From assembly GCA_963768055.1 (NCBI GenBank), contig CAVYGN010000001.1, positions 1,472,001-1,536,000 of the forward strand: 64,000 nt of DNA, in the 5' to 3' direction. Origin of the DNA: an uncultured Spirochaetota bacterium. GTDB taxonomy: Bacteria > Spirochaetota > Brevinematia > Brevinematales > JAOACQ01. A program made the translations under genes and the position numbers. The notes under the pieces are model-generated. The model ran no database searches and had not been told where the DNA came from. It worked only from the letters and a program-made list of their open reading frames with translations. This document shows, piece after piece, positions 1-64,000 of this stretch (its first letter is position 1; each line of letters opens with the position of its first letter).

Positions 1-813
1 TTTATACTCACATTTCTATCGTATCCATTATTGCTCGCAATTGATAGGGGGAATTTTGAAATTATCCTGTTTCTTTTTCTGGGTTTTTTCCTTATTTTTT
101 ACATCAAGGATAAATGGTATTTATGCGCCGTCTTTTTGGGGGCCGCAATCGCGATGAAGGCCTTTCCGGTTCTTCTGCTTATCCTGTTTATTTATACAAA
201 AAAGTATAAAGAGGCCGCTTTTTGTATTACCGTAGCCTTTTTATTGAATTTTATTCCTCTTTTATTTTTTCAGGGCGGACCGTTCGATAATTTTAAAAGA
301 ATGTACATAAATATGCGATTATATATGGATACATACGCAGTCGGCGACGAGGGGCTTGATTACGGATGTTCCTTGTTCGGTATGATCAAGGCTTTCCTTT
401 ATCAATTCAATATAACCTCGGATATCAAGCTTGCGCTAAAACTTTATAATTATTTTGCACTGATAGCCGGCGTCTTAATTATCGGATATCTTATTGTTGT
501 AAAAATGCCTTTGTGGAAAAAAGCCGCGGTAATAGTTATCCTGATGTTACTGTTAACACCCGTTTCAGCCAGTTATAAGCTTTTGAGCATATTCATTCCT
601 ATTTATCTTTTCGTCAGGGAACAAGAATCGAATAAAGGCGATACAATATTCATAATTATATTCTCTTTGCTCTTAATACCTAAAAACATACGATTTATTC
701 ATAGCCTCTACGGCGGCGTTATAATCGACCCAATCCTGATGCTTGGTTTACTGGTACTATTATTATCCCGATACGGCGAGGCCGCATCGCCGAAAATACC
801 GTTGCATGCCTGA
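1..813 (+). CDS. Glycosyltransferase family 87 (DUF2029)-like polytopic membrane protein, 5'-truncated by the window edge
   Basis: Frame open from the window start; many hydrophobic helices; 'AIDRGNFE' and 'GAAIAMKAFP' resemble GT87 motifs. Confidence 0.6.
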   Translation, partial: FILTFLSYPLLLAIDRGNFEIILFLFLGFFLIFYIKDKWYLCAVFLGAAIAMKAFPVLLLILFIYTKKYKEAAFCITVAFLLNFIPLLFFQGGPFDNFKRMYINMRLYMDTYAVGDEGLDYGCSLFGMIKAFLYQFNITSDIKLALKLYNYFALIAGVLIIGYLIVVKMPLWKKAAVIVILMLLLTPVSASYKLLSIFIPIYLFVREQESNKGDTIFIIIFSLLLIPKNIRFIHSLYGGVIIDPILMLGLLVLLLSRYGEAASPKIPLHA

Positions 814-886
814 TAATCGTATAGTAACTTTTCTTTTGACATATTTTTTGACATAATGGCAAAATAGTAATAAACTGGAATTCTTC

Positions 887-960
887 AGTCAACAGTCATT
901 AGTCGAAAGTCAACAGATAGTGCGTCTGTAGGATGTTGACTAACGACTGTAGACTATAGA
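887..960. repeat. Inverted arrays of 7-bp tandem repeats (AGTCNNN)n...(NNNGACT)n, copy 1
   Basis: AGTCAAC-AGTCATT-AGTCGAA-AGTCAAC-AG ... GTTGACT-AACGACT-GTAGACT; shares AGTCGAAAGTCAACAG with 27051-27066. Confidence 0.8.
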
Positions 961-971
961 GGAGGTTTTTC

Positions 972-1526
972 ATGCTGCCCGATATTAACAATATAGCCAG
1001 AAGGATCAAAGAATTGAGGGATATCAACGGCGTTTCGCTTGAAAGCCTTGCCAGGGAATTTAAGGTTGATATCGATGAATATCAAAAATACGAAAGCGGA
1101 GAATCGGATATCCCGATCGGGTTCCTGTTCAGGATAGCGGGAAAATTCAATATAGATATGACGGCCCTTTTGACCGGAGAGGAACCCAAACTTAAGATGT
1201 TCAGCGTTGTACGAAAAAACAGGGGCGTATCGGTCGACAGGAGAAAAGAATATAAATACCAGGATCTCGCATATAACTTTATCGATAAAAAAGCGGAAGT
1301 TTTCATGGTTACGGTAGAACCTAAGAATGACGAAGCCTTGCCGTCATTTTATTCTCATGACGGACAGGAGTATAATTATATTATCGAAGGTACGCTCAAG
1401 GTGTTCATCGGTCCGCACGAAGTAACCCTTGAAGAAGGGGACAGCCTGTTTTTCAATTCGGGTTATAAACATGCAATGATAGCCCTTAACAATAAAATTG
1501 TCAGGTTCCTGGCGGTCGTATTGTAA
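972..1526 (+). CDS. XRE-family HTH transcriptional regulator with C-terminal cupin domain
   Basis: N-terminal HTH (IKELR...SLESLA...YESG); cupin 'HDGQEYNYIIEG...GDSLFFNSGYKH'; GGAGG RBS; usual partner of the downstream acyl-CoA synthetase. Confidence 0.9.
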   Translation: MLPDINNIARRIKELRDINGVSLESLAREFKVDIDEYQKYESGESDIPIGFLFRIAGKFNIDMTALLTGEEPKLKMFSVVRKNRGVSVDRRKEYKYQDLAYNFIDKKAEVFMVTVEPKNDEALPSFYSHDGQEYNYIIEGTLKVFIGPHEVTLEEGDSLFFNSGYKHAMIALNNKIVRFLAVVL

Positions 1527-1556
1527 TAATTATATTTTTTAATAAGGAAGGTCAAT

Positions 1557-3218
1557 ATGCTGGACAAATATCTCGCAAATACGAATTTCAAAGATTATGA
1601 GGATTTTTATAATAATTTCAGGATCAAAATCCCGGATAATTTCAATTTCGCTTACGATATAGTCGACGAATGGGCAAAAAGCGACCCTGACAAAACCGCC
1701 CTTGTATGGTGCGATGACAACGGCCGCGAGGCGAAATTCTCTTTCGCTATGCTCAGGGATCAGTCGAGCAGGACAGCCGCTTTTTTCACTTCAATAGGAA
1801 TAAAAAAAGGCGATCCTGTCATGCTGATACTTAAAAGGCGCTATCAATTCTGGTTTTGCATGCTGGCCCTCCATAAAATCGGCGCAGTCGCTATACCCGC
1901 CACACATCTTCTGACCTCTAAAGATATAATTTACAGGAATAACGCGGCTGATATCAAGATGATCGTCTCAGTGGGAGATATCGAGGTCCTCGATCATGTC
2001 GATGAAGCCTCGCCAAAGTCGCCGACTCTCAAAATAAAGGTGAAAATAGAAGGTGAAAACCGGGAAGGATGGTATGACTTTGACAGCGGGATCTCGAAAT
2101 TTGAACCGAAATTCGAACGCCCTGCCGGCCCCGAAGCGATAAAGAACAGCGATATGTTCCTGCTTTACTTTACATCGGGAACAACAGGTATGCCTAAAAT
2201 GGTAGCTCACAACTTTACTTACCCCCTCGCTCATATAATTACATCGAAATACTGGCAGAACGTAAGGGATAACGGGCTTCACCTTACAGTTTCCGATACA
2301 GGGTGGGCAAAGGCGGCATGGGGGAAGATCTACGGCCAATGGATATGCGGAAGCGCGGTATTTGTGTACGATTACGGCACAAAGTTCAAACCCAAAGACC
2401 TGCTCGGCATTATCGAAAAATACGGGATCACCTCTTTCTGCGCTCCGCCGACCATTTACAGGTATCTGATCAAGGAGGACCTGACCCTTTTCAACTTTTC
2501 GAAACTCGAATACTGCACCGTGGCGGGAGAGCCTCTTAATCCCGAAGTCTATACGCGTTTCCTGGAGCAGACCGGTTTAAAATTGATGGAGGGTTACGGT
2601 CAAACCGAGCTCGTTGTAAGTATAGCCAATTTCAAGGGAATGGAACCCAAACCCGGATCTATGGGAAAGCCGTCTCCGGGATACGATATAAGGCTTCTAA
2701 ACGACGAAGGAAAATCATGCGAAATAGGAGAGGAAGGGCAGATAACGGTAAAGACCGATATAAATAAACCATGGGGAATATTTGACGGATATTACCGTGA
2801 CAGTGATCTTACTAAAAAATCCTGGCATGACGGTTTTTATTATACGGGCGATATGGCCTGGAGGGACGAGGACGGTTTCTTCTGGTTCGTAGGAAGGGCA
2901 GACGATCTTATAAAGAGTTCCGGCTACAGAATCGGACCGTTTGAAATTGAGAGCGCTCTTCTTGAGCACCCGGCTGTAATGGAATGCGCTATAACCGGGG
3001 TACCTGACCCCGACAGGGGCCAGGTGGTGAAGGCTACCGTAACCCTTGCCAAGGGTTATACTCCCAGCGATGAACTTAAAACCGAACTGCAGGAGCATGT
3101 TAAAAAGGTGACCGCCCCTTATAAATATCCAAGGATAATAGAATTCGTTAACGAATTGCCGAAAACCATAAGCGGCAAGATCCGCAGGGTTGAGATAAGG
3201 GAATCCGATATAGAATAA
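1557..3218 (+). CDS. AMP-forming acyl/acetyl-CoA synthetase
   Basis: [27 protein letters not shown] and [10 protein letters not shown] adenylation motifs. Confidence 0.92.
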
Positions 3219-3223
3219 TTGAT

Positions 3224-3254
3224 GGAACCACAGATTCCACAGATTAGCACAGAT
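3224..3254 (+). repeat. Orphan CACAGAT tandem array, a half-end of the GxxExxY cassette family at 38124-38701
   Basis: GGAACCACAGATTCCACAGATTAGCACAGAT closely matches the reverse complement of 38629-38662 (TGAAACCACAGATTCCACAGATAATCACAGAT). Confidence 0.75.
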
Positions 3255-3371
3255 CTATAGTATTATAAATATCAGTTAAACTAATTGACAGAGCTAGAGA
3301 TTATCATATCTTCTATAAGTCTGGACTGGGCCTTCGAAAGCGTCAAGCCAATTAATAAAAGGGGGCAGTTC

Positions 3372-5732
3372 ATGAAGAAAACTATTGTAAAATTATTTAC
3401 CGCCGTGCTGTTTTTTTTTATTCCGCTTATGTTGCCGGCCATGGATCTTTTCGAAGCCGCTACAAAGGGAAATACCGGTTTTATATCATCATATATTAAA
3501 AGCGGCGGCAATATAAATATAACTGATAATAGCACTGAAACGGCTTTAATGCTGGCCGCCCGTTTCGGCCATGCTGACTGTGTAAAACTGCTGATTGAAG
3601 CCAAAGCCGATATCAATGCTAAGGATAATGGCGACTGCACTGCTTTGATGTACGCTGCGGATTCAGGAAATGCTGAAAGTGTAAAGCTTTTGATCGACGC
3701 TAAAGTCAAGAATGTCAATGCAAAATCTAGGTATGGTAAGACGGCCTTAATGTGTGCTGCCCAATCCGGCCTCACTGACTGTGTAAAACTGTTGATTGAA
3801 GCCAGAGCCACTGTCAATGCTAAGGATAATGGCGACTGGACTGCTTTGATGTATGCTTCCTTGGGGACTAACTATATAGGAAATGCGGACGCGGTTAAAG
3901 CGTTAATCTCGGCGGGGGCCAATGTCAATGCTAAGAATAATGCCGGCCAGATTGCTTTGATGTGTGCAGCTGGGTTAGGGAATGCGGACGCGGTTAAAGC
4001 GTTAATCTCGGCGGGGGCCAATGTCAATGCTAAGGATAATGGCTACCGGACTGCTTTGATGAGTGCCGCGGATTCAGGAAATGCCGATTGTATAAAGCTT
4101 TTGATCGACGCTAAAGTCAAGAATGTCAATGCAAAGGATGAAATAGGTTTTACGGCTTTAATGTATGCTGCGGATTCAGGAAATTCTGAAATTGTAAAAC
4201 TGCTGATCGACGTTAATGCCGATGTCAATGCAAAGGATCTTGATGATGACACAGCATTGATGTATGCAATTACTTCAAAAAAAAATCCCGCCGAATGCGT
4301 TAAACTGCTTCTTGCCGCGGGGGCCGATTTCAAATGCAAGAACAGCTTATACAACCGCTTAAATTTTTATGGAACGGCTCTGGAGATAGCTGAACAGATG
4401 GTTGGTGAATCATCATATGAAAATAATCCCGGCATCGATATAGTCAGACTCCTTATCGGCGCCGGGGAAGTTGAGAATATATATAATGCAGCAATAATCG
4501 GCGATACGAACTTCATTAAATCATATATAAAAAAGGGAAAGAATATAAATGATAAATACTATTTCAAAGGTGTTCTTACTACAGCTTTTTCATCCCCGTT
4601 AATCGTAGCGGCTTCACTCGGCCGGGCGGATTGCGTGAGACTTTTTATCGATGCAGGGGCAAATTTGAATGAAACTAATTTGAATGGTACGGCTTTATTT
4701 CATGCCGTCTTATATAATCATCCCGACTGCTTAAAACTTTTGATCGGCGCCGAAGCAGACCCTTATATTGGCCCGGATCCACTTTCTGCAGCTTCTGAAA
4801 ATGGCTATTCGGACTGTATGAAGCTTCTGATAAATCCCGCCAGTATAAAAAAATTCGGCACTGACGCCCTGTGCGGTGCGCGCAATGTCGATTGCCTCAA
4901 ACTGCTCGTCGATGCGGGGGCCGATGTTAATGGCGTAAACAAAGACGGATTGAGGCCTTTAGTTTATTTTTCAACCAGTTCGTTAAGCGCAGATTCGAGA
5001 ATTTTGAATTACATCATCAAATCGGGAGCCGATGTCAAAAAATACGGAGGAGAGGCCCTGACAAGGGTCTTCAGTTATAATTTATCTAAGCACCCAGGGC
5101 CGAGTTCAATTCATATCGAAACTCCCGGGCAGCGCTATGAAGAAAAAGAAATGACGGAAAAAGAAGCTGAAGAATTTGCTGAAAAACATCCGCTGTGGAA
5201 TACTCGTGAAGTTATTGACGATGACAGATTTTCCGCACCTATGGTAAAACTCCTGTTAATTGCAGGCGCCGATCCGAATTATCGGGATAAATCGGGCAAA
5301 TGCGTTATGGATCTTGCCGAGGATCATATCGCGGCATACTGCATGAGCTTATTAGCCGGCGCGGGCGCTAAAAAAGCCCCTTCGTCAATTTATTTTAGCG
5401 GCGGCATAACATTGCCGGTTAAAAATATTAATAATTCGGAAGATATTTTTCTTGCAGGCATAATCAACGATACCGGCTTTATCGACTCTTACATAAAGAG
5501 CGGCGGAGATGTAAATGCTCTTGATTTTTATGGAGATACGGCCCTGATCCGGGCTTCCGAATATAACAACAAAGACTGCATCAAGAAGCTGCTAAATGCC
5601 GGGGCCGATCCCAACATAGCGAATCAATTGGCAAAGACTGCCCTGCTTTATGCCCAGCAAAACAAGGATGATGAAACGGTTTCATTATTAAAAAATGCCG
5701 GGGCTACAAATACTATACTGCCTGGTTTTTAG
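3372..5732 (+). CDS. Exported ankyrin-repeat protein
   Basis: ATG at 3372 after a purine-rich tract gives MKK plus a hydrophobic signal peptide; many 33-aa TALMxAA...ADVNAKD repeats. Confidence 0.9.
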   Translation: MKKTIVKLFTAVLFFFIPLMLPAMDLFEAATKGNTGFISSYIKSGGNINITDNSTETALMLAARFGHADCVKLLIEAKADINAKDNGDCTALMYAADSGNAESVKLLIDAKVKNVNAKSRYGKTALMCAAQSGLTDCVKLLIEARATVNAKDNGDWTALMYASLGTNYIGNADAVKALISAGANVNAKNNAGQIALMCAAGLGNADAVKALISAGANVNAKDNGYRTALMSAADSGNADCIKLLIDAKVKNVNAKDEIGFTALMYAADSGNSEIVKLLIDVNADVNAKDLDDDTALMYAITSKKNPAECVKLLLAAGADFKCKNSLYNRLNFYGTALEIAEQMVGESSYENNPGIDIVRLLIGAGEVENIYNAAIIGDTNFIKSYIKKGKNINDKYYFKGVLTTAFSSPLIVAASLGRADCVRLFIDAGANLNETNLNGTALFHAVLYNHPDCLKLLIGAEADPYIGPDPLSAASENGYSDCMKLLINPASIKKFGTDALCGARNVDCLKLLVDAGADVNGVNKDGLRPLVYFSTSSLSADSRILNYIIKSGADVKKYGGEALTRVFSYNLSKHPGPSSIHIETPGQRYEEKEMTEKEAEEFAEKHPLWNTREVIDDDRFSAPMVKLLLIAGADPNYRDKSGKCVMDLAEDHIAAYCMSLLAGAGAKKAPSSIYFSGGITLPVKNINNSEDIFLAGIINDTGFIDSYIKSGGDVNALDFYGDTALIRASEYNNKDCIKKLLNAGADPNIANQLAKTALLYAQQNKDDETVSLLKNAGATNTILPGF

Positions 5733-5757
5733 GACCGCCTCCGGGTCGGGAAGGTTG

Positions 5758-7404
5758 ATGAAAAAAGCTGTTTTTGGAACCGCCCTTATTATAATATTTT
5801 TTGTTTTTTCTATCGCTGACTTTGCAAGATCGGATGATTTATTTTTAAAATTGGGCAGGATCGCTTCAGCCGGGGAGATGCAGCCCGAAGACACTAACAT
5901 AATAAATGCATTTGTCGCGAAATACGGGGGTAATTATGTCTATACGAATTTTTACACGAACAGTGATGGTTCGGCGGCTTCAAACCTATTTTGCATTATA
6001 GACCTGTTTAGCTTTTTTCCTTCTTATAAAACCTTCGATATCCTTCCGGAAGTTCAATACCTCGATAGTATCGGCGCAAAAAGGAAATGGGATATCGATT
6101 ACTTTTTTGTAAACGCATGCCAGCGGGGTTACCTGGATTTGATCGAATATTATTTGAAGAAAGGGGCGAATATAAATTTTGTATATACTAACGGCAACTG
6201 GACAGGTTTTCAGGTTGCGGTGCAGTCATATAATTACAATCCGGAAGTCATAACTTATCTTTACAGGCATGGGGCGGATATTCATGTTTTGCCGAAAGAT
6301 AAATATACGTTTGACATGATTCTAGATAAAGTCTACAGGCATGGGGATTACACTAACCTGATCTATCTTATAAAACATGGTTACCGGTCGCAATCGATCG
6401 AAGATGACATTACCGGAACGCATTGGTATACAAATTTATACTCGAAGACCGAGCTCGACGATATCTTGAAATATATTCATGCAAGCAATAAAGAGATCAG
6501 ATTCAGCGACATTAAGAATGAAGCGATGCGCGAATTGTCCGCCATTGGGGCATGGTTTTCCGATCAATTCCCTAAAATACTGAATATAATCAGAATAATC
6601 GTATTTGTTCTCACCTTAGCGTCACTTGTATATTTTGTCGGGTTAAACCTAATAAACATGATTTTAACCGGCTATTTCAGGAAAAAGGATATTTGCGATT
6701 ACGTTATTAAGGGCGATAAAAAGCGGGTATTGAAATGCCTGGGCAGGGGAGCTGATGTAAATGCAGAAAATAAACTTGGCTATACTCCTTTATCTTTAGC
6801 CGCATATAAGGGGGATAGCGGGATATTGAAGATATTGATAAATTCGGGGGCAAAGGTAAATAAAAAAACCGGATTCGACATTGATGCTCTCATGGGCAAA
6901 GCATTCGCATGCTATACTGCCACGGTCTGGACATTGATCGAATCCGGAAACGACAATTTCGAATCGATAAGCGACTATGAGGCCTATCGATGCATGAAAT
7001 TTACAAGCCGGGGAAAGGCGGAAGGCGTGACGGCATTGATGACAGCTTCTTATGCGGGTATTTTCCGCGATAATTATGAAGTCATGAAAGAAATGCTCAA
7101 TGCAGGGGCCGATCCGGACATTCGCGATGCGGAAGGCTGCTCCGCTTTGATGTTCGCCTGCCTTTACCGGCATGTGAAACAGGTAAGATTATTGATTGAA
7201 AAGGGCGCCGATGTCAATGCAAAGAGCTTTAAAAAATTTACGCCTTTGATCGTCGCATCCGTTCATGGCTTCGCTGAAATTGTCGGGCTTTTACTTGAAG
7301 CGGGGGCGGACATAAACACCAAAACAGACGAAGGCATGACAGCCGCAGATTTTGCTAGAAAGAACAATCATAAAAATGTTTTAGATATTTTAGAAAAAAA
7401 ATAA
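5758..7404 (+). CDS. Membrane-anchored ankyrin-repeat protein
   Basis: ATG at 5758 (MKKAVFG..., N-terminal hydrophobic segment); ANK repeats on both sides of a central TM helix (IIRIIVFVLTLASLVYFVGLNLI). Confidence 0.85.
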   Translation: MKKAVFGTALIIIFFVFSIADFARSDDLFLKLGRIASAGEMQPEDTNIINAFVAKYGGNYVYTNFYTNSDGSAASNLFCIIDLFSFFPSYKTFDILPEVQYLDSIGAKRKWDIDYFFVNACQRGYLDLIEYYLKKGANINFVYTNGNWTGFQVAVQSYNYNPEVITYLYRHGADIHVLPKDKYTFDMILDKVYRHGDYTNLIYLIKHGYRSQSIEDDITGTHWYTNLYSKTELDDILKYIHASNKEIRFSDIKNEAMRELSAIGAWFSDQFPKILNIIRIIVFVLTLASLVYFVGLNLINMILTGYFRKKDICDYVIKGDKKRVLKCLGRGADVNAENKLGYTPLSLAAYKGDSGILKILINSGAKVNKKTGFDIDALMGKAFACYTATVWTLIESGNDNFESISDYEAYRCMKFTSRGKAEGVTALMTASYAGIFRDNYEVMKEMLNAGADPDIRDAEGCSALMFACLYRHVKQVRLLIEKGADVNAKSFKKFTPLIVASVHGFAEIVGLLLEAGADINTKTDEGMTAADFARKNNHKNVLDILEKK

Positions 7405-7454
7405 ATGATGTTCCGGCCAGCCGGCCGAATCCGCTTAACTGATGTTTGTGTCCG

Positions 7455-9401
7455 TTAAATTCCCTTTTCCATGAGGCTTATCATCATGCGGTTGAATTTT
7501 ACCGGATCGGCAAGGTCCGCGCCCTCGGCCATCAATGCGTAATCGAGCAAAAGTTCCGCATAATCTTCCAGAAGCGCGTCATTTTTATCTTTTTCGAATC
7601 TCCCGGAGATTTTTAAAATCAGAGGATGATTCGGATTTATTTCAAGGATCCTTTTTTTAAGCGGGGCCAATGCATCCGAGTCTTTTCTCATTACTTTTTC
7701 AAGGTACGGGCTTACATCAAATTCATCGCCCGTGATGCAGGCGGGGGAATTTACAAGCCTCAATGAAATTCTCGCTTCCTTGATATATTTCTCAAGTTTC
7801 TGGCCGAGAAATTTAAGAAGCTCCCCGAATTCCTTCTGTTTGTCTTTAAGCGCATCATCATTTTTTTTCTTTTCATCCGGGCTTTCCAGTTCTATATCGC
7901 CCTTCTCGATGGATTTGATCCTCTTGCCCTTATATTCGATCAAAGACCCGGTCATTATTTCATCAACCGGGCTGAGAAGGAAAATAACCTCGTAATCTTT
8001 AAGCTTTAAAGCTTCAAGGTGGGGGGAATTTTCCGCGATATTCCTCGACTCCGAGGTGAGAGTATAAATATATTTCTGTCCATCCTTCATCCTGCCGATG
8101 TATTCGTCAAGATTCGTCAATTCCTTATCATCGTGATTCGATTCAAACAATATAAGGGGAGCGATTTTTTCTTTGTTTTCATAATCCGATATTATTCCTT
8201 CCTTAAGGGCATTTCCGAATTCCAGCCAGAACTTTTTATAGAGGTCTTTTTCATTATTGTACATTTCAAGGAGGCTGTCGATAACCTTTTTAGTCAAACT
8301 TTTTTTCATTTGTGAAACATTCCTGTCCTGCTGCAGCATTTCCCGCGAAATATTAAGGGGAAGATCCGATGATTCGACAACGCCTTTGATGAACCTGAAG
8401 TATTTTGGAAGAAGTTCCTCGAACGCTTCCATAATAAGGACTCTTTTTACATATAGCTGCAGGCCGCTCTTATAACCCTGGTAAAATAGATTGAACGGGG
8501 CCTTGGACGGGATAAAAAGCAGGGAATGAAATTCAACTGTCCCCTCGGCTTTATAATAAATTGTTTTCAGCACTTCATTCCAATCATGAGATATATGCCT
8601 GTAAAATTCGTTATATTCTTCCGGTTTTACTTCCGTCATCGGCCTGGTCCAGATCGGTTTCATGGAATTAAGGACCGAGTCTTCGGTTTTAGTGATTTTT
8701 TTACCGTCCTTTTTCGGTTTTCCTTCGGCGTCCTTTTCAATCTCTTCAATCTCATGCTTGATAACAATTGGGTAATTTATAAAATCCGAATATTTTTTAA
8801 CTATATTGGAAATAGTATAGAAATCGGTATAATCCTCGATGCCGTTTTCTACATCGACGGGCTTGAGGTGCAGAGTGATGGCCGTTCCATGACTTTGTTT
8901 TTCGGATGGAGATATTGTATATTCGCCTTCTCCATTCGATTCCCAGTGATAGGCGGCCTCTTCCCCGGCTTTTTTTGAGTCGATCGTAACATGATCTGCC
9001 GCCATGAATGCGGAATAAAAGCCCACTCCGAACTGGCCTATCATTTCATTTATTGAAGAGTCGGTTTTGTTTTCTTTTAAATTTTTTATGAATTCCTGGG
9101 TCCCGGACCTTGCTATCGTTCCAATGTGCAAGACCAGGTCTTCATGGCTCATGCCTATTCCATTATCCCTGACCGTTAATGTCCTTGCTTTCGCATCGGT
9201 TTCAAGGCGTATCTCTAATTTTTCACCCGGAAGCAGCAATTCCGGTTTTGTGATCGCTTCAAACCTTATCCTGTCAATCGCATCCGAAGAATTGGATATA
9301 AGCTCCCTTAAAAAGATTTCCTTGTTGGTGTAAATGGAATGAACCATTAAATTCAGCAATTGTTTGCTTTCTGCCTGAAAAGTAAATTTTTCGGTGCTCA
9401 T
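7455..9401 (-). CDS. htpG: Molecular chaperone HtpG (Hsp90)
   Basis: FQAE, IFLRELISNSSDA, DNGIGM, IGQFGVGFYSAF, LPLNISRE, LEINPNHP; start placed at MSTEKF. Confidence 0.97.
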   Translation of the reverse strand: MSTEKFTFQAESKQLLNLMVHSIYTNKEIFLRELISNSSDAIDRIRFEAITKPELLLPGEKLEIRLETDAKARTLTVRDNGIGMSHEDLVLHIGTIARSGTQEFIKNLKENKTDSSINEMIGQFGVGFYSAFMAADHVTIDSKKAGEEAAYHWESNGEGEYTISPSEKQSHGTAITLHLKPVDVENGIEDYTDFYTISNIVKKYSDFINYPIVIKHEIEEIEKDAEGKPKKDGKKITKTEDSVLNSMKPIWTRPMTEVKPEEYNEFYRHISHDWNEVLKTIYYKAEGTVEFHSLLFIPSKAPFNLFYQGYKSGLQLYVKRVLIMEAFEELLPKYFRFIKGVVESSDLPLNISREMLQQDRNVSQMKKSLTKKVIDSLLEMYNNEKDLYKKFWLEFGNALKEGIISDYENKEKIAPLILFESNHDDKELTNLDEYIGRMKDGQKYIYTLTSESRNIAENSPHLEALKLKDYEVIFLLSPVDEIMTGSLIEYKGKRIKSIEKGDIELESPDEKKKNDDALKDKQKEFGELLKFLGQKLEKYIKEARISLRLVNSPACITGDEFDVSPYLEKVMRKDSDALAPLKKRILEINPNHPLILKISGRFEKDKNDALLEDYAELLLDYALMAEGADLADPVKFNRMMISLMEKGI

Positions 9402-9427
9402 ATCTATTCTCTTAACCTCCAAGTTAA

Positions 9428-10351
9428 TTATAATCCGCCGAGACTGGTATCCGATGTGTTTGTAGATATTTGATTTGACGTATTGTTGGCAATATTCGAG
9501 AATAATGAATGGATTGATTCGTAAATTCTTCTGCTGAAAAGGCTGATCTGTGAATTATTAGGCCCCAAAAATAGAGTGGGCATCGTTTCCCTGCCCATGG
9601 TAACGGCCTTAAACGCCATGAAATGGAGATGAGGCCCTGTAGTAAAACCCGTGTTCCCGCTGTAGCCTATGATCTGCCCTTTTTTGACCATATCGCCGAC
9701 TTTTAGCAAACTGCCGTTTTTCATCAAATGGACATACTCGCTGAAAGTGCCGTCGTTATGATAAACCGTTATATAATTTGCCATATTCATATACCGGAAT
9801 CTCCTGCCCCCGAAGCCCGAATCCTGCTTCACGTCGACAACTATGCCATCCCTTGCCGCACAGACAGGCGTTCCTATAAACATGCCGAAATCCAGCGAAT
9901 ACCTGATCCATCCCTGATGTGAAATCCTTCCGTTATAACCCTGGTTTATCATATGGCTTGTGCCCTCTTCAAAGGGAATAAAATATACGTAATTCAAGTC
10001 TGGTTTGACGTCGGGATCTCCTAAAACCTCATCGACGTTATAGATCAGGCTGTTCGAGGGGTTTTGCCAGGTTATAACACTGAATAGATATACCCCTTTT
10101 TCCTTTGGTTTAAGCTTGGAGTAGAAGGGTATATGAGTACTGACAACCAGAGGTTGAGTATTTTTAAAATTTACCATTATTTGAATAGGGCAATAATTCT
10201 CATTATCAGCGTAAAACACATACTCATGGTCGCCGGCTTTCAAATAATAAACTTTAACATAATTGGAGGCATGGCTCAATGTCATCGATAGCAGGGATAC
10301 TGCAATAATAAATAAAAATGTCTTTAAAAAAAAATACGGTTTTGTATGCAT
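9428..10351 (-). CDS. Secreted M23-family metallopeptidase
   Basis: Signal peptide; H...SLDF, GTPVCAARDG, YVHL, GNTGFTTGPHLHF. Confidence 0.88.
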   Translation of the reverse strand: MHTKPYFFLKTFLFIIAVSLLSMTLSHASNYVKVYYLKAGDHEYVFYADNENYCPIQIMVNFKNTQPLVVSTHIPFYSKLKPKEKGVYLFSVITWQNPSNSLIYNVDEVLGDPDVKPDLNYVYFIPFEEGTSHMINQGYNGRISHQGWIRYSLDFGMFIGTPVCAARDGIVVDVKQDSGFGGRRFRYMNMANYITVYHNDGTFSEYVHLMKNGSLLKVGDMVKKGQIIGYSGNTGFTTGPHLHFMAFKAVTMGRETMPTLFLGPNNSQISLFSRRIYESIHSLFSNIANNTSNQISTNTSDTSLGGL

Positions 10352-10374
10352 TATTTTCCCGCTCCAAATAGAAA

Positions 10375-11337
10375 TTATACTGCGATCTTATAGAAAACGC
10401 CTCTTTCCCCCGGACTATTTACAACCTCTTCTTTGACAACTTTATCATATGTCAATATGTCGAGGTATTTTAATATCTCATCTTCTCCTATTGAAAGGAC
10501 AGCGGACAAATCTTCCCGCGTCGACGGTCTTCTTTTAAGCGTATCGATTATAGCATTTTCAATATCGTTTCTGTAAGCTTTCACTTCCGCCCTGTTTTTG
10601 AATCTTTTTATTATCTCGACATTATTAAATTCTAATTTAGCCTTAACGGTTTCAAGTACCTCGCCGGCGGCCGGTTTCACCCACTCTTCAGCTCCCGGCC
10701 TGTCAAGTGTATTAAGCTGGACCTTGTCAGGGTTAATTTTCAGGATAGCTTCATGTAATTTCCCTATATTATAATCATCGGTATTGATTCCGTCAATAAT
10801 AAAAACTTCAAGCCATAGTTTTTTAAGAGGGCTGGATTTCTTAAACTCTTTCGAAAACTCGGAAATTCCTTCGATAACGTCACTAATTTTGATAGCGGGA
10901 TGCGGCCTGTCGATTTTTATATAGGCCTCTTCAGAGGCCGCATCCAGGGATGGAAGAACTAAATCCGCGCAGATGATCTCATCCCTTACTTCTTTATTGT
11001 TTAAAAGACTTGAATTTGTAATAACGGCAATTTTTATTAATGGAAAATCCTGTTTAATCGACTTAAGCATAAAGCCCAGACCTGAATGCAGGGTAGGTTC
11101 TCCGGATCCTGAGAAGGTTATAAAATCCGGGGCCGGATTTTTTTCAATGAAATTTTTTATTTCTGCCAGGATATCTTTAGTCGGATAATATTCGGACCTT
11201 TCGGCTATCAATTTCATACTTTTCCCGCATTCACAATAAACACAATTGAAATTGCAAACCTTGTGGGGCAGAATATCGATTCCGAGGGATATACCGAGCC
11301 TTCTTGAAGGAACCGGACCGTAAACATATTTATACAT
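10375..11337 (-). CDS. Radical SAM protein (COG0731/Tyw1-like Fe-S oxidoreductase) with probable C-terminal winged HTH
   Basis: YGPVPSRRLGISLGID, CNFNCVYC (CxxxCxxC), GSGEPTL; overlaps the upstream gene by 8 bp. Confidence 0.88.
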   Translation of the reverse strand: MYKYVYGPVPSRRLGISLGIDILPHKVCNFNCVYCECGKSMKLIAERSEYYPTKDILAEIKNFIEKNPAPDFITFSGSGEPTLHSGLGFMLKSIKQDFPLIKIAVITNSSLLNNKEVRDEIICADLVLPSLDAASEEAYIKIDRPHPAIKISDVIEGISEFSKEFKKSSPLKKLWLEVFIIDGINTDDYNIGKLHEAILKINPDKVQLNTLDRPGAEEWVKPAAGEVLETVKAKLEFNNVEIIKRFKNRAEVKAYRNDIENAIIDTLKRRPSTREDLSAVLSIGEDEILKYLDILTYDKVVKEEVVNSPGERGVFYKIAV

Positions 11338-13585
11338 ATTTTAACATTACCCTGTTATTGATAAGATCGGATATTGCTTTAATGCCTGTAAAGGTCATAT
11401 TTTTCCGAAGTTCGTTGGCAATCTTATTCAGGTATTGCCTTACTCCCTGTACGCCCCCCCCGACAGCAGCAATCATAACCGGCCTTCCGATCATTACACA
11501 ATTTGCACCAAGGGCTAAACCCTTGAGTACATCGCTTCCGCTTCTAATCCCTCCATCGAGGATAATAAAGGCATCGTCTCCAACAGTATTTTTTATCTCC
11601 GGAAGTGCGTCGATCGGGGCTATTAGATTATCATTTACCCGCCCGCCATGATTTGAAACTATCAAGGCCTTAACCCCGGCTTTTAATGCAGATTCTGCAT
11701 CAGCCGGCGATAAAACCCCCTTCAATACAAAGGGCACTTTTGTGAATTCTACAAGTTCTTTTAATTCGCCGTATGTTTTCGTGCTTGTATTCTGACTTTT
11801 CTGTTCCATAGTCATAAAAGAAGCGGCATCAATATCCATCCCAACCGCAACAGCGCCGGCTTTCACAGCAGCTTCAATCCTCTCCATTATAAGCCTGTTA
11901 TCATAGCGCGGCTTGAATATGGGAACAGCCATACCGAAGTTTTCCAGAATGACCCTTATTCCCAATTTGTATTTTACCGGAGTCGCTCCATCGCCAAGAA
12001 AACCTATCACTCCGGCCTGATTAGCTCCTTTTACGATAGCCCTTGCAAGGGAAAGCTCCCCTATGGCGCCTCCCAGGTTGGTAATTGCCCCGGTTATCGG
12101 TGCGGGAACGATAGGCAAAGACATCGGCAAACCGAATAATTCTATGCTTGTATCAATAATTTTCGCTTCATTAATATAACTGGGAACCAGTTCTATTTTC
12201 CTCAAGCGCTTTACCGCGTTGATAAAAGCGTTCCCGGTTCCTGTACCTCCGACTCCAGGCATCATCCCCCGGCATCTGAAACCGTCGCAGTCGGGGCAAA
12301 CATAGCACTTGTTGTTGAACCTTGCGCGGGCAATTTCACTTATCTCCGCATCGGAAATCAGCTGATCGTCATCTTCTATGGTTTCGACTTTTATCCTTCT
12401 GACCGCTTTATGGGATGCAAGTAGTGCTTCCTGGTAAGTCGGAGCCGCAACAATAATATGACCGTATTTATCAAGATTGTTTTGAGGGGATCTTACTTTG
12501 TCTCCCGGTTTTCCATCGAAAAAAATATCCCTTACATTTTCAATTTGCTTTGCTTCCTCAAGACCTCGAATTTCCCGTATAAACCCTGGAGCCGGAATAA
12601 TCGCCCTTTCGATCGATACCCAGTTTTTAATTGGTTTTATGTCCTCATGAGGAAATCCGAGGGATATCAGGACCATATTTTTCATCAGGTCGATGCCCGA
12701 TGAATAAGGATATGTATATGACGACATAAATCCGCCGGAAAGCCTGGCGGCAATTTCACCTATATAGCAGGAGCCTGCAGAAATCTTAATATCGCCCTTA
12801 GCGGCGCCGTTCGTTATTCCCAGCGCCCTGATGCCGTTTTTAAATGTTTCCACGGCAAAACCAGTTAATTCTCCTGAAAGATTGGACGGCATTATATGGC
12901 CGGTTTCAACAAAATATGGATCGTATTCGATAATCCTGTCGGCTATACCGGTGATGGCAACCTTGCCGTTATAAACTAAAGCGTCAATACTGAGTTCAGG
13001 GGAATCTATATATTGTTCAATGATAACTTTTCCTGAACCTGAATAACGGAGAGAAAGATCGAAGCCTTCTTTTAAATCGTCCAGATTGTTAATTCTTCTA
13101 ACGCCCCTGGCTCCCATATTCTTTTGCGGTTTAATTACACAATCGATTCCAAGTCTTTCTAATGCTTCGACGGCTTTTTGAAAGGAATCTACGAGTTCGA
13201 AATCAGGGACAGGCACTTTTGCCGCCCTGAGCGCCAGCCTCATCAAATATTTATCTGTCGCTCTCAAAGCGGTTTCCGGATCTATTCCAGGCAGGCCTAA
13301 TTTCTTTGCGCATACCGCAACCGTATATGATGCGTCGGTCCCAACTGTCAGCACCCCGTCAATCCTGAGTTTTTCCCTGCTGAAATTTTCCATCAGGAGG
13401 CTGGTCATTTCAGCATCGAGGGTGCTTGAGTTTATATAATAATCCCCTATTCCTACGCCCGGTGCTTCAGGATTTTTATCAACGATTACGGTTTTAAGCC
13501 CCAATTCTTTTGCCGATTTAATTACGGGAATTTGAAGTAATCCTGCTCCGATAACAGCGAGGGTTTTACCGGATAGTTCGCCCAT
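11330..13585 (-). CDS. Fusion of an ATP-grasp ligase and an FMN-dependent alpha-hydroxy-acid dehydrogenase
   Basis: N-terminal ~400 aa: GAGLLQ, DKYLMR, VIKP...GARGV, IEQYI, GEIAARLSG. C-terminal: CxxCxxCx4C, APITG, LKG, VSNHGGR, DGGIRSG, IGRP. Confidence 0.85.
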   Translation of the reverse strand: MGELSGKTLAVIGAGLLQIPVIKSAKELGLKTVIVDKNPEAPGVGIGDYYINSSTLDAEMTSLLMENFSREKLRIDGVLTVGTDASYTVAVCAKKLGLPGIDPETALRATDKYLMRLALRAAKVPVPDFELVDSFQKAVEALERLGIDCVIKPQKNMGARGVRRINNLDDLKEGFDLSLRYSGSGKVIIEQYIDSPELSIDALVYNGKVAITGIADRIIEYDPYFVETGHIMPSNLSGELTGFAVETFKNGIRALGITNGAAKGDIKISAGSCYIGEIAARLSGGFMSSYTYPYSSGIDLMKNMVLISLGFPHEDIKPIKNWVSIERAIIPAPGFIREIRGLEEAKQIENVRDIFFDGKPGDKVRSPQNNLDKYGHIIVAAPTYQEALLASHKAVRRIKVETIEDDDQLISDAEISEIARARFNNKCYVCPDCDGFRCRGMMPGVGGTGTGNAFINAVKRLRKIELVPSYINEAKIIDTSIELFGLPMSLPIVPAPITGAITNLGGAIGELSLARAIVKGANQAGVIGFLGDGATPVKYKLGIRVILENFGMAVPIFKPRYDNRLIMERIEAAVKAGAVAVGMDIDAASFMTMEQKSQNTSTKTYGELKELVEFTKVPFVLKGVLSPADAESALKAGVKALIVSNHGGRVNDNLIAPIDALPEIKNTVGDDAFIILDGGIRSGSDVLKGLALGANCVMIGRPVMIAAVGGGVQGVRQYLNKIANELRKNMTFTGIKAISDLINNRVMLKYV

Positions 13586-13587
13586 TA

Positions 13588-14949
13588 CTATTCCTTGCAG
13601 TAAAAGGGAAGTTCCTTCAAAGCTTTTTTTACTTCATCTTCAGGATACTCGAAATCCTCAAGATTTCCATCCATATACATCTGATAACTTGAGAGGTCGA
13701 AGAACCCATGTCCGCTGAAATTGAAGAGGATAACCTTTTCCTTACCCTCGTTTTTAGCAATTATAGCCTCTTCGATAGCAGCCTTAATGGCATGTGTTGT
13801 TTCAGGTGCCGCTACTATACCTTCGGTCCTGGCGAATAGTACACCGGCTTCGAAAACCTCATTTTGATGATAAGCCCTGGCTTCGGCAAAGCCCTGTTTA
13901 ACGACAGCGCTTACTAACGGAGCCATGCCATGATACCGGAGCCCTCCGGCGTGAATCGCAGGGGGCATAAAACTATGACCTAAAGTAAACATTTTTAACA
14001 ATGGGGTCATTCCTGCCGTGTCTCCAAAATCATATTCATATACGCCCTTTGTAACTGAAGGGCAGGCTTTCGGTTCCGCAGCCACAATTTTAGTCTTTTT
14101 ACCCTTTTGTATTTTGTCCATAATAAACGGAAATGAGATACCCGCGAAATTACTTCCCCCTCCGATACATCCTATCACTACGTCAGGATAAGTGTTAATA
14201 TATTCAAGCTGTTTTTTTGCTTCCTGCCCTATTATGGTCTGATGCAGCAGGACATGATTGAGCACGCTGCCCAGGGAATAATTTGTATCATTTCTCGACG
14301 CCGCTTCCTCGACCGCTTCACTGATAGCAATACCGAGACTTCCCGGGTTTTCAGGGTTTTCTGCAAGAAGTTTTCTGCCGAAAGCGGTCTTGTCGCTGGG
14401 ACTTGCTATGCATTCCGCTCCCCATACTGCCATCACCTGTTTTCTCGCCGGTTTCATATTATAACTTGCTTTAACCATATAAACCCTCACCTCTAGACCG
14501 AAAAGGCTGCCGGCCAGGGCAAGAGCGCTGCCCCATTGGCCTGCACCCGTTTCAGTAGTAAGACGCTTCACTCCTTCCTTTTTGTTGTAAAAAGCCTGAG
14601 GGATCGAAGTATTAGGTTTATGAGAACCTGCAGGAGAAGCTCCTTCATACTTATAATATATTTTAGCCGGTGTTCCCAGCACCTTCTCAAGATGTATAGC
14701 TCTGAAAACAGGAGTGGGGCGGTAACGGCAGTAAACATCAAGAACTTCTTCAGGTATTTTTATCCATCTTTCCCTTGATACTTCCTGTTCAATAAGGGCC
14801 ATCGGAAAAATAGCTTTTAATTGATCAGGGCCTATCGGTTTTCCATCAGGCCCGAGAGGAGGTTCCAACGCCTCCGGCAGATCCGCTTGTATGTTATACC
14901 ATTCCCTCGGTATATCATTCTGGATCAAATCGATCTTCTGAATCTCCAT
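13588..14949 (-). CDS. trpB2: TrpB2-type tryptophan synthase beta-like PLP enzyme
   Basis: GSHKPNT (PLP lysine), [29 protein letters not shown]; no trpA in the window. Confidence 0.93.
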
Positions 14950-14980
14950 ATAAACCTCCTATCTTTATAAGTGCCGATAA

Positions 14981-15033
14981 TAAAATAGGCACAAACGAAA
15001 CTCTTAAAAAGAGCGGCGTTTATGCCTTTTTTT
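14981..15033 (-). terminator. Probable intrinsic terminator after the STAS gene
   Basis: Minus strand GGCATAAACG...CGTTTGTGCC stem followed by TATTTTA; the plus strand also ends in a T tract. Confidence 0.55.
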
Positions 15034-15071
15034 CATTAATCATTCATCCTCAAGATGGAATGTTTTGGCGG

Positions 15072-15407
15072 CTATTTGAAAGCGGATAACGCATCGCTTT
15101 CATTGTCATAAATATCAAAGAAACTGGTCAGCTTTGTAAGTTCAAATACTTTTCTGACGGAAGCATAAACATTGATCAGCTTCAATGCGCCGCCTATCTT
15201 TTTCAGATTCGAAAGGCTCGAAATAAGAACGCCGATACCGGAACTATCGATATAACTAACCCGATCAAGATTAATAACTACATTTACTTTGTTCTTATTA
15301 AGTTCATCCTTTATTTTTTCTTTAATTTCCGGAGCGTTATAAAGATCGATTTCACCGTTAATATCGAAGATGACAATATCGCCCACCTCTCTTCTGTTTA
15401 TCTCCAT
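15072..15407 (-). CDS. STAS-domain anti-sigma-factor antagonist (RsbV/SpoIIAA-like)
   Basis: GEIDLYNAP, SYIDSSGIG (phospho-acceptor Ser). Confidence 0.92.
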   Translation of the reverse strand: MEINRREVGDIVIFDINGEIDLYNAPEIKEKIKDELNKNKVNVVINLDRVSYIDSSGIGVLISSLSNLKKIGGALKLINVYASVRKVFELTKLTSFFDIYDNESDALSAFK

Positions 15408-15438
15408 ATCTCCCTCCTGAAGATTTCAATATAAGGAT

Positions 15439-17460
15439 TTATTTACTCTTTAAAACAAGCAGCGTTTCATCATCATGCTGAGGAGCCGTTCCGCAAAAAC
15501 TTGTCACGGATTCAAGGACCCTGTTGCAGATCTCTCTTGCACCTTCTCTTTTATTGATCCTGACAACTTCTTTAAATCTTTCCAGACCGAATTCCTCATG
15601 GTTTAAATTCATCGCTTCACTGATTCCGTCTGTATATAAAATAGCTATATCCCCTTTCTCGAGTATAGTATAACTCTGACCGTAATCGACGCCGGACATT
15701 ATCCCTATGGGCATCCCTTCCGTATCAAGAAACTCGAAGTCATCTGTAGCAGCCCTGAATAAAATTAAAGGTCCATGACCTGCATTGGTATAACTCATTA
15801 TACCTTTTTCCGCATCAAATAGCAAATAAAATCCCGTTGCATATCGGTCTTCGACAATTTCTTCTGCAATGGTATTATTTAAGCGTGCAATAACATCTTT
15901 AGTGTCCTCATTAAGAGATGCAACGGTCCGTAAAATACTGCGGATCATAACCATTATAAGTGCGGCAGGCACACCCTTGCCTGATACATCGAACATGGTA
16001 AGCACGACTTTATTGTTTCCAAAATCTATATAATCGTAATAATCTCCGCCTACTCCCTTTGCAGGAATCGAAAATCCGAAAATATCGAATTTATCCGACT
16101 GGGGAAAGGAATGAGGAATAAGAGAAGCCTGAATTTCACCCGCGACGCCAAGTTCCTTTTCAGCCTGTTTCTTTTCCAGAACCTCCTGATACATCTGGAT
16201 CTGGGTGATAGTAATGGCTGCCTGTTCCCCCAGAGTTTCAAGGAGCGACAGATCGTTTTCCTGAAAAAATTTTGAATCGTCGACAACCGAAAGGACACCG
16301 AACACCTCTTCCCTGGTCTTGAGGGGGACTGCCATAAATGAACTGACCATTATATGATCGCTTACCGTCTGAACAAACCTGTCGTCTTTGCTGACATCGG
16401 AAATGAATATCGACTGCCCGTTTTCGGCCACCTGGCCAAGCAGGCCTTCTCCAACGGCTATCTTTTCCGCTTTCAGTTTTTCTATTATTATATTTTCCGT
16501 CACTGTCAGGTTCTGAATGTTTTTCAAAGGTTTTGTAGGGGGATACAAGCCCTTAATATAATTTACCGACATCCTGTTGGTGATTTTATCCTTTATAAGT
16601 ATCACACCCCCGCGCGCATTTGTGCCTTTGACAGAATTATCCACAATAGCCCTTATTACAGTTTCGAGTTCAAATTCTTCGCTGCCGACAACAACGCTGA
16701 TCTCCTTCATAAGTTGTACAAGACTGTCTTTTTCCTTAACAAGGCTGACGATCCTTTCCTTGAGGCCTTCGATGTATCCGGTATGAGTACCGAAAGCAAA
16801 GAAACTGAATAGAATTATAGTTATGCACTGAAAGAAGAACCATATCGGGCTATGGGATAAATTAGCGGCTGTTAATAGGTTGAAAAACAGCTCGATTGTA
16901 AAAAATATGTAAATGATACGGCGGTAACTATTGATTATCCTGACCTGGCTTGTAGCCACGGAAGCCATTGAACGTGTCGATCTCCATGCCAGTACAACAA
17001 TTACAATCTTCGACACGATAAAAAGCCAGTTCCCAAGCCATGTTTTTACCGCTTCTATGAAATCGATGTTTGTTTTAAAGCCGCTTCCGCCATTCCTGAT
17101 TGAAATGTATATAATAGCCGTTGTAAATAAAACAGCCGCAAAGCCTATGCCCGCGCTTATTATTCCAACCCCGCGGGGGCTTTTCTCCTCGGCGATTTTC
17201 AGACTGGAGGTAATCAAATAATAGATCATCACTATATATAGAAACTCAAATGTCTGAAAGACAAGATAATAAAGATCGACCTTCGGTTCATGCGCCAAAC
17301 CCAGGATGATATATAGAATCGATTTTACAACTACTATCAGGAAAAAAAAGAACAGAAGCCTGAACATTCTTTCTTTATATTTAAAAGTGTCTACAAGCAT
17401 CAGTAAACCAAAGAAAAGAGCTATTACAGCTTCAATCCAGAAAACAACGCTCCAGTCCAT
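15439..17460 (-). CDS. Membrane-bound GAF + PP2C/SpoIIE (RsbU-like) phosphatase
   Basis: About 6-7 N-terminal TM helices; GAF (GEGLLG...DDRF...VPL); VGGDYYD, DVSGKGVPAAL, NAGH, LYTDG, HDDET. Confidence 0.9.
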   Translation of the reverse strand: MDWSVVFWIEAVIALFFGLLMLVDTFKYKERMFRLLFFFFLIVVVKSILYIILGLAHEPKVDLYYLVFQTFEFLYIVMIYYLITSSLKIAEEKSPRGVGIISAGIGFAAVLFTTAIIYISIRNGGSGFKTNIDFIEAVKTWLGNWLFIVSKIVIVVLAWRSTRSMASVATSQVRIINSYRRIIYIFFTIELFFNLLTAANLSHSPIWFFFQCITIILFSFFAFGTHTGYIEGLKERIVSLVKEKDSLVQLMKEISVVVGSEEFELETVIRAIVDNSVKGTNARGGVILIKDKITNRMSVNYIKGLYPPTKPLKNIQNLTVTENIIIEKLKAEKIAVGEGLLGQVAENGQSIFISDVSKDDRFVQTVSDHIMVSSFMAVPLKTREEVFGVLSVVDDSKFFQENDLSLLETLGEQAAITITQIQMYQEVLEKKQAEKELGVAGEIQASLIPHSFPQSDKFDIFGFSIPAKGVGGDYYDYIDFGNNKVVLTMFDVSGKGVPAALIMVMIRSILRTVASLNEDTKDVIARLNNTIAEEIVEDRYATGFYLLFDAEKGIMSYTNAGHGPLILFRAATDDFEFLDTEGMPIGIMSGVDYGQSYTILEKGDIAILYTDGISEAMNLNHEEFGLERFKEVVRINKREGAREICNRVLESVTSFCGTAPQHDDETLLVLKSK

Positions 17461-17484
17461 TGCGCCCTCCTGACAGCGATTGAA

Positions 17485-19410
17485 CTAATATCCTAAAATC
17501 CTTTTTAAATTTGTCAAGTATTTTGGTGACAAATACAAACTTTTTATAGCATATTTATTTTGAAGGGAATCATAATTCCTTTCCTTGTAATTACTAACAA
17601 CACTAATATCTGAAGAGTAATCACGTAAATTTTTGATTTTTAAAATTGAAAGCGGCCTGAGTTCCCCCTGGCTTGTATCGAAAGCGGCCATATTATCGCT
17701 GTTGGTAATGCCGTCCAGTGCACCCGCGGACAAATAATAAACTCCAGGGGAAGATTCGCCTCCGATAATCCAGATGGACGGAAGAACCCTGTCCATCCAA
17801 TCCAAAAAGCGGTTTACCGAATTGTTCATTTCTTCCATTTTATAATTAACTGACAGAGAATCTATCAGCTTACCGTTTTTATCGAATAATTTAAACTGCA
17901 GATATGACTGCGATTTATCAAGGTCGCCTATAACAAAGAAGCTGTAATTGTTCACCCTTAAATATTCCATTACGGTATTAATACCCTGTTCTTTTCGGTA
18001 ATCTATTGTTGAGAACTTGAATTTACCGTAATATAAGGAATTATATAAAACCATATCAGAATAAACATTCGGAAAATTAAAATAATCGCTCCTGATGATG
18101 ATCAAACCTTTATAATAGAAGTAATCAGGTTTTTCAAGAATTATCCTGTTATTTGTTATCATCCAGTCATAGTTTTCAAGTTTATCCTGGACTTTATAGC
18201 TTCTGTCGGCCTTTGAAAGCGATTTCAACTCCTGATAAGCGTCATAATAATTTTTATTTTGTTCAAAATAATTAACGAGATTTTCCCTAGGTTCGACCGA
18301 TAAGGGGTATAATGTGACAGCCCTTTTAAGGTTTAAAAAATATGATCTATTCTCTCCTTTTTTTAAATCTTCAATTGAAGAGTCCGCATGAAAAGTTGAA
18401 AGTTCCTGTCTTTCCGGCGAATCGACTTTGAAATTATTCAATACGAAATATTCAAAAGCGCTTCTTACGAATTGATTTCCGGGTTCGATTGACAGCGATT
18501 CTTTGTAATTATCGACCGATTTGGCGGGATCGATCGTTTCATAAGCGAAAGCCAGTTTATAAAACAATCCGCTCCTGAAATATTTATCTTTCTCTTGGCC
18601 GTTGTCCCTTATCCATAAATATTTTTCAATAGCCTTGTCATACCCTTTGCCCGTAATTATTGCCTTGTTAAGATAGCAGTCGGCTAAAAGCAGGATCCCG
18701 GAATAGAAATTATTAAACAGTTTCTCCCCGCTTTCAAGGAGGGATATTGCTTCGTCAAAATCGTTAACGGACCTGTAATAATCGGCAAGAGTGACATAAA
18801 CAAGTCTTTCAGTGGGATTAAGGGCCAGCGCCTTGCGGAAATATTCCCTGGCTTCATCGGGTTTGCCGGTCTTAAGATAATAATTTCCGAAAGATATATA
18901 ATTTTTCCAATAATTTTTATTTATCCTGTCGGCTTTACCCAGCATTGAAAGAGAAAGAGGTAATTTATTCATTTTCATGTAAAGTTCCGCCATATTGCGG
19001 TAAACCTCGACATAGGCCGGAAAATTAGAGACAATATGATTATAGATTTCAACAGACTGGTCATACTGTCCCAGATCACGATATGAATTCGCCAGGATAA
19101 GGAGTGCATCCGGATCGTTATTTGCATATTTTAATGCATTTTGAGAATTTTCCAGACTAGACTGAAATTCACCGAGTGCAAAATATACAAGAGCCATATA
19201 TTTATAAGCGTCGCCGTAATAAGGATTGATTTCGAGAGCGTTTCTGAAAGAATCTATGGCTTCAAAATATTTTTCCTGGTTATATAAATTTATACCGGCG
19301 TCCAGATAAATTTTCGCATTTCCAGCTGATTCATCCGGATAGACAAAATCAAAACGAAAGGCTGATGCAAATATAATGAAAAGCGACACAATTAATGCTG
19401 AATATTTCAC
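17485..19410 (-). CDS. Exported tetratricopeptide-repeat protein
   Basis: Signal-like N-terminus; multiple TPRs (AIDSFRNALEINP, AREYFRKALALNP). Confidence 0.8.
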   Translation of the reverse strand: MKYSALIVSLFIIFASAFRFDFVYPDESAGNAKIYLDAGINLYNQEKYFEAIDSFRNALEINPYYGDAYKYMALVYFALGEFQSSLENSQNALKYANNDPDALLILANSYRDLGQYDQSVEIYNHIVSNFPAYVEVYRNMAELYMKMNKLPLSLSMLGKADRINKNYWKNYISFGNYYLKTGKPDEAREYFRKALALNPTERLVYVTLADYYRSVNDFDEAISLLESGEKLFNNFYSGILLLADCYLNKAIITGKGYDKAIEKYLWIRDNGQEKDKYFRSGLFYKLAFAYETIDPAKSVDNYKESLSIEPGNQFVRSAFEYFVLNNFKVDSPERQELSTFHADSSIEDLKKGENRSYFLNLKRAVTLYPLSVEPRENLVNYFEQNKNYYDAYQELKSLSKADRSYKVQDKLENYDWMITNNRIILEKPDYFYYKGLIIIRSDYFNFPNVYSDMVLYNSLYYGKFKFSTIDYRKEQGINTVMEYLRVNNYSFFVIGDLDKSQSYLQFKLFDKNGKLIDSLSVNYKMEEMNNSVNRFLDWMDRVLPSIWIIGGESSPGVYYLSAGALDGITNSDNMAAFDTSQGELRPLSILKIKNLRDYSSDISVVSNYKERNYDSLQNKYAIKSLYLSPKYLTNLKRILGY

Positions 19411-20321
19411 GTCTTTCCGGCCCCATCCTGGCTTGCTCCGCCGTTTACAGACTCAATATTTTTTAGAGAATTCTGAAGCATTTCAGTTTCTTCTCCGATT
19501 TTTTCGTAAATATCCTTGGCAAAATTAAGCAGGACCTCCGGTTTATCCTTAGCCTTTTTACCAATTCCAAAAACTTTGCTTAAAATTCTTTTTATATCCT
19601 CATATGTTTTAAGCTTTTCATAAGGATCTTCAATCAGGTGTGAATTTTTGAATTTAAGCACAGCGCTCACGTATAACACGCCGTCGTACCCGAAATTTTT
19701 ATCTGAATCAGGGCCGAGTGACCTGACATTTTCCATGGGTTCGATGGCTTTTGATTGGTTGAGTATAGCCAGCTCGTAAAAATCCAGAGCCTTTTTACAA
19801 AATAATTGCGAAAGTTCCTGGTATTTTGTATCATTGGTTTGCTGGTAAAGATCCGTAAAAAGCCATGAGGCCCTCAGGTAATAAATCCCGATTTTTATAG
19901 TGGGAGAAAATTTCTTTTTATCAAAAAAGGGATAGGAGCTTATGGCTAAAATATAGCTGGAAATACCGCCGATCAAGTCACGGTTTTCCTTGTAAGAAGG
20001 CAATTTTCCGAAGATCTTTATCAGGTAGCCTGCTCTGACATCCTTATAATTATTCAGGCTCTGAATTCCCTTGGGCGATATGTTCAGAAAATCGTTGTCC
20101 TCCGCCGCAAAAAGGCAGTTCGGGCAGACTGTTACAGGATAAAGAAGTGGATTGATCTTACCGAACTTTTTAGTCGGGAGGTAAGTCCTGCGGAGCTCGT
20201 TTGTAAGTTCGCCGGCTGAAAGCCTGCCCCTGCCTGTTAGAAGTTCTTCCCTTTTAAAGGTCGTGCTGCATAAAGGGCATTCGATATCATTCTTTGAAAA
20301 AAAAGTAATTTCTTCAGCCAT
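19407..20321 (-). CDS. DUF2225-family protein (two CxxC motifs)
   Basis: CPLC...F, NPLLYPVTVCPNCLFAA, followed by a helical region. Confidence 0.75.
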   Translation of the reverse strand: MAEEITFFSKNDIECPLCSTTFKREELLTGRGRLSAGELTNELRRTYLPTKKFGKINPLLYPVTVCPNCLFAAEDNDFLNISPKGIQSLNNYKDVRAGYLIKIFGKLPSYKENRDLIGGISSYILAISSYPFFDKKKFSPTIKIGIYYLRASWLFTDLYQQTNDTKYQELSQLFCKKALDFYELAILNQSKAIEPMENVRSLGPDSDKNFGYDGVLYVSAVLKFKNSHLIEDPYEKLKTYEDIKRILSKVFGIGKKAKDKPEVLLNFAKDIYEKIGEETEMLQNSLKNIESVNGGASQDGAGKT

Positions 20322-20329
20322 AATATTAC

Positions 20330-20461
20330 CTATTTAAAAAAACTATCGGAAATATTTACCAGCAGGTTTTGTGGAATGAAAATCATGACTAAAAAAATAA
20401 ACAGCAATACCATAATTATAATTGTAACCGGGTCTCGAAAAATATTTTTAGAAAGGTACAT
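20330..20461 (-). CDS. Small (43 aa) single-pass membrane protein
   Basis: ATG at 20461 preceded by GGAGG; MYLSKNIFRDPVTIIIMVLLFIFLVMIFIP...; fills the gap between the ComFB-like and DUF2225 genes. Confidence 0.6.
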   Translation of the reverse strand: MYLSKNIFRDPVTIIIMVLLFIFLVMIFIPQNLLVNISDSFFK

Positions 20462-21110
20462 AAATATCCTCCAGTTGAAGAACATTCTCATATAATTCAT
20501 TCTCGTCATCGGATGGAAGTGACGGGACTGTCTCATAGCCGAATATCTTATCATATTTATCAAAAGTTTTATCTATCCTTATTGTCATGACAAAATTTCT
20601 TTTCCCATAAGGGGGATTTGCGGATAGCGGTTTCGGGGCAAATGAAAAAATACCTTCATCACGGGGCAATATTTCCACCGGGTTTTTCCAGAGTTCAAAC
20701 ATCGGCACAGCAGTATTGTTATCTATCAAAAGCGATACGCTTGCCTCACTAACCGGGAGCATTAACTTTGAAGAAATTATTTTTCCGTATATCTTCGGGA
20801 AAATATAATATAGTTTGTCCCTTTCAAGGCTTTCCGATACAGGGTTCTGGATTGAAGACTTAATAATTATTTTAAGAGCTTCAGAAATTCTGAGCATGAT
20901 ATCGGCGACAAATTGGGGGTCTTTTTGATTTTTTAGTATAATATTGTTAAACCCCTTATTACTTGTTATATACATCGGCTTGAGCCTGTTAAGGACATAG
21001 GCAGCAATCTCCTTTTTCTTGTTTTTATCAAGTTCCCCTTTTTTAGATTCGTCGAGGTTATCGATCAGGTCAAAAACCATATCCTCTACTATATTCTTCA
21101 ACTCAACCAT
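20448..21110 (-). CDS. ComFB (late competence development) family protein with C-terminal extension
   Basis: N-terminal 'LKNIVEDMV...EIAAYVLNRLKPMYITS' resembles the ComFB domain. Confidence 0.7.
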   Translation of the reverse strand: MVELKNIVEDMVFDLIDNLDESKKGELDKNKKKEIAAYVLNRLKPMYITSNKGFNNIILKNQKDPQFVADIMLRISEALKIIIKSSIQNPVSESLERDKLYYIFPKIYGKIISSKLMLPVSEASVSLLIDNNTAVPMFELWKNPVEILPRDEGIFSFAPKPLSANPPYGKRNFVMTIRIDKTFDKYDKIFGYETVPSLPSDDENELYENVLQLEDIYVPF

Positions 21111-21221
21111 ATTCAGTCACCTGCTTTATATTTTAATTCATGAATGCCAAATGTCAAATTTGCTTTTGAACTATTTGTCCTTTAGAATAATCCAACCGTG
21201 AAACTATCTTAAGCAAAGGCC

Positions 21222-21341
21222 GTCATTTCGAGGAGCGAAGCGTTTATCCCCGTGAGGGGGGACGAGGAATCCTCCTCTGGGAAGATTTCTCCCCACCCTT
21301 TATAGGGGATGGGGCGGGATAAACTCTTCGGTCGAAATGAC
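21222..21341. repeat. REP/MITE-like palindromic element (120 bp)
   Basis: 10-bp terminal IR GTCATTTCGA/TCGAAATGAC; internal IR TTTATCCC/GGGATAAA; partial copy near 59340-59391. Confidence 0.75.
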
Positions 21342-21361
21342 AATTTGGGGAGGTTGCATTT

Positions 21362-22222
21362 TTGCCTCAAAAAAAAATAAGTATCGATCCTTCCAGGCAG
21401 ATTGAGATTTCTATTATCTTAAAAAAGAAAAATTTCATGATCCTCGATAATGACTATGCTTTCTGGAGAGCAATATCGAGCGGTATAAGTATTATATTTT
21501 ATAAAAATGGAAGCGTACTTTTTCAAGGGAGCGATAGCTCAATAAATGAAATTCTAACTGCTATCGAGGGATTTTTATCCCCTGCGGATGAAAATACACG
21601 ATTGAAATACCCTGTCCTTGGCCTTGATGAGTCGGGAAAAGGAGATTACTTCGGCCCTCTGGTTCTATCTGCGGCGCTTCTAGGTGCAGTCGAAGAGAAA
21701 GAAGCGATAAGAAAGGGAGTAATGGATTCAAAAAAAATTACCGACCGTTCCATAAGGAAAATCTATTCAGAGATAAAAGGTTCAATTGCTCATAAAGTCA
21801 GGATCATAGAACCGCAGGAATATAATGTGTTGTATAAAAAATTCGGAAACCTGAATCTGCTTATGGCTTCCGAATACGCAGAACTTGTCAGGAAATTTCA
21901 TGGACAATCCTTCAATACCGTCATACTCGATAAATTTTCAAATTCCGAATCCCTTAACAGGGGATTCAGGGAAAACATTAATTGTGAAACAATTATTGTT
22001 GAAAAGGGTGAACGATATACATCGGTAGCCGCAGCCTCTGTTTTCGCCCGTTTTTGTTTTATTAATTGGATTGATGAAAAATCGTCCATGCTCGGATATA
22101 TTCTTCCCAAGGGAAGCGGGAATAACGCATCAAGACTTTTTCAAAATTTGAAATCGGAAATGTCTCCGGAAAATTTTGAAAGCATAGCCAAAATTCATTT
22201 CAAGGTGAAAGATTTGCAGTGA
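21362..22222 (+). CDS. rnhC: Ribonuclease HIII
   Basis: N-terminal TBP-like region (FYKNGSVLFQG); GLDESGKGDYFGPLV, DSKK, AAASVFAR; TTG start after GGAGG. Confidence 0.88.
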   Translation: MPQKKISIDPSRQIEISIILKKKNFMILDNDYAFWRAISSGISIIFYKNGSVLFQGSDSSINEILTAIEGFLSPADENTRLKYPVLGLDESGKGDYFGPLVLSAALLGAVEEKEAIRKGVMDSKKITDRSIRKIYSEIKGSIAHKVRIIEPQEYNVLYKKFGNLNLLMASEYAELVRKFHGQSFNTVILDKFSNSESLNRGFRENINCETIIVEKGERYTSVAAASVFARFCFINWIDEKSSMLGYILPKGSGNNASRLFQNLKSEMSPENFESIAKIHFKVKDLQ

Positions 22223-22287
22223 AACCGCAGTTTGCTGGTGGGCCCATTATTAAGGGCGGAAGGTATTAGGAACACCCTTACATAAAA

Positions 22288-22316
22288 TTGACTTAATTCA
22301 TCTGAAAATCTATAAT
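22288..22316 (+). promoter_or_regulatory. Sigma70-type promoter
   Basis: TTGACT-N17-TATAAT, upstream of a GGAGG RBS. Confidence 0.7.
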
Positions 22317-22342
22317 TTTAGTACTATCTTATATTTGGAGGT

Positions 22343-22771
22343 ATGGCGATGTTGGGGGTAGTTTTATTTACTTTCGCACTGTTATTTTATGGCGTTATTT
22401 TATCGGGGGAAGCTGCTGTAAAGGCTTTTCCGGGCAGTAAAGGTTTTTTTGAAAAAATCGATGATTTTATTGAAAAAGGGGCGACAAAAATATTTTTAGC
22501 GCTTATTTGCCTGATAGTCGGTATCTGGAATCTATTCGCACCTAATTTCATCGCTACTAACGCGCCCGTTCTGGGGGCCTTTATTCCATCGCTGGTCCTC
22601 TGCGCCGACAGCGCTGTTATCTACCCCGGTATGGTTGAAATCCTGAATATTCCGGACAATACAAAGGCGAAATATTACGAATTCGTGGAAAAATATAAAG
22701 GCATGGCAGGAATTGTTACATTATTTTTCGGGCTTCTTCACCCGATCTTATTCAGGCAGATACTTTTCTGA
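22343..22771 (+). CDS. Hypothetical membrane protein (about 4 TM helices)
   Basis: Strong promoter and RBS; hydrophobic segments. Confidence 0.7.
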   Translation: MAMLGVVLFTFALLFYGVILSGEAAVKAFPGSKGFFEKIDDFIEKGATKIFLALICLIVGIWNLFAPNFIATNAPVLGAFIPSLVLCADSAVIYPGMVEILNIPDNTKAKYYEFVEKYKGMAGIVTLFFGLLHPILFRQILF

Positions 22772-22782
22772 TCCCGCTTTAT

Positions 22783-22853
22783 GCGGCCATCGTACAGTGG
22801 CAGTACCTTAGCCTTCCAAGCTAATGGCGCGGGTTCGATTCCCGCTGGCCGCT
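22783..22853 (+). tRNA. tRNA-Gly (anticodon TCC), CCA not encoded
   Basis: Acceptor GCGGCCA/TGGCCGC; D-arm GTAC-AGTGGCA-GTAC; anticodon arm TTAGC-CTTCCAA-GCTAA; T-arm GCGGG-TTCGATT-CCCGC. Confidence 0.96.
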
Positions 22854-22877
22854 ATAATAATAAATGGAAATTACTTA

Positions 22878-24527
22878 ATGTCGCCCCTATCCTCGGTTTT
22901 AAAAAAATTCGGTTTCTTATTTATAATCATATTGTCCCTCTTTTTGTTCCTTTTAATTTTTCCAATAGGGTCAAGCCGGTATTTTTTAATCAATCTTGAA
23001 GAAGAAAAGCTGAGATTATCATATGAGTCTTTAAGCGCTCCCATCGGCGAATTTCTTTTAAATAATAAAAGCAATGATATTATAAAAACGATCAGAGTTT
23101 ATTCCGAGAAAAAAGGCGACGGGTTAACAGTCAATAATACCGGCGGTAATCTTTCCTTTCATTCTGATAAACATCCCTTGTTTTCCAATGTTTCAATATC
23201 AGTACCCCTGATAAAGAATGAAAAACTTATAGGCACTATCATCATCGATCACTTTTCACCGGCTGTAGAATCGGATTATAATGAAATCATAATGGAAACA
23301 TTACTTATATTTACGGTTTTGCTCTTCCTTTTATCGGCCGGAGTGTTCCGATTATCAGGTTCCTTCGCGCATTTTAAAAATGAAATGATCGGAGCAATGA
23401 AAACCTTCGCGGACGGTAACAATACCATCAGGATATTCCCCCGTTCAAAGGGTTATATCAAGGATTTTACCGACAGCTTCAATAATCTGGCCGATACGTT
23501 ATCGTCAAATATTTCCGGTCTTATTAAAGAAAAGGAGGAACTTCAGACTATAGTTTCTTCAATCTCTTCGGGCATTGCCGTTCTTGATAAAAAGGGTAAA
23601 ATTATCCTCGCGAACGAGGTTTTCATGGAAATGTTCAATAATACAGGGTCCGCCGGCCGTTTTTATTGGGAAGTCATTATAAATGCGAAATTCAGCGACC
23701 TTATCTCAAAGATAGGGGACGAAAATACCTCGCTGTCGGGAGAAATCACATATATCAACAGGACTTACAGGGTTCATCTTTCTTTCGTACCCAGGACATC
23801 CGAAACAATCATAATTTTCTATGATTTAACGGACATAAAAAACCTTGAAAAAATAAAAAAGGATTTCGTGGATAATGTTTCCCATGAACTTAAAACCCCT
23901 CTTACATCAATTAAGGGTTTCACGGAATCCCTCCTTGAAGAGGAAAAAGATACAGATAAAAAACACATACTGGAAATTATTTTGAGGAATACCGTCAGGC
24001 TGGACAATATTGTAAGAGATCTGCTCAGCCTCTCCGAACTTGAAGAAACTTCGATCGCTATAAATAATGAAAAAGTAAACCTCCCCGGGATTTTTAAGAA
24101 CATCAAAGACATTTTTTCAATCCCGTTAAAAATGAAAAACCTGGCTCTCGATATAATAATCGATGAAGCTCTTCCTGAAATAGATGGAGATCCTTTTAAA
24201 ATCGAACAGCTGTTCGTGAATTTGATCGATAACGCCATAAAGTATACGGATACCGGCAGGGTGTCTGTCAGGGCTTATCCCGTTGACGATTCTGTGATAG
24301 CGGAAATCGCAGATACCGGACCCGGCATACCCGAAGAACATATTCCACGCCTTTTCGAACGGTTTTATGTCGTAAACAAGGCGCGTTCAAAAAGTCTCGG
24401 GGGTACGGGACTGGGGTTGTCTATTGTAAAACATATTCTTCTCCTTCACCGGGGAAAGATCAGTGTGGAGAGCCGTCCGGGCAGGGGGACAAAATTTATT
24501 ATAACGCTGCCTTTAAGGGCGTCTTAG
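22878..24527 (+). CDS. PhoR/WalK-like sensor histidine kinase (2 TM, HAMP, PAS, HisKA, HATPase)
   Basis: DFVDNVSHELKTPLTSIKG, NLIDNAIKY, DTGPGIP, FERFY, GGTGLGL; start moved downstream of the tRNA. Confidence 0.88.
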   Translation: MSPLSSVLKKFGFLFIIILSLFLFLLIFPIGSSRYFLINLEEEKLRLSYESLSAPIGEFLLNNKSNDIIKTIRVYSEKKGDGLTVNNTGGNLSFHSDKHPLFSNVSISVPLIKNEKLIGTIIIDHFSPAVESDYNEIIMETLLIFTVLLFLLSAGVFRLSGSFAHFKNEMIGAMKTFADGNNTIRIFPRSKGYIKDFTDSFNNLADTLSSNISGLIKEKEELQTIVSSISSGIAVLDKKGKIILANEVFMEMFNNTGSAGRFYWEVIINAKFSDLISKIGDENTSLSGEITYINRTYRVHLSFVPRTSETIIIFYDLTDIKNLEKIKKDFVDNVSHELKTPLTSIKGFTESLLEEEKDTDKKHILEIILRNTVRLDNIVRDLLSLSELEETSIAINNEKVNLPGIFKNIKDIFSIPLKMKNLALDIIIDEALPEIDGDPFKIEQLFVNLIDNAIKYTDTGRVSVRAYPVDDSVIAEIADTGPGIPEEHIPRLFERFYVVNKARSKSLGGTGLGLSIVKHILLLHRGKISVESRPGRGTKFIITLPLRAS

Positions 24528-26966
24528 CTTTTCTTCAAATCTTTGTGTGACAATATTGAACTTTTCCGCTATTCTAATAACAAGTTTTATCACTTCCTCA
24601 GGAAGAGACTCTTGCCGCCGGTTTTCTGCGAGCAGATACAATTCGGAATAAATCAGGTTCTGGATCTCATATTTCTCAAAATCTATACCCGCGAAATTCG
24701 TAAAATCAATTACCTTTTCAATATTTTTAAGTTCCCTTACGTTAAGCTTTTTAAATGCGTTATTCATCCTTTTATAAATATAATCCCGGATTATTGGAAG
24801 AATGCTATCGTAATCAATTTTCAAAACCGAAGTTTTCAAAATCCTTATGATATTTGAAAGATAACCAAAATCATATTGTTCTATTTCTGTTTTACCTATT
24901 TTCTCAAGCTCGCCAAGGATGATATCATTAAAAAACTCTTCCAGAGCCAGAAGATCATTTTCATTTATCGATATGTCCAGCCTCCCGTAAGTTTTAACGA
25001 CTTTAAGATAATCGCCGACCCTTCCGTAAGCCTTTTGTTTCATATTATGAAGGTTCTTCATCAATTCACCGAAAATGTTTTCAAGAAGACATACTTTTGA
25101 GTCGTATGTGAGATCATTTTCGGTATATGGGGCGCCGAACCATTTTATAAATGATTTATTGATTTCATCGATGGGCAGCGAGACAATCATCCTGTCGAAA
25201 GAACCTATTATCGAATCGCCCGATTCCTTTATGAAAAATTTGAATTCTTCCCCGTTTCTGAATAGATATGATGCATATTTTATTTCACGGTCAATAAATC
25301 TGTTCCTGATTGTAAAGACAGCTTTAAAAATTTGCGTACCCGATTTTATTCCAAGTTTTTTAAAACTGATAAAACGGATATTATAAAAATAAATATCGAA
25401 TTTATCGCCGGCCTCGGCCTTTTTCCCGGCTGATGATAATTTCAAAATCAATTCTACCGCCATTTTTTTTTCATTAAAAGAACCCTCTTTAACTAAATGC
25501 TCAAAAATCCATTGACCGTTTTGTAATTCTGAAAGATTCGATACCGCCCTGGAAAGAATAGATAAAAATTTTTTGTAAAAGCCGGGCGGAAGTATGTCCC
25601 CTGAAAGTTCGAAAGATTTCCATGCATATTTAAGGTTTTGTATAGTTTCTATACCTGAAATATCGGAGAAAAACCAGCCGCAGCTCGTATACATTAATAA
25701 AGCGTAATGAAGCGATTCCAGTATGGAAAGAATATGTACGTTTTCCCTGCTTTTGGGCCTGATACCCGCCATGCCTTTTAACAAAACAGCCTGAGACTTT
25801 TCCCTGTCGCCAATAGAATCCGAATATATTACAGTAAAATACTCTTTCATGAGTTCCCGGAAGTTTTCAGTCAAGGCGGACAACTCCTTTTCCGCTGCAG
25901 TGTATAAAGTTTCCCTTAAATAATTAAGGGCTTCGCGCAGAGGGGTTCTCCATTTCTGGTCCCATCCCTCCCGGCCCCCTGTACTGCATCCGCAATCACT
26001 CTCCCATCTTCCGACCCCATGCGGACAGCTCCAGGAAGTTCCCTTTCCTTCGCCTTCAATTAACCTTACATGATCTACCGGCGGATACAATTCCACATAG
26101 CGTGCGTAATTAGTCAAAGTAAAATCATGCCTCGTATTGTTCTCGAAGATCAGCCTCGCCAGACACATATCGGCAAAAGGTTCATGATGCCCGTAAGATT
26201 CTCCGTCAGTCGCGGTATGGATCAGAAAATTTTTTTTATCCGTCTTATTGTGAGCCATGATTTCGTTCCTGAAATACTCGACATTCCTGAGTATATGTTC
26301 GAAGCTTATTTTACTGGCAATATCGGTGCTGGTAAAAAATACTGCGATTTCCCCGTTACGTTCGCTTAGAATATACGGTTTTGAAGGATCTGCCGGTCCT
26401 CCGCCGTTTTTGAGAAGACCCTGGCCGGGGGTCAGTATAACGAATTTCATGCCGAATGATATCAGATGTTCGGCAGTCCTGTCATTAATAGCAGTTTCAG
26501 AGAGCCATATTCCTTCGGGGTCCCTGCCAAAATCTTTTTGAAATGAACGTATGCCCCAGTCGATCTCAAGGTCCATTTCATAATCCCCTGCAAGCGGCAT
26601 AATTATATGGTTATAAACCTGGGCTATCGCGTTGCCATGCCCTCCGTTCCTTGCCTCGCTTTTCCTGTCGGCTTCGACAATTCTTTGGAAAGTCAGTCCG
26701 TCTTCCCTTTTGATCCACTTGAGAAGGGTCGGCCCGAAATTAAAGCTTATATACTCGTAATTATTGATTATATCTTCTATTCTTCCGGATCTGTCGAGGA
26801 TGCGTGAAGCCGCGTTGGCTGCGTAACATTCCTTGTTTATTCTTTCATTCCAGTCATGGTACGGATAAGCAGAAGGCTGCCTGTCTATTTCATCAGTTCC
26901 GGGTTCTTCCCTCGGAGGCTGATAAAAATGCCCATGGATGATCACAAATAAATTGTTACCGCTCAT
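24513..26966 (-). CDS. Glycoside hydrolase family 57 / DUF3536 protein
   Basis: HGHFYQPPRE, SFNFGPTLL, YNHIIMPL, GIWLSETA, DGESYGHH, SWSCPHGVGRW, SCGWFF. Confidence 0.88.
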   Translation of the reverse strand: MSGNNLFVIIHGHFYQPPREEPGTDEIDRQPSAYPYHDWNERINKECYAANAASRILDRSGRIEDIINNYEYISFNFGPTLLKWIKREDGLTFQRIVEADRKSEARNGGHGNAIAQVYNHIIMPLAGDYEMDLEIDWGIRSFQKDFGRDPEGIWLSETAINDRTAEHLISFGMKFVILTPGQGLLKNGGGPADPSKPYILSERNGEIAVFFTSTDIASKISFEHILRNVEYFRNEIMAHNKTDKKNFLIHTATDGESYGHHEPFADMCLARLIFENNTRHDFTLTNYARYVELYPPVDHVRLIEGEGKGTSWSCPHGVGRWESDCGCSTGGREGWDQKWRTPLREALNYLRETLYTAAEKELSALTENFRELMKEYFTVIYSDSIGDREKSQAVLLKGMAGIRPKSRENVHILSILESLHYALLMYTSCGWFFSDISGIETIQNLKYAWKSFELSGDILPPGFYKKFLSILSRAVSNLSELQNGQWIFEHLVKEGSFNEKKMAVELILKLSSAGKKAEAGDKFDIYFYNIRFISFKKLGIKSGTQIFKAVFTIRNRFIDREIKYASYLFRNGEEFKFFIKESGDSIIGSFDRMIVSLPIDEINKSFIKWFGAPYTENDLTYDSKVCLLENIFGELMKNLHNMKQKAYGRVGDYLKVVKTYGRLDISINENDLLALEEFFNDIILGELEKIGKTEIEQYDFGYLSNIIRILKTSVLKIDYDSILPIIRDYIYKRMNNAFKKLNVRELKNIEKVIDFTNFAGIDFEKYEIQNLIYSELYLLAENRRQESLPEEVIKLVIRIAEKFNIVTQRFEEKLRRP

Positions 26967-27050
26967 CGCCCGATTTCCTTATTTAAGACTTTTATAATTA
27001 TAAAAAATATAAAAGGAAACGACAAATTAAAAAGAACGAATCTTGCCGGC

Positions 27051-27126
27051 AGTCGAAAGTCAACAGTATAATTAACAATGATTGGTGATAGCATTACTGT
27101 GGACTGTTGACTATAGACTATCGACT
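27051..27126. repeat. Inverted arrays of 7-bp tandem repeats (AGTCNNN)n...(NNNGACT)n, copy 2
   Basis: AGTCGAA-AGTCAAC-AGT ... GTGGACT-GTTGACT-ATAGACT-ATCGACT. Confidence 0.8.
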
Positions 27127-27275
27127 TACGTGCATTCTTTCGAGAATTTTGCGAAAATTAAATTACCTTGATACAATATCATTGTTAAACCCTTATCTTC
27201 CTTTGTGCCTGGTTTTATATATAGTCGTGTTTTGTCGATCTTACATGAGGGTAAATAAGAGCGGGAGGAACTTAA

Positions 27276-29231
27276 GTGAAAGGCTTAAAAATAGGTACAA
27301 AACTCACTCTAACCAATCTTTTGACCCTGGTTCTTTTCTATGTTATCTCAGTGGCTTCAATCTGGTTCCTATTATCGATTAATAACGAATTAAAGTTAAA
27401 AAGTTTCAGGGAAACGATTATCAATGAAAGGAAGCATAATATCGAATCCATAGTAAATGTCGCTTACAGCATTGTGGAAAATAATAATAATTTATATATT
27501 TCAGAGAAGGGGAAAACAAGGGAAAAACTTAGCGATTATAAAGCCGAGGCTACAAACGAACTAAGCATAATGAGATACGATGAAGGTACCGGTTATATAT
27601 TCATAAACGATACGGCCAGGCCCTATCCTTACATGATAATGCACCCCACCCTGCCCGAATTGAACGGGACGATACTCAGCGATCCCAAATTCAACACCGT
27701 GGGACCCGAAAAGAAAAATCTTTTCGTTGCTTTTAACGATATTTGCCAATCGACAGGAGAGGGGTACGTCGAGTACCTCTGGCCCAAACCCAAAGGCAAT
27801 CAGCTCACCGAGTATCAGCCTAAATTGACGTATGTCAAACTCTTTAAACCATGGAATTGGATTATAGGGTCAGGCATTTACATCGATGATATAGACAATA
27901 TTGTTAAAAATGAGAGATCTAAACTTACAGCCGAAACCCTGGATTTTTTCAAATCGCTCAGCCTGACGCTGGCCTTGGTCACTGTCATCATGCTGGTTTT
28001 CGTTTACTTCTATTCTATTCGGATGGTATATCCCTTAAAGCTGATGATAAACTCTATAAAAGAGATTTCTAGCGGATCGGGGAACCTTAGAAAAAAGATT
28101 GCGTACACGCGTAAAGATGAAATAGGCGAGCTTGCCGAAAATTTCAATAAACTTCTGGAAACTCTTGATAGCGATCTCGCGGGAGTGGGGAAAATAGCCC
28201 TTGACGTCAATGCTTCTTCGGAAAATTCCCAGAAACTTGTGGATGTTTTCATTAAACCCAACCTCAATATGATCCAGGATACGACCGGCAAACTTAATGT
28301 GGAAGCTGAAAACGCCACGTCGGGGATCGAAGAACTGACCGCAACGCTGGAAGAGGTCATAAGGAATATTGAAAGTATCATGAACGACATGGTTAAACAG
28401 GCGGCAGCTGTGGAAGAGGGATCGAGCTCTATCGAGGAAATGGCGAGAAACATAGAGAACACCGCCGAAATGTCGAATAAGACGAAGAGTATTTCAACTA
28501 ACCTCAACAGTGTTTCGATAGAAGGAAGTTCTGCTGTTAAAGCCTCGATTCAGTCTATCCGGGAAGTCGCCGAATATTCTCAGCAGATTTTGAAGCTCCT
28601 GGGCCTGATATCCAATATTACCAAGCAGACAAACCTTCTTGCGATGAACGCCGCCATAGAAGCGGCGCATGCGGGGGAAGCCGGGAAGGGATTCGCGATC
28701 GTAGCCGATGAAATAAGAAGACTCTCTGAAGATACGAATAAGAATGCAAGAGATATCGGCGATGTAGTCGCCACCATTGTAGGGCGGATTGACGATTCAG
28801 TAAGGCTCGCTGAAAAGGCAGGTGTAGGCCTCGATATGATAACCGCTTATTCACAGCAGAACGTCCAGATCATCAGCCAGCTTAACGTCGCTGTAGCGGA
28901 GCAGAATAACGGGGCCAAGGAAATACTTAAATCCACCCAGGAACTTGTGAAAATAACCGAAGAGGTTAAGTTATCCATGGTTGAGCAAAAAGATGCGACG
29001 TACGACTTCTCTGCGGCCTTAAAAGATCTCAGAAACCTGTCCCTTGAAAACAAAGAGAGTACGAAAAAACATGTCGCCTCGCTCGACACTCTCCTCAAGA
29101 CTATCGATCAGATCAACGAAAACATAAGGGACAATACCGCTAAAGCCCTCGCTCTAAAACAATACGCCGGAAAATATATCAATTCCGAAAAGGCGAACGA
29201 TGAAAAAACAGGCCTCAAGCTGGTCGAATAG
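27276..29231 (+). CDS. Methyl-accepting chemotaxis protein with single Cache_2-type sensor domain
   Basis: 2 TM; GYIFI...MHP...[10 protein letters not shown]...KLTYVK...[12 protein letters not shown] (DEIGELA); [36 protein letters not shown] start after GGAGG. Confidence 0.93.
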
Positions 29232-29251
29232 GCTCTGGAATAGGACTTGTC

Positions 29252-30178
29252 CTAGAATAGGATTTTAAAGCCGGAGTCAAGCGCTTCGAAGAGTTCGGGG
29301 TCGAATTTATTTCTGTCCTGTCTGAGCTTCATATAGTGTTCCCTGTTTTCACGCTCCTTAAGGCTCCATTCGCCGGCTATGAGCAGGGCAGCATAATTGG
29401 ATAGCGAAAGAAGCCGCGCAAGAAAAGGCAAATCCATTGCTGCAAGCCCTCTTGGAAATCCGCTGCCGTCCGCGAATTCTTCATGATTAAGAATTGCCTG
29501 TAAAACCTCTTCGGGAAGGTCATGCCTTCCGATCTCGGATTTTATTAAATTATACGCCTCGGTAGGATGCTGATAGAAATTTTCACGGTTGACCTGCAAT
29601 TCAATCCGTTTTTTCTCATGTATTTTTGCATCGTATTTAAAGAACCCGACATTATGCAGCAATGACGAGCTTATTATATTTTCAACCACATTGCCGTCGA
29701 TCATGCCGGAATGGGCGGTAAGGGTATAATTATAGTATGTCAGAAGGGCTATGTAACATGTGTAAAGAGAATTTTCGAACAGCTTTGTCGAGAAAGCTTT
29801 CATCTGCGAAAGCTTCCAGACAATATAATCGGATTCCCTTATTGTCGAATCAAGATATTTAACGATAAAGTCCAGCCTTTCATGAGTGATCTTTTTCCCG
29901 AAATAACTTTTTTTAAAAAAAGTTATTATATAATCCGACCATTTTATCCTCTTATTCTCTTCGATATAATGAGGAATAGCTGTTCTGACAAAAATAGTTT
30001 TGTAAGGTTCTTCCTTGTACATTTCTTTCAGTTTTAAAACATCCTTTTCAGAAAGGATCTTCTGCGTCCCCAGGAGGAGCTTCATTCCGGAATCGAGAAC
30101 AGGTTCGATCAGGCAGTAGTTTTTTCCTTTTTTAACTTCCGCTTCAAGAGCGCTTAAGAATAGTGAGAATTGTTCCAT
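29252..30178 (-). CDS. Degenerate HD-GYP-like domain protein
   Basis: LLHNVG in place of HDIG; HPTEAY; NHEEFADGSGFPRGL; final FDP. Confidence 0.7.
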   Translation of the reverse strand: MEQFSLFLSALEAEVKKGKNYCLIEPVLDSGMKLLLGTQKILSEKDVLKLKEMYKEEPYKTIFVRTAIPHYIEENKRIKWSDYIITFFKKSYFGKKITHERLDFIVKYLDSTIRESDYIVWKLSQMKAFSTKLFENSLYTCYIALLTYYNYTLTAHSGMIDGNVVENIISSSLLHNVGFFKYDAKIHEKKRIELQVNRENFYQHPTEAYNLIKSEIGRHDLPEEVLQAILNHEEFADGSGFPRGLAAMDLPFLARLLSLSNYAALLIAGEWSLKERENREHYMKLRQDRNKFDPELFEALDSGFKILF

Positions 30179-30197
30179 TAATTATGCCCCATTTCAG

Positions 30198-31703
30198 TTA
30201 ATATTCCTCAGAATCCACCATATAATTAGGGGCTTCCTTGGTAATTATCACATCATGCGGATGCGATTCCCGAAGAGACGCGTTAGTAATTTTCATGAAT
30301 TTGGTATTGGCTTTGAACTCCGTTATATCCGCTGCACCGCAATAACCCATGGCCAGGCACAACCCGCCGACAAGCTGATAAATAACATCTTTCAGATCTC
30401 CCTTGTAAGGGACCCTGCCCTCGATGCCTTCAGGGACAAGTTTTTCAGCTTCATATTCGTCCTGAAAATACCGGTTCTTCGATCCTTCATTCATAGCGGA
30501 GAGAGATCCCATGCCCCTGTATGTTTTATATCTTCGCCCTTTATAAATTACGAATTCGCCCGGGCTTTCAGTTGTTCCTGCAAGAAGGTTCCCGATCATA
30601 ACATTGTCCGCCCCCGCTGCTAGAGCCTTTGCTATGTCTCCTGAATACTTGATCCCCCCGTCGGCTATCATTTTTACATTGTGCTTGCTTGTTAATGAAT
30701 ATACTTCCATAATAGCCGTGAGCTGGGGTATTCCGACACCTGCGACAACGCGCGTAGTGCATATTGAACCCGGGCCTATGCCGACTTTCACTGCGTCGGC
30801 TCCTCTTTTTATAAGGTCAAGCGCGGCTTCAGCCGTGGCTATGTTCCCGGCTATCACCTCAATTTCAGGAAAAGTGTTCTTTACCTTTTCGACTGTTTCA
30901 AGGACCCTGCTTTGGTGGCCGTGGGCGGTATCGACAACCAGCACATCCGCTTCCATTTCAGCCAATTTCCTTATCCTTTCAAAATCCTTTTCGGATGTTC
31001 CTACAGCAGCTCCGACACGAAGCCGTCCTTTCTGGTCTTTTGTGGCGTCAGGGTATTCCGCGATCTTTGTTATGTCTTTCAGGGTGATAAGCCCCATGAT
31101 TTTATTATTTTTATCGATTATCGGTAATTTTTCGACCCGGTTTTGCCTCATAATATCGCCCGCTTTTGCAAGGTCTATTTTCCCCTCATAAGTTATGAGT
31201 TCATTACGGGGCGTCATGATATCCTTTACGCTTTTTTCAAGATTCTTATCCGCATCGACAAAACCCAGGTCCCTCCGGGTGACAATGCCGACAAGTTCGC
31301 AATCGTCATTTATAATAGGGATGCCTGAAACGCTGTATTGCCTCATGACTTCCTTGACATCCTTAATCTTCTTGTTAAGATTTAAAACAATAGGATTATT
31401 TATCACAATATTTTCGAAACGTTTGACCTTCTTGACTTCCTCAACCTGCATATCGATATTATTATTTCTATGAATGATCCCGATTCCTCCGAGTTGTGCG
31501 ATTGCAATCGCCATATTTGAATCGGTGACGGTATCCATTGCGGCCGATACTATCGGGATTTTCATCTTGATCTTACCTGTCAGAAACGAATGAGTATCTG
31601 TTTGTGCCGGTAAAACAGAGGATTTTGTCGGGACAATCAGAACATCGTCAAAAGTAAGCCCCTCGATATCTTTATAAAATTTATCGGGATAATTTGAATT
31701 CAT
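30198..31703 (-). CDS. guaB: IMP dehydrogenase with CBS pair
   Basis: LTFDDVL, SAAMDTVT, GIGPGSICTTR, ADGGI, YRGMGS, PEGIEG. Confidence 0.97.
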   Translation of the reverse strand: MNSNYPDKFYKDIEGLTFDDVLIVPTKSSVLPAQTDTHSFLTGKIKMKIPIVSAAMDTVTDSNMAIAIAQLGGIGIIHRNNNIDMQVEEVKKVKRFENIVINNPIVLNLNKKIKDVKEVMRQYSVSGIPIINDDCELVGIVTRRDLGFVDADKNLEKSVKDIMTPRNELITYEGKIDLAKAGDIMRQNRVEKLPIIDKNNKIMGLITLKDITKIAEYPDATKDQKGRLRVGAAVGTSEKDFERIRKLAEMEADVLVVDTAHGHQSRVLETVEKVKNTFPEIEVIAGNIATAEAALDLIKRGADAVKVGIGPGSICTTRVVAGVGIPQLTAIMEVYSLTSKHNVKMIADGGIKYSGDIAKALAAGADNVMIGNLLAGTTESPGEFVIYKGRRYKTYRGMGSLSAMNEGSKNRYFQDEYEAEKLVPEGIEGRVPYKGDLKDVIYQLVGGLCLAMGYCGAADITEFKANTKFMKITNASLRESHPHDVIITKEAPNYMVDSEEY

Positions 31704-32512
31704 CGGGAACCTCCCCTTTCAAAGCCAAGAACTTCTTCAATAGTATATAGGCCGGGACCTTTTCCGGTTATAAATTTTGCCGCCCTGAGCGCACCCCGTG
31801 CGAGTGGTTCACGGGAAGATAACTTATGAACAAGTTCTACCCTTTCGCCTTCGCCGAAAAAACTTACCGTATGATCACCAAAGACATCCCCTCCCCTGAC
31901 GGCAAACACGCCGATTTGATTTCGAGGCCGCTCCCCGGTAATGCCTTCTCTGCCGTATATGATATCGTTTGTTTTATATACATCCTTCAATACGTTCAAT
32001 AATTTTATAGCCGTGCCGCTCGGTGAATCTTTTTTCATTCTATGATGTATTTCGACGATTTCAGGATCAAATCCTTCTCCCAATACCTCCGCGGCTATTT
32101 TTACAAGCCTTGAAAGAAGATTGACGCCCACGCTGAAATTCGGCGCCCAGATAGCCGGTATATTTTTGCCGGCTTCCTTAAGCAGATATTTATCGTCATC
32201 GCTAATTCCGGTAGTCCCGATAACTATCGCTTTACGCAAATTCAGCGCAGCTTCTATATTTTTCGCCGAGGCTGACGGGCTTGAAAAATCGATTAAAACA
32301 TCCGAAGCCGACAGGGCTTTTTCAATATCGCTTATTATAGGAACAGAAAGATTCCTGCCGATTCCGCTTATCTCTCCCGCATCCCTGCCAAGATATGGAT
32401 TTTGAGGATTTTCAACGGCTCCGGTCAGTATCGATTCTTTGTCCGAACTGATTACTTTAATATTCACCCTTCCCATTTTTCCGGCAGCGCCCGTTACGGT
32501 TATTTTCAGCAT
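31700..32512 (-). CDS. dapB: 4-hydroxy-tetrahydrodipicolinate reductase
   Basis: GAAGKMG, DFS, GTTG, PNFSVGV, EIHHRMKKDSPSGTA. Confidence 0.95.
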   Translation of the reverse strand: MLKITVTGAAGKMGRVNIKVISSDKESILTGAVENPQNPYLGRDAGEISGIGRNLSVPIISDIEKALSASDVLIDFSSPSASAKNIEAALNLRKAIVIGTTGISDDDKYLLKEAGKNIPAIWAPNFSVGVNLLSRLVKIAAEVLGEGFDPEIVEIHHRMKKDSPSGTAIKLLNVLKDVYKTNDIIYGREGITGERPRNQIGVFAVRGGDVFGDHTVSFFGEGERVELVHKLSSREPLARGALRAAKFITGKGPGLYTIEEVLGFERGGSR

Positions 32513-32517
32513 AATAA

Positions 32518-33897
32518 TTAAACTCCGCCTATCATGACATCTTTAATAATTATATGCGGACTGCCCGTTGATACCGGCAACCCCCCCTGACCGCCCTTGC
32601 CGCATCCCCCAAGACCTCCATGATGAGTCAGATCATTGCCGATTTTTGTTATATTATGGAGAGTCGAGAAAACATTGCCGGTCAGAACGGCATCCCTTAT
32701 CAATTCTCCTATTTTACCGTTTTTGATCCTGTAGGCATAAGCTGAAGAAAATGTAAACATCTCAAGATTAGTCATTCCCCCCAAATAGTCGACTGCATAT
32801 ATCCCGTCCTCTATTGAAGAAAGCAGTTCCTCAAATTTATAATCCCCCCTGTCGATGAACGTGTTTGTCATTCTTACTATAGGCTGGAAAGCCGGATTTA
32901 TGGCCCTGGCGTTTCCGGTAGCGTTTTCATTCATCTTACCGGCTGTTTCCCTTGAATGAAGCCTGGAGTTTAGAAGCCCGTTCTTTATAAGATCGTTACG
33001 GCCCGTTTTTATACCCTCGTCATCGTATGGCGTATAACCCGCGAGTCCTGGTATTGAGCCGTCATCGATGATATTGAGGGTCCCGGGGCCGAATTCCCTG
33101 CCCAGAACCATTACCGACTGCATTTTTGGGTTCTCATACAAAAAATCCGATTCGGAAAGATGTCCGAAGGCTTCATGAGCGAACACTCCCGCAAGGTTAG
33201 AGTCAAGGAGAACCGTGTAAGTCCCCGATTCAACTTTTTTTGCGTTCAGAAGATCCATAGCCCTTTTCTTTACCGATTCTACATTATTCTCACGCCCCAA
33301 TACAAGTTCCATCCCTCCATACTGACCGACAGACTCGAATGCCTGCTGAACATTCGAACCGTCTTTTGCCATCGCAGAATAGGAGACTCCTGTAAACACC
33401 TTTGTTTGTGAAATTTCCCCCCCTTCGGTATTTACGAAAAACTTTTCCACATTCCAGTCGGAATATATAACCCTTGTCGAAGCTATGCCCGGATGTTTCA
33501 ATATATTATTGTATTGGTTCGCAATTTCGTTTTTCTCCTTTAAAGTAAACGAACCCGGGTCTATTTTATAATCAGTCTTTAAAACGGCTTTTACAGGCCC
33601 GGTCTTAAAAATTACAGTTTTTTTGTCCGCCTTGCTCTCACTTACCAGTTTTGCATTCCTGCATGCCGAGGCAATACTCTTATCAAAATCTATCTCATTA
33701 AAAGAAGAAAATCCCCAGCCGCCCCTTATAAGGGCCCTGACGTTTCCTGATGAAGTTTTAGAGGTCTGGACAGCTTCTATGTTATTGTTTGAATAAACGA
33801 TCCTTGTTGAATTTATTATTTCATAATGGATCTCTCCATAATCAGCGTCCAGTTTTTTGATTTTATCGGTTAAAAGTGAAAGCATTTTCACCCCCAT
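32518..33897 (-). CDS. tldD: TldD-family metalloprotease
   Basis: HEAFGHLSE (HExxxH), YDDEG, RMTNT, GCGKGGQ. Confidence 0.88.
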   Translation of the reverse strand: MGVKMLSLLTDKIKKLDADYGEIHYEIINSTRIVYSNNNIEAVQTSKTSSGNVRALIRGGWGFSSFNEIDFDKSIASACRNAKLVSESKADKKTVIFKTGPVKAVLKTDYKIDPGSFTLKEKNEIANQYNNILKHPGIASTRVIYSDWNVEKFFVNTEGGEISQTKVFTGVSYSAMAKDGSNVQQAFESVGQYGGMELVLGRENNVESVKKRAMDLLNAKKVESGTYTVLLDSNLAGVFAHEAFGHLSESDFLYENPKMQSVMVLGREFGPGTLNIIDDGSIPGLAGYTPYDDEGIKTGRNDLIKNGLLNSRLHSRETAGKMNENATGNARAINPAFQPIVRMTNTFIDRGDYKFEELLSSIEDGIYAVDYLGGMTNLEMFTFSSAYAYRIKNGKIGELIRDAVLTGNVFSTLHNITKIGNDLTHHGGLGGCGKGGQGGLPVSTGSPHIIIKDVMIGGV

Positions 33898-33903
33898 GAA
33901 AAC

Positions 33904-33942
33904 AAAAAAAGCGCCACAGGCGCTTACGCCGCAGGGCGCTTA
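33904..33942 (-). terminator. Probable intrinsic terminator
   Basis: Minus strand AAGCGCC...GGCGCTTTTTTT directly after the stop codon of the 80-aa gene. Confidence 0.55.
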
Positions 33943-34182
33943 TTGAAGTTTCTTATTCTGTTCTTCAACTAATTTCTCGACTTTTTTTACCTCTTCCTCA
34001 AGATGGTTGACTTTGCATGATACTATATGAAAACCTTCTATTATCTCCTTACTGATTTTTTCCATTGCATGTTCGACTGTTTCAAGATGTGTTTTAGTAT
34101 TCAGGACCCTGAACTCGACTTTATCCAATTCCTGTTTGATATTCATTACCTTTTCCATGACATTGTCCAGATTCTTTTCCAT
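33940..34182 (-). CDS. Small coiled-coil hypothetical protein
   Basis: GGAGG RBS; heptad-like E/K-rich sequence. Confidence 0.65.
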   Translation of the reverse strand: MEKNLDNVMEKVMNIKQELDKVEFRVLNTKTHLETVEHAMEKISKEIIEGFHIVSCKVNHLEEEVKKVEKLVEEQNKKLQ

Positions 34183-34290
34183 CTTTTCCTCCGATAATTT
34201 AATGTAAATATGGCGCGTTTAACCCGATTCTCAATAATTATAAATTCAGTTAAATATTAAAGCAATTCGTAATAATATTCCAAAATTCAT

Positions 34291-34319
34291 TTGCTTTAAC
34301 AACAGCTCTCTTCTATAAT
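34291..34319 (+). promoter_or_regulatory. Sigma70-type promoter of larCB
   Basis: TTGCTT-N17-TATAAT. Confidence 0.55.
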
Positions 34320-34364
34320 AAAAATCCGGTCTTAACCGCCCGGAATTCATGAAACGGGAAAAGC

Positions 34365-35546
34365 ATGAAATTGTTATATTACGACTGTTTTGCGGGGATA
34401 AGCGGCGATATGAACCTCGGTGCCCTTCTTGACGCAGGCGTCGAAAGCGAATATCTCTACAGGGAACTTAAAAAGCTCAAGATTAACGGATACGAACTTA
34501 AAATATTCCCGGATAAAAGAAAGGGTATAAAAGGGATAAAGGCTGAAGTCGTCCTGAAAGATCGACCGGTTCAGCTCTTGAGGAATATCATATCTATAAA
34601 GGAAATCTTAACAAAGAGTTCCCTGGGAGAAAACGTTATTAAAAATTCCCTCAGGGTGTTTGAAAATATCGCCGCGGCAGAAGCAAAGGTGCATGGGACG
34701 GCCATAGATGAAGTCCACTTTCACGAAATCGGAGCGATTGACTCTATCATCGATATTGTCGGCTCGGTAATCTGCCTCGACCGCCTGAGACCAGATAAAA
34801 TAATGAGTTCCAGTGTGGAGCTGGGGGGAGGTTTCATAAACTGCGATCATGGAATATTGCCCGTACCGGCCCCTGCGACGGCTGAATTGCTGTCAGGAGT
34901 GCCTGTAAAAAAGAACGGGGCTCCTTTCGAAATGACTACTCCTACCGGTGCAGCCATCCTCAAAACATTCGTTGATTCTTTTTCGGACCGGCCCGAGTTC
35001 CGGATAATAAAGACCGGATACGGGATCGGAGGGCGCGATACTGAAATTCCGAATGTCTTGAGGGTTTTTATCTGTGAAACTCAGCACTCCGGAAAAGATA
35101 AAGATATAGAGCTTTATCAGGAAATTATCCTGGAAACTAATTTAGACGATATGAATCCCGAATCCAGTTCTTACCTCATGGAAAAGCTTTTTAATTCAGG
35201 CGCCGCCGATGTATTCTTCACTCCGATAATTATGAAAAAAAGCAGGCCGGCTTACAGGATCAGCGTTCTTTGTTCAAAAGATAAAGAGGAGCCGGTCAGG
35301 GATGTACTGTTTTCAGAGACTTCGACATTCGGCATCAGGATATCCGAGATCAGGAAAATAGCCCTGCAAAGGGATTATAAAAAGGTTGAAACCAGGTTCG
35401 GAAAAGTAACGGTTAAAACCGCTTATTTCAGGGGAAGACCGTTGAAGAGCAAACTCGAGTTCGAGGAACTTCAAAAAATAGCAGAAGAGAATAATTTGAG
35501 CTATCCAGAAGCCGAAAGAGAGATTAAAAAGGAAACGGGTATATAA
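34365..35546 (+). CDS. larC: Nickel pincer cofactor nickel insertase LarC
   Basis: DCFAGISGDM, VHFHEIGAIDSIID, HGILPVPAPAT, TPTGAA, ETNLDD, MKKSRP, ETSTFGIR. Confidence 0.93.
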   Translation: MKLLYYDCFAGISGDMNLGALLDAGVESEYLYRELKKLKINGYELKIFPDKRKGIKGIKAEVVLKDRPVQLLRNIISIKEILTKSSLGENVIKNSLRVFENIAAAEAKVHGTAIDEVHFHEIGAIDSIIDIVGSVICLDRLRPDKIMSSSVELGGGFINCDHGILPVPAPATAELLSGVPVKKNGAPFEMTTPTGAAILKTFVDSFSDRPEFRIIKTGYGIGGRDTEIPNVLRVFICETQHSGKDKDIELYQEIILETNLDDMNPESSSYLMEKLFNSGAADVFFTPIIMKKSRPAYRISVLCSKDKEEPVRDVLFSETSTFGIRISEIRKIALQRDYKKVETRFGKVTVKTAYFRGRPLKSKLEFEELQKIAEENNLSYPEAEREIKKETGI

Positions 35547-36296
35547 ATGAACCCTGAAGATATCGCTTCTATCCTGTCAAAAGTTCGTAACCATGAACTA
35601 TCGGTTGAAGAGGCTATGGAGAAAATGAAAGATCTTCCCTTCAAGGATCTGGGTTTCGCAAAAATAGACAACCATAGAGAACTAAGGCTGGGATATCCCG
35701 AAGTCATATATTGCGCGGGCAAAACAATCGAGCAGGTTAAGACCATTTTCCTTTATCTTCTGGGAAGCGGAAGGAATATTCTCGCCACGAGGGCTTCCGA
35801 AGAGATGTTCGAAGAAATAAAGAAAATTTGCATGGAAGCTGTTTATCATAGAGAAGCCCGCGCCATAACCGTTGTTAAAAGGGAGATCAAGACCGGAAAA
35901 TCATCGATTGCCATAGTGACCGCAGGAACCTCGGACATCCCTGTCGCGGAAGAAGCGGCGGTTACCGCCGAGTCTTTCGGGAATAAAGTGGAAAGGTATT
36001 TCGATATAGGGGTTGCGGGGATCCACAGGCTATTCAAGAGCCTGCCCGAGATCAGGAAAGCCAGGGTAATCATAGCGATAGCGGGAATGGAGGGGGCGCT
36101 GGCAAGCGTTTTAGGCGGGCTCGTCGAAAGGCCTATAATAGCCGTTCCTACGAGCGTGGGCTACGGAGCAAGTTTCGAGGGGCTTGCGGCCCTTTTAACG
36201 ATGCTTAACAGCTGCGCGCCCGGGATATCGGTAGTCAACATAGACAACGGCTTCGGAGCAGGATACATGGCCAGCATGATAAACAGGATCGAGTGA
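35547..36296 (+). CDS. larB: Nickel pincer cofactor carboxylase/hydrolase LarB
   Basis: DNHRELRLGYPEVI, TAGTSD, DIGVAGIHR, AGMEGAL, VPTSVGYG, VNIDNGFGAG. Confidence 0.95.
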   Translation: MNPEDIASILSKVRNHELSVEEAMEKMKDLPFKDLGFAKIDNHRELRLGYPEVIYCAGKTIEQVKTIFLYLLGSGRNILATRASEEMFEEIKKICMEAVYHREARAITVVKREIKTGKSSIAIVTAGTSDIPVAEEAAVTAESFGNKVERYFDIGVAGIHRLFKSLPEIRKARVIIAIAGMEGALASVLGGLVERPIIAVPTSVGYGASFEGLAALLTMLNSCAPGISVVNIDNGFGAGYMASMINRIE

Positions 36297-36364
36297 TCTT
36301 TTTACAGATGGATCAACAGTAAAGTCAAAGAACTCAATTCGATCAGGTTCATGCATAGCTGCAT

Positions 36365-36393
36365 TTGACAATAATCATTCTCTAAACTAGACT
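36365..36393 (+). promoter_or_regulatory. Sigma70-type promoter
   Basis: TTGACA-N17-TAGACT. Confidence 0.55.
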
Positions 36394-36428
36394 GTTTTCA
36401 AGGAAGAATTTATTTTTTGAGGTAATAT

Positions 36429-37130
36429 ATGTTGAATAAAATTTTGAAAATTTCCGCCTTATGCGCTGTCTTCCCGGCAATCCTCTCTTTTGTTTCTTGC
36501 CCTAGCAATCCGGGGTCTAATAATAATACAAATTCAAATTCAAGCGCTCCTACCACCACCATCCTTGACGATAATTTTACCCGGCCCAATCAATCCGGAC
36601 TCGGAGGAGGGTGGGTCTTAACAACCGGAACGGCATCTATAAATAACAACCTTGCCTTATTGACGGGAACATCCGGTTCTTCAATGGCCATTGTTACGAC
36701 CAATATGGCTTTCACAAGCACATATTTTAAAATTACCGCGAATTACAGCATGGATCCGGGAAGCGGGTTTGTTCAGAATTTATATATATCGGGTTTAAGC
36801 GGCAACAATTATACAGTTTGGGACACCGGAGGGATAATCGTATTGCTTAAAAACAATCCAACTATAAATCTTGCAGTTTTGACCTATATTTTCAACAGCT
36901 CGCACCAGTATCAATTGACAGTCGAGAATAACTCCGGGAATTTTACGCTTACTATGTACGATAAAACGGTAGCAACTACCGTGTATAGGACAGGTTCCGA
37001 TTCAAGCCCCTTTACAAGCTTTGGCAGTTTTGCATTGGATGGCGGCGGATATGTCAGTTCCGTCTCTAAAAACGCATACGTAAGCGAAATTAAATTGAAT
37101 ACAGGTAAAATTATCGTTATCGCTTTATGA
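36429..37130 (+). CDS. Putative lipoprotein with S/T/N-rich beta-sandwich (lectin-like?) domain
   Basis: Signal ending LSFVS-C, N/S-rich tether, 'DDNFTRPN...LGGGW'. Confidence 0.7.
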   Translation: MLNKILKISALCAVFPAILSFVSCPSNPGSNNNTNSNSSAPTTTILDDNFTRPNQSGLGGGWVLTTGTASINNNLALLTGTSGSSMAIVTTNMAFTSTYFKITANYSMDPGSGFVQNLYISGLSGNNYTVWDTGGIIVLLKNNPTINLAVLTYIFNSSHQYQLTVENNSGNFTLTMYDKTVATTVYRTGSDSSPFTSFGSFALDGGGYVSSVSKNAYVSEIKLNTGKIIVIAL

Positions 37131-37361
37131 GGGAGCAATAAATATAAAAGAGGGATCAAATATTCAACATCTGCCTGGTCGCAGCTTAACAATGTCCCCG
37201 GAATTTACGCCCTTGTTAAAACTGCGGGCCTTAAAAACATCCGGAAAAACGCGACAGGCCTGCCTTGGCTGAAGATTAAAAAATAGATGTTTTTGTTTGT
37301 CCGGCATATGAACAGCGGGTTACCGGATGCCCGGGAGGAACAGGTTTGCCGCCCTTGATTG

Positions 37362-38096
37362 TTACTTTAAATTATGCGCCAGCAGGAATTCTCCGTCCGA
37401 AAGGATGTCCTCCGGCCTGCCTGTCCTTATGATAGTGTGATCCTCCGAAAGCACGACGGCAGTTTCGAAGATGCCTTCGATATATTCGTATTCATGGGTC
37501 GCGCATATTATGGTCTTTCCCGCCCTGTTAAGGTCTATTATAAGCCCTTTCATAAACCTTTTAATTCCCGGATCAAGTCCGTCGAGGGGTTCGTCAAGGG
37601 TAAGAACCTCAGGGTTCAGAGAGAGAACTGCGGCTATCGCAACCTTCTTTTTCTCCCCCTCGCTAAGGTGGTAGGGTTCCCTGTGCTTTAAGTGCTCTAT
37701 CCCCAGCATGCAAAGGCAATCCCTGACCCTGCTGTTCACTTCCTCTTCCGTAAAACGCATCTGCCTGGGCCCGAAAGCTAACTCTTCGTAAACGTTCTGG
37801 CAGAACAGCTGGGCGTCGGAATTTTGAAATACGAAACCTATGCTCTTATGGAATTTTTTTGAGTAGGCCCTGTCGCTTAATTTTTTCGAATCGATGATAT
37901 CACCGTTGAAAAAATAATCTCCCGAATCAGGAAAAACTATGCCGTTGATCATTTTCAGCAGGGTGGATTTACCGCTACCGTTAGGCCCGATTACGGCATA
38001 AGATCCGCCTTCAGCTACGCTCAGGTCCAGATCATTAAGCGCGGGGCAATTCCTGTAGCTGTAATTAACGTTTTTGAACTCGATTATATATTTCAT
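37362..38096 (-). CDS. cbiO: Ni/Co ECF transporter ATPase (NikO/CbiO)
   Basis: GPNGSGKST, FVFQNSDAQLF, LSEGEKKK, LDEP. Confidence 0.88.
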   Translation of the reverse strand: MKYIIEFKNVNYSYRNCPALNDLDLSVAEGGSYAVIGPNGSGKSTLLKMINGIVFPDSGDYFFNGDIIDSKKLSDRAYSKKFHKSIGFVFQNSDAQLFCQNVYEELAFGPRQMRFTEEEVNSRVRDCLCMLGIEHLKHREPYHLSEGEKKKVAIAAVLSLNPEVLTLDEPLDGLDPGIKRFMKGLIIDLNRAGKTIICATHEYEYIEGIFETAVVLSEDHTIIRTGRPEDILSDGEFLLAHNLK

Positions 38097-38123
38097 TCAA
38101 ACCTTCCGGGGGCCATTATTAAA

Positions 38124-38701
38124 TAACGGAACTGTCTACTTGGAAAACCTCAAATTGAAACCACCGATTTCACAGATTAAAATGATTATCTGTGAAATCT
38201 ACAAAAATTGTATTAGTTTGCAAACCTTTTGAATTTTAATGAGCTTTCGCCAAAGTTAATTAATAAACCGATTTTCTTTTTGGAATTCTTCAAACTATTT
38301 ATAATTTGAGCTTCATCTGTTTTTGTAAGGCATCGCTCCGCTTTTATCTCCACTATAACTTCATGAAAAATTATAAAATCTGGAATGTAATACTTTCTCA
38401 ATTCAGAGTTTTTATAAAAAACTTTTAGCAATGGTTGCGCTTCATATGGTATTTTCCTCATTCTGAATTCTATTTCAAGACATTCCTGATAAACAGCTTC
38501 CAGAAAACCAGATCCCATTTCTTTATGGACTTCCATTACCGCGCCAATGATCTCATATGTTCGTGGATCGTTGCTTGTTTTTTTGACCATGTTTATAATT
38601 ATAACAAGATTTCACTGATAATTCAAAATAATCTGTGATTATCTGTGGAATCTGTGGTTTCAACCCGCGTTAAACGGTTTGTAAAGTAGATAATTCCGTT
38701 A
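38124..38701. mobile_element. Repeat-bounded GxxExxY cassette inserted between cbiQ and cbiO
   Basis: Outer imperfect IR TAACGGAACTGTCTACTTGGAAAACC vs rc TAACGGAATTATCTACTTTACAAACC; inner IR arrays TGAAACCAC.GATT.CACAGAT on both sides; single AT-rich gene inside. Confidence 0.65.
38213..38590 (-). CDS. GxxExxY protein (PD-(D/E)XK nuclease fold)
   Basis: IIGAVMEVHKEMGSGFLEAVYQECL; PDF...VEIK; GLLINFG. Confidence 0.92.
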   Translation of the reverse strand: MVKKTSNDPRTYEIIGAVMEVHKEMGSGFLEAVYQECLEIEFRMRKIPYEAQPLLKVFYKNSELRKYYIPDFIIFHEVIVEIKAERCLTKTDEAQIINSLKNSKKKIGLLINFGESSLKFKRFAN

Positions 38702-39502
38702 AATAAAAAAAAACGTGGATATCAACAGGCAGTCCAGTCCGATAAAAATAAAATCTCCGGTTTTTAAGCGGAATTTCCATGGTGGAAGATAACTGCCGTT
38801 AAAACCCCTGCATTCCATCGCGTAATATGTCAATTCAGCCATTTCTTTGGATTTCAGGAACAACCCGCCCATCAGGTTTGAAAGCGACTGGTGTTTTTTG
38901 TCGTTTTTCCCGACAGACCTGAGCCGGAGCGCATAAAGCATATTTATTGAAAATTCCCCTAGAATAAAAATGTATTTTATAGTAATATCGAACACTAATA
39001 TGAAAACATCGGGGAGCTTTATAACTTTCATCGAATGAGTGATGTGGCTCCATTTAGTTGAATTTGCCAGGATATTTACAGCGGTAAGACTTCCGGTGAT
39101 TTTTAAAAACAGTATAGCGCAGTTGGAAAAATTTCCGGCGATCGCCGACGGAAGAAGGATAAGCGCCGAAAATAATCCGGATGTTAAAATCACGAAAGCC
39201 GTTCTTTTAATATCCTCCAGTTCAAGCATTCCCAGCGCCAGGAGTATATAAGCGTCGGAAAGCAATACGAATTGAATGGAGAAAGATAACGACAGAAATA
39301 TTATGAACATAAAAGTAAAAATGAATTTTATGGTCGCATTGAGCCTGTAAATTATCCCGTTTTCCGGTTTCCCCGCCCAGCGGATCCCCGAAAGCATGCC
39401 GAGAACATTGAGTATGCTTTTATCGATAAACGCGTCGCTGTCTCTCTGAAGCCCGAATTCATCTTTCTTCATCAGCCAGTCAGTCACTTTTCCTCCGGAC
39501 AT
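38699..39502 (-). CDS. cbiQ: Ni/Co ECF transporter transmembrane T component (NikQ/CbiQ)
   Basis: Multiple TM helices; ALRLR and AMECRGF motifs. Confidence 0.85.
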   Translation of the reverse strand: MSGGKVTDWLMKKDEFGLQRDSDAFIDKSILNVLGMLSGIRWAGKPENGIIYRLNATIKFIFTFMFIIFLSLSFSIQFVLLSDAYILLALGMLELEDIKRTAFVILTSGLFSALILLPSAIAGNFSNCAILFLKITGSLTAVNILANSTKWSHITHSMKVIKLPDVFILVFDITIKYIFILGEFSINMLYALRLRSVGKNDKKHQSLSNLMGGLFLKSKEMAELTYYAMECRGFNGSYLPPWKFRLKTGDFIFIGLDCLLISTFFFI

Positions 39503-40464
39503 TTCCTGCCGATAAAACCCGAGATCGCCTTGAAGATAATCAGAATGGCCGCAGTTCCGGCGATTGCGGAAATAACATACCCTGCTATCGTATTTTTAAG
39601 ATTAAAAATATTGTAATCCGTTAAGGGCGCCCTAAATTTAAATCCGCTCAGCATTCCTTCCGGGATATAACCCGTCAGTCTTTTAAGTTCATCCATAGGC
39701 CATTCGCCCCATGCCGTTCCTGAAAATAAAACCCCCAGTGGCGTTAAAACAGCCAGGACTCCCAAAAGCAGGTATAGGGGGCTGAAAATTTTGTTATCGC
39801 CGTCATGGATAATTTCCGGCGATACGCGGCGTATAAAGGCGATGACCCCGGCCGTCACCGTACCCTCGATAAAACCTGCTATTAGGTGGGCGATAAGCAT
39901 TGCGGGTATTGAGACACCAAGAGGATACGGACAGTAGAGCGGATGACCTGCCGGATCGAAAAATAACAAAGGCTGAATGCCGAACTCTACCGCGGTAAAG
40001 AAAGCTGCCAGGTTGATGGAAATGTACCCCGCGATAAAAGCCCCGGCGTATCCGTCAGGATCCCTCTTTATGAATTTCTTTATTAAATTGTAAATGAAAT
40101 AACCGGCAAAAGGTATGACAAAAGCCATATTGAAACAATTGGCGCCGAAAGCCAGAATACCGCCGTCGCCGAATAAAAGCGCCTGGATAAGAAGTGCCGT
40201 AGATACCGCTATTACCGCAGCGTACGGGCCCAGCAGAATTGCTACAAGGGTTGCACCGACGGCGTGCGCCGTAGTCCCGCCCGGAACAGGCACGTTGAAC
40301 ATCATAATGAGAAAGGAAAACGCCGCGGAGATGCCCAGGAGGGGCACCCTCTTCTCGGTCAGTTCTTTTTTTACCTTTTTTACCGACACGGTCCAAATCG
40401 GGATCATTATTGCGCCCATTACCGCGCATGTCTGGGGACTCAGATAATTGTCGGGAATATGCAT
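39484..40464 (-). CDS. cbiM: Ni/Co ECF substrate component, fused NikMN/CbiM type
   Basis: N-terminal MHIPD metal-binding motif, GGTTAH, QALLFGDGG; C-terminal AWGEW...APLTDY (PDGLE-like). Confidence 0.9.
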   Translation of the reverse strand: MHIPDNYLSPQTCAVMGAIMIPIWTVSVKKVKKELTEKRVPLLGISAAFSFLIMMFNVPVPGGTTAHAVGATLVAILLGPYAAVIAVSTALLIQALLFGDGGILAFGANCFNMAFVIPFAGYFIYNLIKKFIKRDPDGYAGAFIAGYISINLAAFFTAVEFGIQPLLFFDPAGHPLYCPYPLGVSIPAMLIAHLIAGFIEGTVTAGVIAFIRRVSPEIIHDGDNKIFSPLYLLLGVLAVLTPLGVLFSGTAWGEWPMDELKRLTGYIPEGMLSGFKFRAPLTDYNIFNLKNTIAGYVISAIAGTAAILIIFKAISGFIGRKCPEEK

Positions 40465-40593
40465 TTGCCGTCCTTAAAAACCAAGAATTATAGATCAGAT
40501 TATAAAAATAGACAAAATTTGGGGCTTAAAAACGGGGACTGATGTGGTTCACCGCAGAGGCGCGGTGAAGTTCCCCTTCCAATCTTCAATAAT

Positions 40594-40622
40594 TTTACAA
40601 ATACAATGTTTGTATATATAAT
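40594..40622 (+). promoter_or_regulatory. TA promoter with a palindromic operator in the spacer
   Basis: TTTACA-N17-TATAAT; ATACAA-tgt-TTGTAT at 40601-40615. Confidence 0.6.
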
Positions 40623-40649
40623 CATATATAATTATATTGGAGAAACAAT

Positions 40650-40895
40650 ATGAATACTAGTACTGTTAATATCTCTTTTCAAAAAGAATTACTTAGGCAG
40701 ATTGATAATATAGCTAAGGCTGAAGCCAGAACAAGATCGGAATTGATTCGTGAAGCTGCAAGAATGTATATAGAAAGGAAGAAAAGGCTGGATAAAATGT
40801 TTGCCTTCGGAGACTTCCAGCTGAAGAATAGTAATATTAAAGAAGACCAGCTGGATAATGAAATTCATAAATATAGAAAGTTGAAAAGAAAATGA
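40650..40895 (+). CDS. Ribbon-helix-helix (CopG-like) antitoxin
   Basis: VNISF...IDNIAK...RSELIREA; ATGA overlap with the PIN gene. Confidence 0.82.
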   Translation: MNTSTVNISFQKELLRQIDNIAKAEARTRSELIREAARMYIERKKRLDKMFAFGDFQLKNSNIKEDQLDNEIHKYRKLKRK

Positions 40896-41296
40896 AATCG
40901 GTCAAGGTTGTCCTGGACACCAATGTTATTATATCCGCTATAATATTCGGCGGTAAACCGAGACAACTGATTTATATGATTCACGAAATGAAATTTGAGG
41001 CTTATTTTTCAAAAGATATAATCGACGAGGTATTGGAGATTCTTGAAATGAAATTTGATTATCCAAAAAATAAGCTGATTACAGTTGAGAATGAGCTTAC
41101 ATCAATGGGGGAATTGGTGGAGCCAGGCGTTAAATTGTCAGTTATAAAAGAAGACCCCGATGATGATAAAATAATTGAATGTGCTGTTGCGGCAGAAGCT
41201 GATTATATTGTTTCCGGCGACAAGCATCTTCTTTCTTTTGAAAAATATGGTAATATTGAAATTTTGAAAACCGCTGACTTTTTGGAATTATTTTAG
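40892..41296 (+). CDS. PIN-domain toxin (PIN_3 type)
   Basis: VVLDTNVIISA, DPDDDKIIECA, IVSGDKHLL. Confidence 0.9.
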   Translation: MKSVKVVLDTNVIISAIIFGGKPRQLIYMIHEMKFEAYFSKDIIDEVLEILEMKFDYPKNKLITVENELTSMGELVEPGVKLSVIKEDPDDDKIIECAVAAEADYIVSGDKHLLSFEKYGNIEILKTADFLELF

Positions 41297-41381
41297 GAAA
41301 TTATGATGGTTTTATTCCATTAGATATTGAGCGGACGGGCTTTTATGAAATGTTTATCGTGTTCTACCGCCCCCAGCGGTT

Positions 41382-41410
41382 TTGCGGTGAAACCCCGAAT
41401 ATGCTATAAT
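41382..41410 (+). promoter_or_regulatory. Sigma70-type (extended -10) promoter of larE
   Basis: TTGCGG-N17-TATAAT with TGn before the -10; supports a start at 41444. Confidence 0.55.
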
Positions 41411-41443
41411 ATAGCGGAATCGAATCTCACAAAGCAGGTATCT

Positions 41444-42256
41444 ATGACATTGCAGGATAAATACAAAAACCTTAAATCCATAATAAAATCGTACGGCAGA
41501 GCCGCGGTTGCTTTCTCCGGCGGGGTCGACAGCTCTTTTTTGAGCAGGGCATGTTTCGATATTTTGGGCAGCAATTCGGCGGCTATAACCATCGTATCGA
41601 TAATGAACCCTAAAAGCGAGATCGACCGGTCCCACGAAATAGCCGCCCTGATCGGAATTCCCCATTATCTCCTTTATGAGGAAACTATTGAAGACGAAAT
41701 ACTGCGTAACCCTCCCGACAGGTGCTATCATTGTAAAAAGATGGAATTCTCTAAAATAATACAAAAGGCTTCCGGTCTTAACATCGGTACAGTCGTTGAC
41801 GGATCGAATTTCGACGACCTTTCGGATTACAGGCCCGGAATGCGGGCTCTGAAAGAGCTGGGGGTCAAAAGCCCTCTCAGGGAAGCGGGACTATCGAAAA
41901 AAGAGATCCGTGAATTGTCGAGGAATTCAGGTTTACCGACATGGGATAAACCGTCTTTCGCCTGCCTTGCTTCAAGGATCCCATATGAAGAAAGGATAAC
42001 AAAAGAAAAACTGCTCCGTGTCGACAGGTCGGAAGAATACCTGAGGAAAATCGGTTTTATTCAATTCAGGGTTAGAAGCCATGGAGATCTGGCCAGGATC
42101 GAAGTCAGCCCTGAAGAAAGGCCTAAAATGCTCGATTTAAAAATAATGGATGAAATTTCGTCCGTTTTAAAATCATTCGGATTTATCTATGTGTCCCTGG
42201 ACCTCGAAGGATATAAAACCGGAAGTATGAACCGCTTGCTGGAAGGGCGCTTCTAA
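41444..42256 (+). CDS. larE: Nickel pincer cofactor sulfur transferase LarE
   Basis: AFSGGVDSS PP-loop, RCYHCK, DYRPG, SPL, WDKPSFACLASR, RVR, GSMN. Confidence 0.93.
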   Translation: MTLQDKYKNLKSIIKSYGRAAVAFSGGVDSSFLSRACFDILGSNSAAITIVSIMNPKSEIDRSHEIAALIGIPHYLLYEETIEDEILRNPPDRCYHCKKMEFSKIIQKASGLNIGTVVDGSNFDDLSDYRPGMRALKELGVKSPLREAGLSKKEIRELSRNSGLPTWDKPSFACLASRIPYEERITKEKLLRVDRSEEYLRKIGFIQFRVRSHGDLARIEVSPEERPKMLDLKIMDEISSVLKSFGFIYVSLDLEGYKTGSMNRLLEGRF

Positions 42257-42359
42257 TAACCGCCTTTCTAAGGCGGATAGGTAGCGCCCATAGGGCGGTT
42301 TCATTATGATTAGAACATCTTATATTAATAATAAGCTTAGTTTTTGGAACCACCCTGAG

Positions 42360-43805
42360 TCATATTACGGGGAGGTTTGTCTTTCCCATCAGGTAAAGGT
42401 CAATAAAATGCGCGGCCTTGCGTCCCTCTGAAATGGCCCACACTATAAGGGATTGGCCCCTCCTCATATCCCCGGCGCAGAAAACCGGCTCCCTGCTTGT
42501 CATAAAATCAGTCCCCGTCAGGACATTACCCCTCTCATCGCATTTAATCTTGAGAACATCGATAAGGCCTTTATGAACAGGGCCTGTAAATCCTAATGCC
42601 AGCAATACCAGGTCGGCGTCTATCGTAAAGCCGCTGCCGCTTATTTCTTTCATAACCGGCAGGCCCTTTGCGTCATTATGGCGAAGCTCAACCCTTACAC
42701 ATGACAGCCGGCTTACACGGCCCCCTCTTCCGATAAATTTCTTTGTCGAAACCGACCAGTCCCTTTGACCACCCTCTTCGTGGCTTGAGGAAGTTTTTAA
42801 GATCATAGGGTATAAGGGCCAGGGATACCTTTCTGTCCTTTGTTCAGGGGGCTGAGGCAACAGTTCTATCTGGACAACGCAGGAGGCGCCCTGCCTGTGA
42901 GCGGTGCCTACACAGTCCGATCCCGTGTCGCCTCCGCCGATTACCACTACACGCTTGTCCCGGGCGTCTATAAGTTCCCCATTTGCTATCTCTTCTCCGG
43001 CGACCCTCCTGTTAGACTGGCTGAGGTAATCCATGGCAAAATGAATACCCTTCAGTTCCCTTCCCTCGATTTTTAAGTCTCTGGGTTCCCTTGCCCCTCC
43101 GGTAAGGCAGACGGCGTCAAATTCATTCAACAGGCGTTCAGCTTTTAAATCGATGCCTGCGTTAACTCCGGTTGTAAAATTAATCCCCTCTTTGATGAAT
43201 AGATCGACCCGCCTGTCCAATATGCTTTTTTCAAGTTTAAAATCGGGAATACCATAACGAAGCAAACCCCCGATTTTATCATCTTTTTCGTAAACCGTTA
43301 CATTATGGCCGGCTTTATTAAGCTGGGCGGCGCACGAAAGACCGGCAGGTCCGGAGCCTATAACGGCGATTTTTTCCCCTGTCCTTTTTAGAGGGGGTTC
43401 CGGCTTGATAAATCCAGTTTCAAATGCATGCTCGATAATATCAAGCTCATTTTCCCTTATCGATACAGGATCATCGTTAATGCCCAGAACGCATGAATAT
43501 TCACATGGCGAGGGGCATAGCCTCCCGGTTATTTCCGGGAGATTGTTGCAGGCCTGTAAAAGCTCCACCGCCCTTGTCCATTGTTTTTTATATGCTGCGT
43601 CATTCCAATCCGGGATAGAGCTGCCGACCGGACAGCTCCAATGACAAAAAGGAGTGCCGCAATCCATACAGCGTGACGCCTGTTCTCCTGAGATTTCCGA
43701 GTCTCTGGGAAGGCTTACTTCATTGTAATCATGAATTCGCTCACAAACCGGCCTGTATTCCGTTTTTTTTCTTCCTATCTTTAAAAAACCGTTAGTGTCA
43801 CCCAT
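42360..43805 (-). CDS. gltD: Glutamate synthase small subunit
   Basis: RCMDCGTPFC, GRLCPSPCE, GSGPAG, YGIPDFKL, GGGDTGSDC, GDMRRGQSLIVWAI. Confidence 0.96.
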   Translation of the reverse strand: MGDTNGFLKIGRKKTEYRPVCERIHDYNEVSLPRDSEISGEQASRCMDCGTPFCHWSCPVGSSIPDWNDAAYKKQWTRAVELLQACNNLPEITGRLCPSPCEYSCVLGINDDPVSIRENELDIIEHAFETGFIKPEPPLKRTGEKIAVIGSGPAGLSCAAQLNKAGHNVTVYEKDDKIGGLLRYGIPDFKLEKSILDRRVDLFIKEGINFTTGVNAGIDLKAERLLNEFDAVCLTGGAREPRDLKIEGRELKGIHFAMDYLSQSNRRVAGEEIANGELIDARDKRVVVIGGGDTGSDCVGTAHRQGASCVVQIELLPQPPEQRTERYPWPLYPMILKTSSSHEEGGQRDWSVSTKKFIGRGGRVSRLSCVRVELRHNDAKGLPVMKEISGSGFTIDADLVLLALGFTGPVHKGLIDVLKIKCDERGNVLTGTDFMTSREPVFCAGDMRRGQSLIVWAISEGRKAAHFIDLYLMGKTNLPVI

Positions 43806-46800
43806 CGTAGTCCTCCATAAGGTTTAACTTTCGGGTCATTTCTTTCTCCTTGAGAAGCTTTTTATATTCGAGGGGCATAACTTTTACAAATTTTTGCTTA
43901 ATTTCCCTCAAAGCATCAAATATATTTTTTGCGTATATACTCCCGGTGTATTTAAAATGATTATGGACCAATTTACTGATTATTTTGAGGTCTTCTTCGG
44001 TAATTTCAATCAGTTCCACCATATCCGTATTGCATTTATCTTTAAAATCGCCTTCCGGGTCATAGACATAAGCTACACCGCCGGACATACCCGCGCCGAA
44101 ATTTCTGCCTGTCTTCCCCAGTACGACAACTTTACCGCCTGTCATATATTCGCAGGCATGATCTCCTACACCCTCGACTACAGCGTTTATGCCGGAATTT
44201 CTTATGCAGAATCTTTCGCCTGCTATTCCAGCAACATAAGCCTCGCCGCTGATCGCGCCGTAGAAAGCGGTGTTGCCGATGATAATATTTTCTTCGGATC
44301 TGTAATCGCTTTTCTTATCAGGGTAAATTATGATCTTTCCCCCTGAAATGCCCTTTCCGACATAATCGTTTGCCAGGCCCTCAAGTTCGAACGTAACCCC
44401 GCCGGCAAGCCAGGAACCGAAGCTCTGTCCTGCCGTTCCTTTGAAATGATAAACTATGGTATCCTGAGACAGGCCCTTTTCTCCGTATATTCCGCAGATG
44501 GCGCCGGAAAGCATGGCTCCTGTTGTCCTGTCGGAATTCCTGATTGTAAATTCTTCTCTTACAGGTTCAGAATGTTTTAAAGCTTTCTTAGCATACCTGA
44601 TCAAATTATGGTCAAGAACCTCCCCAAGGCCATGGTCCTGGAGAGAGGTCTGGAATAATCCTGTCGATCCGCTTACTTCAGGCTTATACAGAATCCTTGA
44701 AAAATCGATATTTTTAGTTTTTACGGTTAATATTTCCCTGTTTATGTCCAGAAGTTCCGTTTTCCCGATCAGTCCGTCTATCGATCTTATTCCGAGGCCC
44801 GCCATTATCTCGCGAGTCTCATGAGCGACAAATTTCAAATAGTTCATTATATATTCGGGCCGTCCGCCGAATCTTTTCCTCAGCTTTTCGTCCTGGGTCG
44901 CCACCCCAACTGAACAAGTATTGAGATTACAATGCCTGAGCATTACACATCCTATGGATACCAGAATCGCCGTACCGAACCCGTATTCCTCCGCTCCAAG
45001 GATGGCGGCAATAACGACGTCCCTCCCTGTCCTGATCTGGCCGTCGGTCTGGAGCCTTACCCGGCTTCGCAGATTATGGAGCACAAGGGTCTGGTGGGTT
45101 TCAGAGATCCCGAGCTCCCATGGAAGACCGGCGTTCCGGATGGAACTCCATGGTGAGGCCCCGGTCCCTCCGTCCCCGCCCGATATCAATATCATATCGG
45201 CATGGCCCTTTGCCACGCCGGCGGCAATTGTACCTACGCCGATTTCAGAGACAAGCTTAACGCTTATCCTCGCCATAGGGTTTGTGTTCTTCAGGTCGAA
45301 AATAAGCTGGGCCAGATCCTCAATGGAATAAATGTCATGATGGGGCGGCGGGGATATTAAAGTAACACCGGGTGTCGTATACCTTGTTTTTGCAATATTA
45401 ATACTGACCTTATGCCCGGGGAGTTGCCCTCCTTCCCCCGGTTTCGCTCCCTGTGCTATTTTTATCTGGATTTCATCCGCATTAGAAAGATAATTTGTAG
45501 TAACGCCGAACCTTCCGGATGCGACCTGCTTTATAGAACTCCTCATGCTGGCTCCTCCGGGTAGGGGCTTAAAACGGGCAGGGTCTTCCCCGCCTTCTCC
45601 TGTATTTGATTTCGCACCTAAGCTGTTCATAGCTAAGGCAATAGTCTCATGGGCTTCTTTTGAAAGCGATCCGAAGCTCATAGCCCCTGAAGCGAATCTT
45701 TTTATTATACTCTCTTCGCTTTCCACCTCTTCAACAGGAATTGAAAGGCCAGGTCTGAATTTTAATAAAGAACGTAATGTAACAGGATTTTTCGACTGGT
45801 CGTTTATAAGTTTAGAAAATTCCTTGAACCTTTCATAATCTCCCTTTCTTACTGAATCCTGAAGAGCCGAGATACTTTCAGGGTTCCAGAGATGGACTTC
45901 CCCGTCTCTCTTCCATTGATATATTCCCCCGGTATTCAGAATTTCATTTTTAAATTCTTCCCTGAATGGAAAAGCATCCCTGTGCCTTGACATCGCTTCA
46001 TCTGCAGCAATATCGAAGCCAATTCCCCCGATCCTCGATACCGTTCCGTGGAAGCATTTTTCGATTATCTCGTCCGACAGGCCGAGGGCTTCATAAATCC
46101 CGGCCCCCCTGTAACTCTGTAGAGTCGAGATCCCCATTTTGGACAGGATTTTTAGAATTCCCTTGTCGACTGATTTTATATAATTGTGAATGGCTTCCGC
46201 GGCGTTAATATTCAAATCCCTTTCTTTAACCATGAACTTTATAGCCTCAAATGCCATATACGGGTTGATACAGTCGGCGCCGAATGCGAGGAGAAGCGCA
46301 AAATGATTGACCTCTCTTACTTCCCCGCTCTCGATAATAAAGCTTGCGGCCGATCTTTTTCCGGATGCCGTTAAAAATTGCCGAATATACCCTAGAGCGA
46401 GAAGCGACGGGATCGCCGCATAATCATGCCCTATTCCCCTGTCGCTTAAAATGAAATAAAAATAGCCTTCGCCTATCAAATCCAGGATTTCCCTGCAGGC
46501 ATTATCGAGAGCTTTCATAAAGCCGCCGATCGATTTTGTTCCGAATAGTAAAGATATTCTTCTTGATTTCCTCCCCGGCAAAGAGAGTCCGGCTAATAGC
46601 TCAAGCTGTTCATCGGTCAGAACCGGGCTGTCAACCCTTATCCTTGCACAGGTATCGGGCGACTCATCAAGAATATTATTTTTAGGCCCCAGATAACTTT
46701 CAAGGCTCATTACTATTTCCTCACGGATAGGATCGATGGCCGGATTGGTGACCTGGGCAAACAATTGCTTGAAATAATTATAAAAAAGCTGGTTTTTCCT

Positions 46801-48348
46801 TGATAAAACAGCATGAGGTGTGTCATTTCCCATAGCGCCGACAGGTTCCTGGGCATTTTCAGCCATGGGTTTCATAATGCTCTTGAGTTCTTCCCTTGTA
46901 TAACCGAAGGCCTTCAGCTTTGTGATAATATCGGGTTCTTTAGATGAATTTCCCGGCTTATCTCCAGATTTTCCGGGCTGAATTTTCTGGAGGGGGATCA
47001 TGTTTTCTTTTATCCATTTCCCGTATGGGTTTCTGATAGACAACTGCTTTTTAAGGGTATCGTCCTCTATGATCTCTCCCTTATGCGTATCGATGAACAG
47101 CATCTTTCCCGGCGTAAGCCTTCCGCTTAAGAGTATATCTTCCGGCGGCGTGTCAAGAACACCGACTTCGGATGCCATTACAATTTGCCCGCTTTTCGTG
47201 ATAATATACCGGGCGGGTCGAAGCCCGTTTCTGTCAAGCATGGCTCCCAGATATCTTCCGTCGGTAAAAGCGATCGCGGCCGGGCCGTCCCAGGGTTCCA
47301 TCATACATGCATGGTAAAGATAAAAATCCCTGAGTTTTTTATCCAGAAATTTATTATATTCCCAGGCGGCCGGTATTAACATCATCATTGAATGGGGCAT
47401 GGACCTGCCTGACAAAGTCAGAAGTTCGAATACATTGTCAATGGATGCCGAATCGCTTCCCCCGGGGGTTATTATAGGAAAAAGCTTTTTGATATTTTCC
47501 CCGAATAAGGAACTTTCCATAAGGTTTTCCATAGCTTTCATAGAATTGATATTACCGCGAATAGTATTAATCTCTCCGTTATGCGCAAGAAACCTGAAGG
47601 GCTGGGCCAGTTCCCAGGACGGGAAAGTGTTTGTACTGTATCTCGAATGTACAAGGCAAATCGCGCTTTCAATATCCGGTTCTTTAAGGTCAAGGTAAAA
47701 ATTTTCAACCTGGGAGGGTTTTAAAAGTCCCTTATAGCAGACTGTCCGGCTTGACAGGTTCGTGATATAGAATGCGGTTTTACGTTCCAGTTTGGAAGCG
47801 TGGACAGTATTCTCAATTATTTTCCTGGCTATGTATAATTTTCTTTCGAACCATAGCTCGTCGGTTTCCTTTAACTGTTCCTGCCTGTTCCCCCTGATAA
47901 TAAATACCTGTTCGATCAGCGGTTCGGTTTTCCTTGCATAATCGCCGATGCCGGAATTATCGACCGGGACTTTTCTCCATCCAAGGAGTTTGAGATTATT
48001 TTCATTTAAGATCTTTTCAAATATGTTTTTGCAGACTTTTTTATCTTCTTCGTCATCAGGTAAAAAAACGATCCCGGTGCCGTATTCCCCCTCCGGGGGA
48101 AGCCTGATATTATCGTCATTGCATGCCCGGCAAAAGAACCTGTGGGGGATCTGGATCAGTATTCCTGCTCCGTCCCCTGTTTTGGGGTCCGCGCCGGTAG
48201 CGCCCCTGTGAGCCAGCCTGTTTAAGATCTCTATTCCCTGTTTAATGATTATATTCGATTTTACCCCCTTGATGCTGCATATAAAGCCAACCCCGCAAGA
48301 ATCATGCTCAAATTCAGGATCATAAAGACCCTGTTTTTTCAAACCCAT
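43798..48348 (-). CDS. gltB: Glutamate synthase large subunit
   Basis: EHDSCGVG, HSRYSTNT, HNGEINT, EPWDGPA, QGAKPGEGGQLP, Fe-S cysteines, EYMTGG. Confidence 0.97.
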   Translation of the reverse strand: MGLKKQGLYDPEFEHDSCGVGFICSIKGVKSNIIIKQGIEILNRLAHRGATGADPKTGDGAGILIQIPHRFFCRACNDDNIRLPPEGEYGTGIVFLPDDEEDKKVCKNIFEKILNENNLKLLGWRKVPVDNSGIGDYARKTEPLIEQVFIIRGNRQEQLKETDELWFERKLYIARKIIENTVHASKLERKTAFYITNLSSRTVCYKGLLKPSQVENFYLDLKEPDIESAICLVHSRYSTNTFPSWELAQPFRFLAHNGEINTIRGNINSMKAMENLMESSLFGENIKKLFPIITPGGSDSASIDNVFELLTLSGRSMPHSMMMLIPAAWEYNKFLDKKLRDFYLYHACMMEPWDGPAAIAFTDGRYLGAMLDRNGLRPARYIITKSGQIVMASEVGVLDTPPEDILLSGRLTPGKMLFIDTHKGEIIEDDTLKKQLSIRNPYGKWIKENMIPLQKIQPGKSGDKPGNSSKEPDIITKLKAFGYTREELKSIMKPMAENAQEPVGAMGNDTPHAVLSRKNQLFYNYFKQLFAQVTNPAIDPIREEIVMSLESYLGPKNNILDESPDTCARIRVDSPVLTDEQLELLAGLSLPGRKSRRISLLFGTKSIGGFMKALDNACREILDLIGEGYFYFILSDRGIGHDYAAIPSLLALGYIRQFLTASGKRSAASFIIESGEVREVNHFALLLAFGADCINPYMAFEAIKFMVKERDLNINAAEAIHNYIKSVDKGILKILSKMGISTLQSYRGAGIYEALGLSDEIIEKCFHGTVSRIGGIGFDIAADEAMSRHRDAFPFREEFKNEILNTGGIYQWKRDGEVHLWNPESISALQDSVRKGDYERFKEFSKLINDQSKNPVTLRSLLKFRPGLSIPVEEVESEESIIKRFASGAMSFGSLSKEAHETIALAMNSLGAKSNTGEGGEDPARFKPLPGGASMRSSIKQVASGRFGVTTNYLSNADEIQIKIAQGAKPGEGGQLPGHKVSINIAKTRYTTPGVTLISPPPHHDIYSIEDLAQLIFDLKNTNPMARISVKLVSEIGVGTIAAGVAKGHADMILISGGDGGTGASPWSSIRNAGLPWELGISETHQTLVLHNLRSRVRLQTDGQIRTGRDVVIAAILGAEEYGFGTAILVSIGCVMLRHCNLNTCSVGVATQDEKLRKRFGGRPEYIMNYLKFVAHETREIMAGLGIRSIDGLIGKTELLDINREILTVKTKNIDFSRILYKPEVSGSTGLFQTSLQDHGLGEVLDHNLIRYAKKALKHSEPVREEFTIRNSDRTTGAMLSGAICGIYGEKGLSQDTIVYHFKGTAGQSFGSWLAGGVTFELEGLANDYVGKGISGGKIIIYPDKKSDYRSEENIIIGNTAFYGAISGEAYVAGIAGERFCIRNSGINAVVEGVGDHACEYMTGGKVVVLGKTGRNFGAGMSGGVAYVYDPEGDFKDKCNTDMVELIEITEEDLKIISKLVHNHFKYTGSIYAKNIFDALREIKQKFVKVMPLEYKKLLKEKEMTRKLNLMEDYDG

Positions 48349-48404
48349 AAACTTCCTCGCATGTACATATGGTAATTTTATTTTCGATTTACATCAATTA
48401 ATTA

Positions 48405-49190
48405 CTATTCTTGATGTGCGAAAATTTCTTCGTAAAAATTCTTCATTGCAATCCAGGAACGTCTGTCTGAAAGTGCGTTATAAGCTACACCGGTTGAAGG
48501 ATCGTTCCCCGAATCCGGATTTGTAAACGCATGAACGGTTCCGCTATAGAGGACCACCTGCCAGTCTACCTTTGTCTTTCTCATTGAATTCTCGAAATCG
48601 TTTAAAATTTTCGCATTGACAAAGGGGTCTTCAGCGCCATGAAGCACCAGGACTTTTCCCTTGATGTTCGCGTTTGAGTCAGGATTCGGTGAATCCAGAC
48701 TTCCATGGAATGAAACAATACCCTTAATATCCTCGCCGCTTCTTCCAAGCTCAAGTACTACGCCCCCGCCGAAACAGTAGCCCATAGCGGCAATCCTGGA
48801 AGTATCAACGTTCGGACTTTGCCTGAGGATGTTCAAAGCCGCCATGGCTCTCGAAAGCATTAATTTCCTGTCCTTCCTGTAAATACCGGCAAGTTTCCCG
48901 GCTTCTTCCCTGGTTTTTGCCTTTACGCCTTTCCCGTAAATATCGGCCGCGAAAGCTACATATCCCAGCCCGGCAATTTCCTCCGCCCTCCTAATTATAT
49001 ATGGATTAATGCCCCAATATTCATGCACGATAAGAATCCCGGGCTGTTTGCTCGTAGCGGAATTATCGTAAGCCAGGTAGCCCTCTAAAACTACATTGCC
49101 GTCTTTGTACTCAACATTTTTTTTAATTATCTCCGGATATGACAGGGCCCATAGAAAAAGAATGAATAAAACTGCGCTTATAATTCTCAT
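48405..49190 (-). CDS. Dienelactone hydrolase family protein with signal peptide
   Basis: HEYWG, GYCFGG nucleophile, HGAEDP, HAF. Confidence 0.88.
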   Translation of the reverse strand: MRIISAVLFILFLWALSYPEIIKKNVEYKDGNVVLEGYLAYDNSATSKQPGILIVHEYWGINPYIIRRAEEIAGLGYVAFAADIYGKGVKAKTREEAGKLAGIYRKDRKLMLSRAMAALNILRQSPNVDTSRIAAMGYCFGGGVVLELGRSGEDIKGIVSFHGSLDSPNPDSNANIKGKVLVLHGAEDPFVNAKILNDFENSMRKTKVDWQVVLYSGTVHAFTNPDSGNDPSTGVAYNALSDRRSWIAMKNFYEEIFAHQE

Positions 49191-49191
49191 A

Positions 49192-49836
49192 TCATCCTCC
49201 GTGCGCTTTTTCCAATAACAGCCTTACCTCTTCATCCGTCGTTTGAGTAAAGTCTTCATACCATTCACCCACGGATGAAAAATAATCGGGAGTCGAATAA
49301 CAAATAACCTCGTCGGCCTCTTCCAATAGCTCCTCACAGGATGAACGGGGAGCAACCGGTATCGACACGATTATCCTGGAAGCTCCCATCTTTCGGAGCG
49401 CCTTCACAGCCGCCTTCATTGAAGCGCCTGTGGCTAATCCATCGTCAATGATGATAATTGTTTTTTCTTTAATGATCTGCGGTTGGGCATCTTTCCTGTA
49501 AAGGAGCTCTCTTCGCGACAACTCATTTCTTTCCGATTCGCTTACTTTCATGATCGACGATTCATTAATTCTGAGCCCTCCTATCACGTCGTCATTGAGT
49601 ACTATTACGCCCCCCTGGGCTATTGCTCCCATAGCCAGTTCAGGGTTTCCGGGAGCGCCTAACTTGCGGACTATAAAAACATCAAGCGGCAGTTTGAGTG
49701 CTGTCGAAACTTCATATGCAACGGGCACCCCCCCTCTTGGCAGTGCGAGAACAATAGCATCGGAACCTTTATATTTTTCCAGCTTTTCCGCAAGCAGCGC
49801 TCCGGCTTCCCTTCTGTCACTGAATAACCTGTTCAT
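49192..49836 (-). CDS. Phosphoribosyltransferase-like protein
   Basis: FSDRREAG, LALPRGGVPVA, IIDDGLATGAS; start placed at MNRLF. Confidence 0.88.
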   Translation of the reverse strand: MNRLFSDRREAGALLAEKLEKYKGSDAIVLALPRGGVPVAYEVSTALKLPLDVFIVRKLGAPGNPELAMGAIAQGGVIVLNDDVIGGLRINESSIMKVSESERNELSRRELLYRKDAQPQIIKEKTIIIIDDGLATGASMKAAVKALRKMGASRIIVSIPVAPRSSCEELLEEADEVICYSTPDYFSSVGEWYEDFTQTTDEEVRLLLEKAHGG

Positions 49837-49879
49837 GTTTGACGCTTGCGCCTCCCGCAGGTAAATTAAGGGCACTTCT

Positions 49880-50051
49880 AAAAAAACGCCTTTTCATCGG
49901 GCAGGCCGATACAGGCACCGGACAAGCCGGTACAGGCAAGGCGGCAAGGTAGTGCTTGCGTTTATACGCAAGTATAAATGCACCTGTCCTCGTGACTGGC
50001 TCCAGGACAGGCACCAGGGCCCATAGGGTTTATGCCCGTAGGGTGCGGTTT
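49880..50051 (-). ncRNA. Candidate structured ncRNA, rod-shaped, possibly 6S RNA
   Basis: GC-rich intergenic ~170 nt with nested long-range pairings on the minus strand and a 3' T7 tract (see findings). Confidence 0.4.
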
Positions 50052-50106
50052 CAATTACTAGTAGAACATCATTTATTAATAGCAAGGTTAGTTTTTATAA
50101 CCGCCC

Positions 50107-50499
50107 TTAAAACATTATATCGACGCTCGATTCCCATAACCCATGAATATTGCAGTAACTTTCAGCTATCAGCTTACCCGGCGCATCCAGCTTGAGATTA
50201 AATGCAGCTATGGAATTCGCATAAACAGGCCCCTTATTAGGCCCGTCGACTGCCGCGCCATGTGCTGAAAAAATGCATTCGCCGACCTCGTAGATAAATT
50301 TACCGCCGTCAGGCATGAAATAGAGTTTGATCCAGGAGATATGATGCTCTGTCGTATTGGGATGAGGAATTTCTTTTCCTACCGTTACCGTAACAGTGAA
50401 AGGAACCCCGCTTTTTACCCCCGACGCGCCTTCGATCACGGGAACATGCTTTTCCTTTTTGAAATCCTCGGTTTTCAGGTAATCGCCGAGTTTTGACAT
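50107..50499 (-). CDS. Superoxide reductase, 1Fe class II (neelaredoxin)
   Basis: EKHVP, HPNTTEHHISWI, CNIHGLW; GGAGG RBS before the ATG at 50499. Confidence 0.92.
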   Translation of the reverse strand: MSKLGDYLKTEDFKKEKHVPVIEGASGVKSGVPFTVTVTVGKEIPHPNTTEHHISWIKLYFMPDGGKFIYEVGECIFSAHGAAVDGPNKGPVYANSIAAFNLKLDAPGKLIAESYCNIHGLWESSVDIMF

Positions 50500-50555
50500 A
50501 ATCTGCCTCCATAGTTTTCGAATAATATACGAAATATGGGGTTTATCGTCAAATG

Positions 50556-50601
50556 CAAAAAAGAAAACCCCGTTCCCTCGAGGGGCGGAACGGGGGTCTT
50601 C
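50556..50601 (-). terminator. Intrinsic terminator
   Basis: Minus strand GACCCCCGTTCC...GGAACGGGGTTTTCTTTTT. Confidence 0.65.
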
Positions 50602-50629
50602 AAATTCAATCAATCGCTATCATGCAAGG

Positions 50630-51262
50630 TTATTTTTTGGCATGGAATTGCGGCTGGCTCCCGTTTTCGAAAATGTCCCTTTTTTCAAAGGGCTTAATGC
50701 CTGCCCCAAGCGATGAATACCCGTTAACAAGATTCGCAGCCGTGAGCCCGGTGTAATCCCTGATCAGGCCCGTGGTATCTCCCTGGAATTGATCGTCGAT
50801 AGATTTTACACCCCACCATACATAAGGCTGGGTGTTTCTGAGGAATTCTGTTTTGAAGTTCCCCAGGTAAAATATTGTTCCGGAAGCTACCGTGAAGTCT
50901 TTATCGATAACGACAGAATCGAAATCCTGTCCTTCCATATTGAGAACTATCCTGTGAAGGGTGTAATCGCCGGGGGTCAAAGAAGCAAAAAAGTAACCCT
51001 GGTTTGCATCGAGGGCAATAAACTGTTCATGTGCGCTGCCCATCGATTTAGGGATTAAGTCGAGGACCAGATAGGGTTCATGTCCGAAGAAGATAGGGCT
51101 TCTTACGGCATAGCCGTAAACCCCGTAAATATAGCCGGAACCGGGGTCCAATTTACCCCCGCTTATATTGTCCGGTTTTACATTCGCCTTATAAATATAG
51201 GACGAACACCCGGCCAGTATGAACGCTAGCGGAATTACGAATGAAATTACCAATCTTTTCAT
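50630..51262 (-). CDS. Hypothetical lipoprotein
   Basis: MKR...ILAG-C lipobox; GGAGG RBS. Confidence 0.75.
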   Translation of the reverse strand: MKRLVISFVIPLAFILAGCSSYIYKANVKPDNISGGKLDPGSGYIYGVYGYAVRSPIFFGHEPYLVLDLIPKSMGSAHEQFIALDANQGYFFASLTPGDYTLHRIVLNMEGQDFDSVVIDKDFTVASGTIFYLGNFKTEFLRNTQPYVWWGVKSIDDQFQGDTTGLIRDYTGLTAANLVNGYSSLGAGIKPFEKRDIFENGSQPQFHAKK

Positions 51263-51356
51263 AACCGCCTCCTTTAAAACGTCATATACTAATAATCTTC
51301 ATTAATATATAATTATATAAGGGATTATTGTCAAGAAAGGATGCATATGAATAATT

Positions 51357-51611
51357 CTAAGAATTCCTTATTTTCATGTAAAGGATATAAGCCGCCAGGA
51401 TCAGCGTGACGAAGTTGGCGACAGCTACGGGATACGATCTTACCAACAGCCCGTAAATCAGCCATAGGCATGTACCCAGGCAGAAGAAAAGGAACATTCC
51501 CAGCGAAAGATCGTCCGTTTTTTTGGTTTTAAAAACTTTATATGCCTGGGGTATAAAAGAACTTGTCGTACCTATGGCGGCAAGATACCCCAGGACGTCT
51601 GTGAAAGTCAT
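51357..51611 (-). CDS. SemiSWEET/PQ-loop transporter
   Basis: TTSSFIPQAYK, LSLGMF, WLIYG, AN; 3 TM helices. Confidence 0.9.
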   Translation of the reverse strand: MTFTDVLGYLAAIGTTSSFIPQAYKVFKTKKTDDLSLGMFLFFCLGTCLWLIYGLLVRSYPVAVANFVTLILAAYILYMKIRNS

Positions 51612-51643
51612 TATTTATCCTCCGGTGGATATTTGACCGTATA

Positions 51644-51672
51644 TTATAATCGGAACCCGTAATATTCACAAT
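51644..51672 (-). promoter_or_regulatory. Sigma70-type promoter of the SemiSWEET gene
   Basis: Minus strand TTGTGA-N17-TATAAT. Confidence 0.5.
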
Positions 51673-51768
51673 ATTCCGGTTCGGGCAGGAACGGTGAATC
51701 ACAGGGAGAAACGGACCCTGAGAGCCGTTAGCGGAGAACATAGAACTTTTGATTTAAGGAAGATAATA

Positions 51769-52158
51769 TTAAATATTTTTATATAATGAAAATTCTATAT
51801 AAGTATTAATTAATGAAAAATGTTTATCCAGAGAGAATAATTCAAGATCATTATCGATAACATTTTGCAAAATTATTAAATCCGGAATACCTACTTTATT
51901 GATCCCGTTTTTCAAATTTGCAGCCTGGTAATTAATCAAACCTTCCCACCTGATTATTAATGGAATATTTCTAACCGAATTAAGCAGCTCAATCAGTTTA
52001 TTCTGCCTTTTATGTTTGAGAAATGGGACTAATTCAGTTAAGATTAAATTATTTATACATATCAGATTTCTATCTATAAGCTGATTTAATTTTTCAACTT
52101 CCGGGTTCCCTCCAAAATATTCTATCCAGACCGATGAATCGATCAATATATTCCTCAT
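51769..52158 (-). CDS. vapC: VapC-like PIN toxin
   Basis: ILIDSSVWIEY, ELV, DLIIL, SLDKHF. Confidence 0.88.
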   Translation of the reverse strand: MRNILIDSSVWIEYFGGNPEVEKLNQLIDRNLICINNLILTELVPFLKHKRQNKLIELLNSVRNIPLIIRWEGLINYQAANLKNGINKVGIPDLIILQNVIDNDLELFSLDKHFSLINTYIEFSLYKNI

Positions 52159-52346
52159 CTCTTTCTCAAAGCATCTAAATCTATATCTAATTTAATTTTG
52201 CCGTAATAATTTTTAATTTCTTTTATTTTTTCTTTTTCAATCAGGTTGGTTAAAGCTTCTTTAATCAATCCGGTTTTTGTTTTAATATGGGTTAATCTCA
52301 TCGCCTCGTCGATCAGATTGTCCGGCAAAATTAAAGTAGTCCTCAT
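52155..52346 (-). CDS. vapB: VapB-like antitoxin
   Basis: MRTTLILPDNLIDEAM...KTKT...EAL; 4-bp overlap with vapC. Confidence 0.85.
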   Translation of the reverse strand: MRTTLILPDNLIDEAMRLTHIKTKTGLIKEALTNLIEKEKIKEIKNYYGKIKLDIDLDALRKR

Positions 52347-52430
52347 AAACGCCTCTTTTTATATGCATATATTAATATTATTAACGCATATTGTCAAGCT
52401 AAATATTACATATTATTGCCCGGATATTAA

Positions 52431-52716
52431 TCAGAAACCTCTTCCACTCCTCAAACCCGGCCTCCGCGGTCTTCCTCCAGAGAGTGGCTGATTCCAAGGG
52501 CCCTGGCGGCTTTCGAACGGTTCCCTCCGCAAAGCTCCAGCTAGCGTGATGGAAAGGGGATCGGCCTTTTCTTCCATAAGGGCTTCCCCGGGATGTATAA
52601 CGGAAAAAGGCAGGTGTTCAGGCAGTATTATTCCGCCGGCAGCCAGGATAGCGGCGCGCTCCAGTATCCTCCTCCCTTTTCCTTAGGGGAGGCACTTCTA
52701 TTTCAATGATCCTGTT
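52431..52716 (-). pseudogene. Decayed remnant of a sigma54-dependent (NtrC-family) activator
   Basis: Fragments in shifting frames: RIIEIEVPPLRKREED / ILERAAILAAGGIILPEHLP / LELCGGNRSKAARALGIS / LWRK. Confidence 0.75.
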
Positions 52717-52844
52717 GCGCTTGGAGCCGTTTTGAAGTCATGCAGATATTGAATCTAATAGCCTAAAATTGTTCCTATCCGCCAATTCATGATATAATAT
52801 TTCCGTCTTTGAGGGGTCATTGATAAAACTGTAGGAGGAACATA

Positions 52845-54722
52845 ATGTTTAGACCCAAGCTCATGAAAAATTACTTTAAAGGGCCAATAATCGGGACCTT
52901 GCTGCTTTTGTGCCTTTTCATCCCCGCCGTTCCGGCGCTTCTTTACCCGGACACTGTCCTGGACAGAAAAGTCGCCAAATTGGTCTCGATGATGACCCTC
53001 GAAGAAAAGATAGGCCAGATGACCCAGGTGGACAAGATCTATCTAATCAGCCCAAGCGATATTAAGGATTATTTCCTGGGTTCGCTGCTTTCGGGAGGGG
53101 ATTCCAAACCGGCCACCCTCGATCCAAAGGCCTGGGCGGACATGATAGACAGTTACCAGGCGATTGCCCTGCAGACAAGGCTTAAGATACCTCTTTTATA
53201 CGGAATCGACGCCCTTCATGGCAATAATAGGGCGTATTCAACAGTAATATTTCCCCAGGATATAGGAATGGGCTGCACTCGGGACCCCTCCTTAGCGGAA
53301 CAGGAAGGCAGGATTACTGCTCTCGAGACCGCAGGAATAGGAGCATACTGGGCATTCGCCCCCTGCGTAGCCGTTGCAAGGGACGAACGCTGGGGAAGGA
53401 CATATGAATCTTTCAGCGAAGACCCAGGTCTTGTTTCCGAAATGGGGGCTTCGTTTTTAAAGGGACTCCGGGGAGATAATCTCTCGAATTCCGACAGTGT
53501 CCTGGGATGCCCGAAGCATTTTCTTGCCGACGGAGGAACGAAATACGGGACCAGCTTTTCAGGGGGCAACGACCAGGGCGACGCCCAGGTGAGCGAGGAA
53601 ATGCTCCGCGATATTTTCCTGAAACCGTATATAGCCGCTATTAAAGCCGGAGCAAAATCCATAATGGTATCTTTCAGCAGCTGGAACGGTAAAAAAATGT
53701 CAGGCAACGGATACCTTCTCACAAAAGTCCTTAAAAGGGAATTGAAATTCGACGGTTTTCTCATATCAGACTGGAAGGCTATAAACCAGCTACCGGGTTC
53801 TTACGACGACCAGGTCGAAGCCTCTATAAACGCAGGGCTTGACATGATAATGGTCCCCGACGATTACAAGGGTTTTATTTCAAGTTTAAAGAACCTTGTG
53901 CAAAATAAAAAAGTCCCGATGTCGAGAATAAATGACGCGGTCTCAAGGATCCTCAAGGTCAAATACGAACTCGGTATTTTCGATCACCCCTATACCGACA
54001 GGAAGCTTACGTCTAATATCGGCAGTCCTGAACACAGGGATATTGCGAGAAAAGCCGTCAGGGAGTCTGTGGTCCTTCTTAAAAACGACAATAAGATCCT
54101 TCCCCTTTCTAAAAACATGAAAAGAATCCTTGTCGCCGGAAAAAGCGCCGACGATATCGGACTCCAGTGCGGAGGGTGGACTCTCACCTGGCAGGGCGGC
54201 TGGGGTCCTATAACACCCGGCACGACGGTCCTTCAGGCCATTACAAACTCTGTCTCTAAGGGAACGGAAGTGAAATTTTCGATGGATGGAAGCTCGGCCG
54301 GCAGTTTTGATGCTGCTATAGTCGTTGTAGGCGAAACGCCGTACTCCGAATTCGCGGGCGACATAGTCCCTGAGAACGCGCCCCAGATCGGCAATTATAC
54401 GAAACGCACCTCGCTGGGGCTTGACGATAACGACATGACGACTATTGAAAATGTAAAAAAATCGGGCATTCCGATGATAATAGTTCTTATATCCGGCAGG
54501 CCTATGATAGTAAACGATGCCTTGAAGGATTCAAAGGCATTCATCGCGGCCTGGCTTCCCGGAACGGAAGGGCAGGGCGTTGCCGATGTAATTTTCGGCG
54601 ATTACGCCCCGACAGGGAAACTATCGTTTACATGGCCTAGGGAAATGTCCCAGATCCCTATACATATGGGTGACACGAATTACGATCCGCTGTTCCCGTT
54701 CGGTTACGGGCTGACATATTGA
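52845..54722 (+). CDS. Secreted glycoside hydrolase family 3 (beta-glucosidase-like)
   Basis: MTLEEKIGQM, DALHG, RWGRTYESFSED, KHF, ISDW nucleophile, ESVVLLKN, PLFPFGYGL. Confidence 0.93.
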   Translation: MFRPKLMKNYFKGPIIGTLLLLCLFIPAVPALLYPDTVLDRKVAKLVSMMTLEEKIGQMTQVDKIYLISPSDIKDYFLGSLLSGGDSKPATLDPKAWADMIDSYQAIALQTRLKIPLLYGIDALHGNNRAYSTVIFPQDIGMGCTRDPSLAEQEGRITALETAGIGAYWAFAPCVAVARDERWGRTYESFSEDPGLVSEMGASFLKGLRGDNLSNSDSVLGCPKHFLADGGTKYGTSFSGGNDQGDAQVSEEMLRDIFLKPYIAAIKAGAKSIMVSFSSWNGKKMSGNGYLLTKVLKRELKFDGFLISDWKAINQLPGSYDDQVEASINAGLDMIMVPDDYKGFISSLKNLVQNKKVPMSRINDAVSRILKVKYELGIFDHPYTDRKLTSNIGSPEHRDIARKAVRESVVLLKNDNKILPLSKNMKRILVAGKSADDIGLQCGGWTLTWQGGWGPITPGTTVLQAITNSVSKGTEVKFSMDGSSAGSFDAAIVVVGETPYSEFAGDIVPENAPQIGNYTKRTSLGLDDNDMTTIENVKKSGIPMIIVLISGRPMIVNDALKDSKAFIAAWLPGTEGQGVADVIFGDYAPTGKLSFTWPREMSQIPIHMGDTNYDPLFPFGYGLTY

Positions 54723-54793
54723 TTTTTTCGAAACTTCATAGCGTTAATTAGCGTGGTTCTTAACTCCGAAGCTGCGCTAATTGACGTAGTTTT

Positions 54794-56710
54794 TTATTGC
54801 TTCGCTCCTGCTTTTTTCAAAAGAATAAAGATTTTATCGCTTCCAGCCAATTTTAAAGCCGTCCTGCCTTTTACATCCATGGCTTTTAAATCGGCCCCGG
54901 CATCGATCAGTACCCTTACCATGTCAGTTTGCCCATTTTCAGCAGCAACCATCAAGGCGGTATCCCCGTCCTCATCCAGCACCTGGTCAATGTTTCCCTT
55001 GTAATTTTTAAAAAACATTTCATCGTCGTTGGCCGCCGCATCGAACATGGTCTCAAGCAAGGCCTTTTCAGCATTTAGAGTTTCCTTGGACTCCATTTTA
55101 GCACCGGCATCGTTTAATATCTTAACCGCGACCAATCCCCTTTTTATAGTCGCCCATGTTAATACTGTCTCTCCTGATTTATTCACAGCGTTAATATCGG
55201 CCTTCGCCTCGATCAGCGATTTAATTATATCAGAATGCAAATAGGAGGCCGCGTACATCAAAGCTGTCCAGCCGTTTCTTTCCGCTGCGTTGACATCGGC
55301 TTTAGCCCCTATCAATGACTTGACCGCATCCGATTGTCCGGTGATGACTGCGTACATCAGGGCAGTCATGCCGTATTTACTAACGGCATTAACATCGGCC
55401 TTCGCCTCGATCAACGCTTTGATCCCATCAGCTTGGCCGTTAATAGCTGCGTACATCAAAGCCGTCCTTCCGTCTTTATCCGCGGAGTTGATGTCTCCTT
55501 TATAACTTTTAATAAACTCAACATCACCGTATCTGGCGGCGCTAAGAATGGTCTGTTTGGCCCCTGCGTCTTTTAATAGTTTGGTGATAGCAGAATCTTT
55601 AGCGAACAATAAAGCGGTACTGCCGTATTTATCCAAAGCATTAATATCGGCCCCGCCCTCGATCAATGCTTTAACCGCCTCTCTATGGCCATTCCCGGCT
55701 TCAATCATTAAAGCCGTCAAACCGTCTGAATCCGCTGTGTTAATGTCAGCCTTGGCTATGATCAATGCTTTAACTGTGTCCGTTTTACCATTGATGGCTG
55801 CATACATCAAGGGTGTCCATCCTTCTTTATCCGCCGCGTTGATATCAGCTTTTGCATCTATAAATGCTATAACCGCTTTCGTTTTGCCTTCGCCTGCTGC
55901 TTCCATCAAAGCAGTTACACCGTTTTTACTAGCGGCATTTACATTAGCCTTTGCATCGATAAATACTTTAGCCTCCTTTCCATGCCCGATGATTGACTCA
56001 ATCATCAAGGCCGTCCATCCTTCCTTATCTGCAGAGTCGACATTGGCCTTCGCATCGATCAATATTCTGACAGCATCCATTTGATTGTACAGTGCCGCCC
56101 ACATTAAAGCCGTCCACCCTTCATTATCAGCCGCATTGACGTCTGCTTTTGCTTCGATCAATGCTTTAAGCGCATCGATTCGGCCATTGTCCGCCGCGTA
56201 CATCAAGGCGGTCTTGCCATCCTTATCAGCGGAGTTGACGTCGCTTTGATGACTTTTAATAAACGAAACATCTCCGTATTTAGCGGCACTAAGCAGTGTC
56301 TGTTTCGCACCGGCTTCTTTTAAAAGTTTTGCAATAACAGGATTATCCGCAAATAATAAAGCTGTACTGCCGTATTTATCTGCAGCGTTGATATCGGCTC
56401 CTGCCTCGATCAATGCTTTAACGGCCGTCTTTTGTCCAATAAGTGCAGCATGCATCAAAGCCGTCAAGCCTTCTTTATCTGCAGCATTGATATCTGCCTT
56501 CGATTTTATCAATACCTTAACCGCGGCCTCATGGTTATACATTGCAGCGTACATTAAAGCCGTCCACCCGTCCTTATCCGCAGCGCTGATATTGCCCTTA
56601 TAACTTTTTATAAAAGAAACATCACCTTTTCTAGCTGCATCGAACAAATCCTCATCAGCAAAAGTGAAGGCGGGAATTACCAGCATGATAAATATCAGCC
56701 ATTTCTTCAT
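54794..56710 (-). CDS. Exported ankyrin-repeat protein
   Basis: GGAGG RBS, MKKWLIF signal peptide, many ADINAADKxGxTALM repeats. Confidence 0.92.
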   Translation of the reverse strand: MKKWLIFIMLVIPAFTFADEDLFDAARKGDVSFIKSYKGNISAADKDGWTALMYAAMYNHEAAVKVLIKSKADINAADKEGLTALMHAALIGQKTAVKALIEAGADINAADKYGSTALLFADNPVIAKLLKEAGAKQTLLSAAKYGDVSFIKSHQSDVNSADKDGKTALMYAADNGRIDALKALIEAKADVNAADNEGWTALMWAALYNQMDAVRILIDAKANVDSADKEGWTALMIESIIGHGKEAKVFIDAKANVNAASKNGVTALMEAAGEGKTKAVIAFIDAKADINAADKEGWTPLMYAAINGKTDTVKALIIAKADINTADSDGLTALMIEAGNGHREAVKALIEGGADINALDKYGSTALLFAKDSAITKLLKDAGAKQTILSAARYGDVEFIKSYKGDINSADKDGRTALMYAAINGQADGIKALIEAKADVNAVSKYGMTALMYAVITGQSDAVKSLIGAKADVNAAERNGWTALMYAASYLHSDIIKSLIEAKADINAVNKSGETVLTWATIKRGLVAVKILNDAGAKMESKETLNAEKALLETMFDAAANDDEMFFKNYKGNIDQVLDEDGDTALMVAAENGQTDMVRVLIDAGADLKAMDVKGRTALKLAGSDKIFILLKKAGAKQ

Positions 56711-56860
56711 AATATGCCTCCTTACAATTCGATGTTTTATTATATATATCCCATTAAAAACATGCATGTTTTTGTTATTATTCAGTATTTAAACTAATAT
56801 TTATTACCTATTTTAATACCCTTATTAAACATACTGGCGCACGTTTTTTGAATCGTAATC

Positions 56861-56889
56861 TTGACAAGCTCATGGATTACATGTAAACT
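56861..56889 (+). promoter_or_regulatory. Sigma70-type promoter
   Basis: TTGACA-N17-TAAACT. Confidence 0.6.
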
Positions 56890-56959
56890 AAACGGTCAAT
56901 AAAGCGGCCCGCCCCGGGGGCTGGGCGTATCAGTCTTATTTTTGAATTAAGGACCGCTT

Positions 56960-57301
56960 ATGCATAGAGTCGACTTTTATGAGGAAAACGGTATATTTGT
57001 TATTAAACCTACCGGGGAAATGATATTTTTCTTCCTTGAAGAGGTCAGTAAATTTATCAAGGACAAGATTAAGCTCAACGGCTACAGATTCGTCTTCGAA
57101 CTCGGCGAGGTCCCATGGATCGATTCGATCGGGCTTGGGCTTTTCGCTATAGCGGTAAAGGCGGCGATAACGAATCAATCGAAAATCTGCGTCATCAACC
57201 CAAGAGAAAACATCGTACAATTGTTTAAAATGAGCAACCTTCTTGATTTCATCAATATCTGCGGCAATATGAAAGAGGCTGTTGAATTTTTCTCACATTA
57301 A
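56960..57301 (+). CDS. STAS-domain protein (anti-sigma antagonist-like)
   Basis: GEM...ELGEVPWIDSIGLG...LFKMSNL. Confidence 0.85.
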   Translation: MHRVDFYEENGIFVIKPTGEMIFFFLEEVSKFIKDKIKLNGYRFVFELGEVPWIDSIGLGLFAIAVKAAITNQSKICVINPRENIVQLFKMSNLLDFINICGNMKEAVEFFSH

Positions 57302-57310
57302 GGATTTTTT

Positions 57311-58447
57311 ATGAACGAACAGAAAAAGATATTAATTACAATGCTCGAAGCAGGAGCGGGGCACAAAATGCCGGCCCTGGCTATTAAGGACTCGATAGAA
57401 AAATTGTATCCCGGCCGGTTTAAAATAGATGTAGTCGATCTCTTTAAAGTAGCCGGGGCGCTTGAAAATGACCGCGCTATGAAAGGGGCATGGGACTTCG
57501 CGCTAGCCCACCCTGTTGTCGGCAGGTTTGTTTACCATCTTATGGAGTTTTTTCATTTCAATCCCAGGCTTTATATAAGTATAATGCTTTCCGAGGTTAT
57601 GATTAAGGGAAGGCGTTACATAAAGGAATACAAACCCGACCTTATCGTTTCAACCCAGTTTTACTGTATCCCGATTTCAAGCATGGCCAGGGATAAATTA
57701 AAATTGCCGATCAAAGTCATAGGTTATGTAACCGACCCTTTCTGGGGTTATTCCCTCTGGGCAGACAGGGGCGCCGATTTTATGCTGGTTTCATCTGAAA
57801 AGGCAAGGAAAATGCTCATCAGCCATAAAGTAAGCCCCGATAAGATAAAAATATTCCCATTTCCCATCAATCAAAAATTTTTCAACCTGACCAGGTCGAG
57901 GGAAGAGATTTCAAGGGAGTATTCCATAAACCCGGCCTATAAAACGGTATTGGCCACTGCCGGGGGACAGGGGATAAGCAATATCGGCGTTTTCATCAAG
58001 AAAATATATAAAAAGTCCCTTCCCCTTAACGTTATAGCTATATGCGGCAAAAATGAGAAGCTCAGAACCGAACTGGACAATCTTAAAAAAAAGGTACCTT
58101 CGGCTACGAATCTAATACCTGTCGGTTTCGTGAATAATATGAACGAACTACTGTCTGTTTCAGATCTCAACATCGCAAAAGCGGGAGCTTCGACAACCTT
58201 CGAGGCCCTTTTCATGAATAACCCGATCATCTTTACCCATTATGCAGCGCCGCCTGAAAAGCCGAATATCGATTACTGCGTAGAAAACAAGGTCGGATGG
58301 TATACCCCGGGTGAAAAGGCCTTCTTCGATGTCCTTGACCGGATCATGAATACCGGGATCCTTGATGAATATAAAAATAATTTAAAGGGAATGAAACTGC
58401 ATTCCGGAAGCGAAGAGATTGCCGAATTCGTAGTTTCCCAGCTTTGA
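57311..58447 (+). CDS. MGDG synthase/UgtP-like diacylglycerol glycosyltransferase (GT28)
   Basis: GAGH, PDLIVST, VTD, ICGKN, GFVNNM, KAGAST.EA. Confidence 0.85.
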   Translation: MNEQKKILITMLEAGAGHKMPALAIKDSIEKLYPGRFKIDVVDLFKVAGALENDRAMKGAWDFALAHPVVGRFVYHLMEFFHFNPRLYISIMLSEVMIKGRRYIKEYKPDLIVSTQFYCIPISSMARDKLKLPIKVIGYVTDPFWGYSLWADRGADFMLVSSEKARKMLISHKVSPDKIKIFPFPINQKFFNLTRSREEISREYSINPAYKTVLATAGGQGISNIGVFIKKIYKKSLPLNVIAICGKNEKLRTELDNLKKKVPSATNLIPVGFVNNMNELLSVSDLNIAKAGASTTFEALFMNNPIIFTHYAAPPEKPNIDYCVENKVGWYTPGEKAFFDVLDRIMNTGILDEYKNNLKGMKLHSGSEEIAEFVVSQL

Positions 58448-58453
58448 CGCCCC

Positions 58454-59254
58454 TTAAACAGCCTCTTTGATCCTGCTTATGAGCACGGCTTCTCCGCTAA
58501 CCTTGTCGATGTCTATGACGACGCCCTGTACTTCTATAATTCCCTTGTCTTCAGGCGAAAACCTTACGGGAAGGTGGCGGATCACTTTTCGGTAAGATTC
58601 TTCTATTTTCATGCCTATAACCGAATCGATGGAACCGCACATGCCGATATCGGTAATATAGGCCGTCTTTTTCGGAAGTATCCTTTCATCGGACGTCTGA
58701 ATATGAGTATGGGTGCCCCAGACAGCGCTGACCCTTCCATCGAAATACCAGCCGAAAGCCTGTTTTTCGCTTGTCGCTTCGGCATGAAAATCGACCAGGA
58801 TGATCGAAATTCCTTCATTTTTCAGCCGTTCTACTTCCGATTCCACGGCCTGAAAAGGGCAGTCTATGGCTTCCATGAATATTCTGCCCATCGCATTGAT
58901 AACGGCGGCCTTCAAACCGTTTATTTCATAAATAAAAGTGCCATGGCCGGGAGTTTTCGGGGGATAATTGATAGGGCGGAGGAGATTGGGAATGATGTCT
59001 ATAAAATCGAAAACTTCCTTTTTCTGCCAGACATGGTTTCCGGTCGTTATAACGTCAACGCCGGTATCCAGAATCTGTTTAACCACCGCACTGGTAATGC
59101 CGAAACCATGGGCGGAATTCTCGCCGTTAAGTACGACAAGGTCCGGAGTCATTTTAATTTTCATCCTGTTGATGACATTTGCAAAGGCTTTCCTGCCGGC
59201 ATCTCCTATGATATCTCCGAATGCGAGGACCCTGAAAATATTTTCAGATTTCAT
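58454..59254 (-). CDS. ymdB: YmdB-like (TIGR00282) metallophosphoesterase
   Basis: GDIIG, NGENSAHG, TTGNH, DFHAEATSEK, GTHTH, TDIGMCG. Confidence 0.9.
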   Translation of the reverse strand: MKSENIFRVLAFGDIIGDAGRKAFANVINRMKIKMTPDLVVLNGENSAHGFGITSAVVKQILDTGVDVITTGNHVWQKKEVFDFIDIIPNLLRPINYPPKTPGHGTFIYEINGLKAAVINAMGRIFMEAIDCPFQAVESEVERLKNEGISIILVDFHAEATSEKQAFGWYFDGRVSAVWGTHTHIQTSDERILPKKTAYITDIGMCGSIDSVIGMKIEESYRKVIRHLPVRFSPEDKGIIEVQGVVIDIDKVSGEAVLISRIKEAV

Positions 59255-59338
59255 AATTTTTCACAGGATATATTACCTACCCGCTTTATTTAAGGGCATT
59301 CAGGTTATATTATTCTTTGTAAAAAAGCAAAATAAGAG

Positions 59339-59391
59339 GAAGATTTCTTACTTGTCATTTCGAGGAGTCCCGGCAGGACAACGAGTAATCT
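59339..59391. repeat. Partial or permuted copy of the REP-like element at 21222
   Basis: AGATTTCT...GTCATTTCGAGGAG...ACGAGTAATCT shares blocks with 21222-21290. Confidence 0.6.
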
Positions 59392-59393
59392 TT

Positions 59394-59825
59394 TTAGAGA
59401 TACTTGATCAATGTTATCGTATTTCCGCGGCCTTCCTTATATTCATGGGTCATTTCATCCATGTAATTCTTCATCGTGTGGATTCCCAGTCCATGCGTTT
59501 TCATTTCAGCAAGGTGCTCGCCTATATCTACGGCCGGGAACCTGTTAGGATCGAAGGGCTTGCCCCTGTCTTTCACGGAAACCGATATGCCTTTATTTAT
59601 TTCTTCGACCTCTATTTCAAGGTCCCTCTGCCCCTGGGGAATCTCAGGGTCTGCGGAATAAGAATATCTTATAATATTTGTGCAGAGCTCGTCGACCGCC
59701 ATTTCTATTTCCATCCTGCCTATCTCGTTGAAGCCGATTTTTTCAGCGTATTCGTTTACAAAGGAACGGATCTTTCCCAGGTTCGACAGTTCACCCTGTA
59801 TCTTTAGTACTAATTTACTCAGCAT
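59394..59825 (-). CDS. RsbW-like anti-sigma factor / Ser-Thr kinase (HATPase_c_2)
   Basis: AVDELCTNIIRYSY, DRGKPFDP, HGLGI, GNTITL. Confidence 0.88.
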   Translation of the reverse strand: MLSKLVLKIQGELSNLGKIRSFVNEYAEKIGFNEIGRMEIEMAVDELCTNIIRYSYSADPEIPQGQRDLEIEVEEINKGISVSVKDRGKPFDPNRFPAVDIGEHLAEMKTHGLGIHTMKNYMDEMTHEYKEGRGNTITLIKYL

Positions 59826-59832
59826 GCCGCTT

Positions 59833-60180
59833 TTATTTCAGCATAGATAAGGCCCCGGACACTGAATCTGCAATACTCAGGACCTTGGTAAATCCCATTG
59901 TTTCGAAAACATGCTTGATTTTATCGGACATTCCCGCTATTACGATGTTGCCCCCGGCGGATTTCGCCTCGTTAAAAGAGGCAATAAGCACTCCCAGTCC
60001 TGCCGTAGCTATATAATCGACCCCTTTCATGTCTATGACGATCTTATTGGATTTTCCAAGAAAGCTCTTCATCTGCTTGTCGAACTGGGGCGTCGAGTGG
60101 GCGTCAAGCGACCCTTTTATACCCATGATCCCGACTCCGCTGGACCCCTCCATTCTGAAATTAAACTCCGCTTCTGCCAT
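59833..60180 (-). CDS. STAS-domain anti-sigma-factor antagonist
   Basis: GSLDAHS, DMKGVDYIATAGLG, VFETMGF. Confidence 0.88.
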   Translation of the reverse strand: MAEAEFNFRMEGSSGVGIMGIKGSLDAHSTPQFDKQMKSFLGKSNKIVIDMKGVDYIATAGLGVLIASFNEAKSAGGNIVIAGMSDKIKHVFETMGFTKVLSIADSVSGALSMLK

Positions 60181-60254
60181 AATTTCTCTCCTTTCTTATA
60201 AATTATGCTAATTCCTTTATATATTAACTTTGAACAAATAAATTTACTGAGGGA

Positions 60255-60774
60255 TCACCGCAAAGGCGCCAAGGACGCAAAGGGCTGTCCTGAGGCAGCG
60301 AAGGAGACAGAGTACGCAAAGAATTATAATTGATTTACAATTCTTTTTATCCCGTCTTTCAATAAAATTGAATTAAAGTTTATCAATAAACCCAATTTTA
60401 ATCCAGTTAATTTTAAATATGTTAATAATTGCGCTTCATGTATCAATTCGATTTGATTAACTGATTTTAATTCAATAATTACTTTTTTTTCAACTACTAA
60501 ATCCAATCTATAAACACAGTCTAACAAAATTCCTTTATAATTTACTGGTAATGATTTTTGTCTTTCAAACTTTAAATTTAATTTATTTAATTCATAACAT
60601 AAGCATTCTTCATAAGCTGATTCTAAAAGACCCGGCCCAATTCTTTTATGAACTTCAATCGCTGCCCCAATAATTTTATTGGATAATTCATCTTCAATTT
60701 TTTTCATTTTATTAATTACTTTGCATTTCTTTGCGTCCTTCGATATCTTTGCGACCTTTGCGACTTTGCGTTGA
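60255..60774. mobile_element. Repeat-bounded GxxExxY cassette 2
   Basis: Left (CGCAAAG)n array starting TCACCGCAAAG; right (CTTTGCG)n array ending CTTTGCGTTGA; very AT-rich gene inside. Confidence 0.65.
60324..60707 (-). CDS. GxxExxY protein (PD-(D/E)XK nuclease fold)
   Basis: IIGAAIEVHKRIGPGLLESAYEECL; LDL...IELK; AQLLTYL; GLLINFN. Confidence 0.93.
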   Translation of the reverse strand: MKKIEDELSNKIIGAAIEVHKRIGPGLLESAYEECLCYELNKLNLKFERQKSLPVNYKGILLDCVYRLDLVVEKKVIIELKSVNQIELIHEAQLLTYLKLTGLKLGLLINFNSILLKDGIKRIVNQL

Positions 60775-60790
60775 AAAAAATATTGTTTTA

Positions 60791-61969
60791 CTATATGGTA
60801 ATATCTACTTCAAGTATGAAGATCTGTTCCGGAATACTCCCCGGCAGCTCCCCGAGTTCTTCGGTGTAATACGCGCAGTTTATCGATAAAAGGGGGAAAA
60901 CCAGGCCGACGCCCGCCGTCGGATAGCCTTTGTAAATACCGGCCCTTAGTTTTATGAAAGTGAGCAGACCGATCTCAGCACCCAGCCTTACCTTAAGAAA
61001 AAAATCCTGTGTAAAATCCTGGATATTGTCCAGGTCGAAATAGAAGGTAAGGTCCGAAACGAAATACTGCGGCAGTACCGACTTTATTTTGTAGCTTGAA
61101 CCGATATCTAGTTCGGGGGCCCAGTAGGTCGGCTGGGTATCATTAGTGTTGTATATTTCCTGCTGGTTCGCGGCATACTCCCGCCACGAGAATTGGGTGC
61201 CGAACCAATCCCTTACCACCAGCCCGAGCGAGAGGTCTTCGCTTTTTAACAACAGTCCCGCATCTGAACCTATCGCCTGGCCCCATAAGAAGCCCTTATC
61301 GAAATTTATAAAACTTATTTCGGTATCGTAAGCTTCCAGGAGGCTCATTCGAGGGTTTGAATATTTTAAACGGTTTATGTATTTTACGGTCACACCGCCG
61401 TAAACGGTAGTAAATTCCCCCAGGAAAACAGGAACGGGTATTTTGAACCCTATGCCGGCGAGGCAGTTTAAGTCAAGATAACTCTGAAAATCGAAATAAG
61501 GAAGGCCCGGGTCCTGTTTTGCCGTGATCGAGGACTGCATATCGTCATAAAAAAGGAGTCCCACACCCTGCCAGAGAAAACCAAGGGCGAGCGGACCCTC
61601 CGCGCCAAGCTCCGCTTTCGCGTTAATCAGTGTCTTCCATTGGTCCGGAGTAAGCTGCGAATAATCACCGCCGTTCTTCTGCAGGGCATTATAAATGGTG
61701 TAATAATTATAGAGATCGTAGTTAGCGGAAACGCCGGCCCTGAAAAGGGAAACGAGGAGGTCGTCGTAAAGCGCAAACGCCGCGGGATTCATGAATAGCA
61801 TGCCGTACTTATCGTAGCTTGTCAGTCCCGCCCCGCCTGTGGCTATGATATCGACGGGAGGGGGAGGTTTAAATTCAGTCGATTCTGCGTAGAAATAAAC
61901 TCCTGATGCGGACAAAAAGATTATAAAGAGGATTAAAAGCCGTACCCTCAATTTCGCCCTCCCAATCAA
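60791..61969 (-). CDS. Putative outer-membrane beta-barrel (FadL/PorV/TraF-like)
   Basis: N-terminal signal; 'ATGGAG...LFMNPAA' hatch-like motif; alternating aromatic strands (DAGLLL, RLGAEI, LRAG). Confidence 0.55.
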   Translation of the reverse strand: MIGRAKLRVRLLILFIIFLSASGVYFYAESTEFKPPPPVDIIATGGAGLTSYDKYGMLFMNPAAFALYDDLLVSLFRAGVSANYDLYNYYTIYNALQKNGGDYSQLTPDQWKTLINAKAELGAEGPLALGFLWQGVGLLFYDDMQSSITAKQDPGLPYFDFQSYLDLNCLAGIGFKIPVPVFLGEFTTVYGGVTVKYINRLKYSNPRMSLLEAYDTEISFINFDKGFLWGQAIGSDAGLLLKSEDLSLGLVVRDWFGTQFSWREYAANQQEIYNTNDTQPTYWAPELDIGSSYKIKSVLPQYFVSDLTFYFDLDNIQDFTQDFFLKVRLGAEIGLLTFIKLRAGIYKGYPTAGVGLVFPLLSINCAYYTEELGELPGSIPEQIFILEVDITI

Positions 61970-63090
61970 AGCCCGAAATAATTTGTTATATACTTGCCCA
62001 TATTAACCGCGGTTATGGACGGCATCAACACTCTAAGATCCTGCATGTTCGTCACACCGGAATTTTCCATATCGTTGGTAAAAACCGTAAAAGACTGGAG
62101 AGACAAATGAATGTAACCCGCACCTGAAAGACAGCTGTCGACATTCGCTTCGCTCGTAATAGTTAATGTTGTAACAGCAGTTAAGCCGGGAGGGACAAAA
62201 GCGCCGGTAATCTCAAAATAATTTGTTATATTCAGCGGGCTGATTTGAAGAACGTTGTTGGTCACATTCAGGTTTGAAAGCAATGACGCCAGACTATTGA
62301 CAACCCCGCCTATACTGCTTGTCATCTGACTGAATTCCTGTTTTGCCTGGGATGACAATAAGGAATTTATAATATTGCTTGCCGCAATTGCGCTCTCGGC
62401 CTGATTATTGGTAAGGACAGATAATTTCTGGTTCAAAACCGACATAACGGGAACTACTTTTAAAGCATCTATAGGATTAGGCCCTGATAAATTCGTCAAT
62501 GAAGTAATAAGGCTGATGGCGTTTGTCAGGACTGGATTTTGGGTTACATTGAAGCTGCTGTCTATCGATATAAAATCGTTCGTATCGTTCTGAACGTTGC
62601 CGTCGTTGTCTGTATCCACTGTGAAGAAAATTGAATATATCTCGTTAAAAAAATAGAAATTGAGATTGATGTTTACGTCCTTCGCGGGTATTACACCGTC
62701 GGCCTGGTTGTTTATAATCCTGTAGAGGTGGTTATGAATATAGGAAGAGGAATCGTAGAGCTTGTTCTGCAGGCCTCCTATGGAATAACTCGATGAAATG
62801 ATCAAAGTGACCAGATTCGTGAGCGGTATCCTCTCGTATAGATAGCATGTGCAGGAGCCCTCGATCGCCCTTGAATTATTGGGAGCGAGGGCCATCGCCT
62901 TCGAATAGCAATTATAGGCGTTGGTGTAATCCAGGTTGTTTAGATAATAATCGCCCATTGCGACTAAGGTATTTACATCGTAAACGTTGGTGGAATTCGA
63001 AGGGTTGAATACCGAGAACAGGTTGAAACTGCAGGAATTAAAAAAAGCCGCCAGAAATATTATAAAGATAAAAAGATATAAGCCTTTCAT
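61966..63090 (-). CDS. Putative lipoprotein with an N-terminal TPR
   Basis: Signal ending FFNS-C; 'GDYYLNNLDYTNAYNCYSKAMALAPNN' TPR; N/S/T-rich. Confidence 0.7.
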   Translation of the reverse strand: MKGLYLFIFIIFLAAFFNSCSFNLFSVFNPSNSTNVYDVNTLVAMGDYYLNNLDYTNAYNCYSKAMALAPNNSRAIEGSCTCYLYERIPLTNLVTLIISSSYSIGGLQNKLYDSSSYIHNHLYRIINNQADGVIPAKDVNINLNFYFFNEIYSIFFTVDTDNDGNVQNDTNDFISIDSSFNVTQNPVLTNAISLITSLTNLSGPNPIDALKVVPVMSVLNQKLSVLTNNQAESAIAASNIINSLLSSQAKQEFSQMTSSIGGVVNSLASLLSNLNVTNNVLQISPLNITNYFEITGAFVPPGLTAVTTLTITSEANVDSCLSGAGYIHLSLQSFTVFTNDMENSGVTNMQDLRVLMPSITAVNMGKYITNYFGL

Positions 63091-63321
63091 GTATCCTCTT
63101 TATACTTCTTTTCGGCTATACTGATTTTTAAATTCACAAATTTTATATATATAATTCAACAAATTTAACGGTTTGTCAAATTAATCAAATCAGTATGCAT
63201 TACTTAATAAGCGGTTATTAAAAAATATAATTATTAAATGTATTTGTAAAATTCAGGGTATTTTTTTGGAAAAATAGTAGGTTTATTTTTACTACTATTA
63301 TCAAAATTTAAGCTAAAACTA

Positions 63322-63350
63322 TTGACAGAAATAAAAAAAAAAGAGATAAT
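63322..63350 (+). promoter_or_regulatory. Sigma70-type promoter of ddl
   Basis: TTGACA-N17-GATAAT. Confidence 0.5.
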
Positions 63351-63406
63351 ACAAATGTTTAATTTACAATGTTATCTTTTTTTTAATAATTGGAAGAGGG
63401 GATCCG

Positions 63407-64000
63407 ATGAGGCTGGATGAGGATTTAAACCGTTATAAAGGAAAAAAGATCGGTGTACTCATGGGCGGTCTTTCATCCGAAAGGGAAATCTCTCTTTGTT
63501 CGGGTGAAAATGTTTACAATTCCCTTCTGAATTTAGGTCTGAACGCGGTCAAAATTGACGCAGGCAGGGATCTTATCAGGGACCTTTCAGACACCCGCAT
63601 CGATATCGTTTTCAATATTCTCCATGGTAAATACGGCGAAGACGGCATAGTCCAGGGCATCCTTGAATATCTTGATATTCCCTATACCGGATCAGGCATA
63701 CTCGGAAGCGCAATCGGCATCGATAAGATCATGTCAAAAAAAATATTTATTCAAAACGGCATACCTGTACCACCTCATGTTTGCATAGATATTGCAGATC
63801 CCTTGAAAACCCTGGAAGCTATTGCGTCGGAGATCGGATTCCCGTTCGTTCTGAAGCCGAATTGCGAGGGATCCAGTATCGGCGTGTCCCTGATAAAGGA
63901 CGATTCTGATTACAGGAGTAAAATCGCCGGCCATATTGACGAATATCCATGTTCTTATGCGGAAAGATATATTGCCGGCAAGGAGATAACGATAGGCATA
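63407..64000 (+). CDS. ddl: D-alanine--D-alanine ligase, 3'-truncated by the window edge (not in the ORF track)
   Basis: Manual translation: MRLDEDLNRYKGKKIGVLMGGLSSEREISL...LHGKYGEDG...IPYTGSG...DKIMSK...LKPNCEGSSIG. Confidence 0.93.
   Translation, partial: MRLDEDLNRYKGKKIGVLMGGLSSEREISLCSGENVYNSLLNLGLNAVKIDAGRDLIRDLSDTRIDIVFNILHGKYGEDGIVQGILEYLDIPYTGSGILGSAIGIDKIMSKKIFIQNGIPVPPHVCIDIADPLKTLEAIASEIGFPFVLKPNCEGSSIGVSLIKDDSDYRSKIAGHIDEYPCSYAERYIAGKEITIGI

What the first reader, a model, noticed from the sequence alone, without database searches (positions are those of the whole stretch)
38124..38701. Transposase-free GxxExxY cassette with nested inverted repeats splits the Ni-ECF operon
Seen: a lone AT-rich GxxExxY gene sits between cbiQ and cbiO. 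It has two IR layers: outer ~26-bp imperfect IRs, whose right copy contains the cbiQ stop codon, and inner arrays of ~9-10-bp units with a CACAGAT core. Known: cbiQ and cbiO are normally adjacent, and GxxExxY proteins have a PD-(D/E)XK fold with no defined function. Inference: this is a compact selfish element whose nuclease-fold protein recognises its own flanking repeats, similar in logic to REP/RAYT systems but with a different enzyme.
Basis: partly seen in the sequence, partly recalled or inferred. Interest (0 to 1): 0.75.

Follow-up and report, generated by a model that had tools for sequence, protein, structure and literature searches.

The report
Nuclease gene with its own repeats
A small nuclease gene of unknown function sits between two genes of a nickel/cobalt transporter, flanked by mirrored short repeats that accompany this gene family in many bacterial phyla, which suggests a compact selfish DNA element.

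Summary
Window 38213-38590 (-) encodes a 125-aa GxxExxY/PDDEXK_3 protein between cbiQ and cbiO. It is AT-rich and has two inverted-repeat layers.

The inner layer is not local. I examined 87 GxxExxY genes in 78 public loci from many phyla plus this window. They are flanked by arrays, mostly of three 9-10-bp units, with a 7-bp core. The core reads forward upstream and reverse-complemented downstream.
- A motif-blind inverted-repeat score reaches 4 or more in 35 of 82 GxxExxY genes, against 11 of 703 control genes.
- The core type clusters on the protein tree.
- A second GxxExxY gene in this window (40% identical) carries CGCAAAG arrays instead of CACAGAT.
- Gene-less palindromic doublets of the same arrays occur nearby, resembling REPINs.
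- A 495-bp unit that is 90% identical sits in two unrelated contexts.
- One operon junction is occupied in two genomes and empty in a third.

The outer layer is a 23-bp imperfect terminal repeat bounded by a perfect 8-bp direct repeat. It is unusual among the loci and looks like a separate MITE-like shell.

The REP/RAYT-like logic is supported. Binding and cleavage of the arrays by the protein remain inference. No paper describing this was found.

The parts
37362..38096 (-). cbiO-type ECF transporter ATPase, downstream host gene. A GGAAGG ribosome-binding site lies just upstream of its ATG.
   Evidence: PF00005 E 1.2e-28. TIGR04521 and TIGR01166 matches lie below their cutoffs. Sequence read.
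38119..38126 (.). Left copy of the 8-bp direct repeat TTAAATAA, a candidate target-site duplication of the outer shell.
   Evidence: identical to 38699-38706. Identity at this spacing occurs at 7 of 63,412 window positions.
38127..38149 (+). Left outer terminal inverted repeat (23 bp).
   Evidence: 18 of 23 matches to the reverse complement of 38676-38698. Absent from all 80 fetched loci.
38155..38200 (.). Left arm of the core element, downstream of the gene on its coding strand. It starts with the terminus TTGAAAC and holds one mismatched and one exact CACAGAT unit plus a perfect 12-bp hairpin (38166-38177 and 38188-38199).
   Evidence: the repeat finder I2 (23 nt, 91%), I5 and I9; alignment A1.
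38213..38590 (-). GxxExxY / PDDEXK_3 gene, 125 aa. The G28-E31-Y34 motif and the P70-D71...E81-x-K83 nuclease motif are intact.
   Evidence: D71, E81 and K83 are invariant in 60 sequences. AlphaFold2 model pLDDT 91.9. Foldseek gives weak PD-(D/E)XK matches only.
38598..38626 (-). Promoter-like site (TTGAAT, 17 nt, TATAAT, with TG) ending 7 nt before the ATG. No Shine-Dalgarno sequence is seen, so a leaderless mRNA is possible.
   Evidence: 10 of 12 matches. The number of such sites in the region is not above shuffles, so this is only a positional lead.
38607..38663 (.). Right arm of the core element, upstream of the gene. Three CACAGAT units lie on the minus strand (38631-38637, 38641-38647, 38650-38656), then the terminus GTTTCAA.
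38676..38698 (-). Right outer terminal inverted repeat (23 bp).
38699..38706 (.). Right copy of the 8-bp direct repeat. It contains the cbiQ stop codon (38699-38701).
   Evidence: Translation of the cbiQ end is shown.
38699..39502 (-). cbiQ (ECF T component), upstream host gene. Its C-terminus is intact.
   Evidence: PF02361 E 2.6e-22, profile positions 4-210 of 216.
3224..3254 (+). Solo triple CACAGAT array with the same GGAAC-type terminus, 6 nt after the stop of an AMP-binding enzyme gene. No GxxExxY gene and no partner arm nearby.
60255..60774 (-). Second cassette. The GxxExxY gene is at 60324-60707 (127 aa, 40% identical to the first). It is flanked by inverted arrays with a different core, CGCAAAG.
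   Evidence: PF13366 E 9.9e-46; 40% identity; inverted repeat of 28 nt at 86%; 7 of the window's 11 CGCAAAG sites flank it, 3 on + at the left and 4 on - at the right.

Best explanation
The cassette is one copy of a widespread, compact, repeat-associated nuclease element. It consists of a stand-alone GxxExxY PD-(D/E)XK nuclease gene bracketed by its own arrays. The arrays typically hold three 9-10-bp units with a 7-bp core of the form C-R-C-N-R-A-D. They read forward upstream and reverse-complemented downstream, and each ends in a C just outside the first unit.

Shown:
- The architecture is conserved across phyla.
- The core class follows the protein clade.
- Gene-less palindromic doublets of the arrays exist.
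- Near-identical units sit in unrelated contexts.
- The element sits in tight operon junctions without breaking either neighbour.

Inferred:
- The nuclease reads the 7-bp cores on both arms.
- It pairs the arms and cuts at or near the outer array boundary.
- This mobilises the element and its gene-less derivatives, or converts gene-less doublets into gene-bearing ones. The logic is that of REP/RAYT with a different enzyme fold.

In this window the core element (38155-38663) lies inside a separate 23-bp inverted-repeat shell with an 8-bp duplication. The last hop into the cbiQ/cbiO junction may have used that shell, or the element may have entered a palindrome that was already there. The gene points the same way as the operon and no terminator-like site lies in the cassette, so cbiO can still be read through.
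For: Generality of the arrays:
- A motif-blind inverted shared-7-mer score of 4 or more occurs in 35 of 82 GxxExxY genes and 11 of 703 control ORFs from the same loci (Mann-Whitney p 1e-23).
- The generic core occurs 0.36-0.72 times per 25 nt in forward orientation within 100 nt upstream. It occurs 0.32-0.54 times per 25 nt in reverse orientation within 75 nt downstream. Background is 0.065.
- There are 252 arrays in 1.15 Mb against 2 after block shuffling. Of these, 147 lie within 200 nt of a GxxExxY gene, a zone that is 6% of the sequence.
- 178 of 252 arrays have exactly three units. Unit spacing is 9 nt in 301 of 446 steps and 10 nt in 109.
- A 35%-identical Bacteroides member shows three units on each side.

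Tracking with the protein:
- The window's gene sits in a clade of 6 (SH-aLRT support 99) that all carry CACAGAT.
- Core class needs 18 changes on the tree against a shuffled mean of 29.1; 0 of 200 shuffles were as low.
- The nearest protein neighbour shares the core in 32 of 74 cases against 13.7 expected.
- The window's second gene has a different core.

Cores are constrained more than spacers. Between the two arms of one element, cores match at 344 of 357 positions and spacers at 61 of 108 (shuffled expectation 0.31). The spacing pattern is the same on both arms in 17 of 21 elements.

Gene-less modules: 20 of 34 opposite-strand pairs of distant arrays have gaps of 117 nt or less.

Mobility:
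- L026 and L029 share only a 495-bp unit at 90.5% identity, and its ends coincide with the outermost units. Their neighbouring genes differ.
- The CACAGAT clade sits in at least 5 different contexts, including cusB|cusA.
- L017 and L036 carry the element between two genes that lie 12 nt apart in L034.
- The gene's GC is below that of its locus in 82 of 84 cases.

This window: removing the element and one copy of the direct repeat leaves the cbiQ stop 22 nt before the cbiO ATG.

Nuclease competence: D71, E81 and K83 are invariant and the fold is confirmed.
Against: - No binding or cleavage data exist. Co-inheritance of gene and arrays is expected from common descent alone.
- Arrays are not universal. 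By a strict test (the same exact 7-mer chained at 8-12 nt), 21 of 87 genes have them on both sides, 39 on one side and 27 on neither. By a loose test, 9 of 87 have none.
- Several loci keep the gene at the same site across related genera: L003/L004, L030/L033/L037/L013, L054/L078, L017/L036 and L031/L055. Movement is therefore rare, or many copies are fixed.
- No target-site duplication or defined cut site was seen at family-level ends.
- A 125-aa single-domain nuclease has no evident strand-transfer activity.
- The window's left arm is decayed.
- The loci are the 80 best matches to this protein out of 584 (45-67% identical), not a random sample of the family.
- The generic core pattern was written after seeing the data, although the test was motif-blind.
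- The empty site in close relatives of the source genome could not be examined.
Confidence: 0.55

Rival explanations
1. Mobile insertion cassette or MITE with a passenger gene. The 572-bp unit bounded by the 23-bp inverted repeats was moved in trans by an unidentified transposase that makes 8-bp duplications. The GxxExxY gene and its arrays are cargo. This is compatible with the main explanation for the family, and concerns only how this copy reached cbiQ/cbiO.
For: - Imperfect 23-bp terminal repeats (18 of 23) are bounded by a perfect 8-bp direct repeat.
- Excising them in silico restores a compact cbiQ-cbiO junction.
- No transposase domain appeared among the 49 window ORFs scanned against Pfam.
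- Family-level ends lack such duplications, so the shell looks like a different system.
Against: - There is no other copy of the shell's ends in the 64-kb window or in the 80 loci.
- No cognate insertion sequence is known.
- TTAAATAA is close to its own reverse complement (6 of 8), so part of the direct repeat could be an extension of the inverted repeat.
- The shell could equally be a pre-existing palindrome entered by the element, as in L009, where one array type lies nested inside another.
Confidence: 0.25
2. Free-standing homing endonuclease. The nuclease cuts gene-less palindromic array doublets, which act as empty sites. The gene is then copied in by repair from an occupied copy, with the arrays serving as short homology arms.
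For: - Gene-less doublets with spacers of 3-117 nt have the same geometry as the arms around the gene.
- Nested arrangements exist (the window's shell).
- L009 and L019 are almost identical in the middle of the gene but diverge at both ends and in the flanks, as after gene conversion.
- GIY-YIG ORFs split GxxExxY genes at the same profile position in two phyla, so homing-type nucleases are active at these loci.
Against: - Homing does not explain how arrays reach new sites such as operon junctions.
- Homology arms of about 27 bp are short.
- No cleavage data exist.
Confidence: 0.2
3. Resident host gene with cis-acting arrays. The arrays would be operators for autoregulation, or would pair in the transcript to form a stem that is processed (for example by RNase III), insulating the gene inside host operons. 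The protein would play no part in mobility.
For: - The 5' and 3' flanks pair along their length in the predicted RNA fold (-144.9 kcal/mol, z -3.6).
- The upstream neighbour is on the same strand in 71 of 83 cases, against a background of 0.67.
- Arrays abut a promoter-like site.
- Position is retained across syntenic genomes.
Against: - Pairing alone would constrain spacers as much as cores, yet cores match at 96% and spacers at 56%.
- Gene-less doublets far from any GxxExxY gene have nothing to regulate.
- Near-identical units occur in unrelated contexts.
- The catalytic residues are invariant.
Confidence: 0.12

Closest known systems
REP / RAYT (TnpA-REP) systems and REPIN doublets
   Same: - A single small nuclease-type gene is flanked by its cognate short repeats in inverted orientation.
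- Gene-less inverted doublets of the same repeats lie in intergenic DNA.
- Repeat type goes with the protein clade.
- No target duplication is seen at family-level ends.
- Some copies are retained vertically.

The REP/RAYT features are from my own knowledge and from abstracts seen in search listings (PMC8266576, PMC5581495, PMC8049555).
   Different: - The enzyme is a 125-aa PD-(D/E)XK fold, not an HUH/Y1 transposase.
- The repeats are arrays of three 9-10-bp direct units, not a single imperfect palindrome.
- Several divergent gene copies occur per genome: 2 in this window and 5 within 20 kb of L043. RAYT is typically present as about one copy.
- Activity on the repeats is untested.
Mobile insertion cassettes and MITEs (transposase-less units bounded by insertion-sequence ends; recalled)
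   Same: The window's outer shell has terminal inverted repeats, an 8-bp direct repeat, no transposase and one passenger gene.
   Different: No cognate insertion sequence and no second copy were found. The conserved arrays inside are not insertion-sequence ends, and they travel with the gene across phyla.
PD-(D/E)XK enzymes of mobile DNA: I-Ssp6803I homing endonuclease, Tn7 TnsA, Rpn/YhgA (PDDEXK_2, 'putative transposase'); recalled, except PDDEXK_2, which is listed in the table of PMC3424549 (passage seen)
   Same: The same nuclease superfamily is used for DNA breakage in homing or transposition. One split GxxExxY piece gave a sub-threshold TnsA-like match (E 0.0016).
   Different: - No significant sequence or close structural match: 0 sequence hits in the PDB and no Foldseek hit at E <= 1e-3.
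- The protein stands alone, with no partner transposase, no intron and no extra domain. Only 3 longer forms were found, 2 of which look like read-through fusions.
Small ORFs inside 23S rRNA intervening sequences (four-helix-bundle family; recalled)
   Same: A short stand-alone ORF is bracketed by inverted repeats that pair in the transcript, occurs in many copies and is scattered across phyla.
   Different: The protein fold is unrelated. The insertion sites here are intergenic operon junctions, not rRNA. Not tested here.

Membership tests
GxxExxY protein family (TIGR04256 / PF13366 PDDEXK_3) | Score above the curated cutoffs of the family models | tested here: met
   TIGR04256: 135.1 bits against a cutoff of 35. 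PF13366: 127.5 bits against 22.
GxxExxY protein family (TIGR04256 / PF13366 PDDEXK_3) | GxxExxY motif and PD...(D/E)xK catalytic residues | tested here: met
   G28-F-L-E31-A-V-Y34 is seen in the translation. E31, Y34, D71, E81 and K83 are invariant in 60 sequences.
GxxExxY protein family (TIGR04256 / PF13366 PDDEXK_3) | Restriction-endonuclease-like alpha/beta fold | tested here: met
   AlphaFold2 pLDDT 91.9. The best Foldseek matches are all PD-(D/E)XK nucleases, but weak (E 2e-3 or worse, TM 0.4-0.58).
REP/RAYT (REPtron) | HUH / Y1 (IS200-like) transposase | tested here: not met
   Only PF13366 matches. The fold is PD-(D/E)XK.
REP/RAYT (REPtron) | Gene flanked by its cognate repeats in inverted orientation | tested here: met
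REP/RAYT (REPtron) | Many gene-less inverted doublets of the same repeat in the genome | tested here: inconclusive
   Doublets are seen in related loci. In this 64-kb window there is only one solo half-array. Whole genomes were not available.
MITE / mobile insertion cassette | Terminal inverted repeats plus a target-site duplication, with no transposase | tested here: met
   23-bp inverted repeat (18 of 23) and an 8-bp perfect direct repeat. No transposase domain in the scanned ORFs.
MITE / mobile insertion cassette | Further copies, or a cognate insertion sequence with the same ends | tested here: not met
   No other copy in the window or in the 80 loci. The rest of the source genome could not be searched.
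Homing endonuclease gene | The nuclease cuts the empty allele of its own insertion site | not testable with these tools
   Needs a cleavage assay on gene-less doublets.
Autonomous insertion sequence | Encodes a transposase of a recognised family | tested here: not met

The most novel reading that the evidence does not exclude
GxxExxY proteins are the sole enzyme of a previously unrecognised class of minimal mobile elements found across many bacterial phyla. Each protein subfamily reads its own 7-bp core, presented as triple 9-bp arrays on both ends. It moves about 0.5-kb gene-bearing units and about 60-100-bp gene-less doublets by a nuclease-driven route with no target duplication. This would give a function to a family of more than 11,000 sequence clusters, and would offer a natural set of small nucleases whose array specificity varies.
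Probability: 0.35. Interest if true: 0.85.

Novelty: new variant of a known kind. Interest (0 to 1): 0.75.

Why it matters
GxxExxY/PDDEXK_3 is a very large family with no assigned function. There are 11,462 clusters at 50% identity with E <= 1e-3. The 2012 survey of the superfamily lists its function as 'Unknown' (PMC3424549, passage seen).

A conserved cognate DNA motif next to the gene turns that open question into a bench experiment. The likely substrate is now known for each protein. This genome offers two proteins with two different cores as reciprocal controls.

If the proteins do act on the arrays, this would be a second, independent origin of the REP/RAYT type of genome-resident repeat system, built on a different nuclease fold. 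It would also explain why contigs carrying these genes are so often short, and why operons such as cbiMQO or cusBA are found split by a small unrelated gene.

Tried and rejected
- **Source genome and relatives.** The cbiQ-cbiO junction of relatives could therefore not be inspected, and the 82%-identical protein P0002 has no context available.
- **Cluster look-up** gave no names.
- **Plasmid search for an occupied/empty pair** gave 6 hits. Two were inspected and no empty partner was available.
- **Homodimer prediction** gave no verdict.
- **PDB search by sequence with the family profile** gave 0 hits.
- **Rfam** found nothing relevant in 37000-41000.
- **Search for residues that set specificity**. 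There was only one supported independent contrast, so the test is underpowered. Window residues 8-11, 77 and 107 are leads only.
- **Target duplications at family-level ends**. None was seen.
- **Outer inverted repeats as a family feature**. They are uncommon: 5 of 81 genes, against 2 of 81 for the best of 10 shuffles.
- **Promoter scan**. The site count is not above shuffles.
- **Fused forms**. Only 3 were found, probably read-through calls.
- **CGCAAAG across the window.** It is not enriched overall (11 sites against 8.7 expected); only its clustering at gene 2 is notable.
- **Literature.** Searches were 'GxxExxY' (3 papers, none on function; passage read in PMC8934634), 'PDDEXK_3' and 'PF13366', six 16-nt array strings (0 papers), and REPIN/RAYT/nuclease and REP/PD-(D/E)XK combinations. 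None described the association. Subscription journals, and supplements I did not open, may hold relevant work.
- **Chance.** Rejected as an explanation.

Full report
**What is at the site**

Window 38213-38590 on the minus strand encodes a 125-aa protein. It matches PF13366 PDDEXK_3 (E 4.1e-37) and TIGR04256 'GxxExxY protein' (135.1 bits, cutoff 35). It lies between CbiQ (38699-39502) and a CbiO-type ECF ATPase (37362-38096), with CbiM at 39484-40464. All four genes are on the minus strand.

A Ni_insertion (LarC-like) gene and an AIRC (LarB-like) gene lie nearby. From my knowledge of lar operons, this makes a nickel role for the transporter plausible. I did not test it.

GC falls to 0.28-0.36 across the cassette, against 0.40-0.52 around it. 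Both neighbouring genes are intact: the CbiQ match reaches profile position 210 of 216, and CbiO starts at profile position 1.

**The repeats in the window**

The repeat finder gives three collinear inverted pairs:
- an outer pair, 38116-38149 and 38676-38709, 34 nt at 76%;
- a middle pair, 38155-38177 and 38641-38663, 23 nt at 91%;
- an inner pair, 38185-38200 and 38607-38622, 16 nt at 94%.

It also finds a perfect 12-bp hairpin in the left arm.

CACAGAT occurs 10 times in the window against 3.55 expected. Five of these flank the gene. A two-unit pattern finds only the two arms and a third site at 3224-3244, with 0.00 expected.

On close reading the outer pair is a 23-bp imperfect inverted repeat (18 of 23). 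It is bounded by a perfect 8-bp direct repeat, TTAAATAA, at 38119-38126 and 38699-38706. The cbiQ stop codon lies in the right copy. Identity of an 8-mer at that spacing occurs at 7 of 63,412 positions. Removing the element and one repeat copy leaves the cbiQ stop 22 nt ahead of the cbiO ATG, with its GGAAGG site.

**A second cassette and a solo array**

Scanning the window's ORFs against Pfam revealed a second GxxExxY gene at 60324-60707 (E 9.9e-46). It is 40% identical to the first.

It is also flanked by inverted arrays, but with a different core, CGCAAAG. Seven of the window's 11 CGCAAAG sites flank it, three on the plus strand at the left and four on the minus strand at the right.

At 3224-3254 a solo triple CACAGAT array follows the stop of an AMP-binding enzyme gene. 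It has no GxxExxY gene beside it.

**Is this general?**

It gave 78 loci from many phyla, with a best identity of 67%. The source genome itself was not retrieved. A family HMM found 87 GxxExxY ORFs in these loci plus the window.

The results were as follows.
- Without assuming any motif, the 7-mer most shared between the upstream flank and the reverse-complemented downstream flank was CACAGAT in the five closest relatives. Elsewhere it was a related core: CGCAGAT, CACGAAT, CACGGAT, CACGAAG, CACGGAA, CGCAAAG or CACTAAT.
- The score reaches 4 or more in 35 of 82 GxxExxY genes, against 11 of 703 control ORFs in the same loci (p 1e-23).
- A generic core is about tenfold enriched in forward orientation within 100 nt upstream, and in reverse orientation within 75 nt downstream.
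- There are 252 arrays in 1.15 Mb against 2 after shuffling, and 147 lie within 200 nt of a GxxExxY gene.
- Arrays have three units in 178 of 252 cases. Spacing is 9 nt (301 steps) or 10 nt (109 steps). A C precedes the first unit in 88% of arrays.
- A Bacteroides member that is only 35% identical shows the same three-plus-three layout.

The arrays are not universal. By a strict exact-match test, 27 of 87 genes have none. By a loose test, 9 of 87 have none.

**Does the core follow the protein?**

The window's protein sits in a well-supported clade of six, all with CACAGAT. Over the tree, the core class needs 18 changes against a shuffled mean of 29.1 (0 of 200 shuffles as low). The nearest protein neighbour shares the core in 32 of 74 cases against 13.7 expected.

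This shows that gene and arrays are inherited as one unit. Taken alone, it does not show recognition.

More telling is the comparison of the two arms of one element. Cores match at 344 of 357 positions, but spacers at only 61 of 108 (shuffled 0.31). The spacing pattern is mirrored in 17 of 21 elements. Simple arm-to-arm pairing would constrain the spacers equally.

**Signs of mobility**

- Distant arrays often form gene-less convergent doublets: three units, a short spacer, then three inverted units. Twenty of 34 opposite-strand pairs have gaps of 117 nt or less.
- L026 and L029 share only a 495-bp unit at 90.5% identity. Its ends fall at the outermost units, and its neighbouring genes are unrelated.
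- The CACAGAT clade sits in at least five contexts. These include kdsB-type|pyrG and cusB|cusA, the latter being another operon split without damage.
- L017 and L036 carry the element between a sugar dehydrogenase and an epimerase. In L034 these two genes are 12 nt apart.
- The gene's GC is below its locus in 82 of 84 cases.

Against high mobility, five groups of loci keep the gene at a syntenic site across genera. No target duplication was seen at family-level ends.

**The outer shell**

Beyond the arrays, further inverted repeats are uncommon: 5 of 81 genes score 12 or more. The window's 23-bp ends occur nowhere else in the window or in the 80 loci.

Nesting does occur elsewhere. In L009 a CGCAGAT-type element lies inside a CGCAAAG array pair.

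I read the shell as a separate layer, either a MITE-like vehicle with an 8-bp duplication or a palindrome that the element entered. Copies elsewhere in the source genome would decide between these.

**The protein**

The AlphaFold2 model is confident (pLDDT 91.9). Its best PDB matches are PD-(D/E)XK nucleases: Cas4 SSO0001, lambda exonuclease and an archaeal Holliday junction resolvase. All are weak. A profile search of PDB sequences found nothing.

D71, E81 and K83 are invariant. The protein stands alone; only 3 longer forms were found. The family is very large, with 11,462 representative clusters at E <= 1e-3.

**Expression context**

- A promoter-like site ends 7 nt before the ATG, although such sites are not enriched over shuffles.
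- No terminator-like site lies in the cassette on the minus strand.
- The flanks pair in the predicted transcript.
- The upstream neighbour is co-oriented in 71 of 83 cases, against a background of 0.67.

**Conclusion**

It is a conserved 'nuclease plus cognate triple-array' element that behaves like REP/RAYT in layout and distribution, but is built on a PD-(D/E)XK fold. Recognition and cutting of the arrays by the protein are the most likely mechanism (about 0.55) and remain untested. I found no description of this association in the searchable literature.

Noticed in passing
L043:13442-13714, L044:3412-3666, L019:1399-1653: Small GIY-YIG ORFs (84-90 aa, PF01541 E 1e-15 to 2e-17) interrupt GxxExxY genes. 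In L043 (Bacteroidota) and L044 (Scalindua) the break is at the same Pfam profile position (about 28-29), the DNA that encodes the GxxExxY motif. This resembles a homing nuclease that targets these genes.
   Followed up: partly
window 3224-3254: A solo triple CACAGAT array with the element-type terminus lies 6 nt after the stop of an AMP-binding enzyme gene. Similarity to the cassette's upstream region continues a little past the array. It is possibly a remnant of an element.
   Followed up: partly
window 40650-41296: A ribbon-helix-helix plus PIN_3 pair (a likely toxin-antitoxin module) lies between cbiM and a LarE-like gene. Another PIN gene is at 51769-52158.
   Followed up: no
L025:5626-5746 and 9559-9756; L021:4636-8903: In L025, array doublets are repeated head to tail in alternating orientation. 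In L021, eight minus-strand triple arrays lie 169-2024 bp apart, four of the seven gaps being 261-298 bp, between unrelated small genes.
   Followed up: no
L051:3244 upstream flank compared with L051:10645: Two near-identical GxxExxY copies lie on one contig. One has an extra gene-less doublet of about 70 bp inserted exactly at the outer edge of its upstream array, which suggests that doublets insert next to existing arrays.
   Followed up: no
window 11330-13585 and L002:3893-6148: The same unusual ATP-grasp / L-amino-acid-ligase / FMN-dehydrogenase fusion occurs in the window. It also occurs directly downstream of the closest relative's GxxExxY element in L002. This is probably coincidence.
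   Followed up: no
one search hit list: Most close GxxExxY relatives from metagenomes sit on contigs of only 0.5-3 kb. This is what one would expect if assemblies break at repeated flanks.
   Followed up: no
window 3285-7404 and 54794-56767: Three large ankyrin-repeat proteins are present, together with several STAS/SpoIIE/anti-sigma partner-switching genes.
   Followed up: no
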